This document shows, one piece after another, positions 1-64,000 of a stretch of DNA of 64,000 nucleotides (positions within the stretch are counted from its first letter, which is position 1; each line of letters starts with the position of its first letter). The position numbers and the translations under genes were made by a program. The DNA lies in the NCBI GenBank assembly GCA_002170775.2, contig NHIP02000003.1, forward strand, positions 155,029 to 219,028, read 5' to 3'. The notes beneath the pieces are model-generated. The model saw only the letters and a list, made by a program, of their open reading frames with translations. It was not told the DNA's origin and searched no databases. Source of the stretch: Euryarchaeota archaeon TMED192 (GTDB lineage Archaea; Thermoplasmatota; Poseidoniia; Poseidoniales; Thalassarchaeaceae).

Positions 1-163
1 TACCATTAACTAGGAGGAGTGTCGAGTGACCTTGTTTTGATCTGCACCATAATTCGACCACAGTATTCGAATCGCCCCATGAACGGTTATCTCCTGAAAC
101 GATGCAAAGATCATCGGACCACATGGCACGTCCCATGGAACCGGATAGAGGGGTTGTGATTCA

Positions 164-1264
164 ATGCTTGCAGCGTTACTCGCCCAAACAACATTATGGC
201 CGGAAGCGTTGAATGCCTTCTTTGTACGACCCCCCCTCATGACCTCGGCGGAGAGTCCCGTCCCACCGATTGATTGGGATGCTCTAACATTCTCTTTTAC
301 GGAGACTGATAGGATGTTTGTAGCCCACGGTACGTGGGAAAGTGGTTGGGGTGAAGGGAAGATGATCGACTTCCAGCCCCTCACCCTTACACCGGCTGCT
401 TGTGTGCTGAATTACGGGCAGGGCCTTTTCGAAGGGATGAAGGCAAGAATGGCTCCTGATGGAAGGATTACTCTGTTCAGGCCAGAGATGAATGCTAGAA
501 GAGCGGCCGAGGGATCTGCAAGGCTAGTTATGCCAGAGGTTCCAGAGGAGATGTTTGTTGACGTGGTCAGGAGAGTGGCCTCGGAGAATAGAAGATGGGT
601 TCCACCAAATGGAAGGGGAGAGTTGTATATTCGGCCAATAATATTCGGCAGCAGCGCCCGACTTGGGGTGGCTCCTGCAGATGAATACATGTTCGTAGTT
701 TTCGCAGTTCCTGTTGGGCCATACTTCAAGGGAGGCATGACGCCGATATCACTCAGGGTGTCTCAAGACCATCACAGGGCTGCGCCGGGTGGTTCGGGGG
801 GTGTGAAGGCCATCGGTAACTACGCCCCGGGCATGATGCCGTCCAAGAAGGCCAAATCAGAAGGTTACAGCGAAATAATCTATCTCGATGCTGTGGATCA
901 TCAGTATGTAGAGGAAGTCGGAGCAGCTAATTTCTTCTGCGTGCGTGATAATGTCCTGTACACTCCGGAATTAACTGGCACGATTTTGCCAGGAATAACA
1001 AGGCTATCAATCATAGAGCTCGCTCGGTCAATTGGACTGGAAGTTAAGGAAGAACGTGTGGATATTGATTTCGCTCTGGAGTGCGATGAGGCCTTCTGCG
1101 CCGGTACTGCTGCGGTTATATCTCCAATAGGCTCGATTGAACATGTTGAGAGAGTTGTCAACTACGGCGATGTTGGGAAGGTCACTCTAGACCTTTATCG
1201 TCGCCTTACAGGAATAATGGACGGTTCATCCGAGGATCCTTTTGGATGGACCCTGGAGATATGA
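164..1264 (+). CDS. ilvE: Branched-chain amino acid aminotransferase (fold-type IV, long YwaA/BCAT-like form)
   Basis: The 366-aa ORF resembles ~360-aa branched-chain aminotransferases end to end. Motifs: YGQGLFEGMKA, GELYIRP, GGVKAIGNYA, VEEVGAANFF, ILPGITR, GTAAVISPIG and C-terminal DPFGWT.EI. The Met at 239 (MTSAES...) is a likelier start than 164. Confidence 0.9.
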   Translation: MLAALLAQTTLWPEALNAFFVRPPLMTSAESPVPPIDWDALTFSFTETDRMFVAHGTWESGWGEGKMIDFQPLTLTPAACVLNYGQGLFEGMKARMAPDGRITLFRPEMNARRAAEGSARLVMPEVPEEMFVDVVRRVASENRRWVPPNGRGELYIRPIIFGSSARLGVAPADEYMFVVFAVPVGPYFKGGMTPISLRVSQDHHRAAPGGSGGVKAIGNYAPGMMPSKKAKSEGYSEIIYLDAVDHQYVEEVGAANFFCVRDNVLYTPELTGTILPGITRLSIIELARSIGLEVKEERVDIDFALECDEAFCAGTAAVISPIGSIEHVERVVNYGDVGKVTLDLYRRLTGIMDGSSEDPFGWTLEI

Positions 1265-1265
1265 G

Positions 1266-1709
1266 TTATCGGCGTCCGAATTTCTTCTTGCGCTGGCCAG
1301 AAGGTCTTCGAGAAGGGGCTTTCCTCTGCTTTGCCTGCCTAGCGCCGGCCCTACCAGAAAGCCTAGATGTGCGTTGGGCAGCTGTATCTTCACTTTCGGA
1401 AGCAAGGACCTTGAGTCTCTGACCAATCACCTTGAGGACGTCTTCTTTGTTAGCTGAATTGGTAGATGCCAGTGCATCATCAGTTGAGACCACTAGTCTA
1501 CCTTCTTTGGAAGATGATCGGAGGGGGTGGCTTGCATCCTGATCACGCCTCATTTTTGTTATGCCTGCAGATCTCGCAGCCATTGCGATTTGATCGAGAG
1601 AGGGGCGCGGTATGCTGGCATCACGAGGGACGCGTCTCCCGGATCTCCTGGAGGTTCTGGAGTCGAAGTAGCCCGTCCAGATCGTCATTCGGGTAGAGTC
1701 GCCTGTCAT
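1266..1709 (-). CDS. srp19: Signal recognition particle protein SRP19
   Basis: MTIWTGYFDSRTSRRSGRRVPRD...PSLDQI matches the SRP19 N-terminal signature (IWP.Y.D...SR.EGRRVP). It has a long basic C-terminal tail. The Met at 1688 is probably the true start. Confidence 0.85.
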   Translation of the reverse strand: MTGDSTRMTIWTGYFDSRTSRRSGRRVPRDASIPRPSLDQIAMAARSAGITKMRRDQDASHPLRSSSKEGRLVVSTDDALASTNSANKEDVLKVIGQRLKVLASESEDTAAQRTSRLSGRAGARQAKQRKAPSRRPSGQRKKKFGRR

Positions 1710-1757
1710 GGATATGATATCCGCCGTAGAATGGATGACTTGAGGTCTTCGTCATCA

Positions 1758-2150
1758 CTAATCCAGAAGAACGCCACTGACTACCCCGTCCATTCCCGGA
1801 CGGCTTGTGATTCGGACCGGTCCAAGTTCTGTCCCCGCAATGGCTCCCTTGGTTATGATGTTACGACGGACGTAGTTGGGGTCGGCCGCGTTCTCGATGA
1901 TGTTAGTAATGCCGACGCGCTTCGTGATTCCCTCAGAAGGAATGCTGACGTTGATTTGTGAGGCGCTCATGACTCTGACAGTCTGTAAGCCTGCATGCTT
2001 GCGATAGATTTTGTTCTGATTCTCGTCGGAAACGAAGGCGAACTGCTTCTCGCTGGATATTTCCTTCTTCCGCTTGCCCCGATAGCGTATAGGGCGCTTC
2101 AGGCGTCCGCCAGTTGGCTTTCTCCTAGACATGCCATGCCACTTAGCCAC
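1758..2150 (-). CDS. rps8e: 30S ribosomal protein S8e (eS8)
   Basis: The N-terminus MAKWHGMSRRKPTGGRLK and the 130-aa size are typical of archaeal eS8. Confidence 0.9.
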   Translation of the reverse strand: MAKWHGMSRRKPTGGRLKRPIRYRGKRKKEISSEKQFAFVSDENQNKIYRKHAGLQTVRVMSASQINVSIPSEGITKRVGITNIIENAADPNYVRRNIITKGAIAGTELGPVRITSRPGMDGVVSGVLLD

Positions 2151-2248
2151 GAGTCCTGCCGACCGACCTTCCTTATTTCAATAGATTGGAGGTTAACGGC
2201 CATGACTGTCTCAGTGAGATTCATCCTTTCGATTGATGCCGCGAGTAC

Positions 2249-2755
2249 ATGAATGAGAAACGTCTGAGGCGTAGAACACCTCTTAGATTCAAACAAATCA
2301 AGGCCATATCATCCGAAATAGAAGCACGCCTCAATGTGCCTCTGAATCTCTCGAGTTCATTTCTAGAGGAAGCTCACTTTGAAGGGGTTGACCTGATTGT
2401 TGTTGATCGTCTGCCGAGGCTAATGAAACTGGAAAAAGATGAGGGCGCGGGCGTGTGGTTCCCAACTCTGAGGGGGCTCCTTACTTGGGATATAGATTTG
2501 AACTGGGCAGAAGTCGATCATGGGGCAATACCGTTCCTGATGAATGGTGCTGACTGCATGGCAGCAGGGATACAGAATTCAGACCACAGGATAAGGAAAG
2601 GGGATCCTGTTTGGATAAGGGATGAATCCCACGGAAGACCGCTTGCATTGGGATGGGCCCTAATGGATGGTGAAGAAATGGATAATGCGAAGAATGGCAA
2701 GGGAATTCAAACGGTGCATTGGATCGGTGATGATCTCTGGAGTTTAGATTCGTAG
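2249..2755 (+). CDS. PUA-domain RNA-binding protein (MCT-1/Tma20-like)
   Basis: 168 aa. The C-terminal half (GAIPFLMNGADCMAAGI...GDPVWIRDESHGRPLALGWALM) fits the PUA domain as seen in small archaeal PUA proteins. Confidence 0.65.
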   Translation: MNEKRLRRRTPLRFKQIKAISSEIEARLNVPLNLSSSFLEEAHFEGVDLIVVDRLPRLMKLEKDEGAGVWFPTLRGLLTWDIDLNWAEVDHGAIPFLMNGADCMAAGIQNSDHRIRKGDPVWIRDESHGRPLALGWALMDGEEMDNAKNGKGIQTVHWIGDDLWSLDS

Positions 2756-2809
2756 ATTGGTTGAACATTGAATCGCTTCATTCTTACATATGTCTGGCTA
2801 CAGAACTAC

Positions 2810-3412
2810 ATGCGAGTGGCACCACTGCTGGTTGTTCTTCTTATTCTTCCAACCGTGGTAGGAGAAGACGGCGGGGTTAACTCTGAGGCCGACTTGACTG
2901 GTACTCCAATCGAATCTTTGTCCTATCCCTCCTCATTCACAGCCCTTGGCGAAGAAGGCGGCTTAATGTCCATCGAACTTGAGATTAGAATAGATGAAAA
3001 TGTAAGTTCGGTCGAATGGGTGACTCAAGTCTGCGTGAACAGCGGGGTATGTTACCCGCCAGTGTACAATGACATGATTGATCAGAATGGAACATGGGTT
3101 GCAGATGTAGAAATAGAGACTGATGCTTCTTATATCAATTGGAGATTTGACATTGAACATACTAACAATTCGACTTCGGAGCGCATCCCATCCCTGGGGT
3201 GGGGATGGAAGATCTGGTCAACGTGTTGGTTTGATGGGGCTTCGTGGGGCGGGGATGACTTTCCAACGGAGATTGAATCACAGGAGAATTGTGTAAGTTC
3301 TCTGGACAATGGCTCTGAGTCATCTGGTGGGTTGTTATCTGTGCCTTATGGCGGAGCAGTGCTTGCTATCTTGTCGCTTGGAACGGCAGCATTGATGTCA
3401 AGACGCGTCTGA
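2810..3412 (+). CDS. Hypothetical secreted/membrane-anchored protein
   Basis: Signal-like N-terminus MRVAPLLVVLLILPTVVGEDGG starts at Met 2810 (the ORF opens at TTG 2768). It has an acidic Trp/Cys-containing ectodomain and a C-terminal hydrophobic helix GGAVLAILSLGTAALMSRRV. No family recognised. Confidence 0.5.
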   Translation: MRVAPLLVVLLILPTVVGEDGGVNSEADLTGTPIESLSYPSSFTALGEEGGLMSIELEIRIDENVSSVEWVTQVCVNSGVCYPPVYNDMIDQNGTWVADVEIETDASYINWRFDIEHTNNSTSERIPSLGWGWKIWSTCWFDGASWGGDDFPTEIESQENCVSSLDNGSESSGGLLSVPYGGAVLAILSLGTAALMSRRV

Positions 3413-3420
3413 GGCAGAGC

Positions 3421-4101
3421 ATGGTCAATGACCACGATGCGGGAGGATTCATCGATTTCATCTTCGATGAGTTGTCTGTTGACGAGATGACAGAGCGCGC
3501 GCGAGGCTTCTACGAGCAGATGGACATGCGCCGGACTACTCGTCATTTTTCTAGCAGGGCTGTCTCGCGGGAACTGATTGAACTGGCGATAAGAACCGCG
3601 AGTACGGCCCCTTCTGGAGCTCATCTTCAACCTTGGACATTTGTGGCGGTTTCCAATGAGGGGTTGCAGAAAAGGATTCGTGATGCTGCTGAGGATGAAG
3701 AGCGACGATTCTACAAAGATCGAGTCCCAGAAGCCTGGTCGGAAGTCCTCAGGCCACTGGGAACTGACCACATCAAGGCTCACTTGACTGATGCGCCTTG
3801 GGTGGTGATACTCTTCAGACAGAGCAAAAGGATCAGGGTTAATGGGGAAATGGGACCAACTTACTACTCTCAAGAATCCTGTGGAATTGCTGCTGGATTA
3901 TTCATTGCAGCAGTTCACAACATGGGCCTCACGACGCTGACCCACACGCCATCCCCAATGGGATTTCTGAGGGATATACTGAACAGACCGGATCACGAGC
4001 ATGCGATGCTTGTTATGCCGGTCGGTTATCCAGCAAGCAATGCCAAAGTCCCTGAAATTTCTCGAAAGGGGCTCGCAGATATATCAGATTTCATTGAATA
4101 A
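3421..4101 (+). CDS. Nitroreductase-superfamily flavoprotein, iodotyrosine deiodinase (IYD)-like
   Basis: RRTTRHFS...ASTAPSGAHLQPW is the nitroreductase FMN-binding N-terminus. The remainder aligns by eye with my recollection of animal IYD: EDEERRFYKDR...HIKAHLTDAPWVVILFRQ, YYSQESCGIAAGLFIAA, LTTLTHTP, MLVMPVGYPA...VPEISRK. Confidence 0.75.
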   Translation: MVNDHDAGGFIDFIFDELSVDEMTERARGFYEQMDMRRTTRHFSSRAVSRELIELAIRTASTAPSGAHLQPWTFVAVSNEGLQKRIRDAAEDEERRFYKDRVPEAWSEVLRPLGTDHIKAHLTDAPWVVILFRQSKRIRVNGEMGPTYYSQESCGIAAGLFIAAVHNMGLTTLTHTPSPMGFLRDILNRPDHEHAMLVMPVGYPASNAKVPEISRKGLADISDFIE

Positions 4102-4105
4102 TGAA

Positions 4106-4990
4106 TCATTCTTGTCCATCCATATTCTCGGTTGAATCCACTTGAAATAGGGAAAGAATAATTCCAGAGCAGATGATCATTATTCCTCCAATTATATCTC
4201 TTGTATCGAGGACCTCATTGAATAGCAGATACCCATAGGCTGTGGCGACGATTACTGTAAGGTAGGAGAAGGCGCTTACCCAAGCTGCATTTGCTCTGTG
4301 GAATGCATACGTGAGCCCTACTTGTCCTGCTCCAGCCCCCACTCCTATGCCAACTAGTGCCAACATCAAAATCGGATCTGAAATGACGTAAGCAAGACTC
4401 GGAATAGCAGGGAGTACAGTTGCTACAACGGAGAATGCAGCGAACCAGAATACGATGCTGAGTGCTTCCTCAGTCGCTTTTAGCCTTCTGACGTAGAGAT
4501 ATGCGACCCCAGCGAAGAATCCTGAGCCGAGAGCGAGTAATGCATTTTTCTCTATCGTCCTTAGGTCGGGCGATACAATCAGTAGGATCCCTAAGAAGGA
4601 CACTATGGCCAGAACCCATACTTGCGGGTGGACTCGCTCTGAAAGAAAGAATCCCGATAGGAGCGCAACAAAAAGCGGGTTTGTGTATTGCAAAGTTACC
4701 GCTTGGCCGATGGGGATCAACGCTAGTGCTGAGAAGTAGAGAATCATTGCAGCCAATCCGGTGAAGCATCTGAAAGCCATATTCTTGCGGTCATGCACCA
4801 CGAGATCCACCCTTGCGATTCTAGCGATGATGTAAATTGCAAACGCGATGACGAGCGATCGAACGAAAACCATCGTCCAGACATCTACCTCAGCGGAAGT
4901 CCATTTCACAAGAGCGTTCATGGAACCGAATGAGAAGCTGGCAAATAACATCCAAGCAACAGCTGTTCTTCGGGAGTCGTTGTCATTCAT
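4106..4990 (-). CDS. EamA/DMT-family permease
   Basis: About 10 hydrophobic helices arranged as two EamA-like halves. The Met at 4990 gives an ATGA overlap with the parA stop. The ORF can also open at 5008. Confidence 0.75.
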   Translation of the reverse strand: MNDNDSRRTAVAWMLFASFSFGSMNALVKWTSAEVDVWTMVFVRSLVIAFAIYIIARIARVDLVVHDRKNMAFRCFTGLAAMILYFSALALIPIGQAVTLQYTNPLFVALLSGFFLSERVHPQVWVLAIVSFLGILLIVSPDLRTIEKNALLALGSGFFAGVAYLYVRRLKATEEALSIVFWFAAFSVVATVLPAIPSLAYVISDPILMLALVGIGVGAGAGQVGLTYAFHRANAAWVSAFSYLTVIVATAYGYLLFNEVLDTRDIIGGIMIICSGIILSLFQVDSTENMDGQE

Positions 4991-5988
4991 GAAGGAATTA
5001 GCCCCCACCTTCTTTCAAGTTCCAATGTGACTGAAAGATAGTCACTACCACCATGGCTCGATGGATCATGTAGATGGATCGGAACGCCATGTGCCGGCGC
5101 CTCGGCTAGTCGGATGTTCCTTCTTATTGCGGGCTCTACGATTAGGGGGCCGTATGTGTCCCGAAGTTCATTCGCAACCTGCACGTTCAGGAGCGTTCTT
5201 TCATTGTGCATTGTTAACAATATTCCATCCACACCCAAGGTTGCTGTGAAGAGATTCCTCACTTCCCTTACGGTTCCTGCTAGCATTGCTAGTCCTTCCA
5301 ACGCAAAATACTCAGTCTGGACCGGGACTACCAGTCCATGGCTTGCTACCAATGCATTCACCGTTACAATACCAAGTGAGGGTGGTGTGTCAATTATGAT
5401 GAGGTCATAATGGGGGGATAGCGGAGCGATTGCATCTGAGAGTCTTCTTTCACGCCCTAACTGGCGAAGAAGTTCTTGGTCTAGTCCCACAAGAGACCTA
5501 TCTCCGACGATCATGTGTACACCGTCAACGGCTGTTTGATGGCGCGCTTCTATCGCTCGCTCAGGTTGCAGGATGAGGTCTCTGGTCGTGGCTGTAACGA
5601 GTCGCTTATCTACGCCGAGTCCAGTTGCACAATTACCTTGCGCATCCGCATCGATTACCAGTACTCGATGGCCTCTCAAACCGAGTTGCGCCGCGATGTT
5701 GATTACTGAAGTGGTCTTTCCAACCCCTCCTTTTTGATTGGTGATCGTAACAACTCTGGCCTGACCTCTTTGCGAAGGCGCACCCCTTGGAAGAGCGAGG
5801 GGGTTGTGATTTGTAGGCTTCTCACTCGATCTAGCGGCATCCTGCCTCTCGTGCTCTACAAACTCAACGTCGATGATGCGGGAATCCTGGGCATCCTCGC
5901 TAGTGTCGTGGTCGCCCCCCCCATACACAGTCCGAGGGGGTCTCAGAGACAGTTCAAGATACCGACTGTTTCGATCGAAGAGTATCAA
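4987..5988 (-). CDS. parA: ParA/Soj-family partition ATPase with ~80-aa N-terminal extension
   Basis: Deviant Walker A VTITNQKGGVGKTTSVINIAA, VLVIDADAQGN, IIIDTPPSLG and a C-terminal EAPAHGVPI. The first ~80 aa have no ParA counterpart. Confidence 0.85.
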   Translation of the reverse strand: MILFDRNSRYLELSLRPPRTVYGGGDHDTSEDAQDSRIIDVEFVEHERQDAARSSEKPTNHNPLALPRGAPSQRGQARVVTITNQKGGVGKTTSVINIAAQLGLRGHRVLVIDADAQGNCATGLGVDKRLVTATTRDLILQPERAIEARHQTAVDGVHMIVGDRSLVGLDQELLRQLGRERRLSDAIAPLSPHYDLIIIDTPPSLGIVTVNALVASHGLVVPVQTEYFALEGLAMLAGTVREVRNLFTATLGVDGILLTMHNERTLLNVQVANELRDTYGPLIVEPAIRRNIRLAEAPAHGVPIHLHDPSSHGGSDYLSVTLELERRWGLIPS

Positions 5989-6006
5989 GTTACGGTTTAG
6001 AGATGA

Positions 6007-8256
6007 CTATTCAGAGGACGTGGAAATTTGGATCCAGCCGATCACTCTGGATGTTGTTGCATCCATCGCAACGTCAAACGTGTAGTCTCTTGTGCGGTCG
6101 ACACTGGTCCATTCGCTGTGCAACACCACAGTGACAACTCCCGTAGAGAGTTCAGACGACAGTAAGTCCGAGATGTCGTCTATCTCCCCGGATACAGCCC
6201 TGTATCCAAGATGCCGCAGCTCTTCAGGCGAGTCGGGGATCATCACTTCATTGACTTCCTCGTAACGATTCTCATTGAGGAGCCTATTCTCGAGGTAATC
6301 CAAAGTTAGGGTTGAGGGGATAGCAGATTTATCCCATGAGACTGGATCGTCATTGCCCCAGTCTCCAGAGTCCATTATGGGACATGCCTCGTCATTGGGT
6401 TCCCAGTCCAGTATTATCCACCCAGATTGATCTTCGATGTCTACCCAAGATAGGTTCCAGTCCTCATTGTTCAAGGAATGAGTTGCCTCCCAAATATATC
6501 CTCCACCATCAAGTGCTTTGGCCGCATCAGAGAGAGGGTGCGAGGTAAGCAGACAGGTCGTGATTTGTTCTAGGTTAGTTCTACTTTCAGACTCATCGGG
6601 CATATGAGATGCCCAATCTTTCTTGCCTGCACTAGTAGGCCGATCGTCTCCTGGTGATGGCTCAGAATCGTATTCATCGTACCAATCAATCTCGTTCGTC
6701 CCCCTGGATGATGATGTGACTGTCATGTCCATCCGCATGTCCAATCTGCCCTCTGGCAGCGCAGCATCGCTAACCGCACTAGCGAAGACGCTGCACTGAG
6801 AGGTTGTCAGCGACTTGTCCAATCGTATGTCTGCAGTCTGCTGTACAGGCCAAGGGATATCGGGATCTACCAGAATATCCATCCTAAGGTATCCGAAACA
6901 GGCTTCTATCTCATCATTGGAGATAGAAATCGGATAAACATATCCGTGGATTGGGTCATTTCGCTCTTTCTTCACATTCCAAGTCCATGATTCGTCCTCG
7001 GAAGATGACGCCCCCTCCTCCAACACAGTGTCTCCGAAGAACTCCTGCAAATCCATCGGAAGTAGCGGGATTGAGAGCAACGGCGCAATGGCGCCTAAGC
7101 CAGGGAGTATGCTAGTACCGAAAGTCGTCGCTTCGACATGCGTCGATTCTCCGTCTGAATCTGTGAATTCTAAGTCTGTCTCTGTCCTGATAACGTCCCT
7201 ATCGGAAATATGGAGCCATGATTCGGTGGTCATGGATAATTTATTCTCTGGGTAAGACCAACCCGCATTGCTGCACTCTATCCCGTTTTCCCTCCACGTT
7301 TTCCCCTGGAGGTCTACATCCAACTCATGATTTAATGACTGCTTGGCTGCTAAACTTACTCTCCCGTATGCATCATACACGCTGTATGCACCCGTATGCT
7401 CTGTATCGCTAGGGAATATGGTGTCGAGATCAGTGCCTCTTGCCATTGAGAGAGAACCCATGCCCGAGATATCAACATCAATCTCAGAACAGACCTGATC
7501 AAATGCGCTCGGAGAGATGGCATCTCTGAGAATCGCTACCATGTCATCGCCCTCTATGTTGATCGTGGTTTGCTGGATTGAGAATTCAATCGAATCGCCA
7601 TACCTAACCTGCTGTGCAGTGAAAGACGAGTCGCGTTGCAAGAATACATAGAGAGATGCACTCAGAATCAGAGCGACTGCGAATCCCGCGGCCACCTGGA
7701 TCCGTGTGATTCTGAATGGTTGTGTTGGCGAAGTGCTTTCTTTCTCTGCCTTCTTCTCAACCTTTTTCTGCAGGGGCTTACTATCTTGCTTTTCTACAGT
7801 ATATCCTTGCTTTTCTACATCGAGTTGGATATCAGGTTCATCCTCTATGAGGATCAACTCCTTCGCTGATTCCCCTAGAACTGGTTCCTCTTCTTCGATT
7901 AGCTCTGCTTCGACTATGGACGATTCTGGGACATCTGGTGCGTCCATGGAGGCAGACATGGGTTTTCTTCGATCGTGTCGATCGAGTAACTTATCGATGG
8001 CATTGTCGATGTCTGCATCCATGGCCATATCCTTGGCCGCGAGTTTAGAGTTAGGATTAGACTGTTGAATTCGTTCGATTAGCTCGGATTTATTACCCGT
8101 TACTCGCAATCCCTTCTCCTTACACAGTATCTTGAGTTCGGAGACCTTCATGCTTTCAAGAACTTCAGAATCCACGTTAGCCGGCCTCCCTCTGCATGTG
8201 AAGCGGGGTGAGGCCGCTTTCAATACCTCCCCGTCTTGGATGGGTGGTTGAATCAC
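6007..8256 (-). CDS. SAP/HeH-domain single-pass membrane protein with large unassigned C-terminal domain
   Basis: MKVSELKILCKEKGLRVTGNKSELIERIQQ is a SAP motif beginning at the Met at 8151, a plausible true start. It is followed by an acidic/Lys-rich linker, one TM helix (ITRIQVAAGFAVALILSASLYVFL) and a ~540-aa acidic Trp-rich domain. Confidence 0.7.
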   Translation of the reverse strand: MIQPPIQDGEVLKAASPRFTCRGRPANVDSEVLESMKVSELKILCKEKGLRVTGNKSELIERIQQSNPNSKLAAKDMAMDADIDNAIDKLLDRHDRRKPMSASMDAPDVPESSIVEAELIEEEEPVLGESAKELILIEDEPDIQLDVEKQGYTVEKQDSKPLQKKVEKKAEKESTSPTQPFRITRIQVAAGFAVALILSASLYVFLQRDSSFTAQQVRYGDSIEFSIQQTTINIEGDDMVAILRDAISPSAFDQVCSEIDVDISGMGSLSMARGTDLDTIFPSDTEHTGAYSVYDAYGRVSLAAKQSLNHELDVDLQGKTWRENGIECSNAGWSYPENKLSMTTESWLHISDRDVIRTETDLEFTDSDGESTHVEATTFGTSILPGLGAIAPLLSIPLLPMDLQEFFGDTVLEEGASSSEDESWTWNVKKERNDPIHGYVYPISISNDEIEACFGYLRMDILVDPDIPWPVQQTADIRLDKSLTTSQCSVFASAVSDAALPEGRLDMRMDMTVTSSSRGTNEIDWYDEYDSEPSPGDDRPTSAGKKDWASHMPDESESRTNLEQITTCLLTSHPLSDAAKALDGGGYIWEATHSLNNEDWNLSWVDIEDQSGWIILDWEPNDEACPIMDSGDWGNDDPVSWDKSAIPSTLTLDYLENRLLNENRYEEVNEVMIPDSPEELRHLGYRAVSGEIDDISDLLSSELSTGVVTVVLHSEWTSVDRTRDYTFDVAMDATTSRVIGWIQISTSSE

Positions 8257-8314
8257 TTATTCGAGGGGTTCGGCATACGCTAGACTCAAAATATGAGAGT
8301 TTGAGCGTGCAAAC

Positions 8315-9274
8315 ATGGATCCTCGGCTGGTCATACTCTCAAGAGGGCCGGGTTTGTACTCAACGACTCGACTCATGGAGGAGTCGCAGAGATATGGATT
8401 CAGTACCAGGATTATAGATCCGATGGGCATAACCACCGCAGTCGATGGTGAAGGTGGACGTATTTACTACAAGGGCTGGCCTGTTGAAGCTGAAGCAGTA
8501 ATCCCCAGGATTGGCTTCTCAATTACTCGCCCTGGTGCTAGTATAGTTAGGCAATTCGAGCGACTTGGTTCGATTGTTCACAACACAGCAGATGCCATTC
8601 TTTTGAGTAGGGACAAAATTGCTGCTACCCAAGTAATGGCAGAATGCGGATTGCCTGTCCCAAAAACGATCAGAGTGGCTTCAATGAATGATTGCATGTA
8701 TGCACTTAGAGCAATTGGCAGTTATCCTCTGGTAATCAAGGCAAGTGAGGGAACTCAGGGGTCGAGCGTATTCCTAATGGATGATGAGGCTCGTGCTATC
8801 TCCTTGCTTTCCCAGATGTTTGAACGGGGTATGAGGCCACTGGTTCAGGAATATATTGGAGAGTCTCATGGCAGAGACGTACGGGCAATAGTAGTCAGGG
8901 GACGGGTTGTGGCGAGCATGTTGAGGAAGGCACGGGGTTCAGAGTTCAGATCTAATTTCCATCTCGGCGGTTCAGTCGAGGCTGTCAGCTTAACTTCCGA
9001 TCAGGCCAATGTCGCAGTCAAAGCCGCAAATGAGCTTGGATTAGATGTGGCTGGCGTGGATATGCTAGAGTCGGCATCTGGTCCACTGCTCCTCGAGGCG
9101 AATTCAAGCCCTGGCTTGGAGGGCATCGAGCGGGCGACGGGGATCAATGTGGCTGCTAGGATCGTGTCTAGTCTCCGAGCAAGAGTGAGGGAAGCATCAG
9201 AGGCGGCTGAAGAAATGCGCAAAGCTCTCGAGAATGGTGCGAGTAATCTTGGACGCGCTACTGAATCTGATTAG
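8315..9274 (+). CDS. RimK-family ATP-grasp ligase (alpha-L-glutamate ligase-like)
   Basis: ATP-grasp motifs PLVIKASEGTQGSSVFL, VQEYIGESHGRDVRAIVV, FRSNFHLGG and AGVDMLES..GPLLLEANSSPGLEGIE. The substrate cannot be told from sequence. Confidence 0.8.
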   Translation: MDPRLVILSRGPGLYSTTRLMEESQRYGFSTRIIDPMGITTAVDGEGGRIYYKGWPVEAEAVIPRIGFSITRPGASIVRQFERLGSIVHNTADAILLSRDKIAATQVMAECGLPVPKTIRVASMNDCMYALRAIGSYPLVIKASEGTQGSSVFLMDDEARAISLLSQMFERGMRPLVQEYIGESHGRDVRAIVVRGRVVASMLRKARGSEFRSNFHLGGSVEAVSLTSDQANVAVKAANELGLDVAGVDMLESASGPLLLEANSSPGLEGIERATGINVAARIVSSLRARVREASEAAEEMRKALENGASNLGRATESD

Positions 9275-9383
9275 GATTCGGCGTATGCACTTGTTGCCTC
9301 CTATTTGGGTTACATCTGGCCGAATTGGGGCAAGTATTGAAGTTGTGATTGGGGGGCTGAGGGTCGTTCCGTGAGGGACAGGG

Positions 9384-10496
9384 ATGCACGCACCCCCGGG
9401 TGTAACAGGAGGCGAGACGTTGAACAGACATGCTGGGCAGGGCTCGGCTTCACCTAGACAGCAGACTCTTCTAGGAGGGAGCAGACTGCTTCCAAATCGG
9501 CTTCATCGACTCAGAGGGTTGCCTTGGTTTGACTGCTGGAAAGCACAGCTCAAAGCAGAGCGGAAGAGTGAGCATACAATCAGAGCCTACGAACGTGCGG
9601 CAAAGGGAATAGCGAGTACGACTCTACCAGGCGAGGAATACGAGGGAAATGGTTTTCTTCATGTTGATGTAGAGCAGGCACACATTCTTCTGGATCCTGA
9701 TGACGGGCGGGTAGATGCATGGATATCTGGATTGGACGGGCTCAGCCCCTCAAGCATCAATGCCAGGATTGCGGCCTGCACTCATCTGCTGAGATGGATT
9801 GGCCACACATTACCTGAATGGGTATCGAGGCCCACAAGACGTAGGCCTCTTCCAAAGACGCTCTCGAGGCGAGAATTGACGAGGTTCAAGGCTGCTGTTT
9901 CCAAATTCAAGGACCCTATAGCAAGACCTCTGACAATAATGATGCTTGAAACAGGTCTCAGAGTTTCTGAAGCATGCAATATGGACGTTGAAGATATTGA
10001 CCTCGACGATCTTTCAGCCCTAGTTATCGGGGGCAAAGGGGAGAAAGATAGGACTGTCCTATTCACAGCCTTGACTTCGAATGAGATCGAGTCATGGCTA
10101 GTTGAACGCAAGTCGAGGGGGGACATAGAAGAAAGGAGTGGTAGGCGTCCTCTTTTCATATCTAAGACAGGTAGTAGGATTTCTCCGAGGTGGGTGCAGA
10201 AATTGATGGATAGGTTGGCAGAGGCATCTTCCATACCCAAGTCTCGATTGACGCCACACACACTACGCCACACGTTCGCCTCTGGCCTTCTCGAAAGGGG
10301 GGCAGATCTAGTTACAATTCAGAGGTTGCTTGGCCATGCTAGTATTGCAACTACCAGAGTTTATCTCGAGATAAGCGATCAGACTCTGAGGGAGATATAT
10401 CGGAGAGCTCAGCGTCCTATTCCCCCTCTGGGGGACCCCCCTCCAGAAGCGGATATCGAGGGGACTCTGCATAGCACGTACACATTATCTTCGTGA
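9384..10496 (+). CDS. xerA: Tyrosine recombinase, XerA/XerC/XerD-like
   Basis: An N-terminal core-binding region (SEHTIRAYERA) is followed by the catalytic domain: TGLRVSEACNM, ..GKGEKDRTV, LTPHTLRHTFASGLLERGADLVTIQRLLGHASIATTRVYLEI (R..H-x-x-R..H..Y). The ~50-aa N-terminal lead may be over-extended. Confidence 0.85.
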   Translation: MHAPPGVTGGETLNRHAGQGSASPRQQTLLGGSRLLPNRLHRLRGLPWFDCWKAQLKAERKSEHTIRAYERAAKGIASTTLPGEEYEGNGFLHVDVEQAHILLDPDDGRVDAWISGLDGLSPSSINARIAACTHLLRWIGHTLPEWVSRPTRRRPLPKTLSRRELTRFKAAVSKFKDPIARPLTIMMLETGLRVSEACNMDVEDIDLDDLSALVIGGKGEKDRTVLFTALTSNEIESWLVERKSRGDIEERSGRRPLFISKTGSRISPRWVQKLMDRLAEASSIPKSRLTPHTLRHTFASGLLERGADLVTIQRLLGHASIATTRVYLEISDQTLREIYRRAQRPIPPLGDPPPEADIEGTLHSTYTLSS

Positions 10497-10738
10497 GGGA
10501 TTCTTCTTCGATTTTCTCTTTCTGAGCTGTTCGACTCCTTGCCAAGACCTATCGGGCCTGACTTCTTGTCCCGAATGGCCCTCTATCGGACAGTATTTCC
10601 CACTCCTACACCGACTACAATTGTCCTTTGGAGGATGATCGATCTTTTTGGTGAGGCGCCCATACTTCCGTCGAGGCACGAGCCTGAGTTGTGATTGGCG
10701 GCAGATAGCCTTCACCCAATGCGAAGGCTCAATCCTCC

Positions 10739-11506
10739 ATGCTTCGTGGGCCCATCATGGGGCCCCGAGAAACTGTATCAATTCGCCTTTGGGCTCAAGT
10801 TGAGGCGGCGATGCCCAGAATGGAAATTGACTCAGAGAATTGTTTGAGGATGGTTGCAGGGAAATCGAAGAGGGGTTCCATAATACTCGGTGATGTTGCT
10901 CAGTCATTCATTCGTGCATTGGGCCCCTCGGACCCCCCTGTAATTCTGAGTGAGCTTAGATTCGACGAACAGCGTTGGGAGATTTTGGCTAGTGCCTTTG
11001 GAGTGGATTTGTCCATCAAATCAGAACCTTATTGGGGATTTGGTATTTTCACTAAATGCTTTCTAAATGAGATCTGCTTATCTGGATCTCGGCCGTCTGT
11101 TGATAGGATTGTCTTTGATGCGATGGCTTCCTTGGGGAGGAATCCCTGGGAGCCGTTTTGGAGAAGTCGTTTTGAGAAGAAATGTGGTGTGGACTTGGAC
11201 AGCCAGGAAAACCTATGGCGAGATTGCGAGATACGGGCTGAAAAGACCATGCGCGATATGCTGGATGAAATTACAAAGTTGTACATTGCCAACAAAGAAG
11301 AGGTTCCAACATCTACTTCATCGGATCTTGAAGCTGCTAAACTTGCGCTTGAGGATCGTAATGGTCAGGCCTTTGAGCGTGCCATGTCTAGGGCGTTTAC
11401 AACACTCAAAATAAAGAAGGGATTTGATTCAAAAAGCAAATATGGTGGTTGGGGGATACTGCTTGAAACCGAGGAAGTTCCAGTAGTAGACCTAACCGGT
11501 GATTGA
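10739..11506 (+). CDS. Hypothetical protein
   Basis: The 255-aa ORF has ordinary composition and no competing frame. No motif recognised. The start is uncertain (alternative Mets at 10757 and 10811). Confidence 0.45.
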   Translation: MLRGPIMGPRETVSIRLWAQVEAAMPRMEIDSENCLRMVAGKSKRGSIILGDVAQSFIRALGPSDPPVILSELRFDEQRWEILASAFGVDLSIKSEPYWGFGIFTKCFLNEICLSGSRPSVDRIVFDAMASLGRNPWEPFWRSRFEKKCGVDLDSQENLWRDCEIRAEKTMRDMLDEITKLYIANKEEVPTSTSSDLEAAKLALEDRNGQAFERAMSRAFTTLKIKKGFDSKSKYGGWGILLETEEVPVVDLTGD

Positions 11507-11511
11507 TCTGC

Positions 11512-11691
11512 TCATCCGAATATCCACTGTATGACGCCGTGTTGAGCGAGATAGATGACGATTGAGAAGACTATGCAGGCTCCATACACTGCACTTTTTG
11601 GTATCTGGATCGCATCTTCGGACTCTTCGTCGAAATAGCGAATTAACCCAGCAGCTTGCTGGATTCCACTGTTCTTGTCTTTCTTGGCCAC
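11512..11691 (-). CDS. secG: Preprotein translocase subunit Sec61-beta (archaeal SecG)
   Basis: Not in the ORF track (59 aa, GTG start). Manual translation: (M)AKKDKNSGIQQAAGLIRYFDEESEDAIQIPKSAVYGACIVFSIVIYLAQHGVIQWIFG. AGLIRYFDEE followed by one C-terminal TM helix is the Sec61-beta signature. An in-frame TGA lies upstream, with no ATG before the GTG. Confidence 0.75.
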   Translation of the reverse strand: MAKKDKNSGIQQAAGLIRYFDEESEDAIQIPKSAVYGACIVFSIVIYLAQHGVIQWIFG

Positions 11692-11751
11692 ATTGGCCGG
11701 ACCGTGGCAGTGTATTTGAAGGAAGCCCAGAATGTGAATGATGACTCAGGG

Positions 11752-12153
11752 TCAAGGTTCCAATGTCTCGATGAGTACGCAACCACCTTCTATCTCAGTG
11801 ACCGTACGAGCGACGCCCATTGCAGCATCTATGCCCATGGTCATCACTAACTCTCTTCTTCCGAGCGTAGGATTATCCAAAATTACGCGATGGGATAGCG
11901 ATGTCAGCATCGAACTGTCTACCACCTGCCAAATCCATTCATGTTCGGTCACAGTTATGATCGCCTCTACAGGAAGTAGATCTACGATTACATCTGAGGC
12001 TTTTTTCGCACGGAGGACGAGTTCTTCGAGTTTCTTTTTCCCCTTGCTGGGGGTTGTACGAACCCTCCTTCCAACTTTCCTTAGTATTCTCCTGCTTCCG
12101 CTCTTTATGTGCACGCATCCCATCCTGCGACCGAAGCCGCAAAGTGAAGTCAC
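11752..12153 (-). CDS. Hypothetical protein (weak Brix/Imp4-like resemblance)
   Basis: 133 aa. SGSRRILRKVGRRVRTTPSKGKKKLEELVLRAKKASDVIV loosely recalls the N-terminus of archaeal Brix-domain proteins. It competes with overlapping ORFs in other frames, but those are low-complexity. Confidence 0.35.
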   Translation of the reverse strand: MTSLCGFGRRMGCVHIKSGSRRILRKVGRRVRTTPSKGKKKLEELVLRAKKASDVIVDLLPVEAIITVTEHEWIWQVVDSSMLTSLSHRVILDNPTLGRRELVMTMGIDAAMGVARTVTEIEGGCVLIETLEP

Positions 12154-12264
12154 TTTTCGTACTCTTAACCGTTCTCCGAGTGAGGGGCTGTTTGAGTGGC
12201 ATTTAGAGGGATCATTGAAACTGCTAGCCTTTCACATGATACTCATGAGGGGGCGAAGTGTTAG

Positions 12265-13881
12265 GTGAAATCGGATTCTGACTGGCGGATTTCAGCTGAC
12301 AACAGCCTGTTGAGGCGTGGAACGATAGCGTGGATGCATGATGCTGAAACATGGTTCGAACGATCTTTCGAAAGGCTTCCTGAAACTATCAGAGTCAATC
12401 CCCTGAGAAAGGATAGTAATGCTGTTGAAGGTTGGCTGCGATCTGTGGGTGCCGAACCGATGAGCTGGTATCGTGGGCCTGGATCTTCATGGGTAATGCC
12501 CTTTGAACGAGGAGGAGCAGAAGGCGAGGTTCGAAAATTGCTTATCTCATTACATGAGACAGGACGTCTCACCAGACAAGAAGCGGTATCTATGATTCCG
12601 GTGATGGCCCTGAATCCGAAAGCTGGAGAGGTCGTATTGGACATGTGTGCTAGTCCCGGCTCAAAAACAAGTCAAATAGCTGAGTTCATGTGCGGAATGG
12701 GGGTCCTGATAGCGAATGAAAGATCAAGAAAACGTTGTAATCTATTGGTTGCAAATATACAACGTCATCGTTCGAGAGTGACGATCGTATCCAATCACGA
12801 TGGACGGCATATCCCCTATCTCAGCGGAGAAGAGGGGTATGATGCGATATTGGTGGACGCCCCCTGTACAGGATCTGGTACGACTAGGAAGAATCCAGAA
12901 GTGTGGAGGCAATGGAAGCCGAGTGGTGGATTGGGGCTACATTCGATGCAAGTTGGGCTTCTCAACAGAGCTGTAGATCTTCTCAAACCAGGGGGCAGAG
13001 TTGTGTATTCAACTTGTTCCCTCGATCCCGTAGAGAATGAAGCCGTCGTATCCCGGGTTCTTGAGAAACGGGGAGACATAAGGCTAATCGATTGTTCAGA
13101 TAATTTAGAGGGGGTGAGTATTCAGGAAGGCTTGCGATCATGGGCTCCCGTTGATGACAACATGCAGCCTCTCGACGGGAGTCCATGGGCTCATCCTCCA
13201 TCGGAGGAAATATCTGGGGTGTTGGATAAATGCATCAGAGTAAGGGGGCATATGATGGATGCTGGAGGCTTTTTCCTTGCAACAATTGAGAAAAATTACG
13301 TTCAGACCGAAGAGGTCTTGGAAGATATTTCTGAGGTGAGGTTTCCTGAAGATTCTGTGCAGGCCTCTCAGCCGCTTTCCGAGGGTGATCGCCTTGCATT
13401 CGAGGAAGAGTTTGGGGGTTGTGATAAACCACTATGGAGACGGGGGAAAAGAATCGCTATCGGAACTGAACGTATGCTTGATATCTGGAACAAGAGGACG
13501 ACAGTATCCAATGGAAAAGCGAGTATTGATGGAAATAGATGGCGTCCAATGAATATCGTGCATGTAGGGTGTGAAATCTCAGAGATACGCTCTGGTAGGC
13601 CATCGAGGATTATCGAAGACGGCGCACATCTAGCTAGGGAGATTGCACTTGATAGAATTGTCAATATCGGAGATGGCGACTTCGAAAAATTGCTACTTGG
13701 AGAGGCGCTTGAAACAGACTGTATGCCTTCTGATAAGAGAGGCATTAGAGGTGGATGGCTGGTTTCCAGTGGGTCGAATCCAGAACCGCTCCCAGTCTGG
13801 ATAGGAGGTAAGATAACAGCTATGGTGTCTAAACATGAGCAAACATGTCGAGTAGGGCTTAGAGGATTAGAGAAAGTATGA
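12265..13881 (+). CDS. NOL1/NOP2/Sun-family RNA (cytosine-C5)-methyltransferase
   Basis: VLDMCASPGSKTSQIA (SAM motif I), ILVDAPCTGSGTTRKNPEVW (motif IV, PC) and GGRVVYSTCSLDPVENE (motif VI, TC). A ~230-aa C-terminal extension is unassigned. Confidence 0.85.
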   Translation: MKSDSDWRISADNSLLRRGTIAWMHDAETWFERSFERLPETIRVNPLRKDSNAVEGWLRSVGAEPMSWYRGPGSSWVMPFERGGAEGEVRKLLISLHETGRLTRQEAVSMIPVMALNPKAGEVVLDMCASPGSKTSQIAEFMCGMGVLIANERSRKRCNLLVANIQRHRSRVTIVSNHDGRHIPYLSGEEGYDAILVDAPCTGSGTTRKNPEVWRQWKPSGGLGLHSMQVGLLNRAVDLLKPGGRVVYSTCSLDPVENEAVVSRVLEKRGDIRLIDCSDNLEGVSIQEGLRSWAPVDDNMQPLDGSPWAHPPSEEISGVLDKCIRVRGHMMDAGGFFLATIEKNYVQTEEVLEDISEVRFPEDSVQASQPLSEGDRLAFEEEFGGCDKPLWRRGKRIAIGTERMLDIWNKRTTVSNGKASIDGNRWRPMNIVHVGCEISEIRSGRPSRIIEDGAHLAREIALDRIVNIGDGDFEKLLLGEALETDCMPSDKRGIRGGWLVSSGSNPEPLPVWIGGKITAMVSKHEQTCRVGLRGLEKV

Positions 13882-13927
13882 ACGGCATGAACAATACTTT
13901 CATGATATCCCACCGGTTACATTCTCC

Positions 13928-14380
13928 ATGGATCTGGACGATACCGACCGGGCGATCATCAAATGTCTTGAGTCGGATGCACGGATGTCGCTGAGATCTG
14001 TCGCTGAGAAAATCGGTGTTTCTTTGGGTACGGTTAGTAATCGACTTAGACGTCTGGAAAGTTCAGGGGTCGTGACAGGTTACACAATTCGTCTAGACGC
14101 GGAAAAGGCTGGATGGGGTCTAACTGTTGTAGTGGGGCTCAGAATAGAAAAGGGGAGATTGTTAGAGCTCCAGAGGCGCATAGCAGAAGATCATCGTGTA
14201 CTCGGAGTGTACGATGTAACTGGAGATTTTGATTCCATGGTGGTGGCTAGAGCAATTGATAGGGGCGATCTTGATGATTTGTCGAAAACGGTCCTCTCTC
14301 TAGATGGGATTACTCGATCTGTGACTCACTTCGTTCTTAATACGGTCAAGGAAAAATCGACATCTATTCCGGAAAATTGA
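13928..14380 (+). CDS. Lrp/AsnC-family transcriptional regulator
   Basis: An N-terminal wHTH (DRAIIKCLESDARMSLRSVAEKIGVSLGTVSNRLRRLESSGVV) is followed by a RAM/ACT-like C-terminal half. 150 aa. Confidence 0.85.
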   Translation: MDLDDTDRAIIKCLESDARMSLRSVAEKIGVSLGTVSNRLRRLESSGVVTGYTIRLDAEKAGWGLTVVVGLRIEKGRLLELQRRIAEDHRVLGVYDVTGDFDSMVVARAIDRGDLDDLSKTVLSLDGITRSVTHFVLNTVKEKSTSIPEN

Positions 14381-14391
14381 TTTTTGGTTCG

Positions 14392-14943
14392 TCATAGATC
14401 GGAATCAATGTTTTGCTGAATGAACGGCGACAGAGCATCTACGTGCGCGTGGAGAGATTCTACTGTACGACCTTCTGGCTTCATAGTCCGCATCAAAGAA
14501 AACCACAATGATTCGTCGATTTTGACATCTAGGGATTCGAGTCTTTTTCTTATGATAGACTGTAATCTCCCTCCCGTTCGGTCCCAATCCATTAACACAA
14601 TGACGGGCGGGCCTGAATCAATCGGATTTATGCTGCCATATGTGTCGTATAGGTAGGCAATAAGCCTAGACTGATCCCAACCACGGTTTAGTAGTTCAAT
14701 CGTACCCTTGAACCCCATGTCTCTCAAGGCTTCTTCGTCTCTTTTACCTTCAACTAAAATCGGGCAGTTGGAACCTTTATCCTCGAGTGGATTGTTCCTT
14801 CTAATGGATTCAGCGAATACTTTTGCAACTTTTGAATATCGCTCGACACTGTCTGGGCGTAAATATGACGTATTTCTAGAGCGAGGGTCCGGTAAATCTT
14901 CGATATTCACTTGCTTTACCTCCTTCTTTGGAAACTGCCTCAT
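14392..14943 (-). CDS. Toprim-domain protein (archaeal UPF0292/small primase-like family)
   Basis: ILVEGKRDEEALRDMGF (Toprim Glu) and VIVLMDWDRTGG (DxD). Size is ~180 aa. Confidence 0.65.
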   Translation of the reverse strand: MRQFPKKEVKQVNIEDLPDPRSRNTSYLRPDSVERYSKVAKVFAESIRRNNPLEDKGSNCPILVEGKRDEEALRDMGFKGTIELLNRGWDQSRLIAYLYDTYGSINPIDSGPPVIVLMDWDRTGGRLQSIIRKRLESLDVKIDESLWFSLMRTMKPEGRTVESLHAHVDALSPFIQQNIDSDL

Positions 14944-15037
14944 TTTTCCTAATTTAGATTAATCTATGAAGCCCCCTAGAAGCAACACTAAACCGAACAT
15001 TACACTCAGTTGAAATCATAAAACTGTCCTTACCCTT

Positions 15038-15892
15038 ATGAGGGTGCGTTTGTTCCCCTCACTTGGGGATCGGATGGCAGGTATTACCCCTCTGTTCGAT
15101 AACTTGTGGAATGAGTACATTATCTGGTCATTTTTAGTTGGTGGTTTCACATTTATCTGGCTTTATCATCACTCGCTTTGGTACAAAAGTGAGGAAGGGG
15201 AAGATTGGGATAACAAAGACGGCATAGAGGTCGGAGTTTTTCCAAAGCACTATGACAACTTCACGCTGGAAATCGCATGGACAGTATTGCCATTCTTTCT
15301 CATAGTGTACTTGGCTCTAATCTCCTGGGGACCACTCGATGCCATTTGGTCATCAGCAGAGGCAGATGGGGGGTATGGTGACCAATGCGCATCTGGAGAG
15401 CTGTCCAACATGACTTGGTCGGAGAGTGAAGGCAGGTATGTTGCTGAATGTTACCATATAATCTACGTAGAAGCTTATCAATGGGGCTGGAATTTCGATT
15501 GCCTCGAAGTAACTGTTCCGGATCTCTGCGAAGTTGGTACAGCAGTAATTGATGGGACGCCCGCTGCAAGTCTGACTCTGAAACAGGGCGAAGTTTACTT
15601 GGCGGCGATGGGATCAGCGGATGTCACTCATGCACCGTGGTTTGTCTCATGGGGAGTGAAAGAAGATGTGCTATATTCACAAGGCAGTATGGATCTAAAT
15701 GGTGACGGATTGAGTGACAATCTGGCCCTTACGGAAAATGGCGATTATGCCCTATCTGGGTCGATAGGTGAATTGGGTCTGATGACTGTCTGGCTACCCG
15801 CAGATAATGTGGAGAATTTCCTATTACTTTGCACCGAATATTGTGGTGATAATCATGCCTACATGTTGGCTCAGATCAATGTTCATGCTTGA
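15038..15892 (+). CDS. coxB: Heme-copper (cytochrome c/quinol-type aa3) oxidase subunit II, with inserts
   Basis: Two N-terminal TM helices precede a cupredoxin domain with CuA ligands: SADVTHAPWF ... LLLCTEYCGDNHAYM (H, C-x3-C-x3-H-x2-M). No fused cytochrome c domain. Confidence 0.85.
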   Translation: MRVRLFPSLGDRMAGITPLFDNLWNEYIIWSFLVGGFTFIWLYHHSLWYKSEEGEDWDNKDGIEVGVFPKHYDNFTLEIAWTVLPFFLIVYLALISWGPLDAIWSSAEADGGYGDQCASGELSNMTWSESEGRYVAECYHIIYVEAYQWGWNFDCLEVTVPDLCEVGTAVIDGTPAASLTLKQGEVYLAAMGSADVTHAPWFVSWGVKEDVLYSQGSMDLNGDGLSDNLALTENGDYALSGSIGELGLMTVWLPADNVENFLLLCTEYCGDNHAYMLAQINVHA

Positions 15893-15904
15893 GTTGGTGT
15901 AGAA

Positions 15905-18265
15905 ATGAAGATGAATAATTCCAGCAGAGCGATCGCGGCTCTGGCGGTGATGGCAGGGGTGCTCCTACTAGCGCCACTTGTGTCCTCTCTTCCAACAGGG
16001 ATTGGCGGCTCCTCGATTCAAACTGCAGGGTGTAACTGTCACAACGGTGTGTCTGATAGTAGTGTTGTGGCGGATATTCAGGGTTTCCCAGAACAATACA
16101 ATGCTTCTGAGACATATTCCCTCAGCGTTTCGTTCACGGGAGGACCCGCTCAAGCTGGCAACGCAAATCTTGGAGGTTTCAACCTCTGGGCATCGGATGG
16201 CGTATTCTCGCCCACCGATGGCTTGACGCAGCTATGGGGCGGTTCTGTAACTGAAATCGCGCACACTGAAGCAGGAAATGACTACACATCATGGGCGCTA
16301 GATTGGACCGCTCCTGAGAGTGGAAAGGATGTTGACTTCATCCTCCACGTCAACTCAGTCAATGGGGATGGGGTGCAGACCGGGCAAATCGATCAGTGGA
16401 ATCGTGCCGATTACACTTTGCAGTCTTCCTTTGGAGTAATCGGCGACGTGATACCCGAAGCACCCGAGCCATTCGTGGTCCTGGCTACGCTCATCCTGAT
16501 CACCTTGGCGCTTGTCGCAATTACGATCTTGTATGGATTCTACAGATCTGATCCAGACGGTTTCAGTTGGGAAACATTCTCTCCATGGATAGCGGATTGG
16601 TTGACAACTACGGATCACAAGAAGATTGGTACTCTGTATTTCCTAGCTGGGCTTTTCTTCCTCGGCATTGGTGGCATAATGGCTCTATTCATCAGGGTAC
16701 AGCTGGCAACTCCCGGTAACGACTTCCTTACTCAAGACCAATACAATCAGTTCTTCACCCTACATGGCACTACGATGATCTTCCTCGCAGCCATGCCGCT
16801 AATCAATGGCTTTGCAAACTGGATGGTTCCGCTGCAGATAGGTGCTCCAGATCTTGCAATGCCAAGGTTGAATGCGATGTCATTCTGGTTACAGCCTGTC
16901 GGTGCTCTCCTGATCTTCACAGGGGTGTTTTCAGGACAGGGGGCCGATACAGGATGGACTGGGTATGCCCCTTATGTCGTGGATATGGTGAATGGGCATG
17001 ATGGAAACACCTTCTGGGCTGCCGGCCAGATCATGCTCGTGGCATCGTCGACATTAACTGGAGTCAACTTCCTAACCACCATAGCTGTGATGCGGGCAGA
17101 GGGCATGGGATGGATGCAAATGCCGCTATTCACATGGTCGATATTAGTAGCCAATCTCATGCTCTTCCTTTCAATACCTGCCTTCGGCGTGGGGCTTATC
17201 CAAGTCTATCTTGACCGTGTAGTTGGTACTGCGTTCTATGATGTGGGGGCTGGTGGCGATCCATTGCTATGGAGTCACCTATTCTGGTACTTTGGCCATC
17301 CAGAAGTTTACGTCGTTATCGTTCCAGCCTTCGGGGTTATCTCAGAAGTGCTTGCAACCTCCTCAAGGAGATCCATATTTGGATACAGATCGATGGTCTT
17401 TGCAATGGCAGGTATAGGAGTAGTCGCGTTCATTGTCTATGGGCACCACATGTTCACATCGGGCATGTCGCCAGTCCTCCGATTCGTTACGATGGTCACT
17501 ACTATGCTAGTAGCGGTTCCTACCGGAATCAAGATCTTCAACTGGCTGAAAACTATGCATGGAGGTTCCCTCGTTTACAGGACTCACACGCTATGGGCAC
17601 TCGGCTTCCTTGTTACATTCACCTTGGGAGGCATTTCCGGGATGTTCTTCCCGTCGATAGCCATGGATACGCATCTTCATGAGAGTTACTTCGTGGTCGC
17701 TCACTTCCACTACGTCTTGGTTGGAGGGACTGTGTTCGGATTCTTCGCTGCAATTTACTATTGGTACCCGAAAATGACTGGTCGAATGATGGATGAACGC
17801 CTTGGAACACTTCATTTCCTCACCGCATTCATCTCATACAACGGAGTTTTCTGGCCTATGCACAGGCTTGGTGTCTGGGGTATGGCGCGACGGCATCATA
17901 CGTATTTCATTAGCACAGATGACTTTTCCAATTTACCTCCTGAGGCCGCGGACTGGAATCTTTTCATATCCGTATCAGCATTCTTGTTCTTCCTGTCTAA
18001 TTTCATCATGGTGGCCAATATGGTGATTTCCTATCTCCGGGGTTCAGAGGCTCCAGCAGATCCGTGGGGAGGATGGTCATTCGAGTGGATGACTGCTTCG
18101 CCACCGCCGACGCCCTCATTCGGTCGTTATGAGGATGGGGTGTGGTACGATCTTCCAAAACTTCGTGATGCCAATGAACATGTTACTTCTGAGCCCGGGC
18201 GGTTCGCCAGGTGGTTCAATCGCCTCATGGTTCCCGATGATGGAAATGAGGAGGTGACGCATTGA
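15905..18265 (+). CDS. coxA: Heme-copper oxidase subunit I with N-terminal exoplasmic domain fusion
   Basis: From ~residue 225 this is canonical CoxA: TTDHKKIGTLYF, FFTLHGTTMIFL, WSHLFWYFGHPEVYVVIVPAFG, HHMFTSGM, FVVAHFHYVLVGG. Residues 1-224 are a signal-like peptide, a ~160-aa beta-type domain and an extra TM helix. Confidence 0.9.
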   Translation: MKMNNSSRAIAALAVMAGVLLLAPLVSSLPTGIGGSSIQTAGCNCHNGVSDSSVVADIQGFPEQYNASETYSLSVSFTGGPAQAGNANLGGFNLWASDGVFSPTDGLTQLWGGSVTEIAHTEAGNDYTSWALDWTAPESGKDVDFILHVNSVNGDGVQTGQIDQWNRADYTLQSSFGVIGDVIPEAPEPFVVLATLILITLALVAITILYGFYRSDPDGFSWETFSPWIADWLTTTDHKKIGTLYFLAGLFFLGIGGIMALFIRVQLATPGNDFLTQDQYNQFFTLHGTTMIFLAAMPLINGFANWMVPLQIGAPDLAMPRLNAMSFWLQPVGALLIFTGVFSGQGADTGWTGYAPYVVDMVNGHDGNTFWAAGQIMLVASSTLTGVNFLTTIAVMRAEGMGWMQMPLFTWSILVANLMLFLSIPAFGVGLIQVYLDRVVGTAFYDVGAGGDPLLWSHLFWYFGHPEVYVVIVPAFGVISEVLATSSRRSIFGYRSMVFAMAGIGVVAFIVYGHHMFTSGMSPVLRFVTMVTTMLVAVPTGIKIFNWLKTMHGGSLVYRTHTLWALGFLVTFTLGGISGMFFPSIAMDTHLHESYFVVAHFHYVLVGGTVFGFFAAIYYWYPKMTGRMMDERLGTLHFLTAFISYNGVFWPMHRLGVWGMARRHHTYFISTDDFSNLPPEAADWNLFISVSAFLFFLSNFIMVANMVISYLRGSEAPADPWGGWSFEWMTASPPPTPSFGRYEDGVWYDLPKLRDANEHVTSEPGRFARWFNRLMVPDDGNEEVTH

Positions 18266-19335
18266 GCGGTGATCACGATCATCACCCAAGTCCGCTTGGG
18301 CCCCATGATTGGAGTCATGGAGCTCCGCACAATTCCTATGCACCCATAGTAATGAGCATTGGAATAGGGCTGTTCCTGTTCGTATTCGCGGGAATGTTCG
18401 ATTACAATCTCGAGTTATCAGAGCATGAATACACTGGTCACGGTCTTCTCTGGCTATTCGTAGCCATAATCATAACCGGATTGGGCCTATTGATCTGGTG
18501 GAGGCAAGATCTTTCTTTCGATGGAACCTATGAGCCTCTTGCCACGGGTGCGCCATTCAGAAATATACAGATTCGAAAAGTCGGAATGTTTGTTTTCCTG
18601 ATGTCGGAGATGATGGTCTTCACCTCATTATTCAGCACCTACATGAGATATAGGCTAGGCCTCAGGAGATGTGACGACGTCTTCGCTGACGGTCTTTTTG
18701 ACCCCGTAACGAATCCCACAGGGTGGCAGGAAGCAGTCCCAGTTACTTGCTTTGAACCCGCCAGTCACCTAATAGCATCTAGTTGGTGGCATTTAGCGCC
18801 TGGTGCGATCAATACCTTTGCGCTCATCATCTCATCGTTCACGATAGTTCAGGCTCTCCGCTATGCGAAGAAGACGGATATCGATGAAGAGCTACGAAGG
18901 AAGAGGGTCACGATGTTTCTCGGAACGACCTGGGTGCTGGCAATAATATTCTTGACCTTGAAGATGGTCGAGTGGTTCGTTGGATTCTACATCCCGGATC
19001 TAGGATTCATACACGAGCACGACATCAAGTCCCTGGTTGCTGAGGGTTACACTATCGGGAATGATCACTATCAGCACCACAGCTACGTTGATGAGGCTAC
19101 TGGAGCCCATATGACTGCCAACATCAGAGTGTCTGCATCGACATTCTACGTTACCACTGGCACGCATGGGGCCCATGTAGCTGGCGGCATAATTGGCCTA
19201 ACATACATGACATTCAAGGCATGGAGAGGAGGGTACACCCCTTCGAACGCCGTGTCCATCGAGTACTTCGGACTCTATTGGCACTTCGTGGATCTGGTGT
19301 GGGTTCTGGTATTCCCCTTCTTCTACCTATATTGA
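18262..19335 (+). CDS. coxC: Heme-copper oxidase subunit III (enlarged)
   Basis: His-rich N-terminus, 7 hydrophobic helices and the C-terminal signature FGLYWHFVDLVWVLVFPFFYLY. The TTG start overlaps the coxA stop (TTGA). Confidence 0.8.
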   Translation: MSGDHDHHPSPLGPHDWSHGAPHNSYAPIVMSIGIGLFLFVFAGMFDYNLELSEHEYTGHGLLWLFVAIIITGLGLLIWWRQDLSFDGTYEPLATGAPFRNIQIRKVGMFVFLMSEMMVFTSLFSTYMRYRLGLRRCDDVFADGLFDPVTNPTGWQEAVPVTCFEPASHLIASSWWHLAPGAINTFALIISSFTIVQALRYAKKTDIDEELRRKRVTMFLGTTWVLAIIFLTLKMVEWFVGFYIPDLGFIHEHDIKSLVAEGYTIGNDHYQHHSYVDEATGAHMTANIRVSASTFYVTTGTHGAHVAGGIIGLTYMTFKAWRGGYTPSNAVSIEYFGLYWHFVDLVWVLVFPFFYLY

Positions 19336-19345
19336 GGCGATTAAT

Positions 19346-19708
19346 TTGGCAAATTACAAAATTCTTGGAAGAGACCCATACTGGATGAACTTCTACGGCC
19401 TTATGCTACTGACTGCGATAGAGGTCGGCGCTGTGGGTGCAAATCTCGAGTCTACCGCTGAAGCTTTAGGAATGACTGAGAATGGAATCACTCTCTGGAT
19501 CTTGACTATTATCGCTATTCCAAAATTCTTCATGATTGCGGGGATATTCATGCACCTCTATGGGGATCCGGACTCGGGGATTCTGACTATGACCGCCTTG
19601 TTTCCTGCATTTTTCATAATCATCATGATTCTGTTCATCGGCCTTACCCACCCAGATGCTTCGAGTGGTCTCCCTGCATGGTGCAGGCCGGGCGCATGGG
19701 GCCTCTAA
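19346..19708 (+). CDS. Putative oxidase subunit IV (small prokaryotic CoxD/CtaF-like membrane subunit)
   Basis: Small 3-TM protein directly after coxC. KFFMIAGIFMHL resembles the conserved FMHL segment of prokaryotic subunit IV. Start ambiguous (TTG 19346 or ATG 19385). Confidence 0.55.
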   Translation: MANYKILGRDPYWMNFYGLMLLTAIEVGAVGANLESTAEALGMTENGITLWILTIIAIPKFFMIAGIFMHLYGDPDSGILTMTALFPAFFIIIMILFIGLTHPDASSGLPAWCRPGAWGL

Positions 19709-19751
19709 CACCTGCAAGGTTCATTCGGCACTTACTACTGGCCGATACGCT

Positions 19752-19837
19752 GCAGACGTCGCATAGCCTGGTATTGCGCCGGATTTGAAATCCGGTGTCC
19801 CTTGGACTCGGGAGTTCGAATCTCTCCGTCTGCGCCA
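19752..19837 (+). tRNA. tRNA-Ser (anticodon UGA)
   Basis: Manual cloverleaf: acceptor GCAGACG/CGTCTGC, 3-bp D stem, anticodon arm CCGGA-TTTGAAA-TCCGG (TGA), long variable arm (GTCC-CTT-GGAC), T arm GGGAG-TTCGAAT-CTCTC, discriminator G, encoded CCA. Confidence 0.9.
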
Positions 19838-20869
19838 CTAATAATTCGGAAGTTCGTATCCGCCGCGGACATCTAATTGATCTTTATGAAACTCGAATTT
19901 TACTGGGGTGGTCATGGATATCTCACCGTCCAAACTGATGTATAGCGGTGGATTATGACCGTGTTCTTCAGTTGGTTTTCCTTGTGAGTCTAGTGCTTTT
20001 ATCTCGAATTTTTTACAGGGTTCCATGGTAATCTTGCCCCATCTTCCAATGTGATTCCCCTTCTCCAATGGGCCCATAACTCTGAGCATTTGACCCTTGG
20101 AAAGTCCGAAGCCGAGTACGATTGATGCGCTATCGCCAAATGGGTGCATTCCAGGTGCAACCCTGTATCCTCCTCCGAACGTCTCTGCTTGCATCATGGC
20201 GAAAAGACCCGTTAGATCTACTTCTGAACCTGGTTGGTCATCCACTTTGATCCATGCCATCTGACTCTTCCATGCGAGAATCGCCTTAATTCCAAGGAAC
20301 GTATACTTCTTCTGGCCACTGATCCATGAGAAATGGCCTTCATCTTTCATTCGATTGATTGATGATGTGACTCCCCCGTCACATTCCAGAAATGCCCATC
20401 TAACCAAGTTCTCTTCACGGGAGGGTTCTCCCGTGACGGGGTAATGCTGTGGAGGAGTTATCCCCGGATGTTCCGGGGCCTTGAGACCCTCGACCCTAAT
20501 CGCCCCAACAGAGTAGTCGTTCCCGTCCTTGAGAATGGATATGGCTCCTTGAACATCATTCGAAGGAATGCCTATTGCTCTCGCAAAGTCGTCCCCATTG
20601 CCCATTGGGATGATCCCAAGACGTTTCGATGAGTCTCTTATTCCGTTAGCAACCTCATGAACAGTCCCATCGCCGCCAACAGCTACTACCAATTCGAAGT
20701 CACTTTCTCTCAGGCTGCTGGCGATTTCGATTGCATGGCCGGTACCTTTGGTCATGTAGTTATTGTACTCTATTCCCGATAACTCTAGTGCCTTTTCGAT
20801 CTTATGGAAATTCTTCCCCAGCTTACCGTCCCTGGCATTAGGATTCACTATGCATGCGACCCGCATCAT
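19838..20869 (-). CDS. Diacylglycerol-kinase-family lipid kinase (YegS/BmrU-like)
   Basis: N-terminal DAGK catalytic domain: ACIVNPNARDGK, ELVVAVGGDGTVHEVANG, GIIPMGNGDDFARAIG. A beta-sandwich accessory domain follows. Confidence 0.8.
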   Translation of the reverse strand: MMRVACIVNPNARDGKLGKNFHKIEKALELSGIEYNNYMTKGTGHAIEIASSLRESDFELVVAVGGDGTVHEVANGIRDSSKRLGIIPMGNGDDFARAIGIPSNDVQGAISILKDGNDYSVGAIRVEGLKAPEHPGITPPQHYPVTGEPSREENLVRWAFLECDGGVTSSINRMKDEGHFSWISGQKKYTFLGIKAILAWKSQMAWIKVDDQPGSEVDLTGLFAMMQAETFGGGYRVAPGMHPFGDSASIVLGFGLSKGQMLRVMGPLEKGNHIGRWGKITMEPCKKFEIKALDSQGKPTEEHGHNPPLYISLDGEISMTTPVKFEFHKDQLDVRGGYELPNY

Positions 20870-20943
20870 GCTGCCGACGTGGGGGTGAAGACTTCAAGGG
20901 CGCGATGCGAGATATGATGTGGAAGACATGGAGACGAGGGGGC

Positions 20944-22017
20944 ATGGATGCAGCTGATTGCATGCGGAGAGCGATAGAAATCGCTTATCGCGGCAAGGGC
21001 AGCGTACATCCTAACCCATTAGTCGGGTGCGTTCTTGTCAGAGATGGCGAGATCATAGCAGAAGGCCGGCATGGCCACCTTGGTGGTCTTCATGCTGAGC
21101 AAGCTGCCATTGCTGACGCAGAGGAGAGGGGGGTTTCGACAAGTGGCTGTACTGCATATGTTACACTAGAACCTTGTAACCACCATGGAAGAACCCCGCC
21201 CTGTACTGAAGCGCTCCTTTGGGCTGGAGTCGAGAAGGTGGTGATAGGGACCCTGGATCCGAATCCAACAGTTAGGGGGGGCGGGATGAAAGCCCTGAAA
21301 GAACAGGGAATATATGTTGAATCCGGACTGATGGAGGAAGACTGTGTACTTCAGATGCGTCCATTCATGCACTGGTGTATGGAAAGGAAGCCGCTTGTTC
21401 TATTGAAAGCGGCAGTGGACCTCGATGGCAGGGTCGATGTGGATGATTCCTCACCTTCTGAACGATTTACTTCTGAATCCTCGTTGAAGTGGGCTCACAA
21501 AGTAAGGTCCGAACACATGGCCATACTAGTCGGAGTTGAGACAATAGTTCGAGATGATCCAGAATTGACAGCAAGAGAGGTCGATGCAAGAATTCAGCCA
21601 ATTAGGGTTGTTATAGATCCGAATGCGAGAATTCCTAAAAATAGCAAGGTGCTTTGTGATGGTTTGGCGCCTACAATTCTTATTCATTCAAAACCTGTAT
21701 TATCCAAGGATAAGCCACACGTTACAAGATACGTGTTGCCTTCTGAAGATTGTGAAATCCCAGCTGATAAGATTCTGGATTTATTAGGCGATCTTCGAAT
21801 TCAATCATTGATAGTAGAAGGAGGCCCATTTACTTGGAAGAGGTTCTTGAAGGCAGGGGTTGTTGACGATGCTGTTCTAATTCGCAGTCAAGTCAACCTC
21901 TCAAGTGGGGAGTCGGGTGCTTTCGGGGAGTCGGATCTTCGTGAAGCTGGCATGCAACAGATTTCACAAGAAGACTTTGGGGGAGACGTCATGACTGTGT
22001 GGAGTCGTCGTCGTTAA
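20944..22017 (+). CDS. ribD: Bifunctional riboflavin biosynthesis protein RibD (pyrimidine deaminase + reductase)
   Basis: CMP/dCMP deaminase zinc motifs (GGLHAEQAAI, TLEPCNHHGRTPPC) and a C-terminal RibD_C reductase half (VDLDGRV..., LIVEGGPFTWKRFL). Start taken at Met 20944 (MDAADCMRRAIE); the ORF opens at 20854. Confidence 0.85.
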   Translation: MDAADCMRRAIEIAYRGKGSVHPNPLVGCVLVRDGEIIAEGRHGHLGGLHAEQAAIADAEERGVSTSGCTAYVTLEPCNHHGRTPPCTEALLWAGVEKVVIGTLDPNPTVRGGGMKALKEQGIYVESGLMEEDCVLQMRPFMHWCMERKPLVLLKAAVDLDGRVDVDDSSPSERFTSESSLKWAHKVRSEHMAILVGVETIVRDDPELTAREVDARIQPIRVVIDPNARIPKNSKVLCDGLAPTILIHSKPVLSKDKPHVTRYVLPSEDCEIPADKILDLLGDLRIQSLIVEGGPFTWKRFLKAGVVDDAVLIRSQVNLSSGESGAFGESDLREAGMQQISQEDFGGDVMTVWSRRR

Positions 22018-24454
22018 CAATTTCAGCCTGGAATTCGCCTTCTTCTCTGCGTGTCCACAAGAATACGCCAACAGCGATCGCTGAAAGAAGAATTGCGGAT
22101 AGCGCCATTATGAATAAGAAGGATATGCTTGACTTTGTAAGGAATGTTGTCTCTTCCTTGAAAGCCGGTATGACACTCTCATCGTAAACAGGACGGGTCA
22201 TGATCAAATCGAATGCTGACGATGGATCATACAGATCAGATGGTTGAGCAGGATCAAGATCTGAATAGCCATCAGTTCTTATGGGAACTTCTACGATCAC
22301 TTCAGAGCTCACATCGATAGTGAGCAGTACATCGACCGTATAGGGGACCCTGGGTTCCAAAAATTCAGACCCGGATAATATCGAATTGAAGGGTAGAGAA
22401 ACTGCAGTCCCAGTGACGTCAAACTCAGCCCATTTGCTCCAGTGTTCGGTATCAACATCGAGTTGGATGAAGATTGTGTCTCCGACTGCTGTTCCTTGGC
22501 CTTGCGCATCGTCATTTCCATCTGATCCAAGATCTACGTTAGGTCTAATTTGTGCTGCTTGGGCTGTATTGGTGTCCCAACCTAAGGAACTGAATGATAT
22601 CTGCATCTCAAAGGTTCCGTTTGGGACCCATACGTAGTGTCGATCGTCAGTGGAGAATGTGCCGAATGTACTGGTGGGACCGTTGTTAAAGTGGCTCCAC
22701 TCACCTTTCCACGCATGTCTGAGTTGATCTGTCTTCAGAGGTATGTTTCGGATGTCCATTACATCCTCATAATGATCCAACGCATCCCATACGGTGGCAC
22801 CTGGGTGATCGACGAAGCCATCCTCGTCGGGGTCCCTCATGACTTGGAGCGTTCTCGCAAGAGCGAGTGCCTTGTCCGTGTCTACGAGACCGTGGCCTAC
22901 TCTCCAATCATGACATCTTCCAGTGTTCTCAGAAACATGGCAATCCTCCGGGATGTTACTGCATGCATCGTCGTCATTTCCTTCTTCACACGAGTTTCGG
23001 AGTAAATCATAGTTTGATGTCAGTTCGAGGATGAGTTCGACTTCGTGGACTCTCGACTCATTTCTTTCTCTCCAGTTCTCAAATTGAATGCCCTTTGCTG
23101 TGCCATTGAAATAGAGGCTTTCCCCCTCGTCATGATCCTCAATCTGATAGTCAGCAGCCCCCAAAGATGGTGCCGCTGCAAGTAACAATGTGGCTATACC
23201 TCCGATGTGCGGTGTCGCCATGCTCGTTCCTGAAATCGACATGTAGTACATGTCTCCCTGGGCAGTTGTCGAAGCATCGATAGCGGTGCCTCTGGGAGAT
23301 GTGGCCCAGATGTCTCGGCCTGGGGCCCCCAAATCAGGCCACGTATGCTGCTGTGTTGACCAACCACGACTCGAGAATGAGGTTACTGCGGATCCGTCAT
23401 GAGTGAGTGCGGCGATAGAAATGGCACTCGGCGTGTTTGCGTAGACATTGGTCCTAAGGTCATCTTCCGACTCTTCGCCGTTGCCGCCTGAGTTTGAAGC
23501 AGCAAAAATTACTGCAACGTCATTATCATAGGTTAGCATGTCAGTGAGTAGTGTAACTGTATTGCTAGGATTGTAGTCCCCATTGGTGCCCCACGAGTTG
23601 GATACGACACGGATATTGTATTCATTCAATCCTGGCCTACTGTGCTGATAGGTCCATTCCAACCCCTCCACTGCTGCAAAGATAGATGCTCCATCACCTG
23701 TGCCAAGTGCGACTATCGTTGCTCCCTTGGCAGTGCCCAATCTTCTTCCTGCTGAGGCGTCTCCGTTTCCGGCAATCGTTCCACCCACGTGCGTTCCGTG
23801 GCCCGATGAAGTATCTGAGTTACAATTGGGAGCATCGACCCACGCTACGCCAGTCCATTTTGCCGACCAGATCAGCTTCTCTCCAGACCATGGTTCGCCA
23901 CAGTCGAAATCTGGATGCTCGCCGTCTATTCCTGTATCCAGGTCGACCGCCGTTGCTCCCTCACCATCATATTCAGTGAATGACAAGTCTGGTTCAGTCT
24001 TTACAATTCCATCAGTCCCGATAATCGCCCTATGCCAAGTAAGGCTAGCATTGACCACATTGACTGTCTCATGCATCATAGACTCGACATTATTCTGATC
24101 ACCGGGCAAGAAAAAGTGCTCGAGGAGAAGGTTTGCTTCCATGTGTTTGACGAAGCTGAATCTGGATATCTTGGCAATAGAGTCAGAGGTTCCAGATATC
24201 AAGCCGCCATCTAGAACCTCCATTTCACCGATTAATTCTGCTCCGGTTGATTCAATTGCCCCCCATAGGTCATTTTCAGCATCCTTATCAAATTGGATAA
24301 TTGCCTCAATTCTATCTAGATTGGAAAGTTCATCAATGAGTTCTGATGTCATCTTTGAGTGATCAGGAGCCGTTGGATCGGCGGTAACAGTGAAAGAGAT
24401 TGATGTGCCAAGCATTAACGCGACCAGCAATAATGACACCCGGCGCATGGTCAC
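21989..24454 (-). CDS. Membrane-anchored subtilisin-like serine protease (peptidase S8)
   Basis: Signal peptide, catalytic triad motifs DTGIDGEHPDF / HGTHVGGTIAGNGD / SGTSMATPHIGGIATLL, a large C-terminal extension, then a TM helix and short acidic tail. Confidence 0.9.
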   Translation of the reverse strand: MTMRRVSLLLVALMLGTSISFTVTADPTAPDHSKMTSELIDELSNLDRIEAIIQFDKDAENDLWGAIESTGAELIGEMEVLDGGLISGTSDSIAKISRFSFVKHMEANLLLEHFFLPGDQNNVESMMHETVNVVNASLTWHRAIIGTDGIVKTEPDLSFTEYDGEGATAVDLDTGIDGEHPDFDCGEPWSGEKLIWSAKWTGVAWVDAPNCNSDTSSGHGTHVGGTIAGNGDASAGRRLGTAKGATIVALGTGDGASIFAAVEGLEWTYQHSRPGLNEYNIRVVSNSWGTNGDYNPSNTVTLLTDMLTYDNDVAVIFAASNSGGNGEESEDDLRTNVYANTPSAISIAALTHDGSAVTSFSSRGWSTQQHTWPDLGAPGRDIWATSPRGTAIDASTTAQGDMYYMSISGTSMATPHIGGIATLLLAAAPSLGAADYQIEDHDEGESLYFNGTAKGIQFENWRERNESRVHEVELILELTSNYDLLRNSCEEGNDDDACSNIPEDCHVSENTGRCHDWRVGHGLVDTDKALALARTLQVMRDPDEDGFVDHPGATVWDALDHYEDVMDIRNIPLKTDQLRHAWKGEWSHFNNGPTSTFGTFSTDDRHYVWVPNGTFEMQISFSSLGWDTNTAQAAQIRPNVDLGSDGNDDAQGQGTAVGDTIFIQLDVDTEHWSKWAEFDVTGTAVSLPFNSILSGSEFLEPRVPYTVDVLLTIDVSSEVIVEVPIRTDGYSDLDPAQPSDLYDPSSAFDLIMTRPVYDESVIPAFKEETTFLTKSSISFLFIMALSAILLSAIAVGVFLWTRREEGEFQAEIVNDDDSTQS

Positions 24455-24518
24455 TGGTCGAGTTCGTCTTTCTTCAAGACTCCTGAATTTCGTTCAGATG
24501 CCGACTACAGTCGGTTAA

Positions 24519-24595
24519 TGGTGGGCGATACAGGATTCGAACCCGTGTCCTAGCGTCCGAAGCGCCAGATGATATCCAGACTACACCAATCGCCC
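24519..24595 (-). tRNA. tRNA-Arg (anticodon UCG)
   Basis: Manual cloverleaf on the reverse strand: acceptor GGGCGAT/ATCGCCC, D loop AGTCTGGATA, anticodon arm TGGCG-CTTCGGA-CGCTA (TCG, G37), 4-nt variable loop, T arm ACGGG-TTCGAAT-CCTGT, discriminator A, encoded CCA. Confidence 0.85.
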
Positions 24596-24649
24596 ATCCG
24601 TTGCCGACAGTCTCCCCGTCTTCAATGCGACGGGTGGTCGATAACAGGT

Positions 24650-24675
24650 AAACAGGTCATTGAAGGCCTGTTTTT
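24650..24675. terminator. Stem-loop plus T-run between methyltransferase gene and tRNA-Arg
   Basis: AAACAGGTC-ATTGAA-GGCCTGTTT forms a 9-bp stem (one G-U), followed by TT on the + strand. It lies 40 nt past the stop of the minus-strand gene 24716..25840 and 55 nt before tRNA-Arg. The functional strand is ambiguous. Confidence 0.3.
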
Positions 24676-24715
24676 CGAGTATATCGGACTATATTCAATC
24701 TCTTTGGTTGGTCCA

Positions 24716-25840
24716 CTATTTTTGGGCTCCCTGGCCGACTGCTCTGACTATTATTCTTGACAGGCTCCTGTGCACCCTAGTCATGGTTGCCAATTCGATT
24801 TGCCATCCGATTTGTTCCATTTCATCTATCAAATCGCTCCATTTTCTCCCCAACACTTCTGCAGCATCAGGTATTTCGAGATCGTCGAATCGATATTCTG
24901 AGGAGGTCGGTAATATCGTGACTATGCGTCCTTCTGGGTCTATCTTTGAAGCAGCATTACATGCTGATATGAATACCTCGAAGGCGTCTGAAGATGTTTT
25001 GGAATTCCGGGCATAAGGAGGGTCGAAGATGAAAGCTGCATTTTCTCTCGCGCCCCAGAGATCACTTATCTTACTGGCATCAGATCTATGAAAAGCCGAT
25101 TCAGGAGGTATCTTTCCAAATACATTCTCGAAATTCAATTTGGAGCCTCTGACCATCTCTGGATCTAAATCACTGGCTAAAACAGGTATTCCGCGATGAT
25201 GTGCCTGAATAGGAATGCATCCAGTTCCGCTGAATGGGTCGATTACGATAGAGGGCGGTACACCTTCCGAGTAGGACATGGAGATTAGGAGGCTTGCAAG
25301 ACGCGGGTCAAGGGTCACGGGTTTGAAGAAGGGCATGGATGTCATCGGCCGGTTCAAGAAGGGGTGATGAATTGGATTTTCAATGCCGATTACTGCGATG
25401 GGTTCTGAAATCATGGGATCTGGATGTTGGGGCTGATCTGCTGCACCTGCGAGGATGAGACGTACTGTAAGTTCAGGATCATTGAGATCGACGATGGCTC
25501 CCCTATCGGAGATTTCTTTGCCAATGATACTCTCGATATTCCGTCTCTTGAATCCCAGAACACCATCACCGAGAATGGTGGTTCTAACGGCAAATGTGTC
25601 GTTTATTGGATAATCAGATAGCCATTGGCGTATTGATTCGGGTATCTCCTCCACCCGCATTGGGAGGATAGTGGCGTTATCTAGAGTCATGGTAGAATGA
25701 GAGCATGTGACCTCGAAGTTATTTTGTTGGTCTGTGATTACGATTCTCGGATGTATTGCCTGATCTGAGCCGTGTATTCTGAGTACCTCCTCTCTGAATA
25801 GTCGTGGATGCCATCCGGACCCGACTATCATCCTGACCAT
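24716..25840 (-). CDS. THUMP-like/class I SAM-dependent tRNA guanine-N2 methyltransferase (Trm11/Trm14-like)
   Basis: The C-terminal catalytic domain has IDPFSGTGCIPIQA (motif I), LASDLDPEMV and FIFDPPYARN (DPPY motif IV). The ~170-aa N-terminal region is of THUMP-like size. Confidence 0.7.
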   Translation of the reverse strand: MVRMIVGSGWHPRLFREEVLRIHGSDQAIHPRIVITDQQNNFEVTCSHSTMTLDNATILPMRVEEIPESIRQWLSDYPINDTFAVRTTILGDGVLGFKRRNIESIIGKEISDRGAIVDLNDPELTVRLILAGAADQPQHPDPMISEPIAVIGIENPIHHPFLNRPMTSMPFFKPVTLDPRLASLLISMSYSEGVPPSIVIDPFSGTGCIPIQAHHRGIPVLASDLDPEMVRGSKLNFENVFGKIPPESAFHRSDASKISDLWGARENAAFIFDPPYARNSKTSSDAFEVFISACNAASKIDPEGRIVTILPTSSEYRFDDLEIPDAAEVLGRKWSDLIDEMEQIGWQIELATMTRVHRSLSRIIVRAVGQGAQK

Positions 25841-25909
25841 GGTGTGCGCTGGTGGAACAGTCCTTCAACCCTAAAGCCCTGAATCGACTGGCGGAGGATG
25901 GTCGTAACC

Positions 25910-26917
25910 ATGGGATGCAACCTCAGAGACTTGGTATCGGCGCATCCCATTGATCTCTCAGAGTTGCGAGGGCAGCGAGTTGCAGTGGATGTTTTCTTGA
26001 ATGCGTATCAATTCATAACCAGCCTTACTGGTCCAGATGGGAGGCCTCTTTCTCACGAGGGTCGTGTGACTGCGCATCTGTATGGTTTTCTCGATCGGGC
26101 CTCATCGCTTGTAGCACATGGGATAGATCCTGTTTTTGTCTTCGATGGCAAGCCACCTGATTTGAAGCGTGAAACGCTTGATGAGCGTAGAAGCAGGAAG
26201 CAGGAGGCCAGGCGGCGGTGGGAGGCGGCGGTTGAAGCGGAGGATCTTGACTCTGCGAAGAAGTTGGGACCGCAAATTGCAGAGTATACCCCATCAATGG
26301 TTCAAGACACGAAGCGTCTGTTTGACTTGATGGGGGTCGTTTGGATTGACGCGCCCATGGAGGCTGAGGGTGCTGCAGCGATGATTTGCAAACGTGGAGG
26401 GGTTTCGGCTGTCGCGAGCCAGGATTGGGATACTCTACTCTATGGGGCTCCGGTTATGATTAGGAATCTGACCGCACATGGGACAAGGAGATTTGGAAGG
26501 GTTCTGAAGGCAGAACGCATAGAGCTTGAAGAGACTTTGTTTAATCTTGAAATCTCAAGGGAACAATTTGTTGACCTTGGAATAATGATTGGGACTGATT
26601 TCCATCCGGGTTTCAAGGGGGTCGGCCCGAAAACAGGTGTCAAATTAATTCGAAAATTCGGAACTCTAGAGGAAGTGGCTGGGCATCGGGGGGTGGAAGT
26701 ACCTGGAAATATCGAGGATATTCGTAATCTTTTCCACAATCATCCAACTGTAGAGGAAGATCCCCCGGCATACACCTCCGGGCACGAAGAGGGGATCATG
26801 GGGATGCTCAGGGATGAGCTTGGTTTTGGTGAAAATCGGATCACGAAGGCAATAGAGAGACTCTCATCTTCTAATCGACTTCGGTCTTCCAGTAAACCTA
26901 CTCTTTTCGACTTCTGA
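25910..26917 (+). CDS. fen: Flap endonuclease 1
   Basis: MGCNLRDLV...LRGQRVAVDVFLNAYQF (XPG-N), VFVFDGKPPDLK, APMEAEGAAA, SQDWDTLLYGAP (XPG-I), GTDFHPG.KGVGPKTGVKLI (H3TH) and a C-terminal PIP-like LFDF. The ORF opens 4 codons earlier at 25898. Confidence 0.9.
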   Translation: MGCNLRDLVSAHPIDLSELRGQRVAVDVFLNAYQFITSLTGPDGRPLSHEGRVTAHLYGFLDRASSLVAHGIDPVFVFDGKPPDLKRETLDERRSRKQEARRRWEAAVEAEDLDSAKKLGPQIAEYTPSMVQDTKRLFDLMGVVWIDAPMEAEGAAAMICKRGGVSAVASQDWDTLLYGAPVMIRNLTAHGTRRFGRVLKAERIELEETLFNLEISREQFVDLGIMIGTDFHPGFKGVGPKTGVKLIRKFGTLEEVAGHRGVEVPGNIEDIRNLFHNHPTVEEDPPAYTSGHEEGIMGMLRDELGFGENRITKAIERLSSSNRLRSSSKPTLFDF

Positions 26918-27835
26918 GTGTTTAAGATGGTCAGAAAGGTGAGTTTGGAGGGATATGACCGTAGTCTGATATCTCGCGTGCTTATCGTATTCGTGCTCAT
27001 TTTCTCGATTTTATTTTACATCTTAAATTATGCTAAAGGCGGTCCGTTAAACATAGAAAATCTTCATGGGAATGGAGGCATAGATACTTGGTTGAGAGTT
27101 GTTTTCCGTCTTTCTTGTGCATACCTAGCCATCCACACTGCCTTGTTCTGGATGGTTCTGAATCCAGTTCCTGGGATCATGGTCGTTCTCTTCAGAGATA
27201 GCCTAGAAGTCAGAGAGTATCCTTCAAAGGGTTTTGAGAAGTTGGGGACATTTAGCTCGTGGACATTGATTCTGTTCGGGGCGTCTATGCTGGTGAATGG
27301 TCTGATATCCATCGGAGTTGGAGTGGGCGCTGAGGTTCCATCTTGGTTGGTTATGAGCGGCGTATCGATATTCGCAACTGGATTCAGTTCTGCCGCATTG
27401 ACCGCTATCATTGTTCGTCATGTGATAATTCCGTCCATGGTTGATAACGGAGAGAATCTTGATCGTATGTTCAAACCACATGAGCATGTGATGCATAATT
27501 TGGCCCTTGTACTACTTTCAATTGATCTATTATTGGGCGGCATGGTAGTTCTTTGGACATTGATGAGTCTGAGTCTCATAGTCGGAGCCTTGTACCTTAT
27601 TTTTGCCGAATTCTGGGCAATCAAAGGAGCAGGTTACTATGTCTATGAATTCATAGATCCCCGACCTAGATTTGCTCCCTTATTCTTGCTGGGCTTGTTG
27701 GGGGTATGCCTTATCTCATTCTGCATTGGCCTTGCTATATCTGAAATTAAGGAAGATTATCCGATATTGGCTACGTTAGCAATTGTTCTTTTCTTGTCAT
27801 TCTCAGTGCGTTTTCGTGCCCCTTCGGCCAGATAA
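26918..27835 (+). CDS. Hypothetical polytopic membrane protein
   Basis: About 7-8 hydrophobic helices. GTG at 26918 or ATG at 26927. No confident family. Confidence 0.55.
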   Translation: MFKMVRKVSLEGYDRSLISRVLIVFVLIFSILFYILNYAKGGPLNIENLHGNGGIDTWLRVVFRLSCAYLAIHTALFWMVLNPVPGIMVVLFRDSLEVREYPSKGFEKLGTFSSWTLILFGASMLVNGLISIGVGVGAEVPSWLVMSGVSIFATGFSSAALTAIIVRHVIIPSMVDNGENLDRMFKPHEHVMHNLALVLLSIDLLLGGMVVLWTLMSLSLIVGALYLIFAEFWAIKGAGYYVYEFIDPRPRFAPLFLLGLLGVCLISFCIGLAISEIKEDYPILATLAIVLFLSFSVRFRAPSAR

Positions 27836-27923
27836 GATTGAAAGTTATCGAGGGGTTTTCTACGGAATCTTCAGGAAGGGTGACCAAAGGCTTGCTTAAG
27901 CGAACCTATTGGCAGTGAAGGCT

Positions 27924-27958
27924 TCTTCGTGAGGCTATTACTAACAGCCCCACGAAGA
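27924..27958. terminator. Inverted repeat in convergent intergenic spacer
   Basis: TCTTCGTG ... CACGAAGA is an 8-bp inverted repeat with an interrupted extension. It lies between the stops of the + gene (27835) and the - gene (27978). A T6 run follows at ~27973. Confidence 0.3.
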
Positions 27959-27977
27959 GCTTTCAGTTGTGATTTTT

Positions 27978-29618
27978 TCAAACGACATCGGTGTCATTCT
28001 CTAACTCATCGAGAATACCGTCGCCGTCATCATCATCATCTAGATGGTCATCAATCCCGTCGTTATCATGATCGAACTGACCCGTTAAGTCATTCCCATC
28101 ATACATCTCGAACCAGTCAGACAATCCATCGTTGTCATCGTCGGTGTCGATTAGATCGGAATATCCGTCGTTGTCGTGGTCATATCTGTATAGACTCCAC
28201 TCGCCGCCCTGCTCATCGACATCGAGTATGCCATCGTTGTCATCGTCATCATCGAGTGCGTCGTTGATTCCGTCGTTGTCGTGGTCTCTGGGCATATCGT
28301 CAGCATAATTCATCAGACCATCGTTGTCAATGTCAATGTCAACACAATCGTAGATGCCATCGTTGTCGTGATCGTAAATGTCAGTGAATGGATTGCCATC
28401 CTGAACCTCGATTCGGTCATCGAGTCCGTCACCATCATCATCGTCGTCGTCCGCATCAGGGATGCCGTCGTTGTCGTGGTCTTGGCCATCTGTGTCAATC
28501 ACGTCAGGGATACAGTCGTTATCATCGTCCGTATCTACATCATCTGGTATTCCGTCACCATCGTTGTCATTCTCACCATTGTTATCCTGGTTGTCAAGCT
28601 GCTGGTCTTGTTGCTGATCGGATTGTGTGCCTTGCTGGCCTTGCTCTGATTGTGTGCCGCCCTGCTGCTGCTGGTTTTGCCCATTCTGGTTGTTACCATT
28701 CTGGTCTTGGCTCTGTTGATCACCTTGCTGGCCGCCCTGTTGGCCGCCGTTTTGCTGCTGGCCTTGGCCGTTATCCTGTTGATTGGACTGCGAACCATCT
28801 TGGCCATTGTTGCCCTGCTGGCCGTCTTGTCCGCTCTGGGAGCCCTGGCCATTCTGGCCCTGCTGGCCCTGACCTTGTCCTTGGCCCTGACCTTGTCCTT
28901 GTCCTTGGCCCTGGCCTTGTCCTTGTCCTTGTCCTTGGCCCTGACCTTGTCCCTGGCCTTGTCCTTGTCCTTGGCCCTGGCCTTGTCCTTGTCCTTGTCC
29001 CTGGCCTTGTCCCTGGCCTTGTCCTTGGCCCTGGCCGCCGCCTTGTCCTTGTCCTTGTCCTTGGCCCTGTCCTTGGCCCTGACCTTGGCCCTGACCTTGT
29101 CCTTGGCCCTGACCGTCTTCTTCTGAGCCGCCGCCGCCTTGGGTGCCGCCGTCACCTGAGCCATCACCCTGGAAATCAGGATCATAGGCATCGGGGATTC
29201 CGTCGCCGTCTGAATCGCTCATCTCGCCATTTGCTGGGTCATTTGGATAAGGGTCACTGCCATCATCTTGGCCATCGCCGTCAGTATCAGCCGCATTGGG
29301 GTTGGTTCCCGTAGCGTATTCTTGTGAATTTGTGAGTCCGTCTCCGTCAGGATCGGCATTTGCATCTGTAGCTGAATTTGGATTTAGCCCATAGCCAACT
29401 TCCCATCCATCAGGCAAACCATCGCCATCGGAATCAGGATTATTCATGTCCGTTCCAGCAGACTGCTCTTGAGCATTGGTTAGTCCATCGCCATCCCAGT
29501 CTGCGCCACCATCATTCGGATCGAGAGGATCCGAACCATCAGCGGTAACGCCTGCGGCGCCAGCCATAGTCACTAGCAGTAAAGCTGTCAATATACTTGC
29601 ATTCTTTGTTATCTCCAT
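27978..29618 (-). CDS. Secreted acidic Ca-binding repeat protein (thrombospondin type-3-like repeats) with central (GQ)n and Q/N-rich tract
   Basis: Signal peptide MEITKNASILTALLLVTMAGAAGVTA. The N-terminal third has DxDxDGxxDxxE repeats (DWDGDGLTNAQE, DSDGDGLPDGWE, DPDGDGLTNSQE, DTDGDGQDD, DSDGDGIPD). The C-terminal third has 5 DHDNDG(I/Y)xD...DDDDxDG(L/I)xD modules. No membrane anchor. Confidence 0.8.
   Translation of the reverse strand: MEITKNASILTALLLVTMAGAAGVTADGSDPLDPNDGGADWDGDGLTNAQEQSAGTDMNNPDSDGDGLPDGWEVGYGLNPNSATDANADPDGDGLTNSQEYATGTNPNAADTDGDGQDDGSDPYPNDPANGEMSDSDGDGIPDAYDPDFQGDGSGDGGTQGGGGSEEDGQGQGQGQGQGQGQGQGQGQGQGQGGGQGQGQGQGQGQGQGQGQGQGQGQGQGQGQGQGQGQGQGQGQGQGQGQGQGQGQGQGQQGQNGQGSQSGQDGQQGNNGQDGSQSNQQDNGQGQQQNGGQQGGQQGDQQSQDQNGNNQNGQNQQQQGGTQSEQGQQGTQSDQQQDQQLDNQDNNGENDNDGDGIPDDVDTDDDNDCIPDVIDTDGQDHDNDGIPDADDDDDDGDGLDDRIEVQDGNPFTDIYDHDNDGIYDCVDIDIDNDGLMNYADDMPRDHDNDGINDALDDDDDNDGILDVDEQGGEWSLYRYDHDNDGYSDLIDTDDDNDGLSDWFEMYDGNDLTGQFDHDNDGIDDHLDDDDDGDGILDELENDTDVV
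28863..29114 (-). repeat. Imperfect hexanucleotide tandem repeat encoding an 84-aa Gly-Gln dipeptide tract
   Basis: CCTTGT/CCCTGG/CCCTGA units (reverse strand GGN-CAR) run uninterrupted except for one GGC-GGC-GGC. All variation between units is at synonymous positions. Confidence 0.95.
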
Positions 29619-29931
29619 TGTATCATCACGTTCCTTTTTGTTACGTTTTCTTGGTTAATCTAGGGAACCCGCCGTTCCCTCTTTCCAGCATCAGCCCGAC
29701 TGAGTCGGAACAGAAATCTGGGAGGGGGTTATTTACACTAAGGACAGAGAAGATTTGCACATTTATATGATACCAATATTGGTCGGTATGCATCGTTTTT
29801 TATTTGCTTTTTATCTTCTCCTCCTATTGTGGTTTAACCCTTTGTGGCTGGCAGTCTCAGGAAACCCTCCGTCTCCTCTGCTTCTCGGAGAGCATTAGAA
29901 ACTATATCAATGCCGCGGAAAATTGAGTATT

Positions 29932-30294
29932 CTAAGGAGACAGCCTAGAAAGTTCAGAGTTGAACTTGGTGCGTGTCATGAAATGACGAACCGGCGTAGT
30001 TAATGTCAGGATGATCAAAACGATGAGGAAAAGTGTCGACCATGGGGGGATGCTTCTTCCCATAGAAAGGAATAGAGTCCACCCAAGAATCATCAATACC
30101 CAAGGACGGTACCTGCGTGAAAATAGCGATAGTCGTGCTCTTGCTACCTCGTCGGAATATAGCAAGGGGGTCTCGCCCGGGGCCATCATGTCATGTTCAA
30201 CAGCACAGCGGGCGCAAACTAGGTACCTTGGCCCGTTACCTTTGACAAACTGATTGACAGGATAGTTTTGGGTGCACATGCGGCAGGTTGGCAT
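29932..30294 (-). CDS. Hypothetical small zinc-finger membrane protein
   Basis: From Met 30294: MPTCRMCTQ...LVCARCAVEH (CxxC...CxxC) followed by two hydrophobic helices. The longer ORF (to 30348) would overlap the pabB/A stop. Confidence 0.4.
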   Translation of the reverse strand: MPTCRMCTQNYPVNQFVKGNGPRYLVCARCAVEHDMMAPGETPLLYSDEVARARLSLFSRRYRPWVLMILGWTLFLSMGRSIPPWSTLFLIVLIILTLTTPVRHFMTRTKFNSELSRLSP

Positions 30295-30326
30295 AATGCT
30301 CAGCCGAACCATCGGGAGGCTCGTCT

Positions 30327-32558
30327 TCAACACTGCGGTCGAATGCATGTTTCAAGAAACTTGTAGAGGATCTTTGAACCGCCCCCGCTTCCTACTGACT
30401 CAGGATGGAATTGTACCCCATGAATTGGGAGATTGGGGTGCTCTACGCCCATAACAAGGTTCGTGCCTGACTCCCATGCATTGGGCATCATAGTCCTTCC
30501 ATCGGACAATACGGCCAGACTGTTGTATCTCATCATCGAACATGTTTTGTCTGAATCTTCGAAAAGGCCTGTTCCTCTGTGTTCTATTCTAGACGGTGAG
30601 CCGTGTACAGGTCCGTCGGGCGAGAGTCCCAATCTCGAGCCATCAGCAAGACAGAGGGCCTGGTGTCCCAGGCATATCCCCAATACAGGAATGCGTCTAC
30701 TCCCTATGCTTAGCATGTCTGATAGTGCATTTGATGCTATGAGCATTGTTCGCTTTGATGCTTCTGGTCTCGAAGGGCCAGGGCCTATCACAATGCCATC
30801 AGGGGCATGTTCAGAAATTATTCTTTTCAGCCATGTGTCCGGGTCTTCGATGGATGATGAGGGCCTTCCTTGAACGACCTCGACTTGGCTGCCGAGAGCC
30901 ACCATCGCATCTCGGATATTGAGTGTGAATGAATCCAGATTGTCCACTAAAACAATTTTCGGGGCCCTCTGGAAAGGTGTGATGTTGACGTTTTTGTCGT
31001 TATTTGACGACATTGGGAGAGTCAGCCCTCCCATCTCTGCGATGGGGGGGCTCAGGTCATTTTTGAACGCAGGTGCGCCCCATGTGGCTCGAGTTATGGC
31101 ATCAGCCTTCCATTCAGCTTCTTCGACTTCTACAGACGGTATAGAATCGTGAACTATGCCTCCACCCGCCATTACGGACCCGATGTTCTTGTTATCCTTG
31201 AGTCTGACATCCAAAGTTCTGATGAGGATGTTGAGATCTGAGATTCCTGTTGTGGAGTTTATGTGTCCTATGGACCCTGTCCAAGCCCCTCGAGGAGCGC
31301 CCTCTAGATGATCAATTATTGACATGCTCATTGTTTTAGGGCAACCGGTGATTGAGCCTCCGGGAAATAGGGAGGAAATTGCACCTGAGAGTTCGGATCC
31401 CGATGCAACTAGTCCCTCCACAGTTGAGACGAGGTGATGGACGTTAGGATGGGACTCTACACGAAAGTCGCTCCAGGTAACGGATCCAGGTTCACATACG
31501 CTTGAAAGATCGTGTCGCTCTAAGTCCACAAGCATCATGTGTTCCGCAAGATCTTTTTTCGATCTGATTAGTGAATTGAGCATTTCCGCATCCTCTGCAG
31601 GGCCTTTCCCTCTTGGGGTTGTTCCTTTGATTGGAGATGTGCTGATTTTTCCATCTCTTATTCTGAGAAGCTGTTCTGGACTTGCTGAAACAACTGACCA
31701 TTTAAGGCTCGGTGACCTCATCCATGAGCTGTATGGTGCAGGATTGGATTTGCTAAGTTTGGAGTACACTGACCATGGATCTTTTTCCAAAGGCGCCTGC
31801 CATCTTCTACCGTAATTTACCTGATACACGTGTCCATGCTTGATTGCTTGAATGATTTCTCCCGTCTTGAATTCATGCTCCGATCTAGATTCGATAGAGA
31901 CTGGCGATGATGGCTCTTCTAGTTCAACGGGGGAGTGGTCGATATTCGCCCATTTTTGGATATCGGTTGAAGAGATGTTTTTAATTCCGACAATAGAAAC
32001 AGAGTTGGTATCTCGATGATGGATTATCCAACCATTTGTTTTCCACATTACGCCGAGGATTTCGCCCTCGGGAGGGGGGTTGGAAAGTCTGGGGCCCGTA
32101 GTCCACTGCCCGAGGTCGTAGCCGAGTATTCCCGCAAACCCCCCGGGGGAAAGGCCCGTGCGTGGCTCGCTGGGTGCCAAAGTTTCCATTTTTCTCATTG
32201 AAGAGAGGGCCTGTTCAAGGCTGTGATGGGATTCGATGCTCTTGGTTGACCATCGATCGGATACACGCTGCTGTACCTCTAGTGTTAATGGGGGATTTTT
32301 GGATAGGTCAATATTGCCATTAAGAGGGTCCTGATGAGTTGTTTTTGATTCATCTTTGGGTTGCTTGAAAATGACTCTTATATTTCCGAGCATAGGTATC
32401 ATGCTAGTTTTTGACCGATCGTTGATTGGTCCTCCTGAAGTCAGCATAAGTTCGTCTTGTTGCGGGTTCATTAATCGCAATTGAAAGAGGATATTAAGTA
32501 GGGTTTGATCGTCATAATCTCCTTCTAATACGCGAGTATCGGAGCTGGTCTCAATCAA
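30327..32558 (-). CDS. pabB: Fused aminodeoxychorismate/anthranilate synthase: component I (N-terminal) + glutamine amidotransferase (C-terminal)
   Basis: Chorismate-binding domain (DLERHDLSSVCEPGSV, FPGGSITGCPK, AWTGSIG, GGGIVHDSIP..E.EE...K) followed by a class-I GATase (VLVDNLDSFT, PVLGICLGHQAL, GVQFHPES). The PabB rather than TrpE call rests on the adjacent PabC-like gene. Confidence 0.8.
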   Translation of the reverse strand: MIETSSDTRVLEGDYDDQTLLNILFQLRLMNPQQDELMLTSGGPINDRSKTSMIPMLGNIRVIFKQPKDESKTTHQDPLNGNIDLSKNPPLTLEVQQRVSDRWSTKSIESHHSLEQALSSMRKMETLAPSEPRTGLSPGGFAGILGYDLGQWTTGPRLSNPPPEGEILGVMWKTNGWIIHHRDTNSVSIVGIKNISSTDIQKWANIDHSPVELEEPSSPVSIESRSEHEFKTGEIIQAIKHGHVYQVNYGRRWQAPLEKDPWSVYSKLSKSNPAPYSSWMRSPSLKWSVVSASPEQLLRIRDGKISTSPIKGTTPRGKGPAEDAEMLNSLIRSKKDLAEHMMLVDLERHDLSSVCEPGSVTWSDFRVESHPNVHHLVSTVEGLVASGSELSGAISSLFPGGSITGCPKTMSMSIIDHLEGAPRGAWTGSIGHINSTTGISDLNILIRTLDVRLKDNKNIGSVMAGGGIVHDSIPSVEVEEAEWKADAITRATWGAPAFKNDLSPPIAEMGGLTLPMSSNNDKNVNITPFQRAPKIVLVDNLDSFTLNIRDAMVALGSQVEVVQGRPSSSIEDPDTWLKRIISEHAPDGIVIGPGPSRPEASKRTMLIASNALSDMLSIGSRRIPVLGICLGHQALCLADGSRLGLSPDGPVHGSPSRIEHRGTGLFEDSDKTCSMMRYNSLAVLSDGRTMMPNAWESGTNLVMGVEHPNLPIHGVQFHPESVGSGGGSKILYKFLETCIRPQC

Positions 32559-33333
32559 GATTCTCCCTCCTGATTAGCTTCTGATGTTGACGTAGAATAT
32601 TCGCCAAGTCTACATCGGAATTGACTCCGATTTCCCTGTCATTGATGGATAATATCCGTCTGATCCCCATGCCGCTCCCTACTGCTGCAGCGCTCAAACA
32701 AGAGTAGGCTTCTGAGAGGGTGATCCGCTTTTGTAAGGGAGTTATACGGCTGTTACTATCTTGATTTAGGATCTGGTTAAGAGTGACTGATTTGACGGCT
32801 CCGAGATCTAATGCTGGCAATGCTATGTCTCCATTCTCAAGAATAAAGATGGGTGTGAATGTGTCTCCGTCGACTACGAGGCCTTGATTGATAAGCAGCC
32901 CCGCGTCTGCCCCATTGTAATTTGCCATTCTTCTGGCTTCGATATAACCTGCCCAGTCTCCTTGCTTAATTCTGGCCGAGTTCGGGCCAGGGGGGAGGGG
33001 TTGAGTGGAGAGGCGGATTTCTTTGGGCATTCTCGTCAGGGTTCTCGGAGATGCTGTGATTCGCTCGCTTTTATCGATATCTAATCTAACGAGATAAGGT
33101 GGTTCTTGTTCATTTGATGAACGGGACATGATATCGATTATGTCGTTCTCTTCGATCTCTAAATTGCTCCCAAAAAGGGAAGCGTGGGCCTCTATCAATC
33201 TCCTCAAATGTCCTTCGATATGAATAGGTCCATCTAATTCGACCCTGATGGTGGTGAATACCGATTCTGGGTCGCCCACGTTATGCTTCAGCGGGAGGTT
33301 GATTTCAAAGTGGCCCTTATCAGAACAAGTCAT
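32551..33333 (-). CDS. Fold-type IV aminotransferase-like protein, probable aminodeoxychorismate lyase
   Basis: The 260-aa size, weak class-IV features (LEGHLRRL, GLLINQGLVVDGDTFT, ...GAVKSVTLNQIL) and an 8-nt overlap with the pabB/A start support the call. The motif match is loose. Confidence 0.45.
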   Translation of the reverse strand: MTCSDKGHFEINLPLKHNVGDPESVFTTIRVELDGPIHIEGHLRRLIEAHASLFGSNLEIEENDIIDIMSRSSNEQEPPYLVRLDIDKSERITASPRTLTRMPKEIRLSTQPLPPGPNSARIKQGDWAGYIEARRMANYNGADAGLLINQGLVVDGDTFTPIFILENGDIALPALDLGAVKSVTLNQILNQDSNSRITPLQKRITLSEAYSCLSAAAVGSGMGIRRILSINDREIGVNSDVDLANILRQHQKLIRRENLD

Positions 33334-36300
33334 CGATATCGCGCGCTAGATCTTCAAGCTCGTCAATAACTTTAGTCTCAGTTGAGTCTTGTTGTGGCTC
33401 CAGTGATTCGGATAAGGGAGTAGTCTCCAGAGCTGAGGCTTCTTCTATGGTTTGTATTTCTTGTTCGATTTCTTCGTCGAAGAGGCTGTCAATTTCAACT
33501 TCTCGTGTGGATATTTCCCAAATTTCAGATCCAGAGGACCTTCGTGATCTTAGGGCGAAGGCGGCTCCTATGGCAGCCATGCTGATTGCCGTGGTTGCGA
33601 GTAGGATATTCAACTCACCATCGACCAGCCTATCGACGAATGTACTGCCTCCAGCTTCATCCTCATCTAGAATTCCCGTTTGATCTACCCATGGCGGGAC
33701 CATTACGGGACTGGCCCGGTATGTGAATTTCTCACCATCGAATGATACAACCTCAACATAGTGATTTAGGCTTCGGTTTAGGGACTCTGAGTCGATATTA
33801 TCGAAACTGAGTTCGGTGGATGCTCGATCGAGCGCTACGACTGCTGCATCTCGAACATCGGAGAATGCGGAAGTCGACACGTAGACGTGATACCCCACGA
33901 TATCATCATCAGTACTTTCCGACCAACTGAGCATTATTCTCGACCCTGCGGGGTTCCAGGCGGCAGTGAGGCCTGCGACGTCTGGACAGGCCGGACAGGG
34001 GTCTAGGCCTAGTTCATCTCGCAGAACTATGTCACTCGATTCCAATCCTGTTTCCCATGCATTTCCAGTTGAGTCCTTCGCAACAACCGCGACGAAATAT
34101 CTGCGATCAGGGATCATCTCTGAATATCCGTCCGGATTGGATGAAAATTCCACCAATGCCGGGCCGGACCAATCCCTGGATAGGGTCGCTGACGGCTCTA
34201 GAGTCGCAATGTTGTCTAACAGGAACGGTGAGTCAATGACCGCATATATCTCATATGACATGATATCTGGCGATGTACTTGGCTCGAATACCACGAACAT
34301 GCCGTCTCCGTGATCGGGATCGCGGTCGATGAGTGTTGGCGCGGGGATCCTTAGAGGCGGCTCTGAATCTCCCATGTTTGAGAGGGGGAGTACTATTGCG
34401 GTCTCTAGTTGATCGACGAATACATTTCCTGAGAGATCATGCACAGTCACAGCAACATAGAGCGGTATCTCTGGAATGATTTCTGAGCTTATTGAGTCTG
34501 TCAATGTACTCCCATAGAGTGCTTTATCAATCTCAATCTCGATTCTTGAAGACCCGCCTATCTGACGCTGCTCAATAACCGTAAGGCCGCATGATGATGG
34601 ATCATCAGAGCAAAAGAACCAGAGGGATGTGACATCATCTAGCGGGTGTTCGCTGACCCATATGGTGTAGAAGGCGAAGTCTGGTACATCGCTTCTGGTC
34701 CAAACTACATCTATTGATGTGCCGTCGTCTGAAGGATGGTCAAATGCATCCACATCGACCAATCTTGGGGGTTCGGGCCCTTCTGCCCCCAGATTATCAT
34801 ATGGAGTTGCATCGTCAGGAAGGATGTTGTTTAGATCCCCATTGCCCCAGTCATCGAAAGCAATGACTGCAACCCAGTAACGTATGCTATTCTGAAGTGG
34901 AATTCCGCCTGTTCCGCCAATTATGGCTGATGTGTTTCCACATCCCGGGACAATAGCTGCCATGGGCCATCCTTCCGCGCTAGTAGGGGGCGAGAAACCG
35001 GAAGCGGGCAGCACGTACACCGAATAGAATATGCAGTCTTCTTCCTCGTTCTCATCCCATGATACCTGCAAATAACCCCCATCATCGAACGGCAGATCCG
35101 AGGCTTCAACGCCACTTACGCGCGCAGGGGGAATCGAGTCATCAAGTCCCCCAGCCGCTACGATCGGACCGAAGAGTGTTGGATTGTCTTGTTCGTACTG
35201 GCCTGCTAGGTCAACACATGATGCAGCCAGCCAGATTGGGGTCGCGGGTGATACGTCTATGATCGTCTGGTTGCCCAAAGCCATTGACACATCGACCGAT
35301 GTTGGAATCGCATTCACATCTTCAATCTCAACTGTGGAATACCATATTCTGGTAGAGTGACTATCGAGATCGGTGCACAGCTGCCATTCAACAAGCAGAC
35401 TGCCTCCTGAGAAACCGAATGGGCTTGCATGCAGGGAGGACGGGGGGTCTGGAATGTTATCTACCGCTAATGCCGAACCGTTGTAGACCGATATTGGACC
35501 CATGGAACCGTCTGGATATCTGATCGATATGGCGGCCCCGTATTCGTGACCTGGCTGTATCGGCTGGACGGTGTCGTCAAGATAGGCGGTTTCGAAAGTG
35601 GCTCCAAGAGTCTGCAGATCTGATATCGAGAGTATGGGTGTGGATACGGTTTGAGGTATTCCATTGGCCTCCATGGCATCGGAATCCCACCCATTCGAAG
35701 CCATATCCCAGAGGAATATGTCGTATGAAACAAAACTGGGGTCCTCGGAAATCGCCCAATTCACAGTCAACCCGTCGCCTGCGTCATTCGGACGGTCGGT
35801 GAGAAGTGTGATTGATGTCGGTATCTCTTGTCTTATCCAATCGTATGTTATCCGTATCTCAATCTTGCCTGAGTCGGAGGGTGAGAGTGCAAATTCCCAG
35901 TTCGCATCTGAGGGAGTGCCGGCATTATCCACTGCGAGTTGGAGAAGTTGTTGGAGTCCTGTCTGAGTAGACAGGTTCCATGATCCGGTGTAATTGAGTT
36001 CTTTAGTCGTGGACCAAATTGGCTGAGAAGAAGAGAGGCTAGTGAAAATGGCTGGGTACCAAGAGAATGGGATTGCCCCATAGTACTGGGTTTGGCCCGT
36101 CGAGCTGGAAGGGTCAGGAACGATGAGCCCTGATTGGATTTCGATATCATTCCCCGGACGCGTGTGGTCTGTGATGTCAGTAGTTCTGCCCAGAATAGTC
36201 AGATCTAGATTATCTGCTCGGGCGTATTCATCGACGTATATCTGCTCGAGTGTCCAGTAAGGTCGGTACGCCAAGACGCCTTCGTCGGTAGCGAGAGCCA

Positions 36301-39300
36301 GTGTTGTGCCGTAGAGTGCTATGTCGTTCACGTATGAGTCCATAGCGGAGTCGTATGCCCTTACATCGTGGTCAACGACTCCGATTATGTTGAAGCCGGT
36401 TCCTGCTGCGACTATTCTTGAGCCGTCAGAAAGCATGGAGGTTACAGGCCAAGACTGCATCGACCCGGCGGCGGCGCCTACCTCCATCGAATAGGATGAT
36501 GCATTGTAATGGTATATTGGACCGGTTTCGGTGGCAATGTGGATGCCCCAATTGTCTGAAGCTAATGCTGTAACCGTATTGCTCGGAAGCATATCAAGAG
36601 GGTAGTCCCTCAGCATGGTACCGTTGTCTATCGACCAAGAAGAAATCCACGGTCTCGAGTTACCAAAGCCTGAATGAGATGCTAAAAGCACCCGTGGCTG
36701 AGTTAGCTGGACTATACTCCCATCAGGGAGAGTGAAGTTCTTACTAGATGCGGGTGCTATGGTGAAATCAGCGATCGCAGTGGACATCAGACCCTCCGCC
36801 TGAGTCACTCTCGCGACGACTGAGGCGTTATCGCTGGGGTCTGAGACAAAGGAAATGCCGCCTGGGCCGGTTACGACGAGTACATCACCGTATGGAGTGG
36901 TGGTGACCCATTCCAAATTCTGTGCATTGGGAGGTAGGCCGTCGTAGGATGTGATGGGATCGAGCCATTGGGAGGTTGACTCGTCATATCTTCCAATACC
37001 TACTGAGGTGGCTATGTGCGTCACATTGCCTACTCGCTCGAAATCTCCAATGTTGTTGGATGGCAATGCTGCCAGCAAGGCAGGCTCATCCCATATTCTG
37101 GTTGCAATGTCTATCGGTTGAAAGCCTGAGGCTGCATCGAAAACACTGGTCAGCCCCACATAGAGGTGATTTCCGTCGATGTACATCCCATCCATGGACC
37201 CATGAACCGCGCCTGGATGCGTCCTTCTCTGACTTGTGGTCAAATCGATTTTTATCAATCCCTGATAGGTGGTGGTTACCCACAACATATCGCCATCTAG
37301 AAGCATATCAACGATGATATCGTCATTGAAATTGTATGCCTTGACCCATGAAACATTTCCAGTCGTATCCAAATCGCCTTCAAGGACCGTCTCGCCATAG
37401 CCCGAGTTTCCTTGCCACTGTGCAGATGGGCCTATCGCAGCCCATACTTTCGTACCATTAGAGACGAATTCGACTACGTTGCCGGAAGGAAGGAGGTACA
37501 GTTCGTCGTATCCTCCCTGAATCAGGCCGGTTGGATCTAGTCGATCGACCCTGTTGATTCCGGAGTTTTCACCTGATCGTCCTATTGCGTATGCAGAGTC
37601 GGATAGGGGAGGTGCTCGAGCGATTGAGCTTCCATCCATCCCGGCACCAAGGACCGTGCCTGTCAGAAATAAGCTGCCAGAAGTCTCGACCCTGGATATG
37701 CCTCCTTGGTCCACATGGCTTGCTATCAGAAGATCGTCGTCATGCAGCAAGCCACCTGGAAAGACCGGTTCAGTTGCTATTCCATCAGACGGGAGTATGG
37801 TTGATTCGAATGAAGAGGAGGAATACGAGTACCTGTCGATTCCCGCATTGTCGGTATCAAATGCAACATACGCCATTGGATGGGCCTCGTCACAAGCGAC
37901 CGCTCTTGGGTCTGAATCTGAGAGATCCGAATTATCCCATGAATCGATCCATTCATCCGTTACGCTATTTCCATCATGGTCTTCGTAATCATATCTCGCG
38001 ACGAAGCCGGGGGACCACCAGGCTACCTGGCCGAAAGCCACGTGTACGATGCCGTCACAATGATTGAGATCGGCGGGATATGCGAAAGAACCGAGACTGT
38101 TGGAAGAATAAACAGTCCACTGATCTTGTGTACTATTCCATAGTGAGACATCTGACGAACCGCCTTGGTATGTCCCAATCCAAAGATCGTCTCCAACAGA
38201 CAGCATCGAGTAGACCTCATCATCTACATTTGCCGGCATCCCGGATCCGGGAGTCCATGGAGTGAGGAATGTGGAGTTGTTGGTATCCCACCTCAGTATC
38301 CCATCCATAGAAGCAAAGAGATGCTCGTCGCCCATGGATTCCATGCCCCTTATTGGGCCGGGTATGTCGTCCCACTCATCGAGCAGGAGCATGTCGGAAG
38401 CATTGTAGCGTCGTAATACAGACTCGCCGTAAGAAACCCAAAATTCACATCCATTGGATGCATTTGGGAAGCAGTCCCCTAAGAATTGGGCATTGACCCT
38501 CTCGACGTTTCCAGTGGTCCCCAGGGGATCTACCCATGATGAGGATGTTATGTTCCATCTTGCGATGTCCCCTGAGCCTGCGCTCCCGCCCCAGCCCTGG
38601 GTTTCTGTAACGCTCAGCCAGAGTTGGTCTTGGATCAATTCCATACCTCGTATCTGGCCATTATATCCGAGGCTGTCTGTAGTGTCTATCTCGCTCAGAG
38701 ACGAATTGCTGGTGAGATTGATTCGTGCTATGCTATCCCTGCTTTGCCACCACTGATTGCCTTGAGTGATTTGCTGATAATGCAAAATATCCTGATGGAT
38801 CGCGATTGCGGATGGCGGTTGATTGGGGAGCGTTGGGCCATTGGGGTTTGTTCCTAGATCCCAGTCAATTAGAGTGGTCCCGTTGGCCGCATCGATTAGC
38901 ACCAGTCCGAAATATCCCCCTGCCCAGATAGTGCCTGAATCTTGCCCTTCGACCAGCATGGTGATGTACTCATTCTCAATCACGCCAGATGTACCGTCCC
39001 AAGTACTGAGCCATACCTCATTTATCAGATCGTATCTGGCGATTCCGGTTTCTTCGACGCCGAGATAGAGTATCGTGCCGATTTGGACAACATCTGTCTG
39101 CTCCGAATCTGCAGCCGCAGTCCAGACATCTACCACTATGCCATTCAAAGTATCAATGATTCCCACCCCTTCGGAGGTTCCGGCATAGAGGCGATTCGCT
39201 TCCAATATGGAGACGCTCTCGACAAAACGAGAAGGTAGACCATCATCCTCACTCCAACAACCGACTAAATCGTATGTCCAATCCCACATGCAAGCACCCC

Positions 39301-41731
39301 GATTTGTGCCCATGTATACTCCGTCAACGTCACTAGTTGCCTCGAAGAACTGGTACGGATCGTTATTTCTGCCTGGGATAGATGTTGGGAATATTGACCA
39401 CGAAGGAGAGAGATAATCAGAGCCGTCCCATGAGGCTGCAATTCCTGGATCCCAGAAAGAAGGCCCCTCTGTTGCGATCGTGATGCCGCCATTTGCATCC
39501 GTGTGTATGTCATTCACCTCGTCATCAGGGAGTGTGCCGCTGGCCTCGTCCCATATGTGCAAGACTTCGCCTGTGAATCGGTCCAGGATTATGATGCCGA
39601 ATCCCTTGAGCCCTAGGAAAATTGTGTCATCAGGGGGGTAGTATGCTATTGGAGCGTTCTCGACATCATCAACCCCGAGCGACCTCCAAGAAGACAGCAC
39701 TGTTTCGGTTGAGATTTCAATTCGGATAACACCAGCGTCATTGGTCCCGATGTAAACTATGTCCGATCTTACAGCCATCGAGGTGAAATCAAGGGAGTCT
39801 AGTCCTGAATCCTCATTGAAGAATGCATAATCGTCAATGTTCGAAGTATTCCCGATTGCTATGCCATAACCAGGCATTGAGACTATGACGTCTCCCGTAT
39901 TTTCATTGAATATCATCGATGATATCTCTGAGACGTCTGAGCCGGCTACAGTACCTGTCATTTGGCCCGAGGCTGGATCTAGAAGGATTATGCCGTGGCC
40001 TGATGTCGATGCCAGCACCTGTCCTGAGTTGATCTGTATTATGTCGGTTATCTGGGAGTCTATGCCTTCTGATGAATAATCAATTAGACCCAGCCATCTC
40101 TTAGATTCCGAGTCGAAGCGATCTATCGAACTGCCTCCGGCAAACCATGCCTGCTCGCCTGAAGCTGTGGAGACGACTGAAACTACTTCAGGCTGCAAAA
40201 TCGACGGGCCACTGGCGATTTCAAGAGGAGAGGCCGCAATCATATCGATGATTATTGCAAGAGACCCTGATCCATCTGAAGCAACGATTCTTTGGCTGTC
40301 TTCAGGCCATGGAAATACAACGTCGAATTGCTCTAAATCAACCTGATCGGGGGTTATGTCGTCCACGAATGTCATTGTCTCTGTATCGAATCTATGAATC
40401 ATCGATGATGTGGATATGTAAGTCGTGTTGTCGATGGTAAGCAGGTTACCGACATCATTGGAGTTGAGCCAGTTAGAGGTAGTCCAGGGAGATAACCATG
40501 AGTTGGATGGAAGATGATGTCGATCTACGCCACCTTCTCCCCCTACGAGGATCTGTTCATCCATCATCTCGATTGACGAAATCGAGTCTGAGCGAATGGT
40601 GGTTGTAATACCCGTTTCTGTTGAATGGTATGTGGTATTTGACCAGACAATCTCGACTGTGCTTTCATCTTCTGAGCGTTCTAGTATGATCAGACCATCG
40701 CCATCTGTTCCAAGATACACTGCATCAGAAGTAGCGTATATAGAAGAAAATGGAGCTTGTGATGGATTTGAATTGCAGAGATTGTAGAATGCCCAATTGT
40801 TGAATGACGTATTAGCTGCTCTCCAAAAAATATCACACCCGTGTGCTATCCACGTTGAGTCGTCCTCAATGACTGAAACATATGATGGAATTGTGTCATC
40901 CCACACACCTGGGGGCGTTGCACCTGTTCCTTGTGCTGACAAGTTATACTCTCCTAGAAGGTCAAAATCGCTCAGTTGGTATACCAACAGCATTCCTGAT
41001 TCGGTGATTGCCATGACTCGATTTTCGTTGTGTATGGCTTTGACGGAACGTGCATTGATGGATTCGATGTGCACTATTGGCGATGTGACGGTCTCATCAA
41101 TGACTAGCAGCTCGTCATCCACTAAAATAATCAGGCGTCCTGAATTAGAATCTGCAGTCGTATCGTGTACCGTTATCTCAGGATTTGAGGGGGAAAGTCG
41201 TGGTGAAGCTGGTCGTAATGCTTCGATTACTAGATCTGTTAAAACTGCGCCGGAGGGGAGTAAAAACCCACTCTCTGCATACGCATAGGGATCGAGGGTA
41301 TCGTCGATAACAGTCTGTGGGGAGTATTGCTGATTGCATCCGAAGCCCCCTATTCCGCTGCCATCGAATATCTCCTGATTGGCATCAACGAGTGTGAGTA
41401 TGGGGTTTGTCGCACACACTCCTGCTGATCCATTGACTCTTATCTCGAAGGTGAGATTCTCTATAGATGCCCCTGGAGGATGGTCGACGATTGTGGTGGG
41501 CAGGCCGGTCGATTCTGAACCGACCTCTATCCATTCCGTATCAACGGTTCCGGAGGAACCCCATGTCTCATCCGATGCATTCATTGATGCGGATTCGTCA
41601 TTCATATCCATAGACGCTGACCACGGCATGGAAATCATCAGAATGACGATTGCAATGGCTGTGTAATTGTGCCTTTTCGAAAGGCGCGACGTACTCGATC
41701 GCCCCCTCATAGGTTCAGTCGCCTTCATCAT
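33320..41731 (-). CDS. Giant (2803-aa) type-I membrane-anchored surface protein: propeller-type repeats + FN3-like domains
   Basis: N-terminal signal anchor (YTAIAIVILMISMPWSAS). There are many repeats of the (V/L/I)Y.GT..G(L/V).(I/R)(I/L)(D/E) type: VYLGTDGDGLIILE, VYIGTNDAGVIRIE, IFLGLKGFGIIILD, LYAGTSEGVGIIDT, IWAGGYFGLVLIDA, LWVTTTYQGLIKIDL. At least 6 FN3-like units lie in the last ~800 aa (LTVNWAISEDPSFVSYDIFLW, LQVSWDENEEEDCIFYSVYVL, IDVVWTRSDVPDFAFYTIWVS, IMLSWSESTDDDIVGYHVYVS). It ends with a C-terminal TM helix and a 76-aa acidic tail. Confidence 0.85.
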   Translation of the reverse strand: MMKATEPMRGRSSTSRLSKRHNYTAIAIVILMISMPWSASMDMNDESASMNASDETWGSSGTVDTEWIEVGSESTGLPTTIVDHPPGASIENLTFEIRVNGSAGVCATNPILTLVDANQEIFDGSGIGGFGCNQQYSPQTVIDDTLDPYAYAESGFLLPSGAVLTDLVIEALRPASPRLSPSNPEITVHDTTADSNSGRLIILVDDELLVIDETVTSPIVHIESINARSVKAIHNENRVMAITESGMLLVYQLSDFDLLGEYNLSAQGTGATPPGVWDDTIPSYVSVIEDDSTWIAHGCDIFWRAANTSFNNWAFYNLCNSNPSQAPFSSIYATSDAVYLGTDGDGLIILERSEDESTVEIVWSNTTYHSTETGITTTIRSDSISSIEMMDEQILVGGEGGVDRHHLPSNSWLSPWTTSNWLNSNDVGNLLTIDNTTYISTSSMIHRFDTETMTFVDDITPDQVDLEQFDVVFPWPEDSQRIVASDGSGSLAIIIDMIAASPLEIASGPSILQPEVVSVVSTASGEQAWFAGGSSIDRFDSESKRWLGLIDYSSEGIDSQITDIIQINSGQVLASTSGHGIILLDPASGQMTGTVAGSDVSEISSMIFNENTGDVIVSMPGYGIAIGNTSNIDDYAFFNEDSGLDSLDFTSMAVRSDIVYIGTNDAGVIRIEISTETVLSSWRSLGVDDVENAPIAYYPPDDTIFLGLKGFGIIILDRFTGEVLHIWDEASGTLPDDEVNDIHTDANGGITIATEGPSFWDPGIAASWDGSDYLSPSWSIFPTSIPGRNNDPYQFFEATSDVDGVYMGTNRGACMWDWTYDLVGCWSEDDGLPSRFVESVSILEANRLYAGTSEGVGIIDTLNGIVVDVWTAAADSEQTDVVQIGTILYLGVEETGIARYDLINEVWLSTWDGTSGVIENEYITMLVEGQDSGTIWAGGYFGLVLIDAANGTTLIDWDLGTNPNGPTLPNQPPSAIAIHQDILHYQQITQGNQWWQSRDSIARINLTSNSSLSEIDTTDSLGYNGQIRGMELIQDQLWLSVTETQGWGGSAGSGDIARWNITSSSWVDPLGTTGNVERVNAQFLGDCFPNASNGCEFWVSYGESVLRRYNASDMLLLDEWDDIPGPIRGMESMGDEHLFASMDGILRWDTNNSTFLTPWTPGSGMPANVDDEVYSMLSVGDDLWIGTYQGGSSDVSLWNSTQDQWTVYSSNSLGSFAYPADLNHCDGIVHVAFGQVAWWSPGFVARYDYEDHDGNSVTDEWIDSWDNSDLSDSDPRAVACDEAHPMAYVAFDTDNAGIDRYSYSSSSFESTILPSDGIATEPVFPGGLLHDDDLLIASHVDQGGISRVETSGSLFLTGTVLGAGMDGSSIARAPPLSDSAYAIGRSGENSGINRVDRLDPTGLIQGGYDELYLLPSGNVVEFVSNGTKVWAAIGPSAQWQGNSGYGETVLEGDLDTTGNVSWVKAYNFNDDIIVDMLLDGDMLWVTTTYQGLIKIDLTTSQRRTHPGAVHGSMDGMYIDGNHLYVGLTSVFDAASGFQPIDIATRIWDEPALLAALPSNNIGDFERVGNVTHIATSVGIGRYDESTSQWLDPITSYDGLPPNAQNLEWVTTTPYGDVLVVTGPGGISFVSDPSDNASVVARVTQAEGLMSTAIADFTIAPASSKNFTLPDGSIVQLTQPRVLLASHSGFGNSRPWISSWSIDNGTMLRDYPLDMLPSNTVTALASDNWGIHIATETGPIYHYNASSYSMEVGAAAGSMQSWPVTSMLSDGSRIVAAGTGFNIIGVVDHDVRAYDSAMDSYVNDIALYGTTLALATDEGVLAYRPYWTLEQIYVDEYARADNLDLTILGRTTDITDHTRPGNDIEIQSGLIVPDPSSSTGQTQYYGAIPFSWYPAIFTSLSSSQPIWSTTKELNYTGSWNLSTQTGLQQLLQLAVDNAGTPSDANWEFALSPSDSGKIEIRITYDWIRQEIPTSITLLTDRPNDAGDGLTVNWAISEDPSFVSYDIFLWDMASNGWDSDAMEANGIPQTVSTPILSISDLQTLGATFETAYLDDTVQPIQPGHEYGAAISIRYPDGSMGPISVYNGSALAVDNIPDPPSSLHASPFGFSGGSLLVEWQLCTDLDSHSTRIWYSTVEIEDVNAIPTSVDVSMALGNQTIIDVSPATPIWLAASCVDLAGQYEQDNPTLFGPIVAAGGLDDSIPPARVSGVEASDLPFDDGGYLQVSWDENEEEDCIFYSVYVLPASGFSPPTSAEGWPMAAIVPGCGNTSAIIGGTGGIPLQNSIRYWVAVIAFDDWGNGDLNNILPDDATPYDNLGAEGPEPPRLVDVDAFDHPSDDGTSIDVVWTRSDVPDFAFYTIWVSEHPLDDVTSLWFFCSDDPSSCGLTVIEQRQIGGSSRIEIEIDKALYGSTLTDSISSEIIPEIPLYVAVTVHDLSGNVFVDQLETAIVLPLSNMGDSEPPLRIPAPTLIDRDPDHGDGMFVVFEPSTSPDIMSYEIYAVIDSPFLLDNIATLEPSATLSRDWSGPALVEFSSNPDGYSEMIPDRRYFVAVVAKDSTGNAWETGLESSDIVLRDELGLDPCPACPDVAGLTAAWNPAGSRIMLSWSESTDDDIVGYHVYVSTSAFSDVRDAAVVALDRASTELSFDNIDSESLNRSLNHYVEVVSFDGEKFTYRASPVMVPPWVDQTGILDEDEAGGSTFVDRLVDGELNILLATTAISMAAIGAAFALRSRRSSGSEIWEISTREVEIDSLFDEEIEQEIQTIEEASALETTPLSESLEPQQDSTETKVIDELEDLARDIDDLF

Positions 41732-41857
41732 CCCATAATTAAGAGGACGTGTTGATGTTCGGGTAGAGCATCATGCATAATATTGGGTAAACAGGTGAAT
41801 TAAGTAGAGGATACCATCATAGCGATGAGGACTTCCGGTATTTGTTGGGGTGCAAGT

Positions 41858-44140
41858 ATGCAGGACGACCGTCTGCGCGAGGAAGCTTTGGATTATCATA
41901 GGCTACCAACTCCAGGCAAACTCAGTACGAAGCCGAGCAAGCCACATTCAACGGCTCATGAATTATCTCTCGCATACTCCCCGGGCGTTGCGTATCCGTG
42001 CCTTGAAATCAGCGAGAATGAGGAGCTTGCGTTTTCGTACACCTCTAAGGGGAATCTTGTGGGCGTTATCAGCAACGGGACTGCCGTACTTGGACTGGGC
42101 GATATCGGCGCATTGGCCGGGAAACCTGTAATGGAAGGAAAGGGGCTTTTGTTCAAGTCATTCGCAGACATAGATGTCTTTGACATAGAAGTTGATCGGA
42201 CCTCTGTTGATGAGTTCGTGGAAGCTGTGAAGGCCATAGCACCTACATTCGGCGGCATAAATCTAGAAGACATCAAGGCTCCGGAATGCTTTGAAATCGA
42301 GCGTCGGCTAAAAGACGAATTGGACATACCTGTGATGCACGATGATCAGCATGGAACCGCTATAATAAGCGGGGCTGCCTTAATCAATGGGCTTGACGTT
42401 GTAGGTAAAAATATCGATGATGTCACTGTTGTTATTTCTGGCGCCGGTGCCTCGGCCATATCCTGTGCTAGACACTATCTCCGCCTTGGTGTCAATCGAA
42501 ACAAGATTCTGATGTGCGATTCAAAGGGCCTACTGACCAAATCAAGAGCAGCGAAAGGGGAATTGAACGAATACAAAATGGAATTCGTGAATGACAGAGA
42601 AGATTGCTCTCTTGGAGATGTCATGGTTGGGGCAGATGTCTTTCTTGGCTTATCCAAGGGAGGTGTTGTGAATGGCGACATGGTTGCCTCTATGGCTGAT
42701 AACCCCCTCATATTCGCTCTGGCTAATCCAGACCCGGAGATTCTTCCAGAAGATGTGCGTGCTGTTCGTGATGATGCGATTATAGCGACTGGGAGAAGCG
42801 ACTACCCCAACCAAATCAACAATGTTCTCGGGTTTCCCTACATATTCAGAGGTGCGCTCGATGTTAGAGCAACTAGCATCACAGAGAAAATGAAGATGGC
42901 TGCCACGATGGCTCTCTCCCGGTTAGCAAAGGAGACGGTTCCTGATGATGTTCTGGAAGCTTATGAGGGCGTTAGCATACAATATGGGCCTGACTATCTA
43001 ATCCCCAAACCATTCGATGCTCGTGTCTTGATCTGGGAGGCCTCGGCAGTAGCCCAAGCTGCTGTAGAGGAGGGAGTAGCAAGGATTGATCCAGATTCAT
43101 TCGATTTGCAGACGTACAGAGAGCAACTTGAAAGTCGTCTTGGTCTTACTCGTTCAGTCATGCGATCCGTGATTAACAGAGCCAAGCGCGATCTTCAGAG
43201 AATTGTTTTCTCAGAAGGTGAAGACCCTACTATAATCAAGGCAGCTTCACATTGCATACGTGAGAAGATTTGCACTCCAATATTGCTCGGCCAAGTAGAA
43301 AGGATTCATTCAGCTATTGCTGATTTGGGCCTTGATTTTGATTGTGAGATTATCGATCCAAGATACGATGGAAGGCGTCGTGGCGATTATGCTGATGAAC
43401 TTCATGATTTGCGGGGCAGGAGGGGGATTAGCCGATTGGATGCGATTGAGCTCCTCAAACAACCTACCTGGTTTGCACCGATGATGGTAAGGAAAGGAGA
43501 TGCGGACGGATACTTGGGGGGCGTGAGTCACAATTATCCCGACATAGTCAAGCCTTGCTTGAAAATTATAGGTACGTCTGAAGATGCCCACAGAGTCGTC
43601 GGCTCTTACATGATGACTGTTGGGGGACAGGTCATGTTCATCGGAGATGCGACCATAAACATCAATCCCGATGCCCGGACTCTAGCTGAGATTGCAGTTA
43701 GGACGGCAAGCGTAGCAAAACGGTTCGGAGTGAAGCCAAAGGTGGCTATGCTATCGTTCTCCAATTTCGGTTCTAGCGGTGAGTTGCGAAGCACTCGCAT
43801 AGAGGAGTCGATTAAAATGGCTAGAGAAATTGATCCCGACCTCATTATCGATGGCCCTATGCAAGCAGACACGGCGCTAGTTCCTGAACAGCAATCGGAT
43901 TTTCCATTCATGGCGTTCAAAGGGCCTGCTAACGTCCTGATATGTCCTAGTCTAGCATCTGCGAACATATCCTACAAACTTCTACAGAGGCTCGCTGGAG
44001 CTGAAATGACTGGACCCATTTTGGACGGTCTTTCCAGACCTGCACATGTGCTTCAGCGCGGGGATAGCGTCAGGGAAGTGGTTCACATGGCTGCTATCTG
44101 CGCTGTCGACGCCCAGAGAATGTCCTCTCAGAGGCTTTGA
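41858..44140 (+). CDS. maeB: NADP-dependent malic enzyme, MaeB type (malic enzyme + phosphate acetyltransferase-like domain)
   Basis: [63 protein letters not shown] and GAGASAI, followed by a ~330-aa PTA-like C-terminal half. Start taken at Met 41858 ([11 protein letters not shown]). Confidence 0.9.
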
Positions 44141-45756
44141 TTCTCATAGACTCTCGGAGCAGCGGCTTTGACCTCTTCATTGCATCCTTCTGCGAAGCTC
44201 TCGAAATTTTCATTGAACATCTGAACTAGCACATTGGCCACATTGTCGTAACGTTCAGTGCTCGCCCATGTAGAACGGGGCTGCAAGATCTCTGATGGAA
44301 CTCCATCGCAAGTAGCAGGAATCTTGAACCCAAATCTTTCATCGGTGACGTAAACGACGTCATCCAGAGCGCCTGTTAGTGCGGCGTTGAGTAGTGCTCT
44401 AGTCCACTTAATTCTGATTCTGCTGCTTTCGCCATATCCTCCAGCGATCCAACCTGTGTTGATCAGCCAACACGAAGCATTGTGTTTTGCTATCTTCTTG
44501 ATTAGCAGGTCGGCATACTCGCTAGGATGGCGTGGCATGAATGGTGCCCCGAAGCAAGTGGAAAACGTTGCCATCGGTTCAGTGATGCCTATTTCGGTCC
44601 CGGCTACCTTCGCAGTATACCCGGAAATGAAATGGTATGCTGCCTGGGCAGGGGAGAGTCTCGCAATCGGGGGAAGGACTCCGAATGCATCACACGTAAG
44701 GAAGACGATATTGTCCGGGTGTCCGGCTGTTGAATCATCAGTGCGATTATCAATTGATTCTATGGGATACGATGCTCTTGTGTTCTGAGTCAATGTCGAG
44801 TCATAGAAATTAGGTATTCCATCCGCATCCAATATCACGTTCTCCAATATGGTGGACTCCATTCTCGTGGTTGCATAGATGGCAGGCTCATCCTTTTTGG
44901 ACAAATTGATCATCTTAGCATAACATCCTCCTTCGAAATTGAAAACTCCGTGATCTGACCATCCATGCTCATCATCGCCTACAAGGGCTCTTTCTGGGTC
45001 AGCAGATAGGGTCGTCTTTCCAGTCCCTGAGAGGCCGAAGAAGAGAGCTGTCCCTGATTCGGATGTGTTCGAAGAGCAGTGCATGGGCAAGAGGCCGCGG
45101 GCGGGAAGGATATGATTCATAATCGTAAAAATTGATTTCTTGATCTCGCCCGCATATCTGGTTCCTGCGATCAAAACGATACCCTTGGAGAATGATATCG
45201 CTACAAACACTTCAGAGTTTACGCCATCTTTCTTTGCATCTGCAAGCATATTAGGGGCATGCAGGATGGTGAATTCAGGAGTGTGTTCCGAGAGATCTGC
45301 TCGATCGGATCGAATGAACATGTTGTGCATGAATGCCGAATGCCATGCACTCTCACTTACGAGTCGGACAGGCATAGCGTATTGAGGATCTGCACCGCAA
45401 TGCATGTCTTTCACATAGAGGGTCTCGGCTGAATTCAGATGGCCCCTGGTTATATCCAGAAGATGGTCAAAGGCAGCGGGAGATATTGGTCTGTTGACTT
45501 TGCTCCAATGAACCTGTGAGGCTAGTCCGGGTTCATTGACTATGAAACGGTCGTTGGGAGATCGTCCCGTTCGGTCACCAGTGGTAGCTAGCAAGGCACC
45601 ATGCGCCGTCCTTACGGCCTCCCCCCTGTTGACTGCCAAATCCCTCAATTCATCCCCGGAAAGATTCCAATGGACTGATCCTGTTGGATCGAGGCCGTGG
45701 GTTCCAAGAGGCGTCGAATAGACAGTCGCAGTTTTGGACGGCTTCTGCTCGACCAT
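44128..45756 (-). CDS. pckA: Phosphoenolpyruvate carboxykinase (ATP)
   Basis: TGDRTGRSPNDRFIV, FFGLSGTGKTTLSADPERALVGDDEHGWSDHGVFNFEGGCYAK, NTGWIAGGYG. Start taken at Met 45756 (541 aa). The longer ORF to 45948 would overlap the divergent gene at 45829. Confidence 0.9.
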   Translation of the reverse strand: MVEQKPSKTATVYSTPLGTHGLDPTGSVHWNLSGDELRDLAVNRGEAVRTAHGALLATTGDRTGRSPNDRFIVNEPGLASQVHWSKVNRPISPAAFDHLLDITRGHLNSAETLYVKDMHCGADPQYAMPVRLVSESAWHSAFMHNMFIRSDRADLSEHTPEFTILHAPNMLADAKKDGVNSEVFVAISFSKGIVLIAGTRYAGEIKKSIFTIMNHILPARGLLPMHCSSNTSESGTALFFGLSGTGKTTLSADPERALVGDDEHGWSDHGVFNFEGGCYAKMINLSKKDEPAIYATTRMESTILENVILDADGIPNFYDSTLTQNTRASYPIESIDNRTDDSTAGHPDNIVFLTCDAFGVLPPIARLSPAQAAYHFISGYTAKVAGTEIGITEPMATFSTCFGAPFMPRHPSEYADLLIKKIAKHNASCWLINTGWIAGGYGESSRIRIKWTRALLNAALTGALDDVVYVTDERFGFKIPATCDGVPSEILQPRSTWASTERYDNVANVLVQMFNENFESFAEGCNEEVKAAAPRVYENQSL

Positions 45757-45828
45757 GTACCAACGAGTTGAATCCGGGATATGAACGATTGTGATGGGGT
45801 TCTTTGAGGTTGAGCATGCGAACCTTTC

Positions 45829-48800
45829 ATGCCCATTGTTCAACAGCAGGGGCTGATGAGGAGGGATGAGGACTCCATTATCCGGAACAGGAGTTTCATG
45901 CTTGAAGGCGTCTTGGAGCTTGCTGCAGATATCGATTCTAATACTCAAAACGACGATTCTTCAGAGACAGAAACAGATATCGACGAGGCGTTTGGGACGA
46001 TCCCAGAAGCTTTCGTTCCGAGTGAAGATGTTAATTGGTCGGATAATGGCTATGAAACGGTATTTCAGAGGCAGTCGGAACGTAAGATCAGTTGGGCCAT
46101 GATGTCCATAATGGTGGTCGTTTACAGCGCAATGAGTCTTCTAATTGGGTTGGTGCTCAATCCTCTAGCTGCTATTCCTCTACTATTCTTGCTAGCATTC
46201 TTCGGACTTTTCCTCGGCGAGAGGTGGATTGGCAAGAGTGAGTTGAATCTCTTGGGTGTAACATGGGTAATAATATCAATGAAAATTCTCTATGGCACAG
46301 CGCTTGAACTCAACAGATGGGAGATGGGGAGTCTTCTGCCCCTGGGGCTCTCCGAAGTAGGCATTGCATTGTGCGTGCTCGTGATATTCAATGTGGTACT
46401 TGCATACAGGCACAGTAGCGATGCAATTGCTGCTCAGGCCACTCTAGTTCTACTCGCAATAGGATCTACTGCAGGCTCAGTTGCCGGGGAAGACGGAGTA
46501 ATAGTCATGATTTTGTTGGCCGTTCTTCTTCTCCATGGGTTGGCGATACATCGCTCATCCGGGAATCTGGCTTCACTCGGGATCGCGGCATCGAATCTAT
46601 GGGTCGGCATGCATGCCATAACTGATGGATTTGAAATTGGTTCGCTCACGGTAGTTTCGCTCGATCACCCTCTGAAACTGTTCATGGCAATGGTTGTGGT
46701 AAACAGTGCCAATGCAATGGTCGCGACAAGATTCTCATCGTCTCCAAATTGGTTCTCAAGCGCATTGGAACATAGTGGGATCGCAAAACCGGGGCTCTGG
46801 GGCGTCTCAGTTATGCTGAGCATGATAGGTGCCCTGATGGTTGTCGGGTCTGTGCGCGAAAATCTGGCTTTCGCTTCTGCGATAATTCTCCTCCTAGCGA
46901 TCTCTTACTTTTCGTCATATCTTGTTGTGAGGGGTTCTTCAAAACGTTCTGTATGGATGATGTCTTCGATTTCTCTTTCGTTGCTTATCGCCGCTCTTTT
47001 GGGAATAGAGAATAGCGTTTTCACTTCATCCCTTGATCCTTATTGGGCATTTTCAGCCGGTGGTGCTGTTGCACTGGTAGGGATGCTTGTAGTGCACCAG
47101 GGGAAGGTTAGCAATACTGTACTGTGGACGGGCAGTATTGGGATTTCAGTACTGCTTCTCGTTCTTATCCCCCTCGATGGTTCGATTGAACATGGCCTTG
47201 CATGGGTGCTGCTAATCTTCGGTACGATGCATTCGGCAGGAGGGTGGCTCGCAATCAAAAGAGGTTCTGCGTCTCTGGCAGGAGTTGCGGCCCTTACCCC
47301 GTGGATATGGCCGCCGGTTCTGATTGTGATAGATGAGGTAGGTGTCACTTTCTCATCGGCTAAAGAATTAGGTGGAGTTACGAGTGGTACGTTAGAAATC
47401 GGAGGGGGGATTTTCGTAGCATATCTTGCCATATCCCTAATTCTGAGTGTTTTCGTATGTTCTAGATTCGGGGGCTCTTCACTGAACATATCATCAGGGA
47501 TTATTGGGACTTCTGAAATTTCAGCCTCGATAAAACAATCAGGTACTCTTGATCTATGGAACCTAGCTCTCTGGATACCTGTTTCCAGCACAGCACTTCT
47601 TCTCTTGTCTGGACAGCTTACTAGTCTAGAAGCTCCACTTATTCTCTTGATCATTTCAATTGGTCATGCATGGTTCACTTCGATTGGCATACGTCCAGAT
47701 TCATCCATGTCAATTCCGATTTTTATAGGACTAGGGGGGGTATTACTCCAGTGGATTGGCGCAGACGCATCGATGTTGATACTAGTGATCGCTGCGGGCG
47801 TCCTCGTTCCGCTTGCTCTATCTTCCCGTGAGCCGGGCAAAGACTGGATTGGACTATGCGTCCAAAGCGGTCCAGTACTCCTGCTGATGCCCGTCGCTTC
47901 TCTGGGTTCCTACGAAGCTTCTGTGGAGTGGATTCCGGATCCAATTATTTGCGCGTTAGTGGTGGGCGTGGCAACGGCTGTAGTGGGGATGTTCAGGACC
48001 AATGTCCAGAATAGCATACTTCCTGTTGCTACAGTGGTTATGGTCCACTCCAGTATGCTATGCGTACTGACTGTACTGGATGGCAGGGTGGAGGGTATCG
48101 CAGTCGCCATCGGGGTATTCGGAATGTCCTCTATTTGGTTCGTGGCCCGAGGAGAGATCTTGAGAGAGTTGAAGGCCATCGCCGAAAGGGATCGTCGAAG
48201 GGAGGAAGTCCTCTCAATGGGATCTTCAACCCAAGAACAAGATATTCACAGGCCTGTTGTCGAAGACCATAAGAATTCAGTTACGTCGGGTCAATCCTAT
48301 GTCGATGAAGTGCGTCATTTTCCAATGATTGCTATTGGTGTAATTGGCATCGTATGCGCGTCATTGGTACTTGCTTCATTCATACTGGGGCCGCGTCCGA
48401 TATTGGTCCTGTCAGCGGGTTCTTTCTTGGTCATCATTGTTGCTCTTGAAGGTGCGAGGGTACGCCGCATAGGAGTAGGCATGGCAAACACACTGGGTTC
48501 AGACGCAACGCATGCTGTAGCGGTTATCGGGATAGGTTGTGCCATTGTTTTCGGCCATACCAATCCTAGTTCTTCGGTTAAGAATCTGACAGATCTGGGC
48601 GTGGCCATACCTGTGATTCTATTGCTAGGAATTGCGACTTTTGCTAATGGTAGAAAGGGTCTCTTGGAACGAAGATCGCTGATTGACTGGATAGTATACC
48701 CTCTAACGGCAATCAGGGTTGCCGGATTCGTAATTATCGGATCGCTTCCAGCCCCTCTCAGCGTTGATCCCTTTGAAGGCGGTCTTCTAGAATGGGTCTA

Positions 48801-49491
48801 TCCATTCATGCTTCTGGAATTAGTGCTAATTCTTGCAATAGTTCTCGATGTCTTGGTTGATGTTCAAAGCAAGAATGGGAGTTCGGATGTCAGTGTTAGA
48901 AGTGGATTCAGAGAGGTTATTTTCGCATTCTCGGTTATTCTTCTTTCGTGGGGCCCAGCTGGGATTCTTGCAGTCTTGAGGGGGCTTTACAGTTCAGTGA
49001 AGGACAGGCGCACGAGAGAGGCGGGTGCGATTGCGCTTTTGCTACCTGTTTCTATCGTTTCTTTAGAGCCCAGCATGAGTTTCATCTCCTCAGTGGTCGG
49101 GTCGTTGATAATTGGAGAATTATTGGTTTTCATGTTCATTCTCTTTTGGGGTATCTTCGTTAATATTGAGCGATGGGTGGCGCCCTCAGTTCAGAATGCA
49201 CACATCCTACTCCTTGTCTTATCTCTGACAATTCTCAGGCTTGAGGTTGGCGTGATCTTGCTCATCTTGGTTTCCTCCGTAGTCTGGTCGTATGGTATTT
49301 TGAGACTTAGAAGGGGGTTGCGCGTATTGGGCTTGGTTGATCTGGCGATCGCCTCATTCGGGGGCGTTATGCTCTGGCTCTCAGACATGTCTCCGACTTG
49401 GCTTCTTATCCTCACCACCTTAGTGTCAATAGAATTGGCGATTATACTTTGGTTGAGCCAGCGAGACATGGAAGTCCTAGAAATAGACTGA
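45829..49491 (+). CDS. Hypothetical very large polytopic membrane protein (1220 aa)
   Basis: An ~85-aa acidic N-terminus is followed by near-continuous hydrophobic helices (by eye, on the order of 30). They are split by one charged ~60-aa loop (ARGEILRELKAIAERDRRREEVL...VDEVRHF, nt ~48140-48320). No catalytic or transporter motif recognised. Confidence 0.7.
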   Translation: MPIVQQQGLMRRDEDSIIRNRSFMLEGVLELAADIDSNTQNDDSSETETDIDEAFGTIPEAFVPSEDVNWSDNGYETVFQRQSERKISWAMMSIMVVVYSAMSLLIGLVLNPLAAIPLLFLLAFFGLFLGERWIGKSELNLLGVTWVIISMKILYGTALELNRWEMGSLLPLGLSEVGIALCVLVIFNVVLAYRHSSDAIAAQATLVLLAIGSTAGSVAGEDGVIVMILLAVLLLHGLAIHRSSGNLASLGIAASNLWVGMHAITDGFEIGSLTVVSLDHPLKLFMAMVVVNSANAMVATRFSSSPNWFSSALEHSGIAKPGLWGVSVMLSMIGALMVVGSVRENLAFASAIILLLAISYFSSYLVVRGSSKRSVWMMSSISLSLLIAALLGIENSVFTSSLDPYWAFSAGGAVALVGMLVVHQGKVSNTVLWTGSIGISVLLLVLIPLDGSIEHGLAWVLLIFGTMHSAGGWLAIKRGSASLAGVAALTPWIWPPVLIVIDEVGVTFSSAKELGGVTSGTLEIGGGIFVAYLAISLILSVFVCSRFGGSSLNISSGIIGTSEISASIKQSGTLDLWNLALWIPVSSTALLLLSGQLTSLEAPLILLIISIGHAWFTSIGIRPDSSMSIPIFIGLGGVLLQWIGADASMLILVIAAGVLVPLALSSREPGKDWIGLCVQSGPVLLLMPVASLGSYEASVEWIPDPIICALVVGVATAVVGMFRTNVQNSILPVATVVMVHSSMLCVLTVLDGRVEGIAVAIGVFGMSSIWFVARGEILRELKAIAERDRRREEVLSMGSSTQEQDIHRPVVEDHKNSVTSGQSYVDEVRHFPMIAIGVIGIVCASLVLASFILGPRPILVLSAGSFLVIIVALEGARVRRIGVGMANTLGSDATHAVAVIGIGCAIVFGHTNPSSSVKNLTDLGVAIPVILLLGIATFANGRKGLLERRSLIDWIVYPLTAIRVAGFVIIGSLPAPLSVDPFEGGLLEWVYPFMLLELVLILAIVLDVLVDVQSKNGSSDVSVRSGFREVIFAFSVILLSWGPAGILAVLRGLYSSVKDRRTREAGAIALLLPVSIVSLEPSMSFISSVVGSLIIGELLVFMFILFWGIFVNIERWVAPSVQNAHILLLVLSLTILRLEVGVILLILVSSVVWSYGILRLRRGLRVLGLVDLAIASFGGVMLWLSDMSPTWLLILTTLVSIELAIILWLSQRDMEVLEID

Positions 49492-49543
49492 CAATGACCC
49501 ACTATGGGCGAATGTTGATTGCAGCGACTATTGAGTCGGGGTT

Positions 49544-50503
49544 GTGACAGGACCCTGGATCTCGGATACCGCCGAGGAGATTGAGCATCCAATGGTGCCT
49601 CTGGGAATCAATAGAATGGCTATTCCTCGAGCGGCCATCTTGTTGTCGATGGCAATGGCTGCGATGATTCTTCTATCGACCATCATTGTTGGGTACAGCG
49701 TTTGGAAATTTACGGACATCAATCAAGATGCATTCGATGCGACTGACAGATCGTTGATACAGGACCCTGAAAGCGATAGATGGTACTGGGAGGTTACTCT
49801 TCTGTACGACACTTGCGACCCTAGACTCGACGACTGGGACTGGCCTGATGTTCTTGCAGACCAAGATGATCTGTTTTTACTCCCTGGAGAAGTACGATGC
49901 GATTGGGAGCACCATGGACAAGGAGATAGGGCATCGTTGGTGGTACATAATAGAGGGAATCAATCGCTTGATTTGGTCTTAGAGATAATTGGGGGTTCGG
50001 TCATATTTGCAGAAGGTGGTGAACCAGATCTAACAATCATTGACTTGGAGGGCAATGATTCCATGGTCTTGGAGATGATTCTGACGGAAGACGTTACGGA
50101 TCATCAAGTGCAGATCATTGTCTCGCATCTGCAAGTCATGCAAGCCCAGGTACTGCTGGATATGACTGTATTTTCTGGAGGTCAGACAAAGGACATCCAT
50201 GTTGGCGATGGTGACCGAATAGATGTCCACTACACTGTGTGGGACGCCGATACAGGGGAAGAGCTAGATCAAGGGGATCTGATTGTTACTGCGGGCAATG
50301 ATCCTGCATGGATTGAAGGTTTCGGATGGTCTGCAATAGGGCTCGACATAGACGGTGACAGAGGGCTTCTTCCAGGCATCGATACCGGCACATCTCACAC
50401 TACCTTGCTTCCTCCTGAGCTGGCATATGATGACGAGGATGATGAGTTGCAGGGGCGATGGCTTCGATTCGAGCTCAGCATAAATCGAGGTCCTCTAACT
50501 TGA
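49544..50503 (+). CDS. Membrane-anchored acidic protein with C-terminal FKBP-like domain
   Basis: N-terminal TM anchor (AAILLSMAMAAMILLSTIIVGYSVW). The C-terminal ~110 aa resemble the FKBP fold pattern (GDRIDVHYTVWDADTGEELDQG...TAGN..WIEGFGWSAIGL...LLPPELAYDDE...WLRFELSI). The likely start is Met 49592. Confidence 0.45.
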   Translation: MTGPWISDTAEEIEHPMVPLGINRMAIPRAAILLSMAMAAMILLSTIIVGYSVWKFTDINQDAFDATDRSLIQDPESDRWYWEVTLLYDTCDPRLDDWDWPDVLADQDDLFLLPGEVRCDWEHHGQGDRASLVVHNRGNQSLDLVLEIIGGSVIFAEGGEPDLTIIDLEGNDSMVLEMILTEDVTDHQVQIIVSHLQVMQAQVLLDMTVFSGGQTKDIHVGDGDRIDVHYTVWDADTGEELDQGDLIVTAGNDPAWIEGFGWSAIGLDIDGDRGLLPGIDTGTSHTTLLPPELAYDDEDDELQGRWLRFELSINRGPLT

Positions 50504-50515
50504 GCAGGTTTCGAA

Positions 50516-51724
50516 ATGAGTGATGTAGACCGCCCTAAGATAGTTAATCCTGAGAAGGATGAACTTCGATTCGATGATGATAGCGAAGCATTTCGTCGAC
50601 TATTGACGCCGGAGATAGTGTGTAACTTTAGAGCTGTGCAGGTGCCTGTTTCTCGCATCCCAGATGGTTTCATTCTGGATCCTGCTGCCGGTTCAGGCGG
50701 ACAACTAGCAGCATATGGCGAGAAGTTGGGAAGAGATTGTGTTGGAGTGGAGTTGTCTCCCCAAAGAGCGGTGCGTTGCGCAAACTCTCTCACGAGGCTG
50801 GAAAGGGGCAGCACGACTCTTGCAATATGCGGCGATGGGCTTGATTCCGAAGGCGTGATGTCTCTAGTTCGAGAGAGGATTGGGGATGTGAAAGTAGCAA
50901 TGTTACACGTCGATCCTGCTAGGCCCTTGGATGCGCAAAATCACTCTATCTCCGAAATGGAGCCTCCTCTGAGGCCTTTGTTAGAAGCGTGGTCAGATTA
51001 CCTAGAGGATGGTGAATTTGGAGTCAGCCTGTTGCTAGATCTCTCGCCAAGATTGGCCTCAGAACAGCGAATGGAGGTCGAGGGCGTCGTCAGAGAATTG
51101 TTTCCTGATGTGAATTTGATGTGGGAATGGCTAAGCCGCGGTGGCGGGAGGGTTGATCGTCTAACAATCCAAACAGGGGGATTAGCACAGAATGATGGTG
51201 AAGTTCGCTGTATCAGGCTGCATAGAGACGGTTCATTTGATGTTCTTTCAGGGAGAATGGCGGTCAATTATGTCGAATGGTTGGATATTGAACCGGTCGT
51301 TGGAGAAATCTTGGCTTTAATCGATCCTGTAGTGATACGAAGTGGTCTCAGATTGGCCTACGAAATAGGTGCAGGTCAAGAGGGTGAAGTCAAGTGGGTG
51401 CATGATTCAGACAGGAGGCCGATGGCGATATTGAATGAAGAATTGCAAGTTGGTTGCTCTTCCAGGGCATTCACATCAATACATGGCAGAGTTGAGGAGC
51501 GGATCGAAGGATCATTGAATCTTATGATGATTGATATGCTGGCTGCTTCGGCTATGAAATACGGTCTTTCAAAGGTTCAAATTAGATGTGCATGTGACCC
51601 TGGAATGCATACTAAAATCGTCAGTAGGCTGGATTCAATTCTTGGAGATACAGAAGGAGAAATGGGTTTCTTAGTTGATGCGCCATGTGGGAATTCGCTC
51701 TTTTTATGTAGGAAAGTGCCTTAG
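50516..51724 (+). CDS. Class I SAM-dependent methyltransferase with unassigned C-terminal domain
   Basis: FILDPAAGSGGQLAAYG (motif I), VGVELSPQRA (motif II) and MLHVDPARP (motif IV-like). The ~220-aa C-terminal region is unknown (possibly THUMP-like). Confidence 0.6.
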   Translation: MSDVDRPKIVNPEKDELRFDDDSEAFRRLLTPEIVCNFRAVQVPVSRIPDGFILDPAAGSGGQLAAYGEKLGRDCVGVELSPQRAVRCANSLTRLERGSTTLAICGDGLDSEGVMSLVRERIGDVKVAMLHVDPARPLDAQNHSISEMEPPLRPLLEAWSDYLEDGEFGVSLLLDLSPRLASEQRMEVEGVVRELFPDVNLMWEWLSRGGGRVDRLTIQTGGLAQNDGEVRCIRLHRDGSFDVLSGRMAVNYVEWLDIEPVVGEILALIDPVVIRSGLRLAYEIGAGQEGEVKWVHDSDRRPMAILNEELQVGCSSRAFTSIHGRVEERIEGSLNLMMIDMLAASAMKYGLSKVQIRCACDPGMHTKIVSRLDSILGDTEGEMGFLVDAPCGNSLFLCRKVP

Positions 51725-51817
51725 GGGGGGAAGCCGTTCTATTCATAAAGAGCGGTCAAGTCGCAAGGCCGCTCGAGAGGGCCACTGGGCGACCAGTGTA
51801 CACGGGGGAACCGGAAT

Positions 51818-52285
51818 ATGGCAAAAATTGACGAAAGCCAACTAGGAGATGATTTCTCCTACATCATACGAATAGCAGACAGCGATATTGACGGGTTAAA
51901 GCAAGTCAAGCAAGGCCTAACTTCTATCAGAGGCATCGGAGAAAGAAGCGCTGAGCAGATTTGCAAGATAGCTGATGTTGACGGGGGCAAGCTCTCCGGT
52001 CACCTGGAAGACAGTGAGCAAGACAAGCTTAGGTCGGCGATTGATGAGTTTGCTACGATGGTTCCATGGTGGATGGTTAACAGACAGCGAGATCTCACAA
52101 CTAACGAAGACGCTCATTTAGTATCCATGGATGTCAGACTAACCAAGGACGATGACGTTGCTCGTCTTGCAGCGACTAAGAGTTACAGGGGAATACGTCA
52201 TCGAAGTGGGCACAAACTGAGAGGTCAGCGTCTCCGTTCTAACGGAAGGCGCGGAGCGACACTCGGTGTCGAGAGGAAGAAGTGA
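51818..52285 (+). CDS. rps13: 30S ribosomal protein S13 (uS13)
   Basis: FSYIIRIADSDIDGLKQVKQGLTSIRGIGERSAEQICK and C-terminal YRGIRHRSGHKLRGQRLRSNGRRG. Confidence 0.9.
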   Translation: MAKIDESQLGDDFSYIIRIADSDIDGLKQVKQGLTSIRGIGERSAEQICKIADVDGGKLSGHLEDSEQDKLRSAIDEFATMVPWWMVNRQRDLTTNEDAHLVSMDVRLTKDDDVARLAATKSYRGIRHRSGHKLRGQRLRSNGRRGATLGVERKK

Positions 52286-52296
52286 GGTGTTGAAGA

Positions 52297-52968
52297 ATGG
52301 GTCATCCTAAATTTGCACGTCCGAAAACCGACCGCCCTACTCACCCATGGAAAGAGGCTCGCATAGAAGAAGAGCATCGGCTCAAAGAGCAATTCGGGTT
52401 GAAGAAGGTCGGAGGAATGAGAGAGATATGGAGAGAGAAATCTGCTCTTCGCCGACATCGGAATCAGGCTATGAAACTGATTGGTAGAGTGGATTCTAGC
52501 GAAGGGCACTTTGCAAGAGAGAAGGGAGACCTTCTACGCTCTCTTCACAACAAGGGGCTGCTTCATGAGGAGTCGTCGTTGGACGATGTACTTTCTATCA
52601 GTGTGGAACAAATGCTCTCAAGAAGGCTCCAGTCTATTGTTTACTTCAAGGGCCTAGCCCCATCCATGCGCTCGGCTAGGACTCTAATCGTACACGGGCA
52701 CATCTCTATTGGCGACCAAAGAATGACTGTTCCCGGTTACAAGATTCTCCGAAGTGAGGAGGAGGAACTCGGATATTCTCCAAGTTCGCCTTACATCGAT
52801 CCGCAGCATGCTTTCCGCAAGGAAATGGAAGAGCGCAGAATGCCAGGGTCGACGAATGAAGAAGAGGAAGCAGACAACAATGCAGAGGAAGAATTCGTGG
52901 AACAAGTGAAGGCTGATGCTGAATCGGCCCCTACTATCGAAGATACGATTCCTAAGGAGGGAGAATGA
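52297..52968 (+). CDS. rps4: 30S ribosomal protein S4 (uS4) with acidic C-terminal extension
   Basis: [36 protein letters not shown]... and the S4 RNA-binding domain ([42 protein letters not shown]). The last ~45 aa are Glu-rich. Confidence 0.9.
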
Positions 52969-53348
52969 TGGGAAGAAAAGCGGTTCTCCACATATTCACG
53001 ACTTACAACAATGTGCTCATGACTGCAACCGACCTTACAGGTGCAGAAACTATCGGAAAGGTGTCTGGGGGCATGATTACCAAGAAGGGTAGCGACAAGA
53101 GCAGTCAGTTCGCCGCAATGAGGTCGGCTGAGAGGATGGCTGAGCTTCTTTTTGAGAAGGAATTTGATCAAGTCATAGTGAAGTACAGGGGTGCAGGAGG
53201 CAATAGATCTCCAAATGCACCCGGCGCAACGGCCGCAATACGAGCGTTGACCCGTGCAGGCGTACAAGTGGCAAGAATCGAAGATGTGACCCCCATCCCA
53301 ACAGATGGGACAAAGAAGAAGGGAGGACGACGTGGTCGTCGTGTATGA
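52965..53348 (+). CDS. rps11: 30S ribosomal protein S11 (uS11)
   Basis: [20 protein letters not shown]...[12 protein letters not shown] and C-terminal [22 protein letters not shown]. There is an ATGA overlap with rps4. Confidence 0.9.
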
Positions 53349-53357
53349 GGTGATAGC

Positions 53358-54344
53358 ATGGTATCTATAGAAATTATTTCCGAAGAAGATGATCAGATTA
53401 GCGTCCTCTTCAAGGACGCCGATCGCGCACTCTTGAATGCAGTAAGACGTAATCTGATGGCACATATCCCAAAGATGGCTGTTGACAGCGTGAGATTCCA
53501 GATGGGGACCTATGATCAATGCGTGAAGTGTGGACACCTCAATCCGGCAGGTGTCGCTAGGCGCTCAGCAGGAGGAACAGGGTGTTCCAAGTGTGATGCG
53601 CCTTTCGAGAAGGAGGGTGAAGACTACCTTGTGTGGGAGACTAACAGCGCGATACCCGACGAAATGATAGCTCAGAGAATGGCGATGATCCCCATCCCAA
53701 CAGATACAGGAGCATACTCTTTTGAGGAAGAATGTCCGGATTGTAAAGACCTGATAGAGGAAGATAGGGGCTGCCCGTCATGCAACATGATCTACACACT
53801 TCGTGCCTTTGGATCTGACGAAGGGAGCACTGTCACCGCTGGCGATCTTGTTTTCCTTGGAGATGATTCTGGGAGCGTTCCTGAGAAATATCGAGACATA
53901 CCGATAACAAGACTCTATGGGGGTCAGATGATGGAATTCTGGGCCACTGCGAAGATGGGGTATGGCAAGGATCATGCAAAGTGGTCAACTGTTTCAGGAG
54001 TATCCTTCTTCCCACGGCAGATTGGAGTTATCAATAACGGCAAGAAGGCCAAACTTCTCTTTGACATGGGACTTAGAGTGTCCAAGAAAGACTTCACAGA
54101 TGGGAGGCTCGAGGACATCTCCAAGGTATTGGATCTGAAGAAGGATCTTCACAACGTTGGGGCCGGGACGGGTATGAAAGATTCGTTTGCTGACGCCATA
54201 GGGCTTGAAGATGTAGAGGGTGAATTCATCATGACCTTCGAAACAGATGCGTCTATGAGTCCTGCTGATGCTCTAAATGCATCCTTTGCTAAACTCTCTG
54301 AGCGTTTCAGTGCGATCAAGGACGATATTGAGCACGTTCTCTGA
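53358..54344 (+). CDS. rpoD: DNA-directed RNA polymerase subunit D (Rpo3) with extra zinc-ribbon insert
   Basis: Its position after S13-S4-S11 supports the call. Motifs: LLNAVRRNLMAHIPKMAVDSV, IPDEMIAQRMAMIPI, and a C-terminal dimerisation helix. There are four CxxC pairs. Confidence 0.85.
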   Translation: MVSIEIISEEDDQISVLFKDADRALLNAVRRNLMAHIPKMAVDSVRFQMGTYDQCVKCGHLNPAGVARRSAGGTGCSKCDAPFEKEGEDYLVWETNSAIPDEMIAQRMAMIPIPTDTGAYSFEEECPDCKDLIEEDRGCPSCNMIYTLRAFGSDEGSTVTAGDLVFLGDDSGSVPEKYRDIPITRLYGGQMMEFWATAKMGYGKDHAKWSTVSGVSFFPRQIGVINNGKKAKLLFDMGLRVSKKDFTDGRLEDISKVLDLKKDLHNVGAGTGMKDSFADAIGLEDVEGEFIMTFETDASMSPADALNASFAKLSERFSAIKDDIEHVL

Positions 54345-54390
54345 TGGATTACCTAGTGCTTTCAAGGACCGAAGCCCAGTGGGGGTCGAA

Positions 54391-55368
54391 ATGAAGCTCC
54401 CGGTGATTGGTCATGCCTCCTGTGGCGGGCATGTGACATTATTGTTCACAGTGGAAGACGATGCTTCAGAAGCGCATCTACAAGGCAGCAGGGGTGTTGG
54501 GATATGTCTCGATACCGGTTGTGACGTTGCAGTAAGGGGAATGGCCGGCGATTGGGGCCTGGATATTCGTTTCGAAGGTCATCAGGGGAATTCTCACTTA
54601 GTTCGTGAAATTGTCGAAGTCGTTGCAGAGGACTTGCCTCAGATCAAACAAAAACACTGGACTCTTATTATTCGGAATCGCCTTCCTCCTTCACAGGGAT
54701 TCGGGATGTCAGCTGCTCTGGCCATCGCAACTTCAAGAGCTATGCAACGTGCAATGGGGGAGGAATACGAGATCTCTCTTAGACGATCAATGTTACATGC
54801 ACACGTATGTGAAAGAAGGACTTCTTCAGGACTGGGGGATGTATTAGGAATTTCAGCGGGAGGTGTTGAGATTCGGACTTCGCCTGGATCTCCATTTTCA
54901 GGTAATGGTCTGCAAAGTGGACCAGGAGTCTCGAGGGGTTGGTCTAACACAATGGAAGTGATTCTCATATGGCCCGACAGGGAAGGGCACCATACAAGCG
55001 AGTACATCAATGATCCACTTTGGAAAAAGAGTATCACTCAATCGGGGGATAGGTTACTCTCCACGCTTGAGGGAAAATGGGGAGAATCCTCCTGGAGTGA
55101 TTTGATATCATGTGCTCGTTCTTTCGTGGAAGAAAGTGGCCTTTTGGATGACAGTAGCAGAATGGACCTACTCAACATGGTTGAAGATTCAATCACAAAG
55201 AGTGGCGAGGACGCAGTGGCCTCACTATGTCTTTTGGGCAGAAGCATAATCGTGACGAAGAAGGATTTGAGAAGTGAAGTTGACTTTGAGGTCTTGATTG
55301 ACGGGATTCGCAAGACGGGGCTTGAATGCATGAAGGTGGGAGTAAGCGATGCGCGAGCACATCTATGA
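54391..55368 (+). CDS. GHMP-family kinase, pantoate-kinase-like
   Basis: GHMP motif II-like PPSQGFGMSAALAIATSRA. The N-terminus GHASCGGHVTLLFTV recalls the F.PGHITG.F start of archaeal pantoate kinases. Start taken at Met 54391, because the ORF opening at 54277 overlaps rpoD. Confidence 0.45.
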   Translation: MKLPVIGHASCGGHVTLLFTVEDDASEAHLQGSRGVGICLDTGCDVAVRGMAGDWGLDIRFEGHQGNSHLVREIVEVVAEDLPQIKQKHWTLIIRNRLPPSQGFGMSAALAIATSRAMQRAMGEEYEISLRRSMLHAHVCERRTSSGLGDVLGISAGGVEIRTSPGSPFSGNGLQSGPGVSRGWSNTMEVILIWPDREGHHTSEYINDPLWKKSITQSGDRLLSTLEGKWGESSWSDLISCARSFVEESGLLDDSSRMDLLNMVEDSITKSGEDAVASLCLLGRSIIVTKKDLRSEVDFEVLIDGIRKTGLECMKVGVSDARAHL

Positions 55369-56397
55369 TCTATTATTCTCGTGGAAAGTATCCAAATCAG
55401 AAAGATCCAATGGCGAAGAGTCGAGGAGGATGGCTCCTTTCAAGTCAAGCGCTTCGCAAAAGCCATGCCTGTACACGATGGCACCTTGGCCATATTCTGA
55501 AACATAGCGGTCAACCTGCTTCTGAGTCTTCTTTCTAGGGAACTTCAATGCAGCGCCGAAGAAATGCTTGGCATCTATCCATGCACATGGAATCCCATTA
55601 ATTCTAACGTCGTCGAGAAGGAGGAGGTCAGGCGTAATGATTGCTCTTCCCTCGCTTCTCTTCTGCTCGACCTCAAGGTCTTCTTGCTTTCTGAAACGGA
55701 CGCCGATGGAGGAGAAGTATGAGCATAGAATATGCTCGAAAACCTCAGCAGCTGTCTGCGTCTCGGATTGATTCACTGAACTGACACGATCCGCTTCCTC
55801 TGCGAGTTGGAATTGTTCGAAATCACGTTCTTTGAGTCTAGATTTTGGAGATTTTAGAGATTCTTTGATCTTGTTCTTGGACCATCCACGTCCTGTGAGA
55901 ATGGCCCGGAATGTATTGACGGGCGGCGCGTCAAAGCGCTTGGATAGAGAAAGTACAGAGTCCCCACCTTCATACCTTCTTCGAAGTTCGTTGGAACGTC
56001 GCATCAAACGCCCGTGCGAATAGACGCTTTTCTCCTGATTCAATGCGGCCCTGAGTGATAGCGCCTGCTCCAGAGTGATATCTAAATCGGAAATCTGTTT
56101 TGAGATTTCATCGACCCTCTCCTGGGGGAGGAATCCAAATTCCCCTGGGCGGCTGATGATATCGCCTGTCTTTTTCTGTACCGACTTGGCCACTGAATTG
56201 ACGGGCCAATCAATCTCTATCTTCTGAGGGGGTGGGTCAATGCTCTCTGGGATGCCCATCGGAGAGGGAGAGGTTTCGAATCTCCCGAGTGCTCTCTGGA
56301 TCGCTTCAGAGTTCTGTTGGCCTTTGGCCTTGGCCTTGCTTGGTCCTCTCTGAGAGCGGCTTCGCCTCCGTGGCCCGTCGTCTTTGTTATCGCTCAA
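55363..56397 (-). CDS. PD-(D/E)xK-fold nuclease-like protein with TPD motif (CDIN1/C15orf41-like)
   Basis: The C-terminal core has E221 (AAEVFEHIL), ITPD257LLLL and WID275AK277HFFG, i.e. E...PD...(D/E)xK. An upstream HTH-like segment reads YEGGDSVLSLSKRFDAPPVNTFRAIL. The N-terminus is basic. Confidence 0.55.
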   Translation of the reverse strand: MSDNKDDGPRRRSRSQRGPSKAKAKGQQNSEAIQRALGRFETSPSPMGIPESIDPPPQKIEIDWPVNSVAKSVQKKTGDIISRPGEFGFLPQERVDEISKQISDLDITLEQALSLRAALNQEKSVYSHGRLMRRSNELRRRYEGGDSVLSLSKRFDAPPVNTFRAILTGRGWSKNKIKESLKSPKSRLKERDFEQFQLAEEADRVSSVNQSETQTAAEVFEHILCSYFSSIGVRFRKQEDLEVEQKRSEGRAIITPDLLLLDDVRINGIPCAWIDAKHFFGAALKFPRKKTQKQVDRYVSEYGQGAIVYRHGFCEALDLKGAILLDSSPLDLSDLDTFHENNRS

Positions 56398-56445
56398 CGA
56401 CCATCCGTGTGGCTACCCCGACATGAACCCAGCGTACGATGCAGA

Positions 56446-56784
56446 TCATTGAGGGGTGCGGAATCTTCTTTTTGCATAGGCATCATATACGATATCTCGG
56501 ATGAATCTAGGCACGAGAAGACCGATTGAGGCCATAGGCCAGGGAAACCTTAGTTGTCTGACGATCTGAAGAGCTGCGGTTGATTTCGCTGTCCACTTGC
56601 CCTCATCATCGATGAAAAAGACCGAGTCGACATTGCTCAATTCAGGTGGGCGCTGCTCGATGATGGCCTTTCCATCAGGGGTTTCCTGGCCTATGATTAA
56701 AAGAGCGCCCTTGGAATGTCTCTCGATGAATCGGGCCCATGCAGAGCAGGATTCACAGAAATCATCGTAGAGCACAATTGCCAT
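56446..56784 (-). CDS. DCC-family thiol-disulfide oxidoreductase (DUF393)
   Basis: From Met 56784: MAIVLYDDFCESCSAWARFI (D-x-x-C-x-x-C near the N-terminus) and ~112 aa. The longer ORF would overlap the leuS 3' end. Confidence 0.7.
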   Translation of the reverse strand: MAIVLYDDFCESCSAWARFIERHSKGALLIIGQETPDGKAIIEQRPPELSNVDSVFFIDDEGKWTAKSTAALQIVRQLRFPWPMASIGLLVPRFIRDIVYDAYAKRRFRTPQ

Positions 56785-56794
56785 TTCATTAACC

Positions 56795-59650
56795 TCACAA
56801 AAAGGCAATCCCGGGTTCAAGGGGTTGTGCGAACTTCGCCTTGCCGCCGGCATCCTCCCCGGTGCCTGCCTCATAGACCTCAATATTCCCTATCCCAAGC
56901 GTCGAGGCTATGAATTGCGATCGAGATTCGAGAATTGCTGCCTCGTTGGCTCCATTCCTGATTAGTGCCGTCTCTTCAGCAGTCCAGGTCTGTACTTTTC
57001 CCCGTCTCTTCTTTGAGCCCGTGGTAATTGTTGCCCATGTCTGAATGACTGCTCCCTTGTCACTTGATTTGAGAAATGACTGGTGCTTCTTGATGAATGA
57101 CATTCCTTCTCTGATGAAATCAAAATTTGAATCTTTGAGTTCGACGGCCTCCTTCGCGAGATTTGTAGACCACTCGGCCGCAGTCTGTATGACTATCCGA
57201 CTAATCGGTTTCTGTGAATGCTTCTGGGCTAGAGGGAGCAGGTTCCTTGCTGTATCGATGACGGATCGAAGATATGCCTCTTCAGCTATTATCACTGAAT
57301 CGTTATCAGTTGGTTTGTCTTGGCTGAGCACGGTATTTGCGAGCATTGACTTGCCCCCTATTTTGGTCCAGAGTTCTTCGGCGATATGCGGCGTGGCAGG
57401 CGCGATCATGTGCGCCCACTTTGACAGATATTCAATCGCTGAATCCCTATTCTGGCCACCTCTCCTGACATACCACTGCCAGTCGGACAGCATCTCGAAA
57501 TGGCTAATCATTACGCCTTCTCTCAAACTTACTCCCTGCATACAATCGATCCAACGAACTAGATTCGCTCTCCCTCTTGCCTTGAGCCATTCATCAATCT
57601 GATTCTGATTGATATCCATTGTAGATGCTGATGAAAAGGCGTCGATGATTGAGAGGATGTGCCTGTGGTTGGACTCTATGGCTGCGTCTGACCACTCCAT
57701 TCCTGCCTCGGGGTTGGCGCCGAATAAGATGAACAGGCGAACTGTATCGGCGCCATACCTCTCGACCATGTCTCCCGGGCTGACGGTGTTTCCAAGCGAC
57801 TTGCTCATCTTGGCAGATCTCGAGCCTAACACGGCGCCGCAAGTTGGGCATTCTTTTCCTTCGAGGTCGACGTGAAACTCGGTGTTGCAATCGGAGCAAT
57901 ATGGCGCGGGAGCATTCAGCATACCCTGACACACGAGACGTCCGAAAGGCTCGCCGACTAGGTTCATGCCCATGTCCCTGGTGGCCTTGGTGAAGAATCG
58001 CGCATAGAGCAGGTGCATCACCGCATGTTCGATACCGCCGATGTAGAGGTCCACTCCTCCCTCCATCCAATAATCGACAGCTTCTCTGGAGAATGGTGAT
58101 TCGCTGTTATTGGCATCGCAGAATCGCATGAAATACCACGATGAGTCGTAGAATGTATCCATCGTATCTGTTTCACGCGATGCTCCACCACCGCAGGAAG
58201 GGCATACGACGTTGGTGAATCCATCATGGCTTGAGAGCGGATTGCCGCTCTGATCTTCTGTGAAAGTCACATCTAATGGTAATGCCACAGGGAGGTCTTT
58301 GCGTGGCACCTTTACGATGCCGCATGAGTCACAGTGTATCATGGGGATCGGGGTGCCCCAGAAACGCTGTCTGCTCAACAGCCAGTCTCTGAGACGGTAC
58401 TGGGTCGTGCCTAATCCCGAGTTCTCGGACTCGAGAGACGCGATGACTGCTGATTTAGCATCATCACCGGATAGGCCGTCGAATTCCGGGCGGGTGGAGT
58501 TGACCATCGGACCGTAGTCGATGAATGCCTCCTCGAGAGGCTGGTCTGGATCGTCGTCAGGTTTCTGTACGAGGACTCTTCTGATTTCAAGATCATATTT
58601 CTTGGCGAAATCGAAGTCCCGTTGATCGTGACCCGGGACTGCCATCACGGCTCCTGTCCCGTACCCGGCGACTACGAAATTGCCCGCATATACCGGTATT
58701 CGATCGCCACTCATAGGATTGATGGCGTGCTGGCCGAGGAATACTCCCTTCTTCTCCTTCAAGAGGTTGATTCGCTCGAATTCGGAGAGTCTTGCACACT
58801 CATCTCTTAGATCTCTCCAAGCCGCCTCCCACTCAGTGCCTCTGCAAAGATCCTCGCAAAGAGGGTGCTCGGGGGAAAGCGTAAGGAACGTGACTCCGAA
58901 TATCGTATCTGGACGTGTTGTGAAACAGGATATTTCGGCATCGGATTTCTCAATCTTGAATTTGATCTCCGCTCCTCTGGAACGACCTATCCAATTCCTC
59001 TGCATCGCCTTTACATTGTCCGGGAACTCAATATCGTCTAATGAGTCGAGTAATTCATCAGAGTACTCGGTCATCTTGAGGAACCATTGAGCCATGTCGC
59101 GTTGCACCACATCGAGCCCACATCTCCAACAACGGTTGTTCTTCACCTGCTCGTTGGCTAGCACGGTATCACAGTCTACGCACCAGTTCACAGGTGCTGA
59201 ACGACGCTCAACGAGCCCGCGGTCATACAGGTCCAGGAACATCTCCTGGTTCCACCTGTAGTAGTCGACGTCTGAGGTCGCTAAACGGCGTCTCCAGTCG
59301 TATGAGTATCCCATTCGACGCTGGTCTGCCTGTATGCTTGAGATGTTGCGATCAGTGACTGTCGCTGGATGCCCCTGCTCCTTCTTAGCGGCATTTTCGG
59401 CTGGCATGCCGAACGAGTCGTAACCCATCGGATAGAGCACGTTCTTACCCATGAGACGATGGAATCTGGCCATTGCATCGCCGATTGAGTAGTTACGAAC
59501 ATGGCCCATGTGCATGTGACCCGAGGGGTACGGGAACATCTCGAGGCAGTAGAACTTGGGCTTGGACCGATCTACATCGGCATGGAAGGCATTTGTGCGC
59601 TCCCACTCGTTCTGCCACCGATGCTCGATCTCGGCGTAGTCGTACCTCAT
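56795..59650 (-). CDS. leuS: Leucyl-tRNA synthetase (bacterial-pattern sequence)
   Basis: MFPYPSGHMHMGHVRNYSIGD (HIGH region), GYDSFGMPAENAA, CP1 zinc hairpin CVDCDTVLANEQVKNNRCWRCG, CPSCGGGASRETDTMDTF and KMSKSLGN. Confidence 0.95.
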   Translation of the reverse strand: MRYDYAEIEHRWQNEWERTNAFHADVDRSKPKFYCLEMFPYPSGHMHMGHVRNYSIGDAMARFHRLMGKNVLYPMGYDSFGMPAENAAKKEQGHPATVTDRNISSIQADQRRMGYSYDWRRRLATSDVDYYRWNQEMFLDLYDRGLVERRSAPVNWCVDCDTVLANEQVKNNRCWRCGLDVVQRDMAQWFLKMTEYSDELLDSLDDIEFPDNVKAMQRNWIGRSRGAEIKFKIEKSDAEISCFTTRPDTIFGVTFLTLSPEHPLCEDLCRGTEWEAAWRDLRDECARLSEFERINLLKEKKGVFLGQHAINPMSGDRIPVYAGNFVVAGYGTGAVMAVPGHDQRDFDFAKKYDLEIRRVLVQKPDDDPDQPLEEAFIDYGPMVNSTRPEFDGLSGDDAKSAVIASLESENSGLGTTQYRLRDWLLSRQRFWGTPIPMIHCDSCGIVKVPRKDLPVALPLDVTFTEDQSGNPLSSHDGFTNVVCPSCGGGASRETDTMDTFYDSSWYFMRFCDANNSESPFSREAVDYWMEGGVDLYIGGIEHAVMHLLYARFFTKATRDMGMNLVGEPFGRLVCQGMLNAPAPYCSDCNTEFHVDLEGKECPTCGAVLGSRSAKMSKSLGNTVSPGDMVERYGADTVRLFILFGANPEAGMEWSDAAIESNHRHILSIIDAFSSASTMDINQNQIDEWLKARGRANLVRWIDCMQGVSLREGVMISHFEMLSDWQWYVRRGGQNRDSAIEYLSKWAHMIAPATPHIAEELWTKIGGKSMLANTVLSQDKPTDNDSVIIAEEAYLRSVIDTARNLLPLAQKHSQKPISRIVIQTAAEWSTNLAKEAVELKDSNFDFIREGMSFIKKHQSFLKSSDKGAVIQTWATITTGSKKRRGKVQTWTAEETALIRNGANEAAILESRSQFIASTLGIGNIEVYEAGTGEDAGGKAKFAQPLEPGIAFL

Positions 59651-59716
59651 GTTGGGGGCTCTCCGACCCCGCGGTCACAGGTCACCTCTTTGAGGTGCCG
59701 TAGGTACGAGGGGTTC

Positions 59717-60421
59717 ATGCTCGGAGAAGGCGAGTTCGACAAGAGGGTGTCCGAAGACGGGATTGAGGTGTGGGTCACCATGATGGGACCATACCTGAAC
59801 ATGAACACGGCATTCATCGATCGCATGGCCGGAATCGTCGCAATAATCGATCCGTTCGATGCATCTGAATGGAGTTCTGCTCTATCGGCGGAGGGTCTCG
59901 AGCCTACTCATATTCTCTACACCCACACGCACAGGGACCATGCTGCGGGATATCCAGGGATGCTCTCGCTGTATCCCGACCTAGAGGTCTGGGGCCATGT
60001 GGATGCCCGCGTTCCTGATCTGCTTAGCCACATGGTCTTCAGCGAAGTGGCCTTCACGAATGAATGGGCCCAGCCCGCTGGAGAGAGCATAGAGTGGTCT
60101 GTAGGGGGGATTCGACTTACTGTGACTCACACGCCAGGACATGCTCCCGGCCATGTGACTCTCCATGGGCACGGGGTTTTCCACGCAGGTGATCTGTTGT
60201 TCACGAATGGAATGGGGCGCGTTGACCTGCCAGGATCTGATCCGATGGATCAGTGGGACAGCATCAGGACTGGGCGGGAGATTCTCAGGAGCCTTCCAGG
60301 AAGCTGGAGGATGATACCTGGGCATCGCTACGACTGGATAGACGGAAGCACCCCTGACTGGGTGAGCATCGCAGATGCCCTGAAGCACAACTACGCTCTG
60401 AACTCGCCAGGTCTGGGTTAA
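59717..60421 (+). CDS. MBL-fold metallo-hydrolase (glyoxalase II-like)
   Basis: ILYTHTHRDHAAG (HxHxDH), HTPGHAPGHVTL, HAGDLLF and IPGHRY. Start taken at Met 59717, because the ORF opening at 59501 overlaps leuS. Confidence 0.8.
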   Translation: MLGEGEFDKRVSEDGIEVWVTMMGPYLNMNTAFIDRMAGIVAIIDPFDASEWSSALSAEGLEPTHILYTHTHRDHAAGYPGMLSLYPDLEVWGHVDARVPDLLSHMVFSEVAFTNEWAQPAGESIEWSVGGIRLTVTHTPGHAPGHVTLHGHGVFHAGDLLFTNGMGRVDLPGSDPMDQWDSIRTGREILRSLPGSWRMIPGHRYDWIDGSTPDWVSIADALKHNYALNSPGLG

Positions 60422-60613
60422 TCACTCGGCCTTGCTGACCTTGACGGCGTTTGGGCCCTTTGGACCCTCGGCGACCTCGAACTCGACAGCGTCGCCGTCG
60501 CGTATCTGGCCGTCTACCTCGGATATGTGCACGAAGAGGTCTTCCGCCCCCTCACGCTCGATAAATCCGAACCCTTTCTTCTGATTAAACCACTTGACTG
60601 TTCCTTGAGCCAT
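60422..60613 (-). CDS. csp: Cold-shock protein (CspA family)
   Basis: [33 protein letters not shown] carries the RNP1/RNP2 motifs (KGFGFI, LFVH). 63 aa. Confidence 0.9.
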
Positions 60614-60883
60614 GAGGGGGGGCGGCGGCTCCTAGTTATTCATATCATCCATACCTTGGCCCATCAAACAAGCCAGTGCAGAAGGTTCTGATCAGGCCAG
60701 TTCACCCTTGGTGGCTTCCAAGAGTTAGTATGCGAAGCAGAAATGATATTCATACGTGATTTGAAGGACTAGGTCGCTTCTTGGGCTTTCATGATCGCGT
60801 TGCGGGGCTTGATAGTGCTTGGACTAGATGCAGACAACGAAGCCCGAGGAGGGTTTGAAGCCTGAGCGGCTGCTGGGCCGGTC

Positions 60884-61936
60884 ATGCGCAGGGCGGTAGC
60901 AGGCCTCATGCTCGCCATTCTCGTGTGTAACGCATTGGCGGGATGCTTCGGGGACGGGGATACGTCCGGTGAGGGCGGTGTCGGGGACGGTTCGGAGGAC
61001 CTCTCAATTCCGTATACTGAGGATGGCATCTTCACATGCATCGATCACGACAACCTCACCAGATGCTGGCAGACCCACGTGCCTGAGGACCTCGATCCCG
61101 AGGTGGCCGTCCCGTTGATCATCGACATGCACGGGTACGCCTCCGACTCCACGGTCCACAGGGCCCTTTCCTCGTTCAACGACATCGCTGACGAGGAGGG
61201 TGCGATCGTGGTCTATCCCGATGGGGTGTCGGGGTACAACATGGAATGGGATCAGGATGAGAATCAGGCCTGGAACGCCGGATGGTGCTGCGCGCACTCG
61301 GCCCGCGACGACATAGATGATGTCGACTTCATCGAGAAGGTGGTAAACCTCTCCATGGAGATGCACAACGTCGATGCGGATCGAATCTACGCCTCCGGGT
61401 GGTCGAATGGATGCGCGATGGCGCAGAGACTAGCCATGGAGTCGAGCCACGTCTTCGCCGCTATCGGGTGCATGGCATTCTACCTCATCACGGATCATGT
61501 GGATTACTACGCCCCGATCCCCGTCATGGAGGTACACGGGTTCCTCGATCAGGTCGTTCTCTACGAGACCACTGCGTTTAGTATCCCCTTCAACGAGGAG
61601 ATGTGGACCAACCCGGAGGCGTATGACACCGGAGCGATCGAGAACATGTACGAGTGGGGGGCCCACAACGGATGCTCGGGCCCAGTGGAGACCTTCGAGC
61701 TGAATGCGTTATACTCCATCCAGGGCTTCGATAACTGTGTGAGCAATGCTTCAGTTCGTCTGATGACGATATATGCGGCTCAGCACAACCCCTACTCGAA
61801 TGACGTCGATGACGGGACGGCTCTTGGAGACATTTTCATCGGCACCCAGGGTTTGGTGGAGTCCAGCCATCTGGTCTGGGACTTCATGAGCCAATACTCC
61901 AAGGATACGGAAACAGAAGGATTGCCTCTTAGATAA
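60884..61936 (+). CDS. Secreted lipoprotein-type esterase, PHB-depolymerase/LpqC family
   Basis: Lipobox-like signal LAILVCNALAGC. PLIIDMHGYASDS, VVYPDG, WNAGWCC, DDVDFIEKVV and the nucleophile elbow RIYASGWSNGCAMAQRLA (G-x-S-x-G). Confidence 0.7.
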   Translation: MRRAVAGLMLAILVCNALAGCFGDGDTSGEGGVGDGSEDLSIPYTEDGIFTCIDHDNLTRCWQTHVPEDLDPEVAVPLIIDMHGYASDSTVHRALSSFNDIADEEGAIVVYPDGVSGYNMEWDQDENQAWNAGWCCAHSARDDIDDVDFIEKVVNLSMEMHNVDADRIYASGWSNGCAMAQRLAMESSHVFAAIGCMAFYLITDHVDYYAPIPVMEVHGFLDQVVLYETTAFSIPFNEEMWTNPEAYDTGAIENMYEWGAHNGCSGPVETFELNALYSIQGFDNCVSNASVRLMTIYAAQHNPYSNDVDDGTALGDIFIGTQGLVESSHLVWDFMSQYSKDTETEGLPLR

Positions 61937-61967
61937 ATCGATATGATGCCGACCGTGACGGAGGTTC

Positions 61968-62510
61968 ATGCCTAAGCTAGAGATTGGGGCTCCAGCCCCA
62001 AAAATAAGCCTGCCAGCCATAGATGGGACCACCTTCGAAATGTCATCGATGAAGGGGAGGAGGGTGATATTCACCTTCTTCAGATTTTCTTCTTGCCCAT
62101 TCTGCAACATGCGAATTGACGAATTGGTGAAGCGGTGGGACGAATTCGCTGAGGACGCAGTGATGGTGGGTGTTTTCGATGCCCGTATCGACGAATTGAA
62201 GAGGAGAATGGGTAAGAAAGGGGTTCCTTTCACGATTGTTGCTGATGAGACCTACCAGCATTTCGATGAGAACGGTGTGGAGAAATCCTTCGCACGTTTC
62301 ATGTGGGGCGCGATGCGTTCTCCACTGACCATGTTGAAAGCGACGATGAGAGGGTACGTCCCGATGACTCTCTCCATATCCAAGATGTCCACACTTCCGG
62401 TCGACATACTGGTCGATGAGCATGGCAGAGTAGTCGAGGCTCATTACTGCAAGGATACGGTTGATCATCTGCCTATCGACAGACTTATCGAATTCTCGAA
62501 GGGGAATTGA
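61968..62510 (+). CDS. Peroxiredoxin-like thioredoxin-fold protein (AhpC/TSA-Redoxin family)
   Basis: IGAPAPKISLPAIDGTTFEMSSMKGRRVIFTFFRFSSCPFCN has a CxxC in the typical position after beta-1. Confidence 0.7.
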   Translation: MPKLEIGAPAPKISLPAIDGTTFEMSSMKGRRVIFTFFRFSSCPFCNMRIDELVKRWDEFAEDAVMVGVFDARIDELKRRMGKKGVPFTIVADETYQHFDENGVEKSFARFMWGAMRSPLTMLKATMRGYVPMTLSISKMSTLPVDILVDEHGRVVEAHYCKDTVDHLPIDRLIEFSKGN

Positions 62511-62512
62511 GA

Positions 62513-63001
62513 TCAATCGGCTCGTGTCTTGACCCTGACAGACACGTACCAGACACCGACAAGGCCTGCAACGAGGATGGTTGCAGACCCGTATCCCGGG
62601 TCAGCGCCATCCCATGACGAAGGATCGAGGAGCGTTCCATTCCCCCTTGTCGAGACGGCCCAGACCCCGTAAGTAGAGAGGATGGTCATGAGTGAAATCA
62701 TGATTGAGATTCCATATTTTGCGTGCCTTGGGATCGTCTTTCCCGATGCGTAGTAGTCGAATATTGCAGGGCCGAAGAACCGATTTGTGAGGGTCCAGCG
62801 AAAGAGTCGCCTACTGGACAGGGAAAAGAGGAAAGCAGCAGGCACGGCCCACGATACCGTTGGCCATCCGGGTATCCATACCCCCGCTATGGCGAACATG
62901 ACGAACATGCTCCCCAAACCGATGTACAGCTTGCTTTTGAGAGATGAGCCCTCAACAGCGTACCTGTCGACTATTTCATCGACAGACTCGAGGCGTTCCA
63001 T
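62513..63001 (-). CDS. DUF454 (YbaN-like) membrane protein
   Basis: GLGSMFVMFAIAGVWIPGWPTVSWAVPAAFLFSLSSRRLFRWTLTNRFFGPAI matches the YbaN pattern (LP..PT..F.L.AA..F.R.S.R...WL). Confidence 0.65.
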   Translation of the reverse strand: MERLESVDEIVDRYAVEGSSLKSKLYIGLGSMFVMFAIAGVWIPGWPTVSWAVPAAFLFSLSSRRLFRWTLTNRFFGPAIFDYYASGKTIPRHAKYGISIMISLMTILSTYGVWAVSTRGNGTLLDPSSWDGADPGYGSATILVAGLVGVWYVSVRVKTRAD

Positions 63002-63079
63002 AGCATCGCGGGTTGCAGGAGGGAAATAAAAGTCGAGTTTTTGCCCACGATTCTTAGAGGATCACGTTTCCCATCAACC

Positions 63080-63742
63080 ATGAGTCGTGGGTTCGTAGCG
63101 CCTCGGGCTTCTACTTCTGAGGATCCTCTGCTCGTAGTTGTGCTGATATCTGGTTCAGGTTCAGGGCTTGCGGCTTTGCTGGAGCATCAGCAGGGTGTGG
63201 GCTGCACGCACAAAACGGTCATGGTGATCAGCGACAAGCCGGAAGCAGGAGGCTTGGCGCATGCGAAACGCCATGGTGTTCCCAACATGGCAATACCCCT
63301 CTCTGAGGAGGTTTCTGGATTGGAGAGGCGAATGGAGCAAGAGTCGCGAGTCCTGGATTCCATAGCGAAATCAGGGGCCGAACTGGTGGTTCTATCGGGA
63401 TACATGAGAATCTTGACGTCCGACTTCGTATCTCGATGGAAAGGGCGTTTGGTCAATATACACCCCTCCTTGCTACCCCTTTTTCCAGGGGCTCACGCGC
63501 ATCGAGACGTTCTGAATGCCGAAGAAGATATTTCGGGCTGCACAGTACATCTAGTCGACGAGGGCGTCGACACTGGGCCTATACTGGCTCAGCAGATCGT
63601 GCCCGTTCACGAGGACGATACTGTGGATTCGTTGAGCACGCGTATCAGGAAGGCGGAGCACGCCTTGTATCCCAGTGTTCTCGATCGTCTATGTAGCGAT
63701 CCCCTATCTTTCGAGATCGGATGGGGCGTTGAGATTGGTTAA
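63080..63742 (+). CDS. purN: Phosphoribosylglycinamide formyltransferase
   Basis: VVLISGSGSGLAALL, VVLSGYMRILTSDFV, RLVNIHPSLLPLFPGAHAHRDVL, GCTVHLVDEGVDTGPILAQ. Start taken at ATG 63080 (the ORF opens at TTG 63041). Confidence 0.85.
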   Translation: MSRGFVAPRASTSEDPLLVVVLISGSGSGLAALLEHQQGVGCTHKTVMVISDKPEAGGLAHAKRHGVPNMAIPLSEEVSGLERRMEQESRVLDSIAKSGAELVVLSGYMRILTSDFVSRWKGRLVNIHPSLLPLFPGAHAHRDVLNAEEDISGCTVHLVDEGVDTGPILAQQIVPVHEDDTVDSLSTRIRKAEHALYPSVLDRLCSDPLSFEIGWGVEIG

Positions 63743-64000
63743 CTCTGATTCGGACCATGGGACAATGACAGACTTGCGTCTTCTGAGTTGCTCTCTCAGA
63801 GGTCCCTCATTCGGATTGACGCCCTCGAGTAAGGAGGGGGATCTCACCAAAGAGTGGAGGGGATGGAGTCGCTGATCTGCGGGGATCGCGACTTCGGTGT
63901 CTCCAAGTAGGGCTTTTTGCAGTGCCGGGTAAATACTGTGATCGAGCCATGGTGAGTCGACTGCGGATAGCTGCAGTGGTTGCGACTGGTCAAAATTCGA
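63704..64000 (-). CDS. 3' end of an unidentified CDS running off the window
   Basis: The reverse frame is open from 64000 down to TAG at 63704-63706 (98 codons: ...SPWLDHSIYPALQKALLGDTEVAIPADQRL...VIVPWSESELTNLNAPSDLER). It is absent from the ORF track because no start lies inside the window. It overlaps the purN 3' end by 39 nt. Confidence 0.3.
   Translation of the reverse strand, partial: SNFDQSQPLQLSAVDSPWLDHSIYPALQKALLGDTEVAIPADQRLHPLHSLVRSPSLLEGVNPNEGPLREQLRRRKSVIVPWSESELTNLNAPSDLER

Follow-up and report, generated by a model that had tools for sequence, protein, structure and literature searches.

The window (the whole stretch of 64,000 nucleotides of archaeal DNA that was analyzed) contains a gene for a membrane protein with a SAP domain, here called SAP-TM. 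It is followed on the same strand by genes for a Soj-type ParA ATPase and an EamA-family permease, while genes for a RimK-type ligase and a XerA-like recombinase are transcribed in the opposite direction (Table 1).

Table 1. Features of the SAP-TM/ParA locus (positions in the window)
Feature	Position	Strand	Details	Basis
EamA-family permease	4106..4990	-		Pfam EamA E=4e-29
Soj-type ParA ATPase	4987..5928	-	313 aa from GTG 5928; longest ORF reaches 5988	AAA_31 E=3.9e-49
ParA N-terminal-extension motif	5854..5877	-	IIDVEFVE	Strict-motif match
SAP-TM/ParA spacer	5929..6006	-	78 nt	No T-run, no obvious TATA-like box
SAP-TM gene	6007..8175	-	722 aa from GTG 8175	ORF and homologue-supported start
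Ectodomain	6010..7635	-	~540 aa, acidic (pI about 4.1), beta-rich, six invariant Cys	Alignment and AF2
Single TM helix	7639..7695	-	VAAGFAVALILSASLYVFL, residues 161-179	Mean Kyte-Doolittle hydropathy 2.29; helix in AF2 model
Linker motif of SAP-TM	7894..7917	-	IVEAELIE, residues 87-94	Strict-motif match
MGIIb-specific short helix	7978..8007	-	DNAIDKLLDR, residues 57-66	Conservation
SAP / helix-extension-helix domain	8062..8160	-	Residues 6-38 of 722	Pfam PF02037
Divergent intergenic region, SAP-TM/RimK	8176..8314	.		No repeat arrays
RimK-type ATP-grasp ligase	8315..9274	+		Pfam and NCBIfam matches
XerA-like tyrosine recombinase	9384..10496	+		Pfam and NCBIfam matches

The longest open reading frame of SAP-TM encodes 749 aa (6007..8256, minus strand) and contains MKVSELKILCKEKGLRVTGNKSELIERIQQ. 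The first-pass annotation described this 749-aa ORF as carrying a SAP/HeH motif; the motif stands, but homologues favor a start at GTG 8175. This start is backed by a 100%-identical public protein of 722 aa (P0001), and it agrees with the “MD..” N-termini conserved among SAP-TM homologues. The near-consensus SAP motif passed the profile searches: the PF02037 match had an E value of 9.1e-12 and 44.7 bits, against a Pfam gathering score of 23.9, and 26 of 29 family representatives matched the same profile. In a search of PDB sequences, the SAP-TM family profile matched the solved eukaryotic SAP domains of MKL1 (9.5e-7) and Tho1 (1.8e-6), as well as those of Hcc-1, DEK, and Ku70. L14, G27, L32, and R35 are invariant in the SAP domain among the 29 representatives, and lysines have been lost from it in two deep lineages (L045 and L128). 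SAP domains are mostly binders without sequence specificity, and membership in this domain family suggests that SAP-TM binds DNA.

The SAP domain and the TM helix are separated by an acidic linker of ~120 aa, which is disordered and carries tandem pentad motifs. A short helix of the form D-x-A-I-D-x-L-L-x-R, located ~20 aa past the SAP domain, was found in 41 of 42 MGIIb loci versus 0 of 86 others; D57, A59, D61, L63, L64, and R66 are invariant in the A1 sequences. One TM helix lies at the equivalent position in 28 of the 29 representatives, the exception being P0258, in which this segment ranks only second among the hydrophobic windows. SAP-TM has no N-terminal signal sequence. In most of the 29 representatives, the N-terminal flank of the TM helix is net positive and the C-terminal flank is net negative or neutral, and the six cysteines, invariant across 29–41 sequences, are all C-terminal of the TM helix. 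Because of the positive-inside rule and this cysteine distribution, the SAP domain is assigned to the cytoplasmic side, in agreement with the earlier proposal, and SAP-TM is predicted to cross the membrane once, from an intracellular N-terminus to an extracellular C-terminus. The ectodomain is probably disulfide-bonded. It was previously reported to fit no family, and our searches gave the same result: its sequence had no match in Pfam, NCBIfam, or PDB sequences, and neither PDB nor BFVD gave a convincing fold match to its confident AF2 model (pLDDT 85.2, pTM 0.83).

The identification of the downstream gene as a ParA/Soj ATPase was confirmed by its AAA_31 match and its intact Walker motifs (NQKGGVGKTT, containing KGGVGKT), which fit the deviant Walker A pattern KGGxxK[ST]. 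Among solved structures, its best matches are M. xanthus ParA (8RAY, 1.3e-56; PMC12462528) and T. thermophilus Soj (1WCV, 2.5e-48). The start at GTG 5928 is backed by homologues and gives the same length as in P0121. With this start, the gap to SAP-TM is 78 nt and not 18 nt as first reported, and the N-terminal extension of ParA, formerly put at ~80 aa, is about 55 aa. Since the spacer contains neither a T-run nor an obvious TATA-like box, co-transcription of SAP-TM and ParA is plausible. The ATGA overlap described earlier was also found: the ParA stop TGA (4989..4987) overlaps the EamA ATG at 4990.

No ParB partner gene had been noticed for this ParA, and our searches of the 64-kb window were likewise empty: phmmer with a Spo0J query detected no ParB, and the GERRxRA and GLG[RK]GL patterns were not found. 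No ParB/Srx CTPase, HTH, or SegB-like protein was found for ParA. The centromere-like sites considered in the first-pass annotation did not emerge, as a search for centromere/parS-like repeats at 3900-10600 of the window found only short repeats at chance level. The N-terminal motif of ParB, which consists of aliphatic and basic residues, suffices for ParA binding and activation (PMC12462528). In three deep-branch loci (L129–L131), a small protein gene, “sm”, is located directly after ParA and overlaps the ParA stop, which is the classical arrangement of parA first and adaptor second. Its product has 129–186 aa, is acidic to neutral, and matches nothing in Pfam or PDB. The N-terminus reads KRGLGRGLDDLM or KKGLGRGLDDLL, and the N-terminal peptide in the sister lineages is of the ParB type, GLGRGLDDL[LM]. 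KRGLGRGLDDLM matches the ParA-activating peptide of ParB; because of this match, “sm” appears likelier than SAP-TM to be the cognate ParA activator. The presence of “sm” after ParA in the deep branches also indicates that ParA, which had been called an orphan, was not ancestrally so, and thus SAP-TM need not activate ParA. SAP-TM was also considered as a ParB but showed none of the hallmarks: it contains no Pfam ParBc domain, GERRxRA, or LG[RK]GL, and the “sm” N-terminal peptide profile gave no match.

SAP-TM is a Poseidoniia-specific conserved membrane protein. Where flanks were covered, it lies between RimK and a PUA gene in all 132 Poseidoniia loci, which, as with all locus counts given here, are phylogenetically related and do not represent independent events. 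RimK is next to SAP-TM in nearly every locus that reaches far enough upstream, while XerA is present only in the ParA-containing lineages A and C. ParA follows SAP-TM only in MGIIb, the lineage of the window, and in two or three deep branches. Within the retrieved flank of 5–8 kb, ParA was absent from L045, from L128, and from 80 metagenomic loci, which include MGIIa loci. Conservation of the SAP-TM/ParA adjacency was thus only partly borne out: it is kept in MGIIb, L046/47, L130, and L131, but not in these ParA-less loci. SAP-TM in the loci without ParA still has the SAP domain, linker motif, TM helix, and ectodomain, and its function therefore does not require a ParA next to it.

These data may be explained by simple descent of a stable Poseidoniales gene order, in which SAP-TM would be an envelope protein (e.g., an S-layer/surface-structure anchor or assembly factor) whose SAP domain has another role, and ParA would act separately on the chromosome or other cargo. 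All MGIIb loci that are long enough share the whole RsmB-unk255-XerA-RimK<>SAP-TM-ParA-EamA block in synteny, gene order is generally stable in the group, and SAP-TM persists in 80+ loci that lack ParA. The ectodomain makes up the largest share of SAP-TM and holds most of its invariant positions, and SAP-TM evolves much faster than ParA (36–40% versus 66–69% identity), which also agrees with this explanation. However, ParA or “sm”, when present, is directly downstream of SAP-TM on the same strand (with one inserted gene in L129), and the SAP-TM/ParA adjacency is maintained in L046/47, L130, and L131 while the other neighbors (EamA, nitroreductase, G3PDH, TM2, and subtilase) turn over.

Descent of gene order also leaves a shared motif unexplained. 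A strict acidic-hydrophobic motif of eight residues, defined after SAP-TM and ParA had both been seen, has only two matches in the ~24,000 ORF residues of the window, one in the linker of SAP-TM and the other in the N-terminal extension of ParA. The motif is present in 115 of 133 SAP-TM ORFs and 38 of 44 ParA ORFs, with 189 and 38 occurrences, respectively, versus one in 983,077 other ORF residues. ParA orthologues conserve it as PL[IV][IV]D[VA]EF.E. At the sequence level, the motif is a link between the two proteins that is independent of synteny, and synteny alone does not account for a motif nearly absent from the other ORF translations, about 1 Mb-equivalent in total. We regard explanation by descent as doubtful, although it is the strongest of the alternatives.

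We favor a reading of SAP-TM as a DNA-to-membrane tether, either the anchor of a ParA module or its cargo, and give this reading a probability of about 40%. The ancestral cluster would have consisted of “up” (a 2-TM protein), SAP-TM, ParA, and “sm”, with SAP-TM as the fixed membrane component. ParA, as a bacterial Soj-type nucleoid-binding ATPase, would coat the nucleoid as ATP-bound dimers, and “sm” would be a small adaptor with a ParB-type ParA-activating N-terminal peptide. The SAP-TM anchor would engage the ParA system through the rare motif common to the ParA N-terminal extension, and the ParA cycle would position or partition chromosome-membrane attachment points. In Thalassarchaeaceae (MGIIb), the locus lacks “up” and “sm”, leaving SAP-TM and ParA, with EamA in the slot held by “sm” at L130/L131. 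The original idea of SAP-TM as a membrane-tethered ParA partner is strengthened by the SAP profile, topology, adjacency, and rare motif, and weakened by the 80 loci without ParA and by “sm” in the deep branches. Retention is complementary, as MGIIa has SAP-TM and “sm” without ParA and MGIIb has SAP-TM and ParA without “sm”, a pattern that fits poorly with a single obligate machine. Contact between SAP-TM and ParA and a role of the pair in chromosome segregation are both putative; together, the data suggest a membrane-anchored chromosome-handling system of SAP-TM and ParA in MGII archaea.

In its strict form, the earlier proposal would have the MGIIb SAP-TM itself activate the ParA ATPase, as a membrane-anchored, non-specific substitute for ParB that replaced the lost mini-ParB “sm”. 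Profile and family searches found no “sm” in the window or the MGIIb loci, and the MGIIb-only DxAIDxLLxR helix loosely recalls the GLDxLL half of the ParB peptide. The lack of a ParB in the 64-kb window is also consistent with this proposal, but the window is a part of the genome and an activator may be encoded elsewhere. The key arginine of the ParB peptide lies in a basic GLGR segment (PMC12462528) that is missing in front of the helix, and the profile of the “sm” N-terminal peptide does not detect the helix. Moreover, the correlation is specific to one clade and counts as a single evolutionary event. Activation by SAP-TM itself is therefore unlikely.

As in bacterial ParABS, the ParA is close to M. 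xanthus ParA and T. thermophilus Soj, and in sister lineages the gene that follows ParA encodes a protein with a ParB-type N-terminal peptide. Unlike Spo0J/ParB-parS systems, the locus has no detectable ParB/Srx CTPase or parS-like repeats, the ParB-type activator occurs only in L129–L131, and the archaeal ParA is lengthened at its N-terminus by a segment bearing motifs of its own. Archaeal SegAB likewise has a ParA-superfamily ATPase beside a candidate partner; however, our ParA is far nearer to bacterial Soj (E=1e-56) than to the structure 7DUT/7DV3, an archaeal “SOJ” of 220 aa (E=6e-13) that we take to be SegA, no SegB-like gene was found, EamA lies downstream of ParA, and the gene order differs. 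Vibrio HubP, Pseudomonas FimV, and Caulobacter TipN are membrane-anchored ParA hubs without a known DNA-binding domain; hubs of the HubP/FimV type bind ParA directly, and HubP has an external N-terminal LysM domain. SAP-TM resembles these hubs in being single-pass, in its large, highly acidic, repeat-bearing cytoplasmic region, and in its genetic association with a ParA-family ATPase. In contrast to HubP, it has the opposite topology, no LysM match in Pfam, and a SAP domain. SAP-TM has no known sequence similarity to these hubs.

A one-component regulator of the ToxR/CadC/TcpP type, with an ectodomain that responds to a signal from outside and a SAP domain that regulates transcription by binding DNA close to the membrane, would match the layout and topology of SAP-TM (a DNA-binding domain at the cytoplasmic N-terminus, then a linker, a single TM helix, and an external domain in which cysteines are conserved), but is very improbable, since the only domain detected in the cytoplasmic part is SAP and not an OmpR-type winged helix, SAP domains generally bind without sequence specificity, no operator-like repeats were found at the locus or near it, the acidic linker is very long and has tandem pentads and the motif that also occurs in ParA, and SAP-TM is consistently linked to partition genes rather than to a regulon.

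The formal resemblance to HeH/LEM proteins pointed out in the first-pass annotation holds, and the SAP domain was confirmed by profile. Like Heh1/Src1, Heh2, MAN1, and LEM2, SAP-TM is anchored in the membrane and has, ahead of a long disordered linker, an N-terminal helix-extension-helix on the side where the DNA is. HeH/LEM inner-nuclear-membrane proteins have two TM segments, a C-terminal MSC/winged-helix domain, and a small lumenal loop, whereas SAP-TM has one TM helix and an external beta-rich domain of 540 aa without a fold match. Its domain is SAP proper, not the LEM subfamily, and we found no sign of common descent beyond this small domain.

In Thalassarchaeaceae, the mini-ParB may have been lost, and SAP-TM may couple the nucleoid to ParA via the common motif and/or the DxAIDxLLxR helix, resulting in two-protein, centromere-independent, membrane-tethered segregation; we consider this specific form improbable. 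If true, SAP-TM/ParA would be functionally equivalent, in a prokaryote, to HeH/LEM chromatin-membrane tethering.

The window carries three consecutive minus-strand genes, encoding a single-pass membrane protein with a SAP domain (SAP-TM), a ParA ATPase and an EamA permease. The first-pass annotation had described this arrangement correctly except for the start codons of SAP-TM and ParA. It had assigned 749 aa to SAP-TM, but the homologues favour a GTG start at 8175, since an identical public protein (P0001) has 722 aa and the relatives all begin “MD..” shortly before the SAP domain. ParA most likely starts at GTG 5928, which leaves 78 nt, not 18 nt as first reported, between the SAP-TM stop and ParA; neither a T-run nor an obvious TATA-like box is present in this spacer. 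The reported overlap of the ParA stop with the EamA start codon (ATGA) was confirmed in the sequence.

Features of the SAP-TM locus, of compared loci (L-numbers) and of other genes in the window
Feature	Position	Strand	Basis or remark
SAP-TM, longest ORF, 749 aa	6007..8256	-	ORF listing
SAP-TM, preferred start GTG, 722 aa	8175	-	homologues; identical public protein
SAP domain	residues 6-38 of 722	-	Pfam
Short helix DNAIDKLLDR	residues 57-66 of 722	-	MGIIb-specific
Acidic linker	N-terminal of TM helix	-	sequence
TM helix, strongly hydrophobic	residues 161-179 of 722	-	mean Kyte-Doolittle hydropathy 2.29
Acidic C-terminal region, ~540 aa	after TM helix	-	pI ~4.1
ParA, longest ORF	4987..5988	-	ORF listing
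ParA, likely start GTG, 313 aa	5928	-	313 aa also in a 92%-identical relative
EamA permease	4106..5008	-	ORF listing
“sm”, small protein	L130:11096-11542, L131:3598-4065, L129:12055-12543		ParA-containing group C
“sm”, small protein	L062:7250-7684, L045:3187-3675, L128:10609-11079		
“up”, two-TM protein	L062:3888-4907, L120:3708-4910, L046:359-1393		
“up”, two-TM protein	L129:6807-7886, L130:6730-7911		
Deep-branching SAP-TM homologues, 866 and 828 aa	L045:480-3080, L128:8001-10487		group D
XerA/XerC-like tyrosine recombinase	9384-10496	+	adjoins RimK
Two small genes between RsmB and a 255-aa unknown	11492-12153; L001:1769-2412	-	
546-aa protein	27978-29618	-	very long (GQ)n low-complexity tract
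2803-aa predicted surface protein	33320-41731	-	N-terminal signal/anchor; C-terminal TM helix, then acidic tail
344-aa protein	55363-56397	-	very basic N-terminus

The proposed SAP motif was borne out. The ORF contains MKVSELKILCKEKGLRVTGNKSELIERIQQ, which matches Pfam SAP (PF02037) with E=9.1e-12 and 44.7 bits (gathering score 23.9), and the family profile matches solved eukaryotic SAP domains in the PDB (MKL1, 9.5e-7; Tho1, 1.8e-6; Hcc-1, DEK, Ku70 and SIZ1). The same layout was found across 29 representatives of 50%-identity clusters, which share 23–61% identity with the window protein: Pfam detected SAP in 26, and 28 have a single TM helix at the equivalent position, which in P0258 is only the second-ranked hydrophobic window. 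In most representatives the N-terminal flank of the helix is net positive and the C-terminal flank net negative or neutral; six invariant cysteines all lie C-terminal of the helix, and SAP-TM has no N-terminal signal sequence. These sequence features argue for a topology in which SAP faces the cytoplasm and the large domain the exterior. Three proteins of unknown origin retrieved by the family profile (P0291, P0296 and P0374) carry 8–11 tandem SAP-like stretches.

Modelled alone with 38 sequences, the ectodomain gave an AF2 prediction (pLDDT 85.2, pTM 0.83) that is beta-rich, with long antiparallel sheets. This model was used for the fold search, and the full-length one (15-sequence alignment, pLDDT 51) was set aside. 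Foldseek against PDB and BFVD returned nothing convincing beyond weak beta-barrel-like noise, the best match being 6NTR (DUF1849, beta-barrel-like; TM-score 0.22 normalised to the query), and Pfam, NCBIfam and PDB sequence searches gave no match for this domain. The predicted structure possibly represents a new, undescribed fold.

The SAP-TM family comprises about 35 full-length 50%-identity clusters among 1.84 billion representative proteins, and all named members come from Poseidoniales or Thermoplasmatota MAGs. Some are annotated at NCBI as “SAP domain-containing protein”; our literature search turned up neither an account of SAP+TM proteins or ParA partners from Poseidoniales nor one of SAP-TM function. 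The window was placed in MGIIb (Thalassarchaeaceae), its nearest species representatives being 86–90% identical. We compared gene order in 132 loci, the window included, with a metagenome scan run with the subgroup alignment A3; the broad alignment A2 had no conserved stretch.

Where the flanks are covered, SAP-TM occupies the same site in all 132 loci, between RimK and the PUA/S8e/SRP19/PolB block, and six configurations occur downstream of or around it. Group A (MGIIb; the window plus 44 loci) has RimK<>SAP-TM-ParA-EamA, with ParA in every locus reaching past SAP-TM and without the small protein “sm”. Group B (L046 and L047; 25% identity, differing flanks) has up-SAP-TM-ParA, and group C (L129, L130 and L131; 30–32% identity) has (up)-SAP-TM-ParA-sm, with one opposite-strand TM2 gene inserted in L129. 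The remaining groups have no ParA in the 5–8 kb of flank retrieved: D (L045 and L128) has SAP-TM-sm, E (50 loci, at least some MGIIa) has up-SAP-TM-sm, and F (30 loci) has up-SAP-TM without “sm”. ParA and “sm”, when present, lie immediately downstream of SAP-TM on the same strand, and EamA, nitroreductase, G3PDH, TM2 and subtilase are variable neighbours. These configurations indicate that SAP-TM is the constant element and ParA the lineage-specific one. The deep-branching group D homologues, one of them on a 3.0-Mb contig, have lost the SAP lysines, their SAP-like helix-extension-helix being devoid of lysine (LRELRLLALEHELDMSGDAAALTERL), and no ParA follows either gene. An XerA/XerC-like recombinase occurs at ParA-bearing loci (groups A and C), and none was found within 5 kb in the ParA-less groups E and F.

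By sequence, ParA is closest to bacterial chromosomal ParA/Soj. Its nearest structures are Myxococcus xanthus ParA (8RAY, E=1.3e-56; PMC12462528) and T. thermophilus Soj (1WCV, 2.5e-48), and it is far more distant from archaeal-type structures such as 7DUT (5.8e-13). The deviant Walker A motif (NQKGGVGKTT) is intact. The unusual N-terminal extension noticed in the first-pass annotation is present and conserved among orthologues, but measures about 55 aa, not about 80 aa; it contains two motifs, PL[IV][IV]D[VA]EF.E and P[LM][DE]LP.

The “sm” proteins form a Poseidoniia-only family of 162 members (129–186 aa, pI 4.2–6.2), among whose names Thalassarchaeaceae is absent; neither the window nor any MGIIb locus yielded an “sm” match in two rounds of profile searching. 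In L130 and L131 its start overlaps the ParA stop, and in group C its N-terminus reads MSEDKRGLGRGLDDLMAQNEIDLPFL or KKRKKGLGRGLDDLLAQHDTDLPFL. This peptide (KRGLGRGLDDLM) matches what we take to be the ParA-binding motif of ParB, with a consensus of about RGLGRGLDALL. The N-terminal motif of ParB combines aliphatic and basic residues with a central Arg, and a 20-mer is sufficient for ParA binding and activation (PMC12462528). No ParB/Srx domain or HTH was detected in “sm”, and Pfam and PDB searches gave no match. At ParA-less loci that have it, “sm” directly follows SAP-TM, and in group E, one of whose “sm” proteins carries the name Candidatus Poseidonia, the peptide has decayed to DGRGLDHLMEQ. 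The ParB-type peptide, together with its decay where ParA is missing, suggests that “sm” is most likely the cognate ParA activator of the ancestral cluster. The other accessory gene, “up” (339–400 aa), immediately precedes SAP-TM, in the same orientation, in all lineages but MGIIb and group D; its product is a conserved two-TM protein without a Pfam match, whose external loop contains Cys and which in several members has a tail rich in Pro or Gln. Matches of the “up” profile in MGIIb loci were rejected as an artefact of stop-to-stop ORFs that extended into the antisense strand of the divergent RimK gene.

The SAP-TM linker contains an acidic-hydrophobic motif, often as tandem pentads (IVEAELIE in the window, IVEAEIFDAEIFDAEVVD in others), and the ParA extension contains a counterpart, IIDVEFVE. 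A strict pattern, [VILMF][VILMF][DE][AV][DE][VILMF][VILMFT][DE], matched only the SAP-TM and ParA genes in the window (~24,000 residues of long ORFs, 64 kb). Across all loci, which are related, it gave 189 matches in SAP-TM ORFs (115 of 133 with the motif) and 38 in ParA ORFs (38 of 44); “sm” has none, and a single match occurs in the 983,077 residues of the remaining ORFs. Although the pattern was set after both proteins had been seen and the loci are related, its apparent specificity over background is striking. The shared motif strengthens the association of SAP-TM with ParA independently of synteny. Pure inherited synteny, with SAP-TM serving an unrelated envelope role, is less probable than a DNA-to-membrane tether in a ParA module, and is the strongest of the alternatives. 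SAP-TM keeps the motif in lineages without ParA at the locus, so that ParA by itself does not account for the receptor; candidates are a common third factor and a site within SAP-TM.

The first-pass annotation proposed SAP-TM as a non-canonical ParA partner encoded in adaptor-first order. The shared motif favours the association, but group C has the canonical ParA-then-adaptor order, and this, like the lineages with SAP-TM but without ParA, weakens the idea. In its strict form, in which the MGIIb SAP-TM would itself replace ParB as the activating partner, we consider it improbable, although the MGIIb locus yielded no other activator. A helix of the form D-x-A-I-D-x-L-L-x-R lies about 20 aa after SAP in 41 of 42 MGIIb loci and in none of 86 others, and MGIIb is exactly the clade with ParA but without “sm”. 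The helix is loosely similar to one half of the ParB peptide (GLDxLL) and lacks the basic GLGR part, and the correlation represents a single evolutionary event; a ParB-peptide-like role is a weak lead. Its identification as a relocated ParB peptide was rejected, as a search of the window with the “sm” N-terminal peptide profile did not pick it up.

The reported absence of ParB holds, with no ParB-like ORF in the window. A search of 3900-10600 for centromere-like repeats gave chance-level matches only and no array around the locus. Nothing in the window points to a replication origin: inspection by eye revealed no Orc1/Cdc6-like ORF, and the cumulative GC skew runs monotonically. Elsewhere in the window, the (GQ)n tract of the 546-aa protein is flanked by Asp-rich repeats resembling calcium-binding TSP3-type repeats, and the C-terminal half of the 344-aa protein shows, by eye, a PD-(D/E)xK nuclease-like motif (ITPDLLLLDD...AWIDAKHF). 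The two small genes beside RsmB keep their positions in MGIIb and in groups C, D and E; their 65-aa product has a weak Sec61beta match (E=1.5e-4, below the gathering score), and the 118-aa product, with a basic N-terminus, has no match.

The SAP-TM/ParA locus is most like a hybrid of bacterial ParABS, membrane-anchored acidic ParA hubs such as HubP, and DNA-membrane tethers, and is apparently a member of none of these families. It shares with ParABS its ParA and, in sister lineages, a ParB-like peptide, but has no ParB/Srx domain; LysM is absent from SAP-TM; and there is no SegB at the locus. A ToxR-like regulator is very unlikely; SAP-TM lacks an OmpR-type DNA-binding domain. Our data fit SAP-TM as a putative DNA-to-membrane tether, with presumed DNA binding, ParA contact, co-transcription with ParA and role in segregation. 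It would be the conserved membrane part of a ParA-based module for positioning or segregation that is made up differently from lineage to lineage.

Marine Group II archaea are uncultured and among the most abundant archaeal groups of the surface ocean, and to our knowledge chromosome segregation in Euryarchaeota is essentially uncharacterized beyond model halophiles. The locus provides concrete candidates for testing: a membrane protein whose SAP domain is cytoplasmic, a ParA of bacterial type distinguished by its N-terminal extension and, from sister lineages, a minimal adaptor (about 150 aa) that retains hardly more than a ParB-like peptide for ParA activation. The rare motif common to SAP-TM and ParA offers a precise handle for mutation. 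The SAP-linker-TM layout parallels that of eukaryotic HeH/LEM inner-nuclear-membrane proteins, without their second TM helix and MSC domain. Should SAP-TM indeed tether DNA to the membrane, it would represent a prokaryotic case of the SAP/HeH-linker-TM design, which is otherwise familiar from the inner nuclear membrane of eukaryotes.

Follow-up and report, generated by a model that had tools for sequence, protein, structure and literature searches.

CDIN1 (C15orf41) is the Codanin-1-interacting nuclease that is mutated in the type I form of congenital dyserythropoietic anaemia (CDA-I), and simple homologues that act without a partner protein would be useful as models for this human disease gene, the biochemistry of which is just emerging. 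A sequence-only reading of a 64,000-nucleotide stretch of DNA from the uncultured marine archaeon TMED192 (the whole stretch is called the window here) proposed that one of its genes encodes a compact, full-length prokaryotic counterpart of CDIN1. The locus raises the questions of how closely this archaeal protein corresponds to the human one and what it is likely to do.

Both the occurrence of the CDIN1 family in archaea and the annotation of this gene are already known. Orthologues of C15orf41 were described from Euryarchaeota as well as from protists, diatoms and oomycetes among them, and the human–archaeal BLAST match (1e-34) was found to be better than that between human and choanoflagellate (1e-12) (Swickley et al. 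2020, PMC7092493). In the databases, proteins nearly identical to ours (96–99% identity) bear a precomputed PF14811 label, and NCBI gives several relatives at about 71–76% identity the name 'TPD domain-containing protein'. The names carried by homologues put the organism among the Poseidoniales (Marine Group II), family Thalassarchaeaceae. What the locus adds is modest: the division of the family into two deep subfamilies, each mixing archaea and eukaryotes, a kinship that joins archaea, protists and viruses, and a core gene of the Poseidoniales with a basic tail of its own.

Gene model and family assignment

The gene was correctly delimited by the sequence-only reading as an open reading frame at positions 55363–56397, and encodes a protein of 344 amino acids on the minus strand. 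Its features, in window coordinates, are the following.

55363..56397, minus strand: TPD/CDIN1-family gene, 344 aa, stop codon 55363-55365, TTG start 56395-56397 (ORF listing, translation, Pfam)
56398..56445, minus strand: GC-rich spacer of 48 nt between the stop of the DCC1-like gene and the TTG start (sequence inspection)
56308..56397, minus strand: polybasic tail, residues 1-30, RRRSRSQRGPSKAKAK (ortholog alignment, model, charge count)
56086..56307, minus strand: residues 31-104, with a conserved helix and an RF..P.MG.P..DPPP block (31-58) followed by a beta-hairpin and two helices (59-104) (alignment, model)
55783..56085, minus strand: predicted all-alpha N-domain, residues 105-205, corresponding to about CDIN1 33-150 (hhalign, model)
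55882..55980, minus strand: 'HTH-like' segment, residues 140-172, with helices 135-143, 148-155 and 159-169, aligning with CDIN1 ~68-110
55405..55782, minus strand: PD-(D/E)xK nuclease domain, residues 206-331, with E221 on a long helix and a five-strand core (Pfam, model, Foldseek)
55735-55737, minus strand: codon GAG for E221, equivalent to CDIN1 E166 (codon-by-codon check)
55627-55635, minus strand: T255-P256-D257, the TPD motif, D257 being equivalent to CDIN1 D196 (codon check)
55567..55575, minus strand: D275-A276-K277 (D275 55573-55575, K277 55567-55569), equivalent to CDIN1 E214-S215-K216

The only in-frame start codons are the TTG at codon 1 and an ATG at codon 47. Because residues 31–46 are conserved across orthologues of the order Poseidoniales, the TTG is likely to be the true start. 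The spacer before it holds no A/T-rich TATA-like element, and co-transcription with the DCC1-like gene 5' of it would therefore be plausible.

The Pfam family PF14811 (TPD) matches residues 199–321 at E 8.1e-19, its 68.3 bits lying well above the cutoff of 27, and nothing else in Pfam, Hjc (PF01870) included, matches the 344-residue protein at E ≤ 1. Searches of NCBIfam, PHROGs and PADLOC gave no significant match, the best PADLOC match having an E-value of 0.018 (12 bits) and PHROGs giving none. Comparison with vertebrate CDIN1 rests on named database entries throughout. BLASTP against mammalian CDIN1 aligns the C-terminal 98 residues at 30% identity (1e-8), and hhalign with shallow profiles gives a probability of 96.5%. 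With deep profiles, built from 115 subfamily sequences on one side and from vertebrate CDIN1 and 30 typical archaeal proteins on the other, the probability is 99.9% (E 9.5e-34, 214 columns), and residues 105–327 are paired with CDIN1 33–268. Judged by these profiles, the protein is homologous to CDIN1 over nearly the whole CDIN1 length, which supports its earlier assignment to the TPD/CDIN1 family of PD-(D/E)xK proteins.

The motifs quoted for that assignment (TAAEVFEHIL, IITPDLLLLDDVRINGIPCAWIDAKHFFGA and, at residues 140–172, RRYEGGDSVLSLSKRFDAPPVNTFRAILTGRGW) are all present in the translation, and the codon check showed that E221, the TPD motif ending at D257, D275 and K277 had each been numbered correctly. 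When aligned to CDIN1, the four residues E221, D257, D275 and K277 fall on E166, D196, E214 and K216, the catalytic residues of the human enzyme (Brolih et al. 2026, PMC13463051). They are invariant in seven orthologues spanning the order Poseidoniales. Across the 115-sequence subfamily alignment, in which identity goes down to 23%, E221 and D257 never vary, and at least 90% of the sequences keep D275, K277 and Q294. Profile searches pointed to no other PD-(D/E)xK family and the putative catalytic residues are conserved among homologues, so that the assignment stands on both counts.

Predicted structure and the N-terminal region

An AlphaFold2 model from the 115-sequence alignment (pLDDT 94.9, pTM 0.89) has a disordered, low-confidence basic tail (residues 1–20), a helix (21–37), a short hairpin (strand 59–62) and eight helices between residues 71 and 202. 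These are followed by a long helix (211–230) that bears E221 and by five strands; D257 opens strand 2, and D275 and K277 lie on strand 3. The CDIN1 model has been described as an eight-helix N-domain joined by one long helix to a five-stranded alpha/beta/alpha C-domain (PMC13463051), and the predicted two-domain plan of the archaeal protein, with its helical N-domain, linker helix and nuclease core, matches this description. Over its whole length the model is matched in Foldseek by the giant-virus protein A0A8F8SNR0 (TM 0.75/0.85, E 5e-26, rmsd 1.9 A, 285 columns), as well as by a 'TPD domain-containing protein' of Powai lake megavirus and the 'CDAN1-interacting nuclease 1' of mimivirus.

Experimental structures offer less. 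The whole model finds nothing significant in the PDB with Foldseek, the top matches being the restriction enzymes BsaWI and AgeI, then Bax1 and SfsA. Sequence searches of the PDB, both with the protein alone and with a seven-sequence profile, came back empty, which fits the statement that CDIN1 was resolved in neither cryo-EM study (PMC13463051). A separate model of the N-domain (pLDDT 92.3) likewise has no significant PDB neighbour (best E 2.3), and HTH proteins are absent from its matches. With no significant PDB match, the protein cannot be placed in any HTH class or in a particular subfamily of nucleases.

These results bear on the segment at residues 140–172, which had been read as HTH-like. 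The segment is homologous to part of the helical N-domain of CDIN1, but it matches no Pfam HTH family at E ≤ 1 and has no HTH neighbour in the PDB. An HTH of AraC/XylS-like type was predicted for C15orf41 in 2013 (as summarised in PMC7261414), and the label remains a prediction inherited from the CDIN1 literature. Locally, helices 148–155 and 159–169 of the model may adopt a helix-turn-helix geometry.

The basic and probably disordered N-terminus noted earlier is borne out by composition (the first 38 residues hold 10 K+R and 4 D+E) as well as by the low confidence of residues 1–20. The tail carries a net charge of at least +5 in 90 of 119 orthologues and is restricted to the Poseidoniales lineage. 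Residues 31–104 are not aligned to vertebrate CDIN1 by hhalign, and the region from about residue 60 onward is common to subfamily-B relatives (the two subfamilies are described below). Two parts, the polybasic tail and a further small module some 45 residues long, make up the lineage-specific N-terminal extension.

Distribution, neighbourhood and two subfamilies

Each of 41 relatives, which come from the organism's own genus, family and order, has a single PF14811 gene, and this count shows it to be an order-wide, single-copy core gene of the Poseidoniales (Marine Group II archaea). Its surroundings were compared at 20 loci (11 from Poseidoniales, eight from other Thermoplasmatota families and one from MGIII), a further locus having no called TPD gene. 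At all 11 Poseidoniales loci the gene converges with the GHMP-kinase gene, the last of the S13-S4-S11-RpoD cluster; leuS lies upstream of it at nine, and a DCC1-like gene stands between the two at no more than two or three. The sequence-only reading was right that the gene is flanked by a convergent GHMP kinase on one side and a DCC1-like gene on the other; following transcription, though, the latter is upstream and not downstream. In a Methanomassiliicoccales-type family the neighbours are wholly different from those in Poseidoniales. Synteny is kept within lineages, and across the 20 loci no partner is common between lineages. The neighbourhoods yield no functional partner, in keeping with the earlier view that the context is uninformative.

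The phyletic survey that the earlier reading had called for sampled 301 Thermoplasmatota genomes and found the family in 170 of them; its members fall into two deep branches. Poseidoniales members score 65–82 bits with the Pfam TPD model, and other Thermoplasmatota, which are about 255–280 aa in length, score 123–167 bits (apart from one low outlier). The family model was also positive in Methanosarcina acetivorans, used as a control genome. Trees were built with FastTree (181 sequences) and with IQ-TREE under LG+C20+F+G4 (74 sequences), and in both the family splits with 100% support. Branch A comprises vertebrate CDIN1, typical Thermoplasmatota, those of Methanomassiliicoccales type among them, and MGIII in both trees; branch B comprises the Poseidoniales and the best matches of the deep search.

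Searching GTDB species genomes with an alignment of the A type gave 294 loci, and the best 80 of the 294 all belong to Methanomassiliicoccales or other Thermoplasmata. A Methanomassiliicoccales-type protein matches mammalian CDIN1 in BLASTP at 6e-34, reproducing the published figure (PMC7092493). The A-type gene is still found in MGIII, the sister order of Poseidoniales, and in Methanomassiliicoccales. The proposal that the window holds a full-length prokaryotic CDIN1 counterpart suited to serve as a model therefore stands in part: homology extends over nearly the whole length, but the protein belongs to subfamily B, and Methanomassiliicoccales-type proteins are closer to CDIN1 (6e-34 vs 1e-8). 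From its place in the trees the protein belongs to a divergent side branch and is no strict orthologue of metazoan CDIN1.

The eukaryotic side of branch B includes oomycete proteins named CDIN1 by UniRef, MMETSP transcripts, and proteins on Tara contigs with eukaryotic neighbours (glucan synthase, PI-PLC/C2, WW, B9-C2, RING). The 'CDAN1-interacting nuclease 1' of Saprolegnia matches our protein in BLASTP at 5e-49, with 32% identity over 280 collinear residues. Many further sequences of the branch are rich in Asn, Lys and Ile and are read as giant-virus-like or as coming from AT-rich protists, an interpretation that agrees with the giant-virus structural matches; one relative lies on a virus-like contig (n = 1). 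The maximum likelihood tree places a eukaryote clade of 18 representatives inside the Poseidoniaceae (support 100/99), but monophyly of the Poseidoniales is not rejected by the AU test (p 0.138). The kinship of Poseidoniales and eukaryotes within subfamily B is therefore firm, and transfer may have gone either way.

Function and comparison with known systems

We think it probable, chiefly by analogy with human CDIN1, that the protein is a stand-alone, Codanin-independent and metal-dependent RNA nuclease. Its activity on RNA would depend on divalent metal, with E221, D257, D275 and K277 as the metal-binding and catalytic site. The basic tail and the helical N-domain would hold the nucleic acid and the C-domain would cut it, no partner protein taking part, and the probable substrates would be, as for human CDIN1, structured RNA, attacked at its 3' ends, or RNA:DNA hybrids, attacked in their RNA strand. 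CDIN1 had been introduced in the sequence-only reading as a protein with a substrate and activity that are still poorly defined; this is now partly outdated, since RNA nuclease activity of CDIN1–Codanin-1 was reported in 2026 (PMC13463051). According to that report human CDIN1 cleaves RNA and not DNA: dsRNA loses 2 nt at its 3' end, and so does the RNA strand in RNA:DNA hybrids. The enzyme is very weak alone (>250 nM enzyme for 10 nM substrate), and the basic coiled-coil domain of Codanin-1 feeds substrate to it (PMC13463051).

We favour RNA as the substrate because human CDIN1 cuts it and because subfamily-B proteins are fused to RNA-related domains. The fusion partners are an RNA cap guanine-N2 methyltransferase domain (scoring 60 bits where 22 is the cutoff), Stc1 zinc fingers and, in three of four oomycete proteins, weak PPR-like repeats whose scores are under the Pfam cutoffs. 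Such fusions indicate RNA independently of the human biochemistry. Counting against this reading, the activity comes from human CDIN1 alone, a member of the other subfamily, is weak unless Codanin-1 is present and is described in one paper; the weak PDB matches are restriction enzymes and Bax1; and the neighbourhoods hold no functional partner.

DNA is the substrate of most PD-(D/E)xK enzymes. The rival that survives best, unlikely as we consider it, is a structure-specific DNA nuclease serving repair or recombination, of the kind meant by the 'Holliday-junction-resolvase-like' prediction for C15orf41. It has in its favour the fold itself, the best if non-significant PDB neighbours (BsaWI, AgeI, Bax1, SfsA) and the early literature, which predicted a DNA endonuclease (PMC7261414). 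Human CDIN1, however, cut no linear, flap, fork or Holliday-junction DNA in two independent studies (PMC7261414, PMC13463051), the domain fusions of the relatives point to RNA, and the genome already encodes a canonical Hjc (PF01870, 45 bits) on another contig. Hjc was also considered as an identity for the protein itself and was rejected, there being no Hjc profile match and a separate Hjc gene.

A protein that retains a nuclease-like fold and merely binds nucleic acid or serves as a scaffold seems improbable to us. The long basic tail and the helical domain could be enough for binding, CDIN1 alone is very weak (PMC13463051), and earlier work found no activity at all (PMC7261414). The conservation of the tetrad and of Q294 across 115 sequences down to 23% identity is nevertheless the pattern expected from selection on catalysis. 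That the protein is a mobile or defence-type, restriction-like nuclease is very improbable, for although relatives occur in giant viruses and on one virus-like contig and the family shows transfer between domains, the gene is single copy in 41 of 41 relatives, keeps a fixed syntenic place beside ribosomal-protein and RNA-polymerase genes, has no methyltransferase or defence partner adjoining it and finds no significant match in PADLOC or PHROGs.

A history can be sketched which we regard as conceivable, though rather doubtful, in which the subfamily-B nuclease crossed, in the ocean, from one domain of life to another. An ancestor of the Poseidoniales would have swapped its ancestral A-type gene for a B-type gene that protists and giant viruses also have, and the latter would have become fixed as a core, Codanin-independent RNA nuclease, the tail doing the feeding that the basic coiled-coil of Codanin-1 does for CDIN1. 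A Poseidoniaceae-like copy would later have passed to marine picoeukaryotes, where it was fused to Stc1, and a Thalassarchaeaceae-like copy to a virus-like element.

Compared with human and other vertebrate CDIN1, the Poseidoniales protein shares the two-domain architecture and the tetrad (E166/D196/E214/K216), with homology over CDIN1 33–268. It differs in belonging to the other deep subfamily (100/100 split) and in having about 100 extra N-terminal residues, including the polybasic tail. It differs also from the CDIN1–Codanin-1 complex in that no Codanin-1 partner was found, Codanin-1_C (PF15296) being absent at E ≤ 1 from the 1.44-Mb, 87%-complete assembly. The typical euryarchaeal TPD proteins (Methanomassiliicoccales, other Thermoplasmata, MGIII, Methanosarcina acetivorans) are archaeal members of the same family that lack the basic tail and carry the motif 'WIESKASFGD...FGPGLVVYW' like human CDIN1. 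Judged by sequence, they are the better archaeal stand-ins for the human protein. The closest archaeal homologues of human CDIN1 are thus those of Methanomassiliicoccales and Methanosarcina and not that of an uncultured marine archaeon. Methanomassiliicoccales-type lineages and Methanosarcina include cultivated organisms, and genetic tools exist for M. acetivorans.

Further afield, the giant-virus TPD/CDIN1 proteins (Powai lake megavirus, Acanthamoeba polyphaga mimivirus, A0A8F8SNR0) fold alike over the whole length; they are viral, lack the basic tail and have 14–30% identity to the archaeal protein. The closest non-archaeal relatives are the stramenopile and picoeukaryote 'CDIN1-like' proteins of subfamily B (Saprolegnia, Phytophthora, MMETSP, Tara contigs), which are encoded by nuclear genes and have long N-terminal extensions with weak PPR-like repeats or Stc1 zinc fingers, and one eukaryote clade among them is sister to the Poseidoniales or nested within them.

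Start codon and flanking genes of the TPD gene

The 344-aa TPD/CDIN1-family gene of the window and the genes immediately around it lie as follows.

54277-55368, plus strand: GHMP-kinase ORF
55363-56397, minus strand: TPD gene
56446-56883, minus strand: DCC1-like gene, longest ORF
56795-59650, minus strand: leuS

The TPD gene itself appears to start at a TTG (56395-56397), its only in-frame ATG being codon 47. Conserved residues lie upstream of that codon, the orthologous proteins share a common 'LSxxxD/E' N-terminus, and the TPD gene of one compared locus (L001) has a TTG-TTG start, which together suggest that a non-ATG start has been kept across the genus and family. On the upstream side, the longest DCC1-like ORF and the end of leuS share 89 nt, and an internal ATG (MAIVLYDD..., about 56784) falls just past the leuS stop; begun there, the DCC1-like gene would form a tight co-directional string with leuS and the TPD gene. 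Only 2-3 of the 11 Poseidoniales loci carry a DCC1-like gene at this point. On the downstream side, the GHMP-kinase ORF shares its first 68 nt with the end of rpoD, and its last 6 nt run across the stop of the TPD gene; an internal Met (MKLPVIGHASCGG) is probably where it really begins. The GHMP-kinase and TPD genes converge in 10/11 Poseidoniales loci, the exception being L038, where the GHMP-kinase homologue and the TPD gene are on the same strand.

Additional copies, a virus-like contig and domain fusions

A second TPD copy occurs in each of two genomes, G207 and G251, and a further TPD gene lies on a 42-kb Logan contig, SRR24302422_29880.

L062:2140-3828: TPD protein P0123, 562 aa, on SRR24302422_29880
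L063:3844-6657: divergent second TPD-domain paralogue, 937 aa, in Poseidoniaceae genome G207, contig C4

The TPD body of P0123 is nested within the Thalassarchaeaceae clade of the tree with support of 100/99, and the N-terminal half of the protein is Cys-rich (RING-like). The contig consists of tightly packed small ORFs, nearly all of them without a Pfam match, and also encodes a RING-finger protein and a DUF7796 protein; it looks like a virus-like element that has captured an MGII-type TPD gene. The G207 paralogue matches Pfam TPD with 66.6 bits at residues 801-928, and a second copy is present in G251 as well. Read by eye, the N-terminus of the G207 protein is basic, and the protein contains long regions of coiled-coil-like and of acidic low-complexity sequence. 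Its gene is flanked by what we take, also by eye, to be a dUTPase-like gene on one side and genes for the small and large subunits of ribonucleotide reductase on the other.

Among subfamily-B relatives outside the window, the TPD domain is joined to an RNA cap guanine-N2 methyltransferase domain (PF09445, 60 bits) in P0258, to weak PPR-like repeats in oomycetes (P0155, P0161 and P0169), and to Stc1 zinc-finger repeats in marine picoeukaryotes (P0133, P0141 and P0398).

A-type neighbourhoods and the metazoan gene

In Methanomassiliicoccales-type genomes (L048 and L050-L055) the A-type TPD gene has two conserved neighbours: upstream a gene of 450 aa, and downstream one of ~295 aa that converges on it. 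Read by eye, their sequences look like those of a CoA-disulfide/NADH oxidoreductase and an MptA-type GTP cyclohydrolase, respectively. In four such loci, an RNase HII-like gene is found two genes from the TPD gene. PMC13463051 mentions that CDIN1 and RNase H2 are co-dependent in DepMap; the proximity of the RNase HII-like gene is probably coincidence.

The careful tree (IQ-TREE, LG+C20+F+G4, 74 sequences) places vertebrate CDIN1 among the A-type proteins of archaea and leaves MGIII outside, at weak support (84/35); CDIN1 does not group there with the protist B-type proteins. Inter-domain transfer may have played a part in the origin of the metazoan CDIN1 gene as well. Swickley et al. 2020 (PMC7092493) found human CDIN1, as an oddity, to be nearer to archaeal than to choanoflagellate homologues, a closeness that the placement in our tree echoes.
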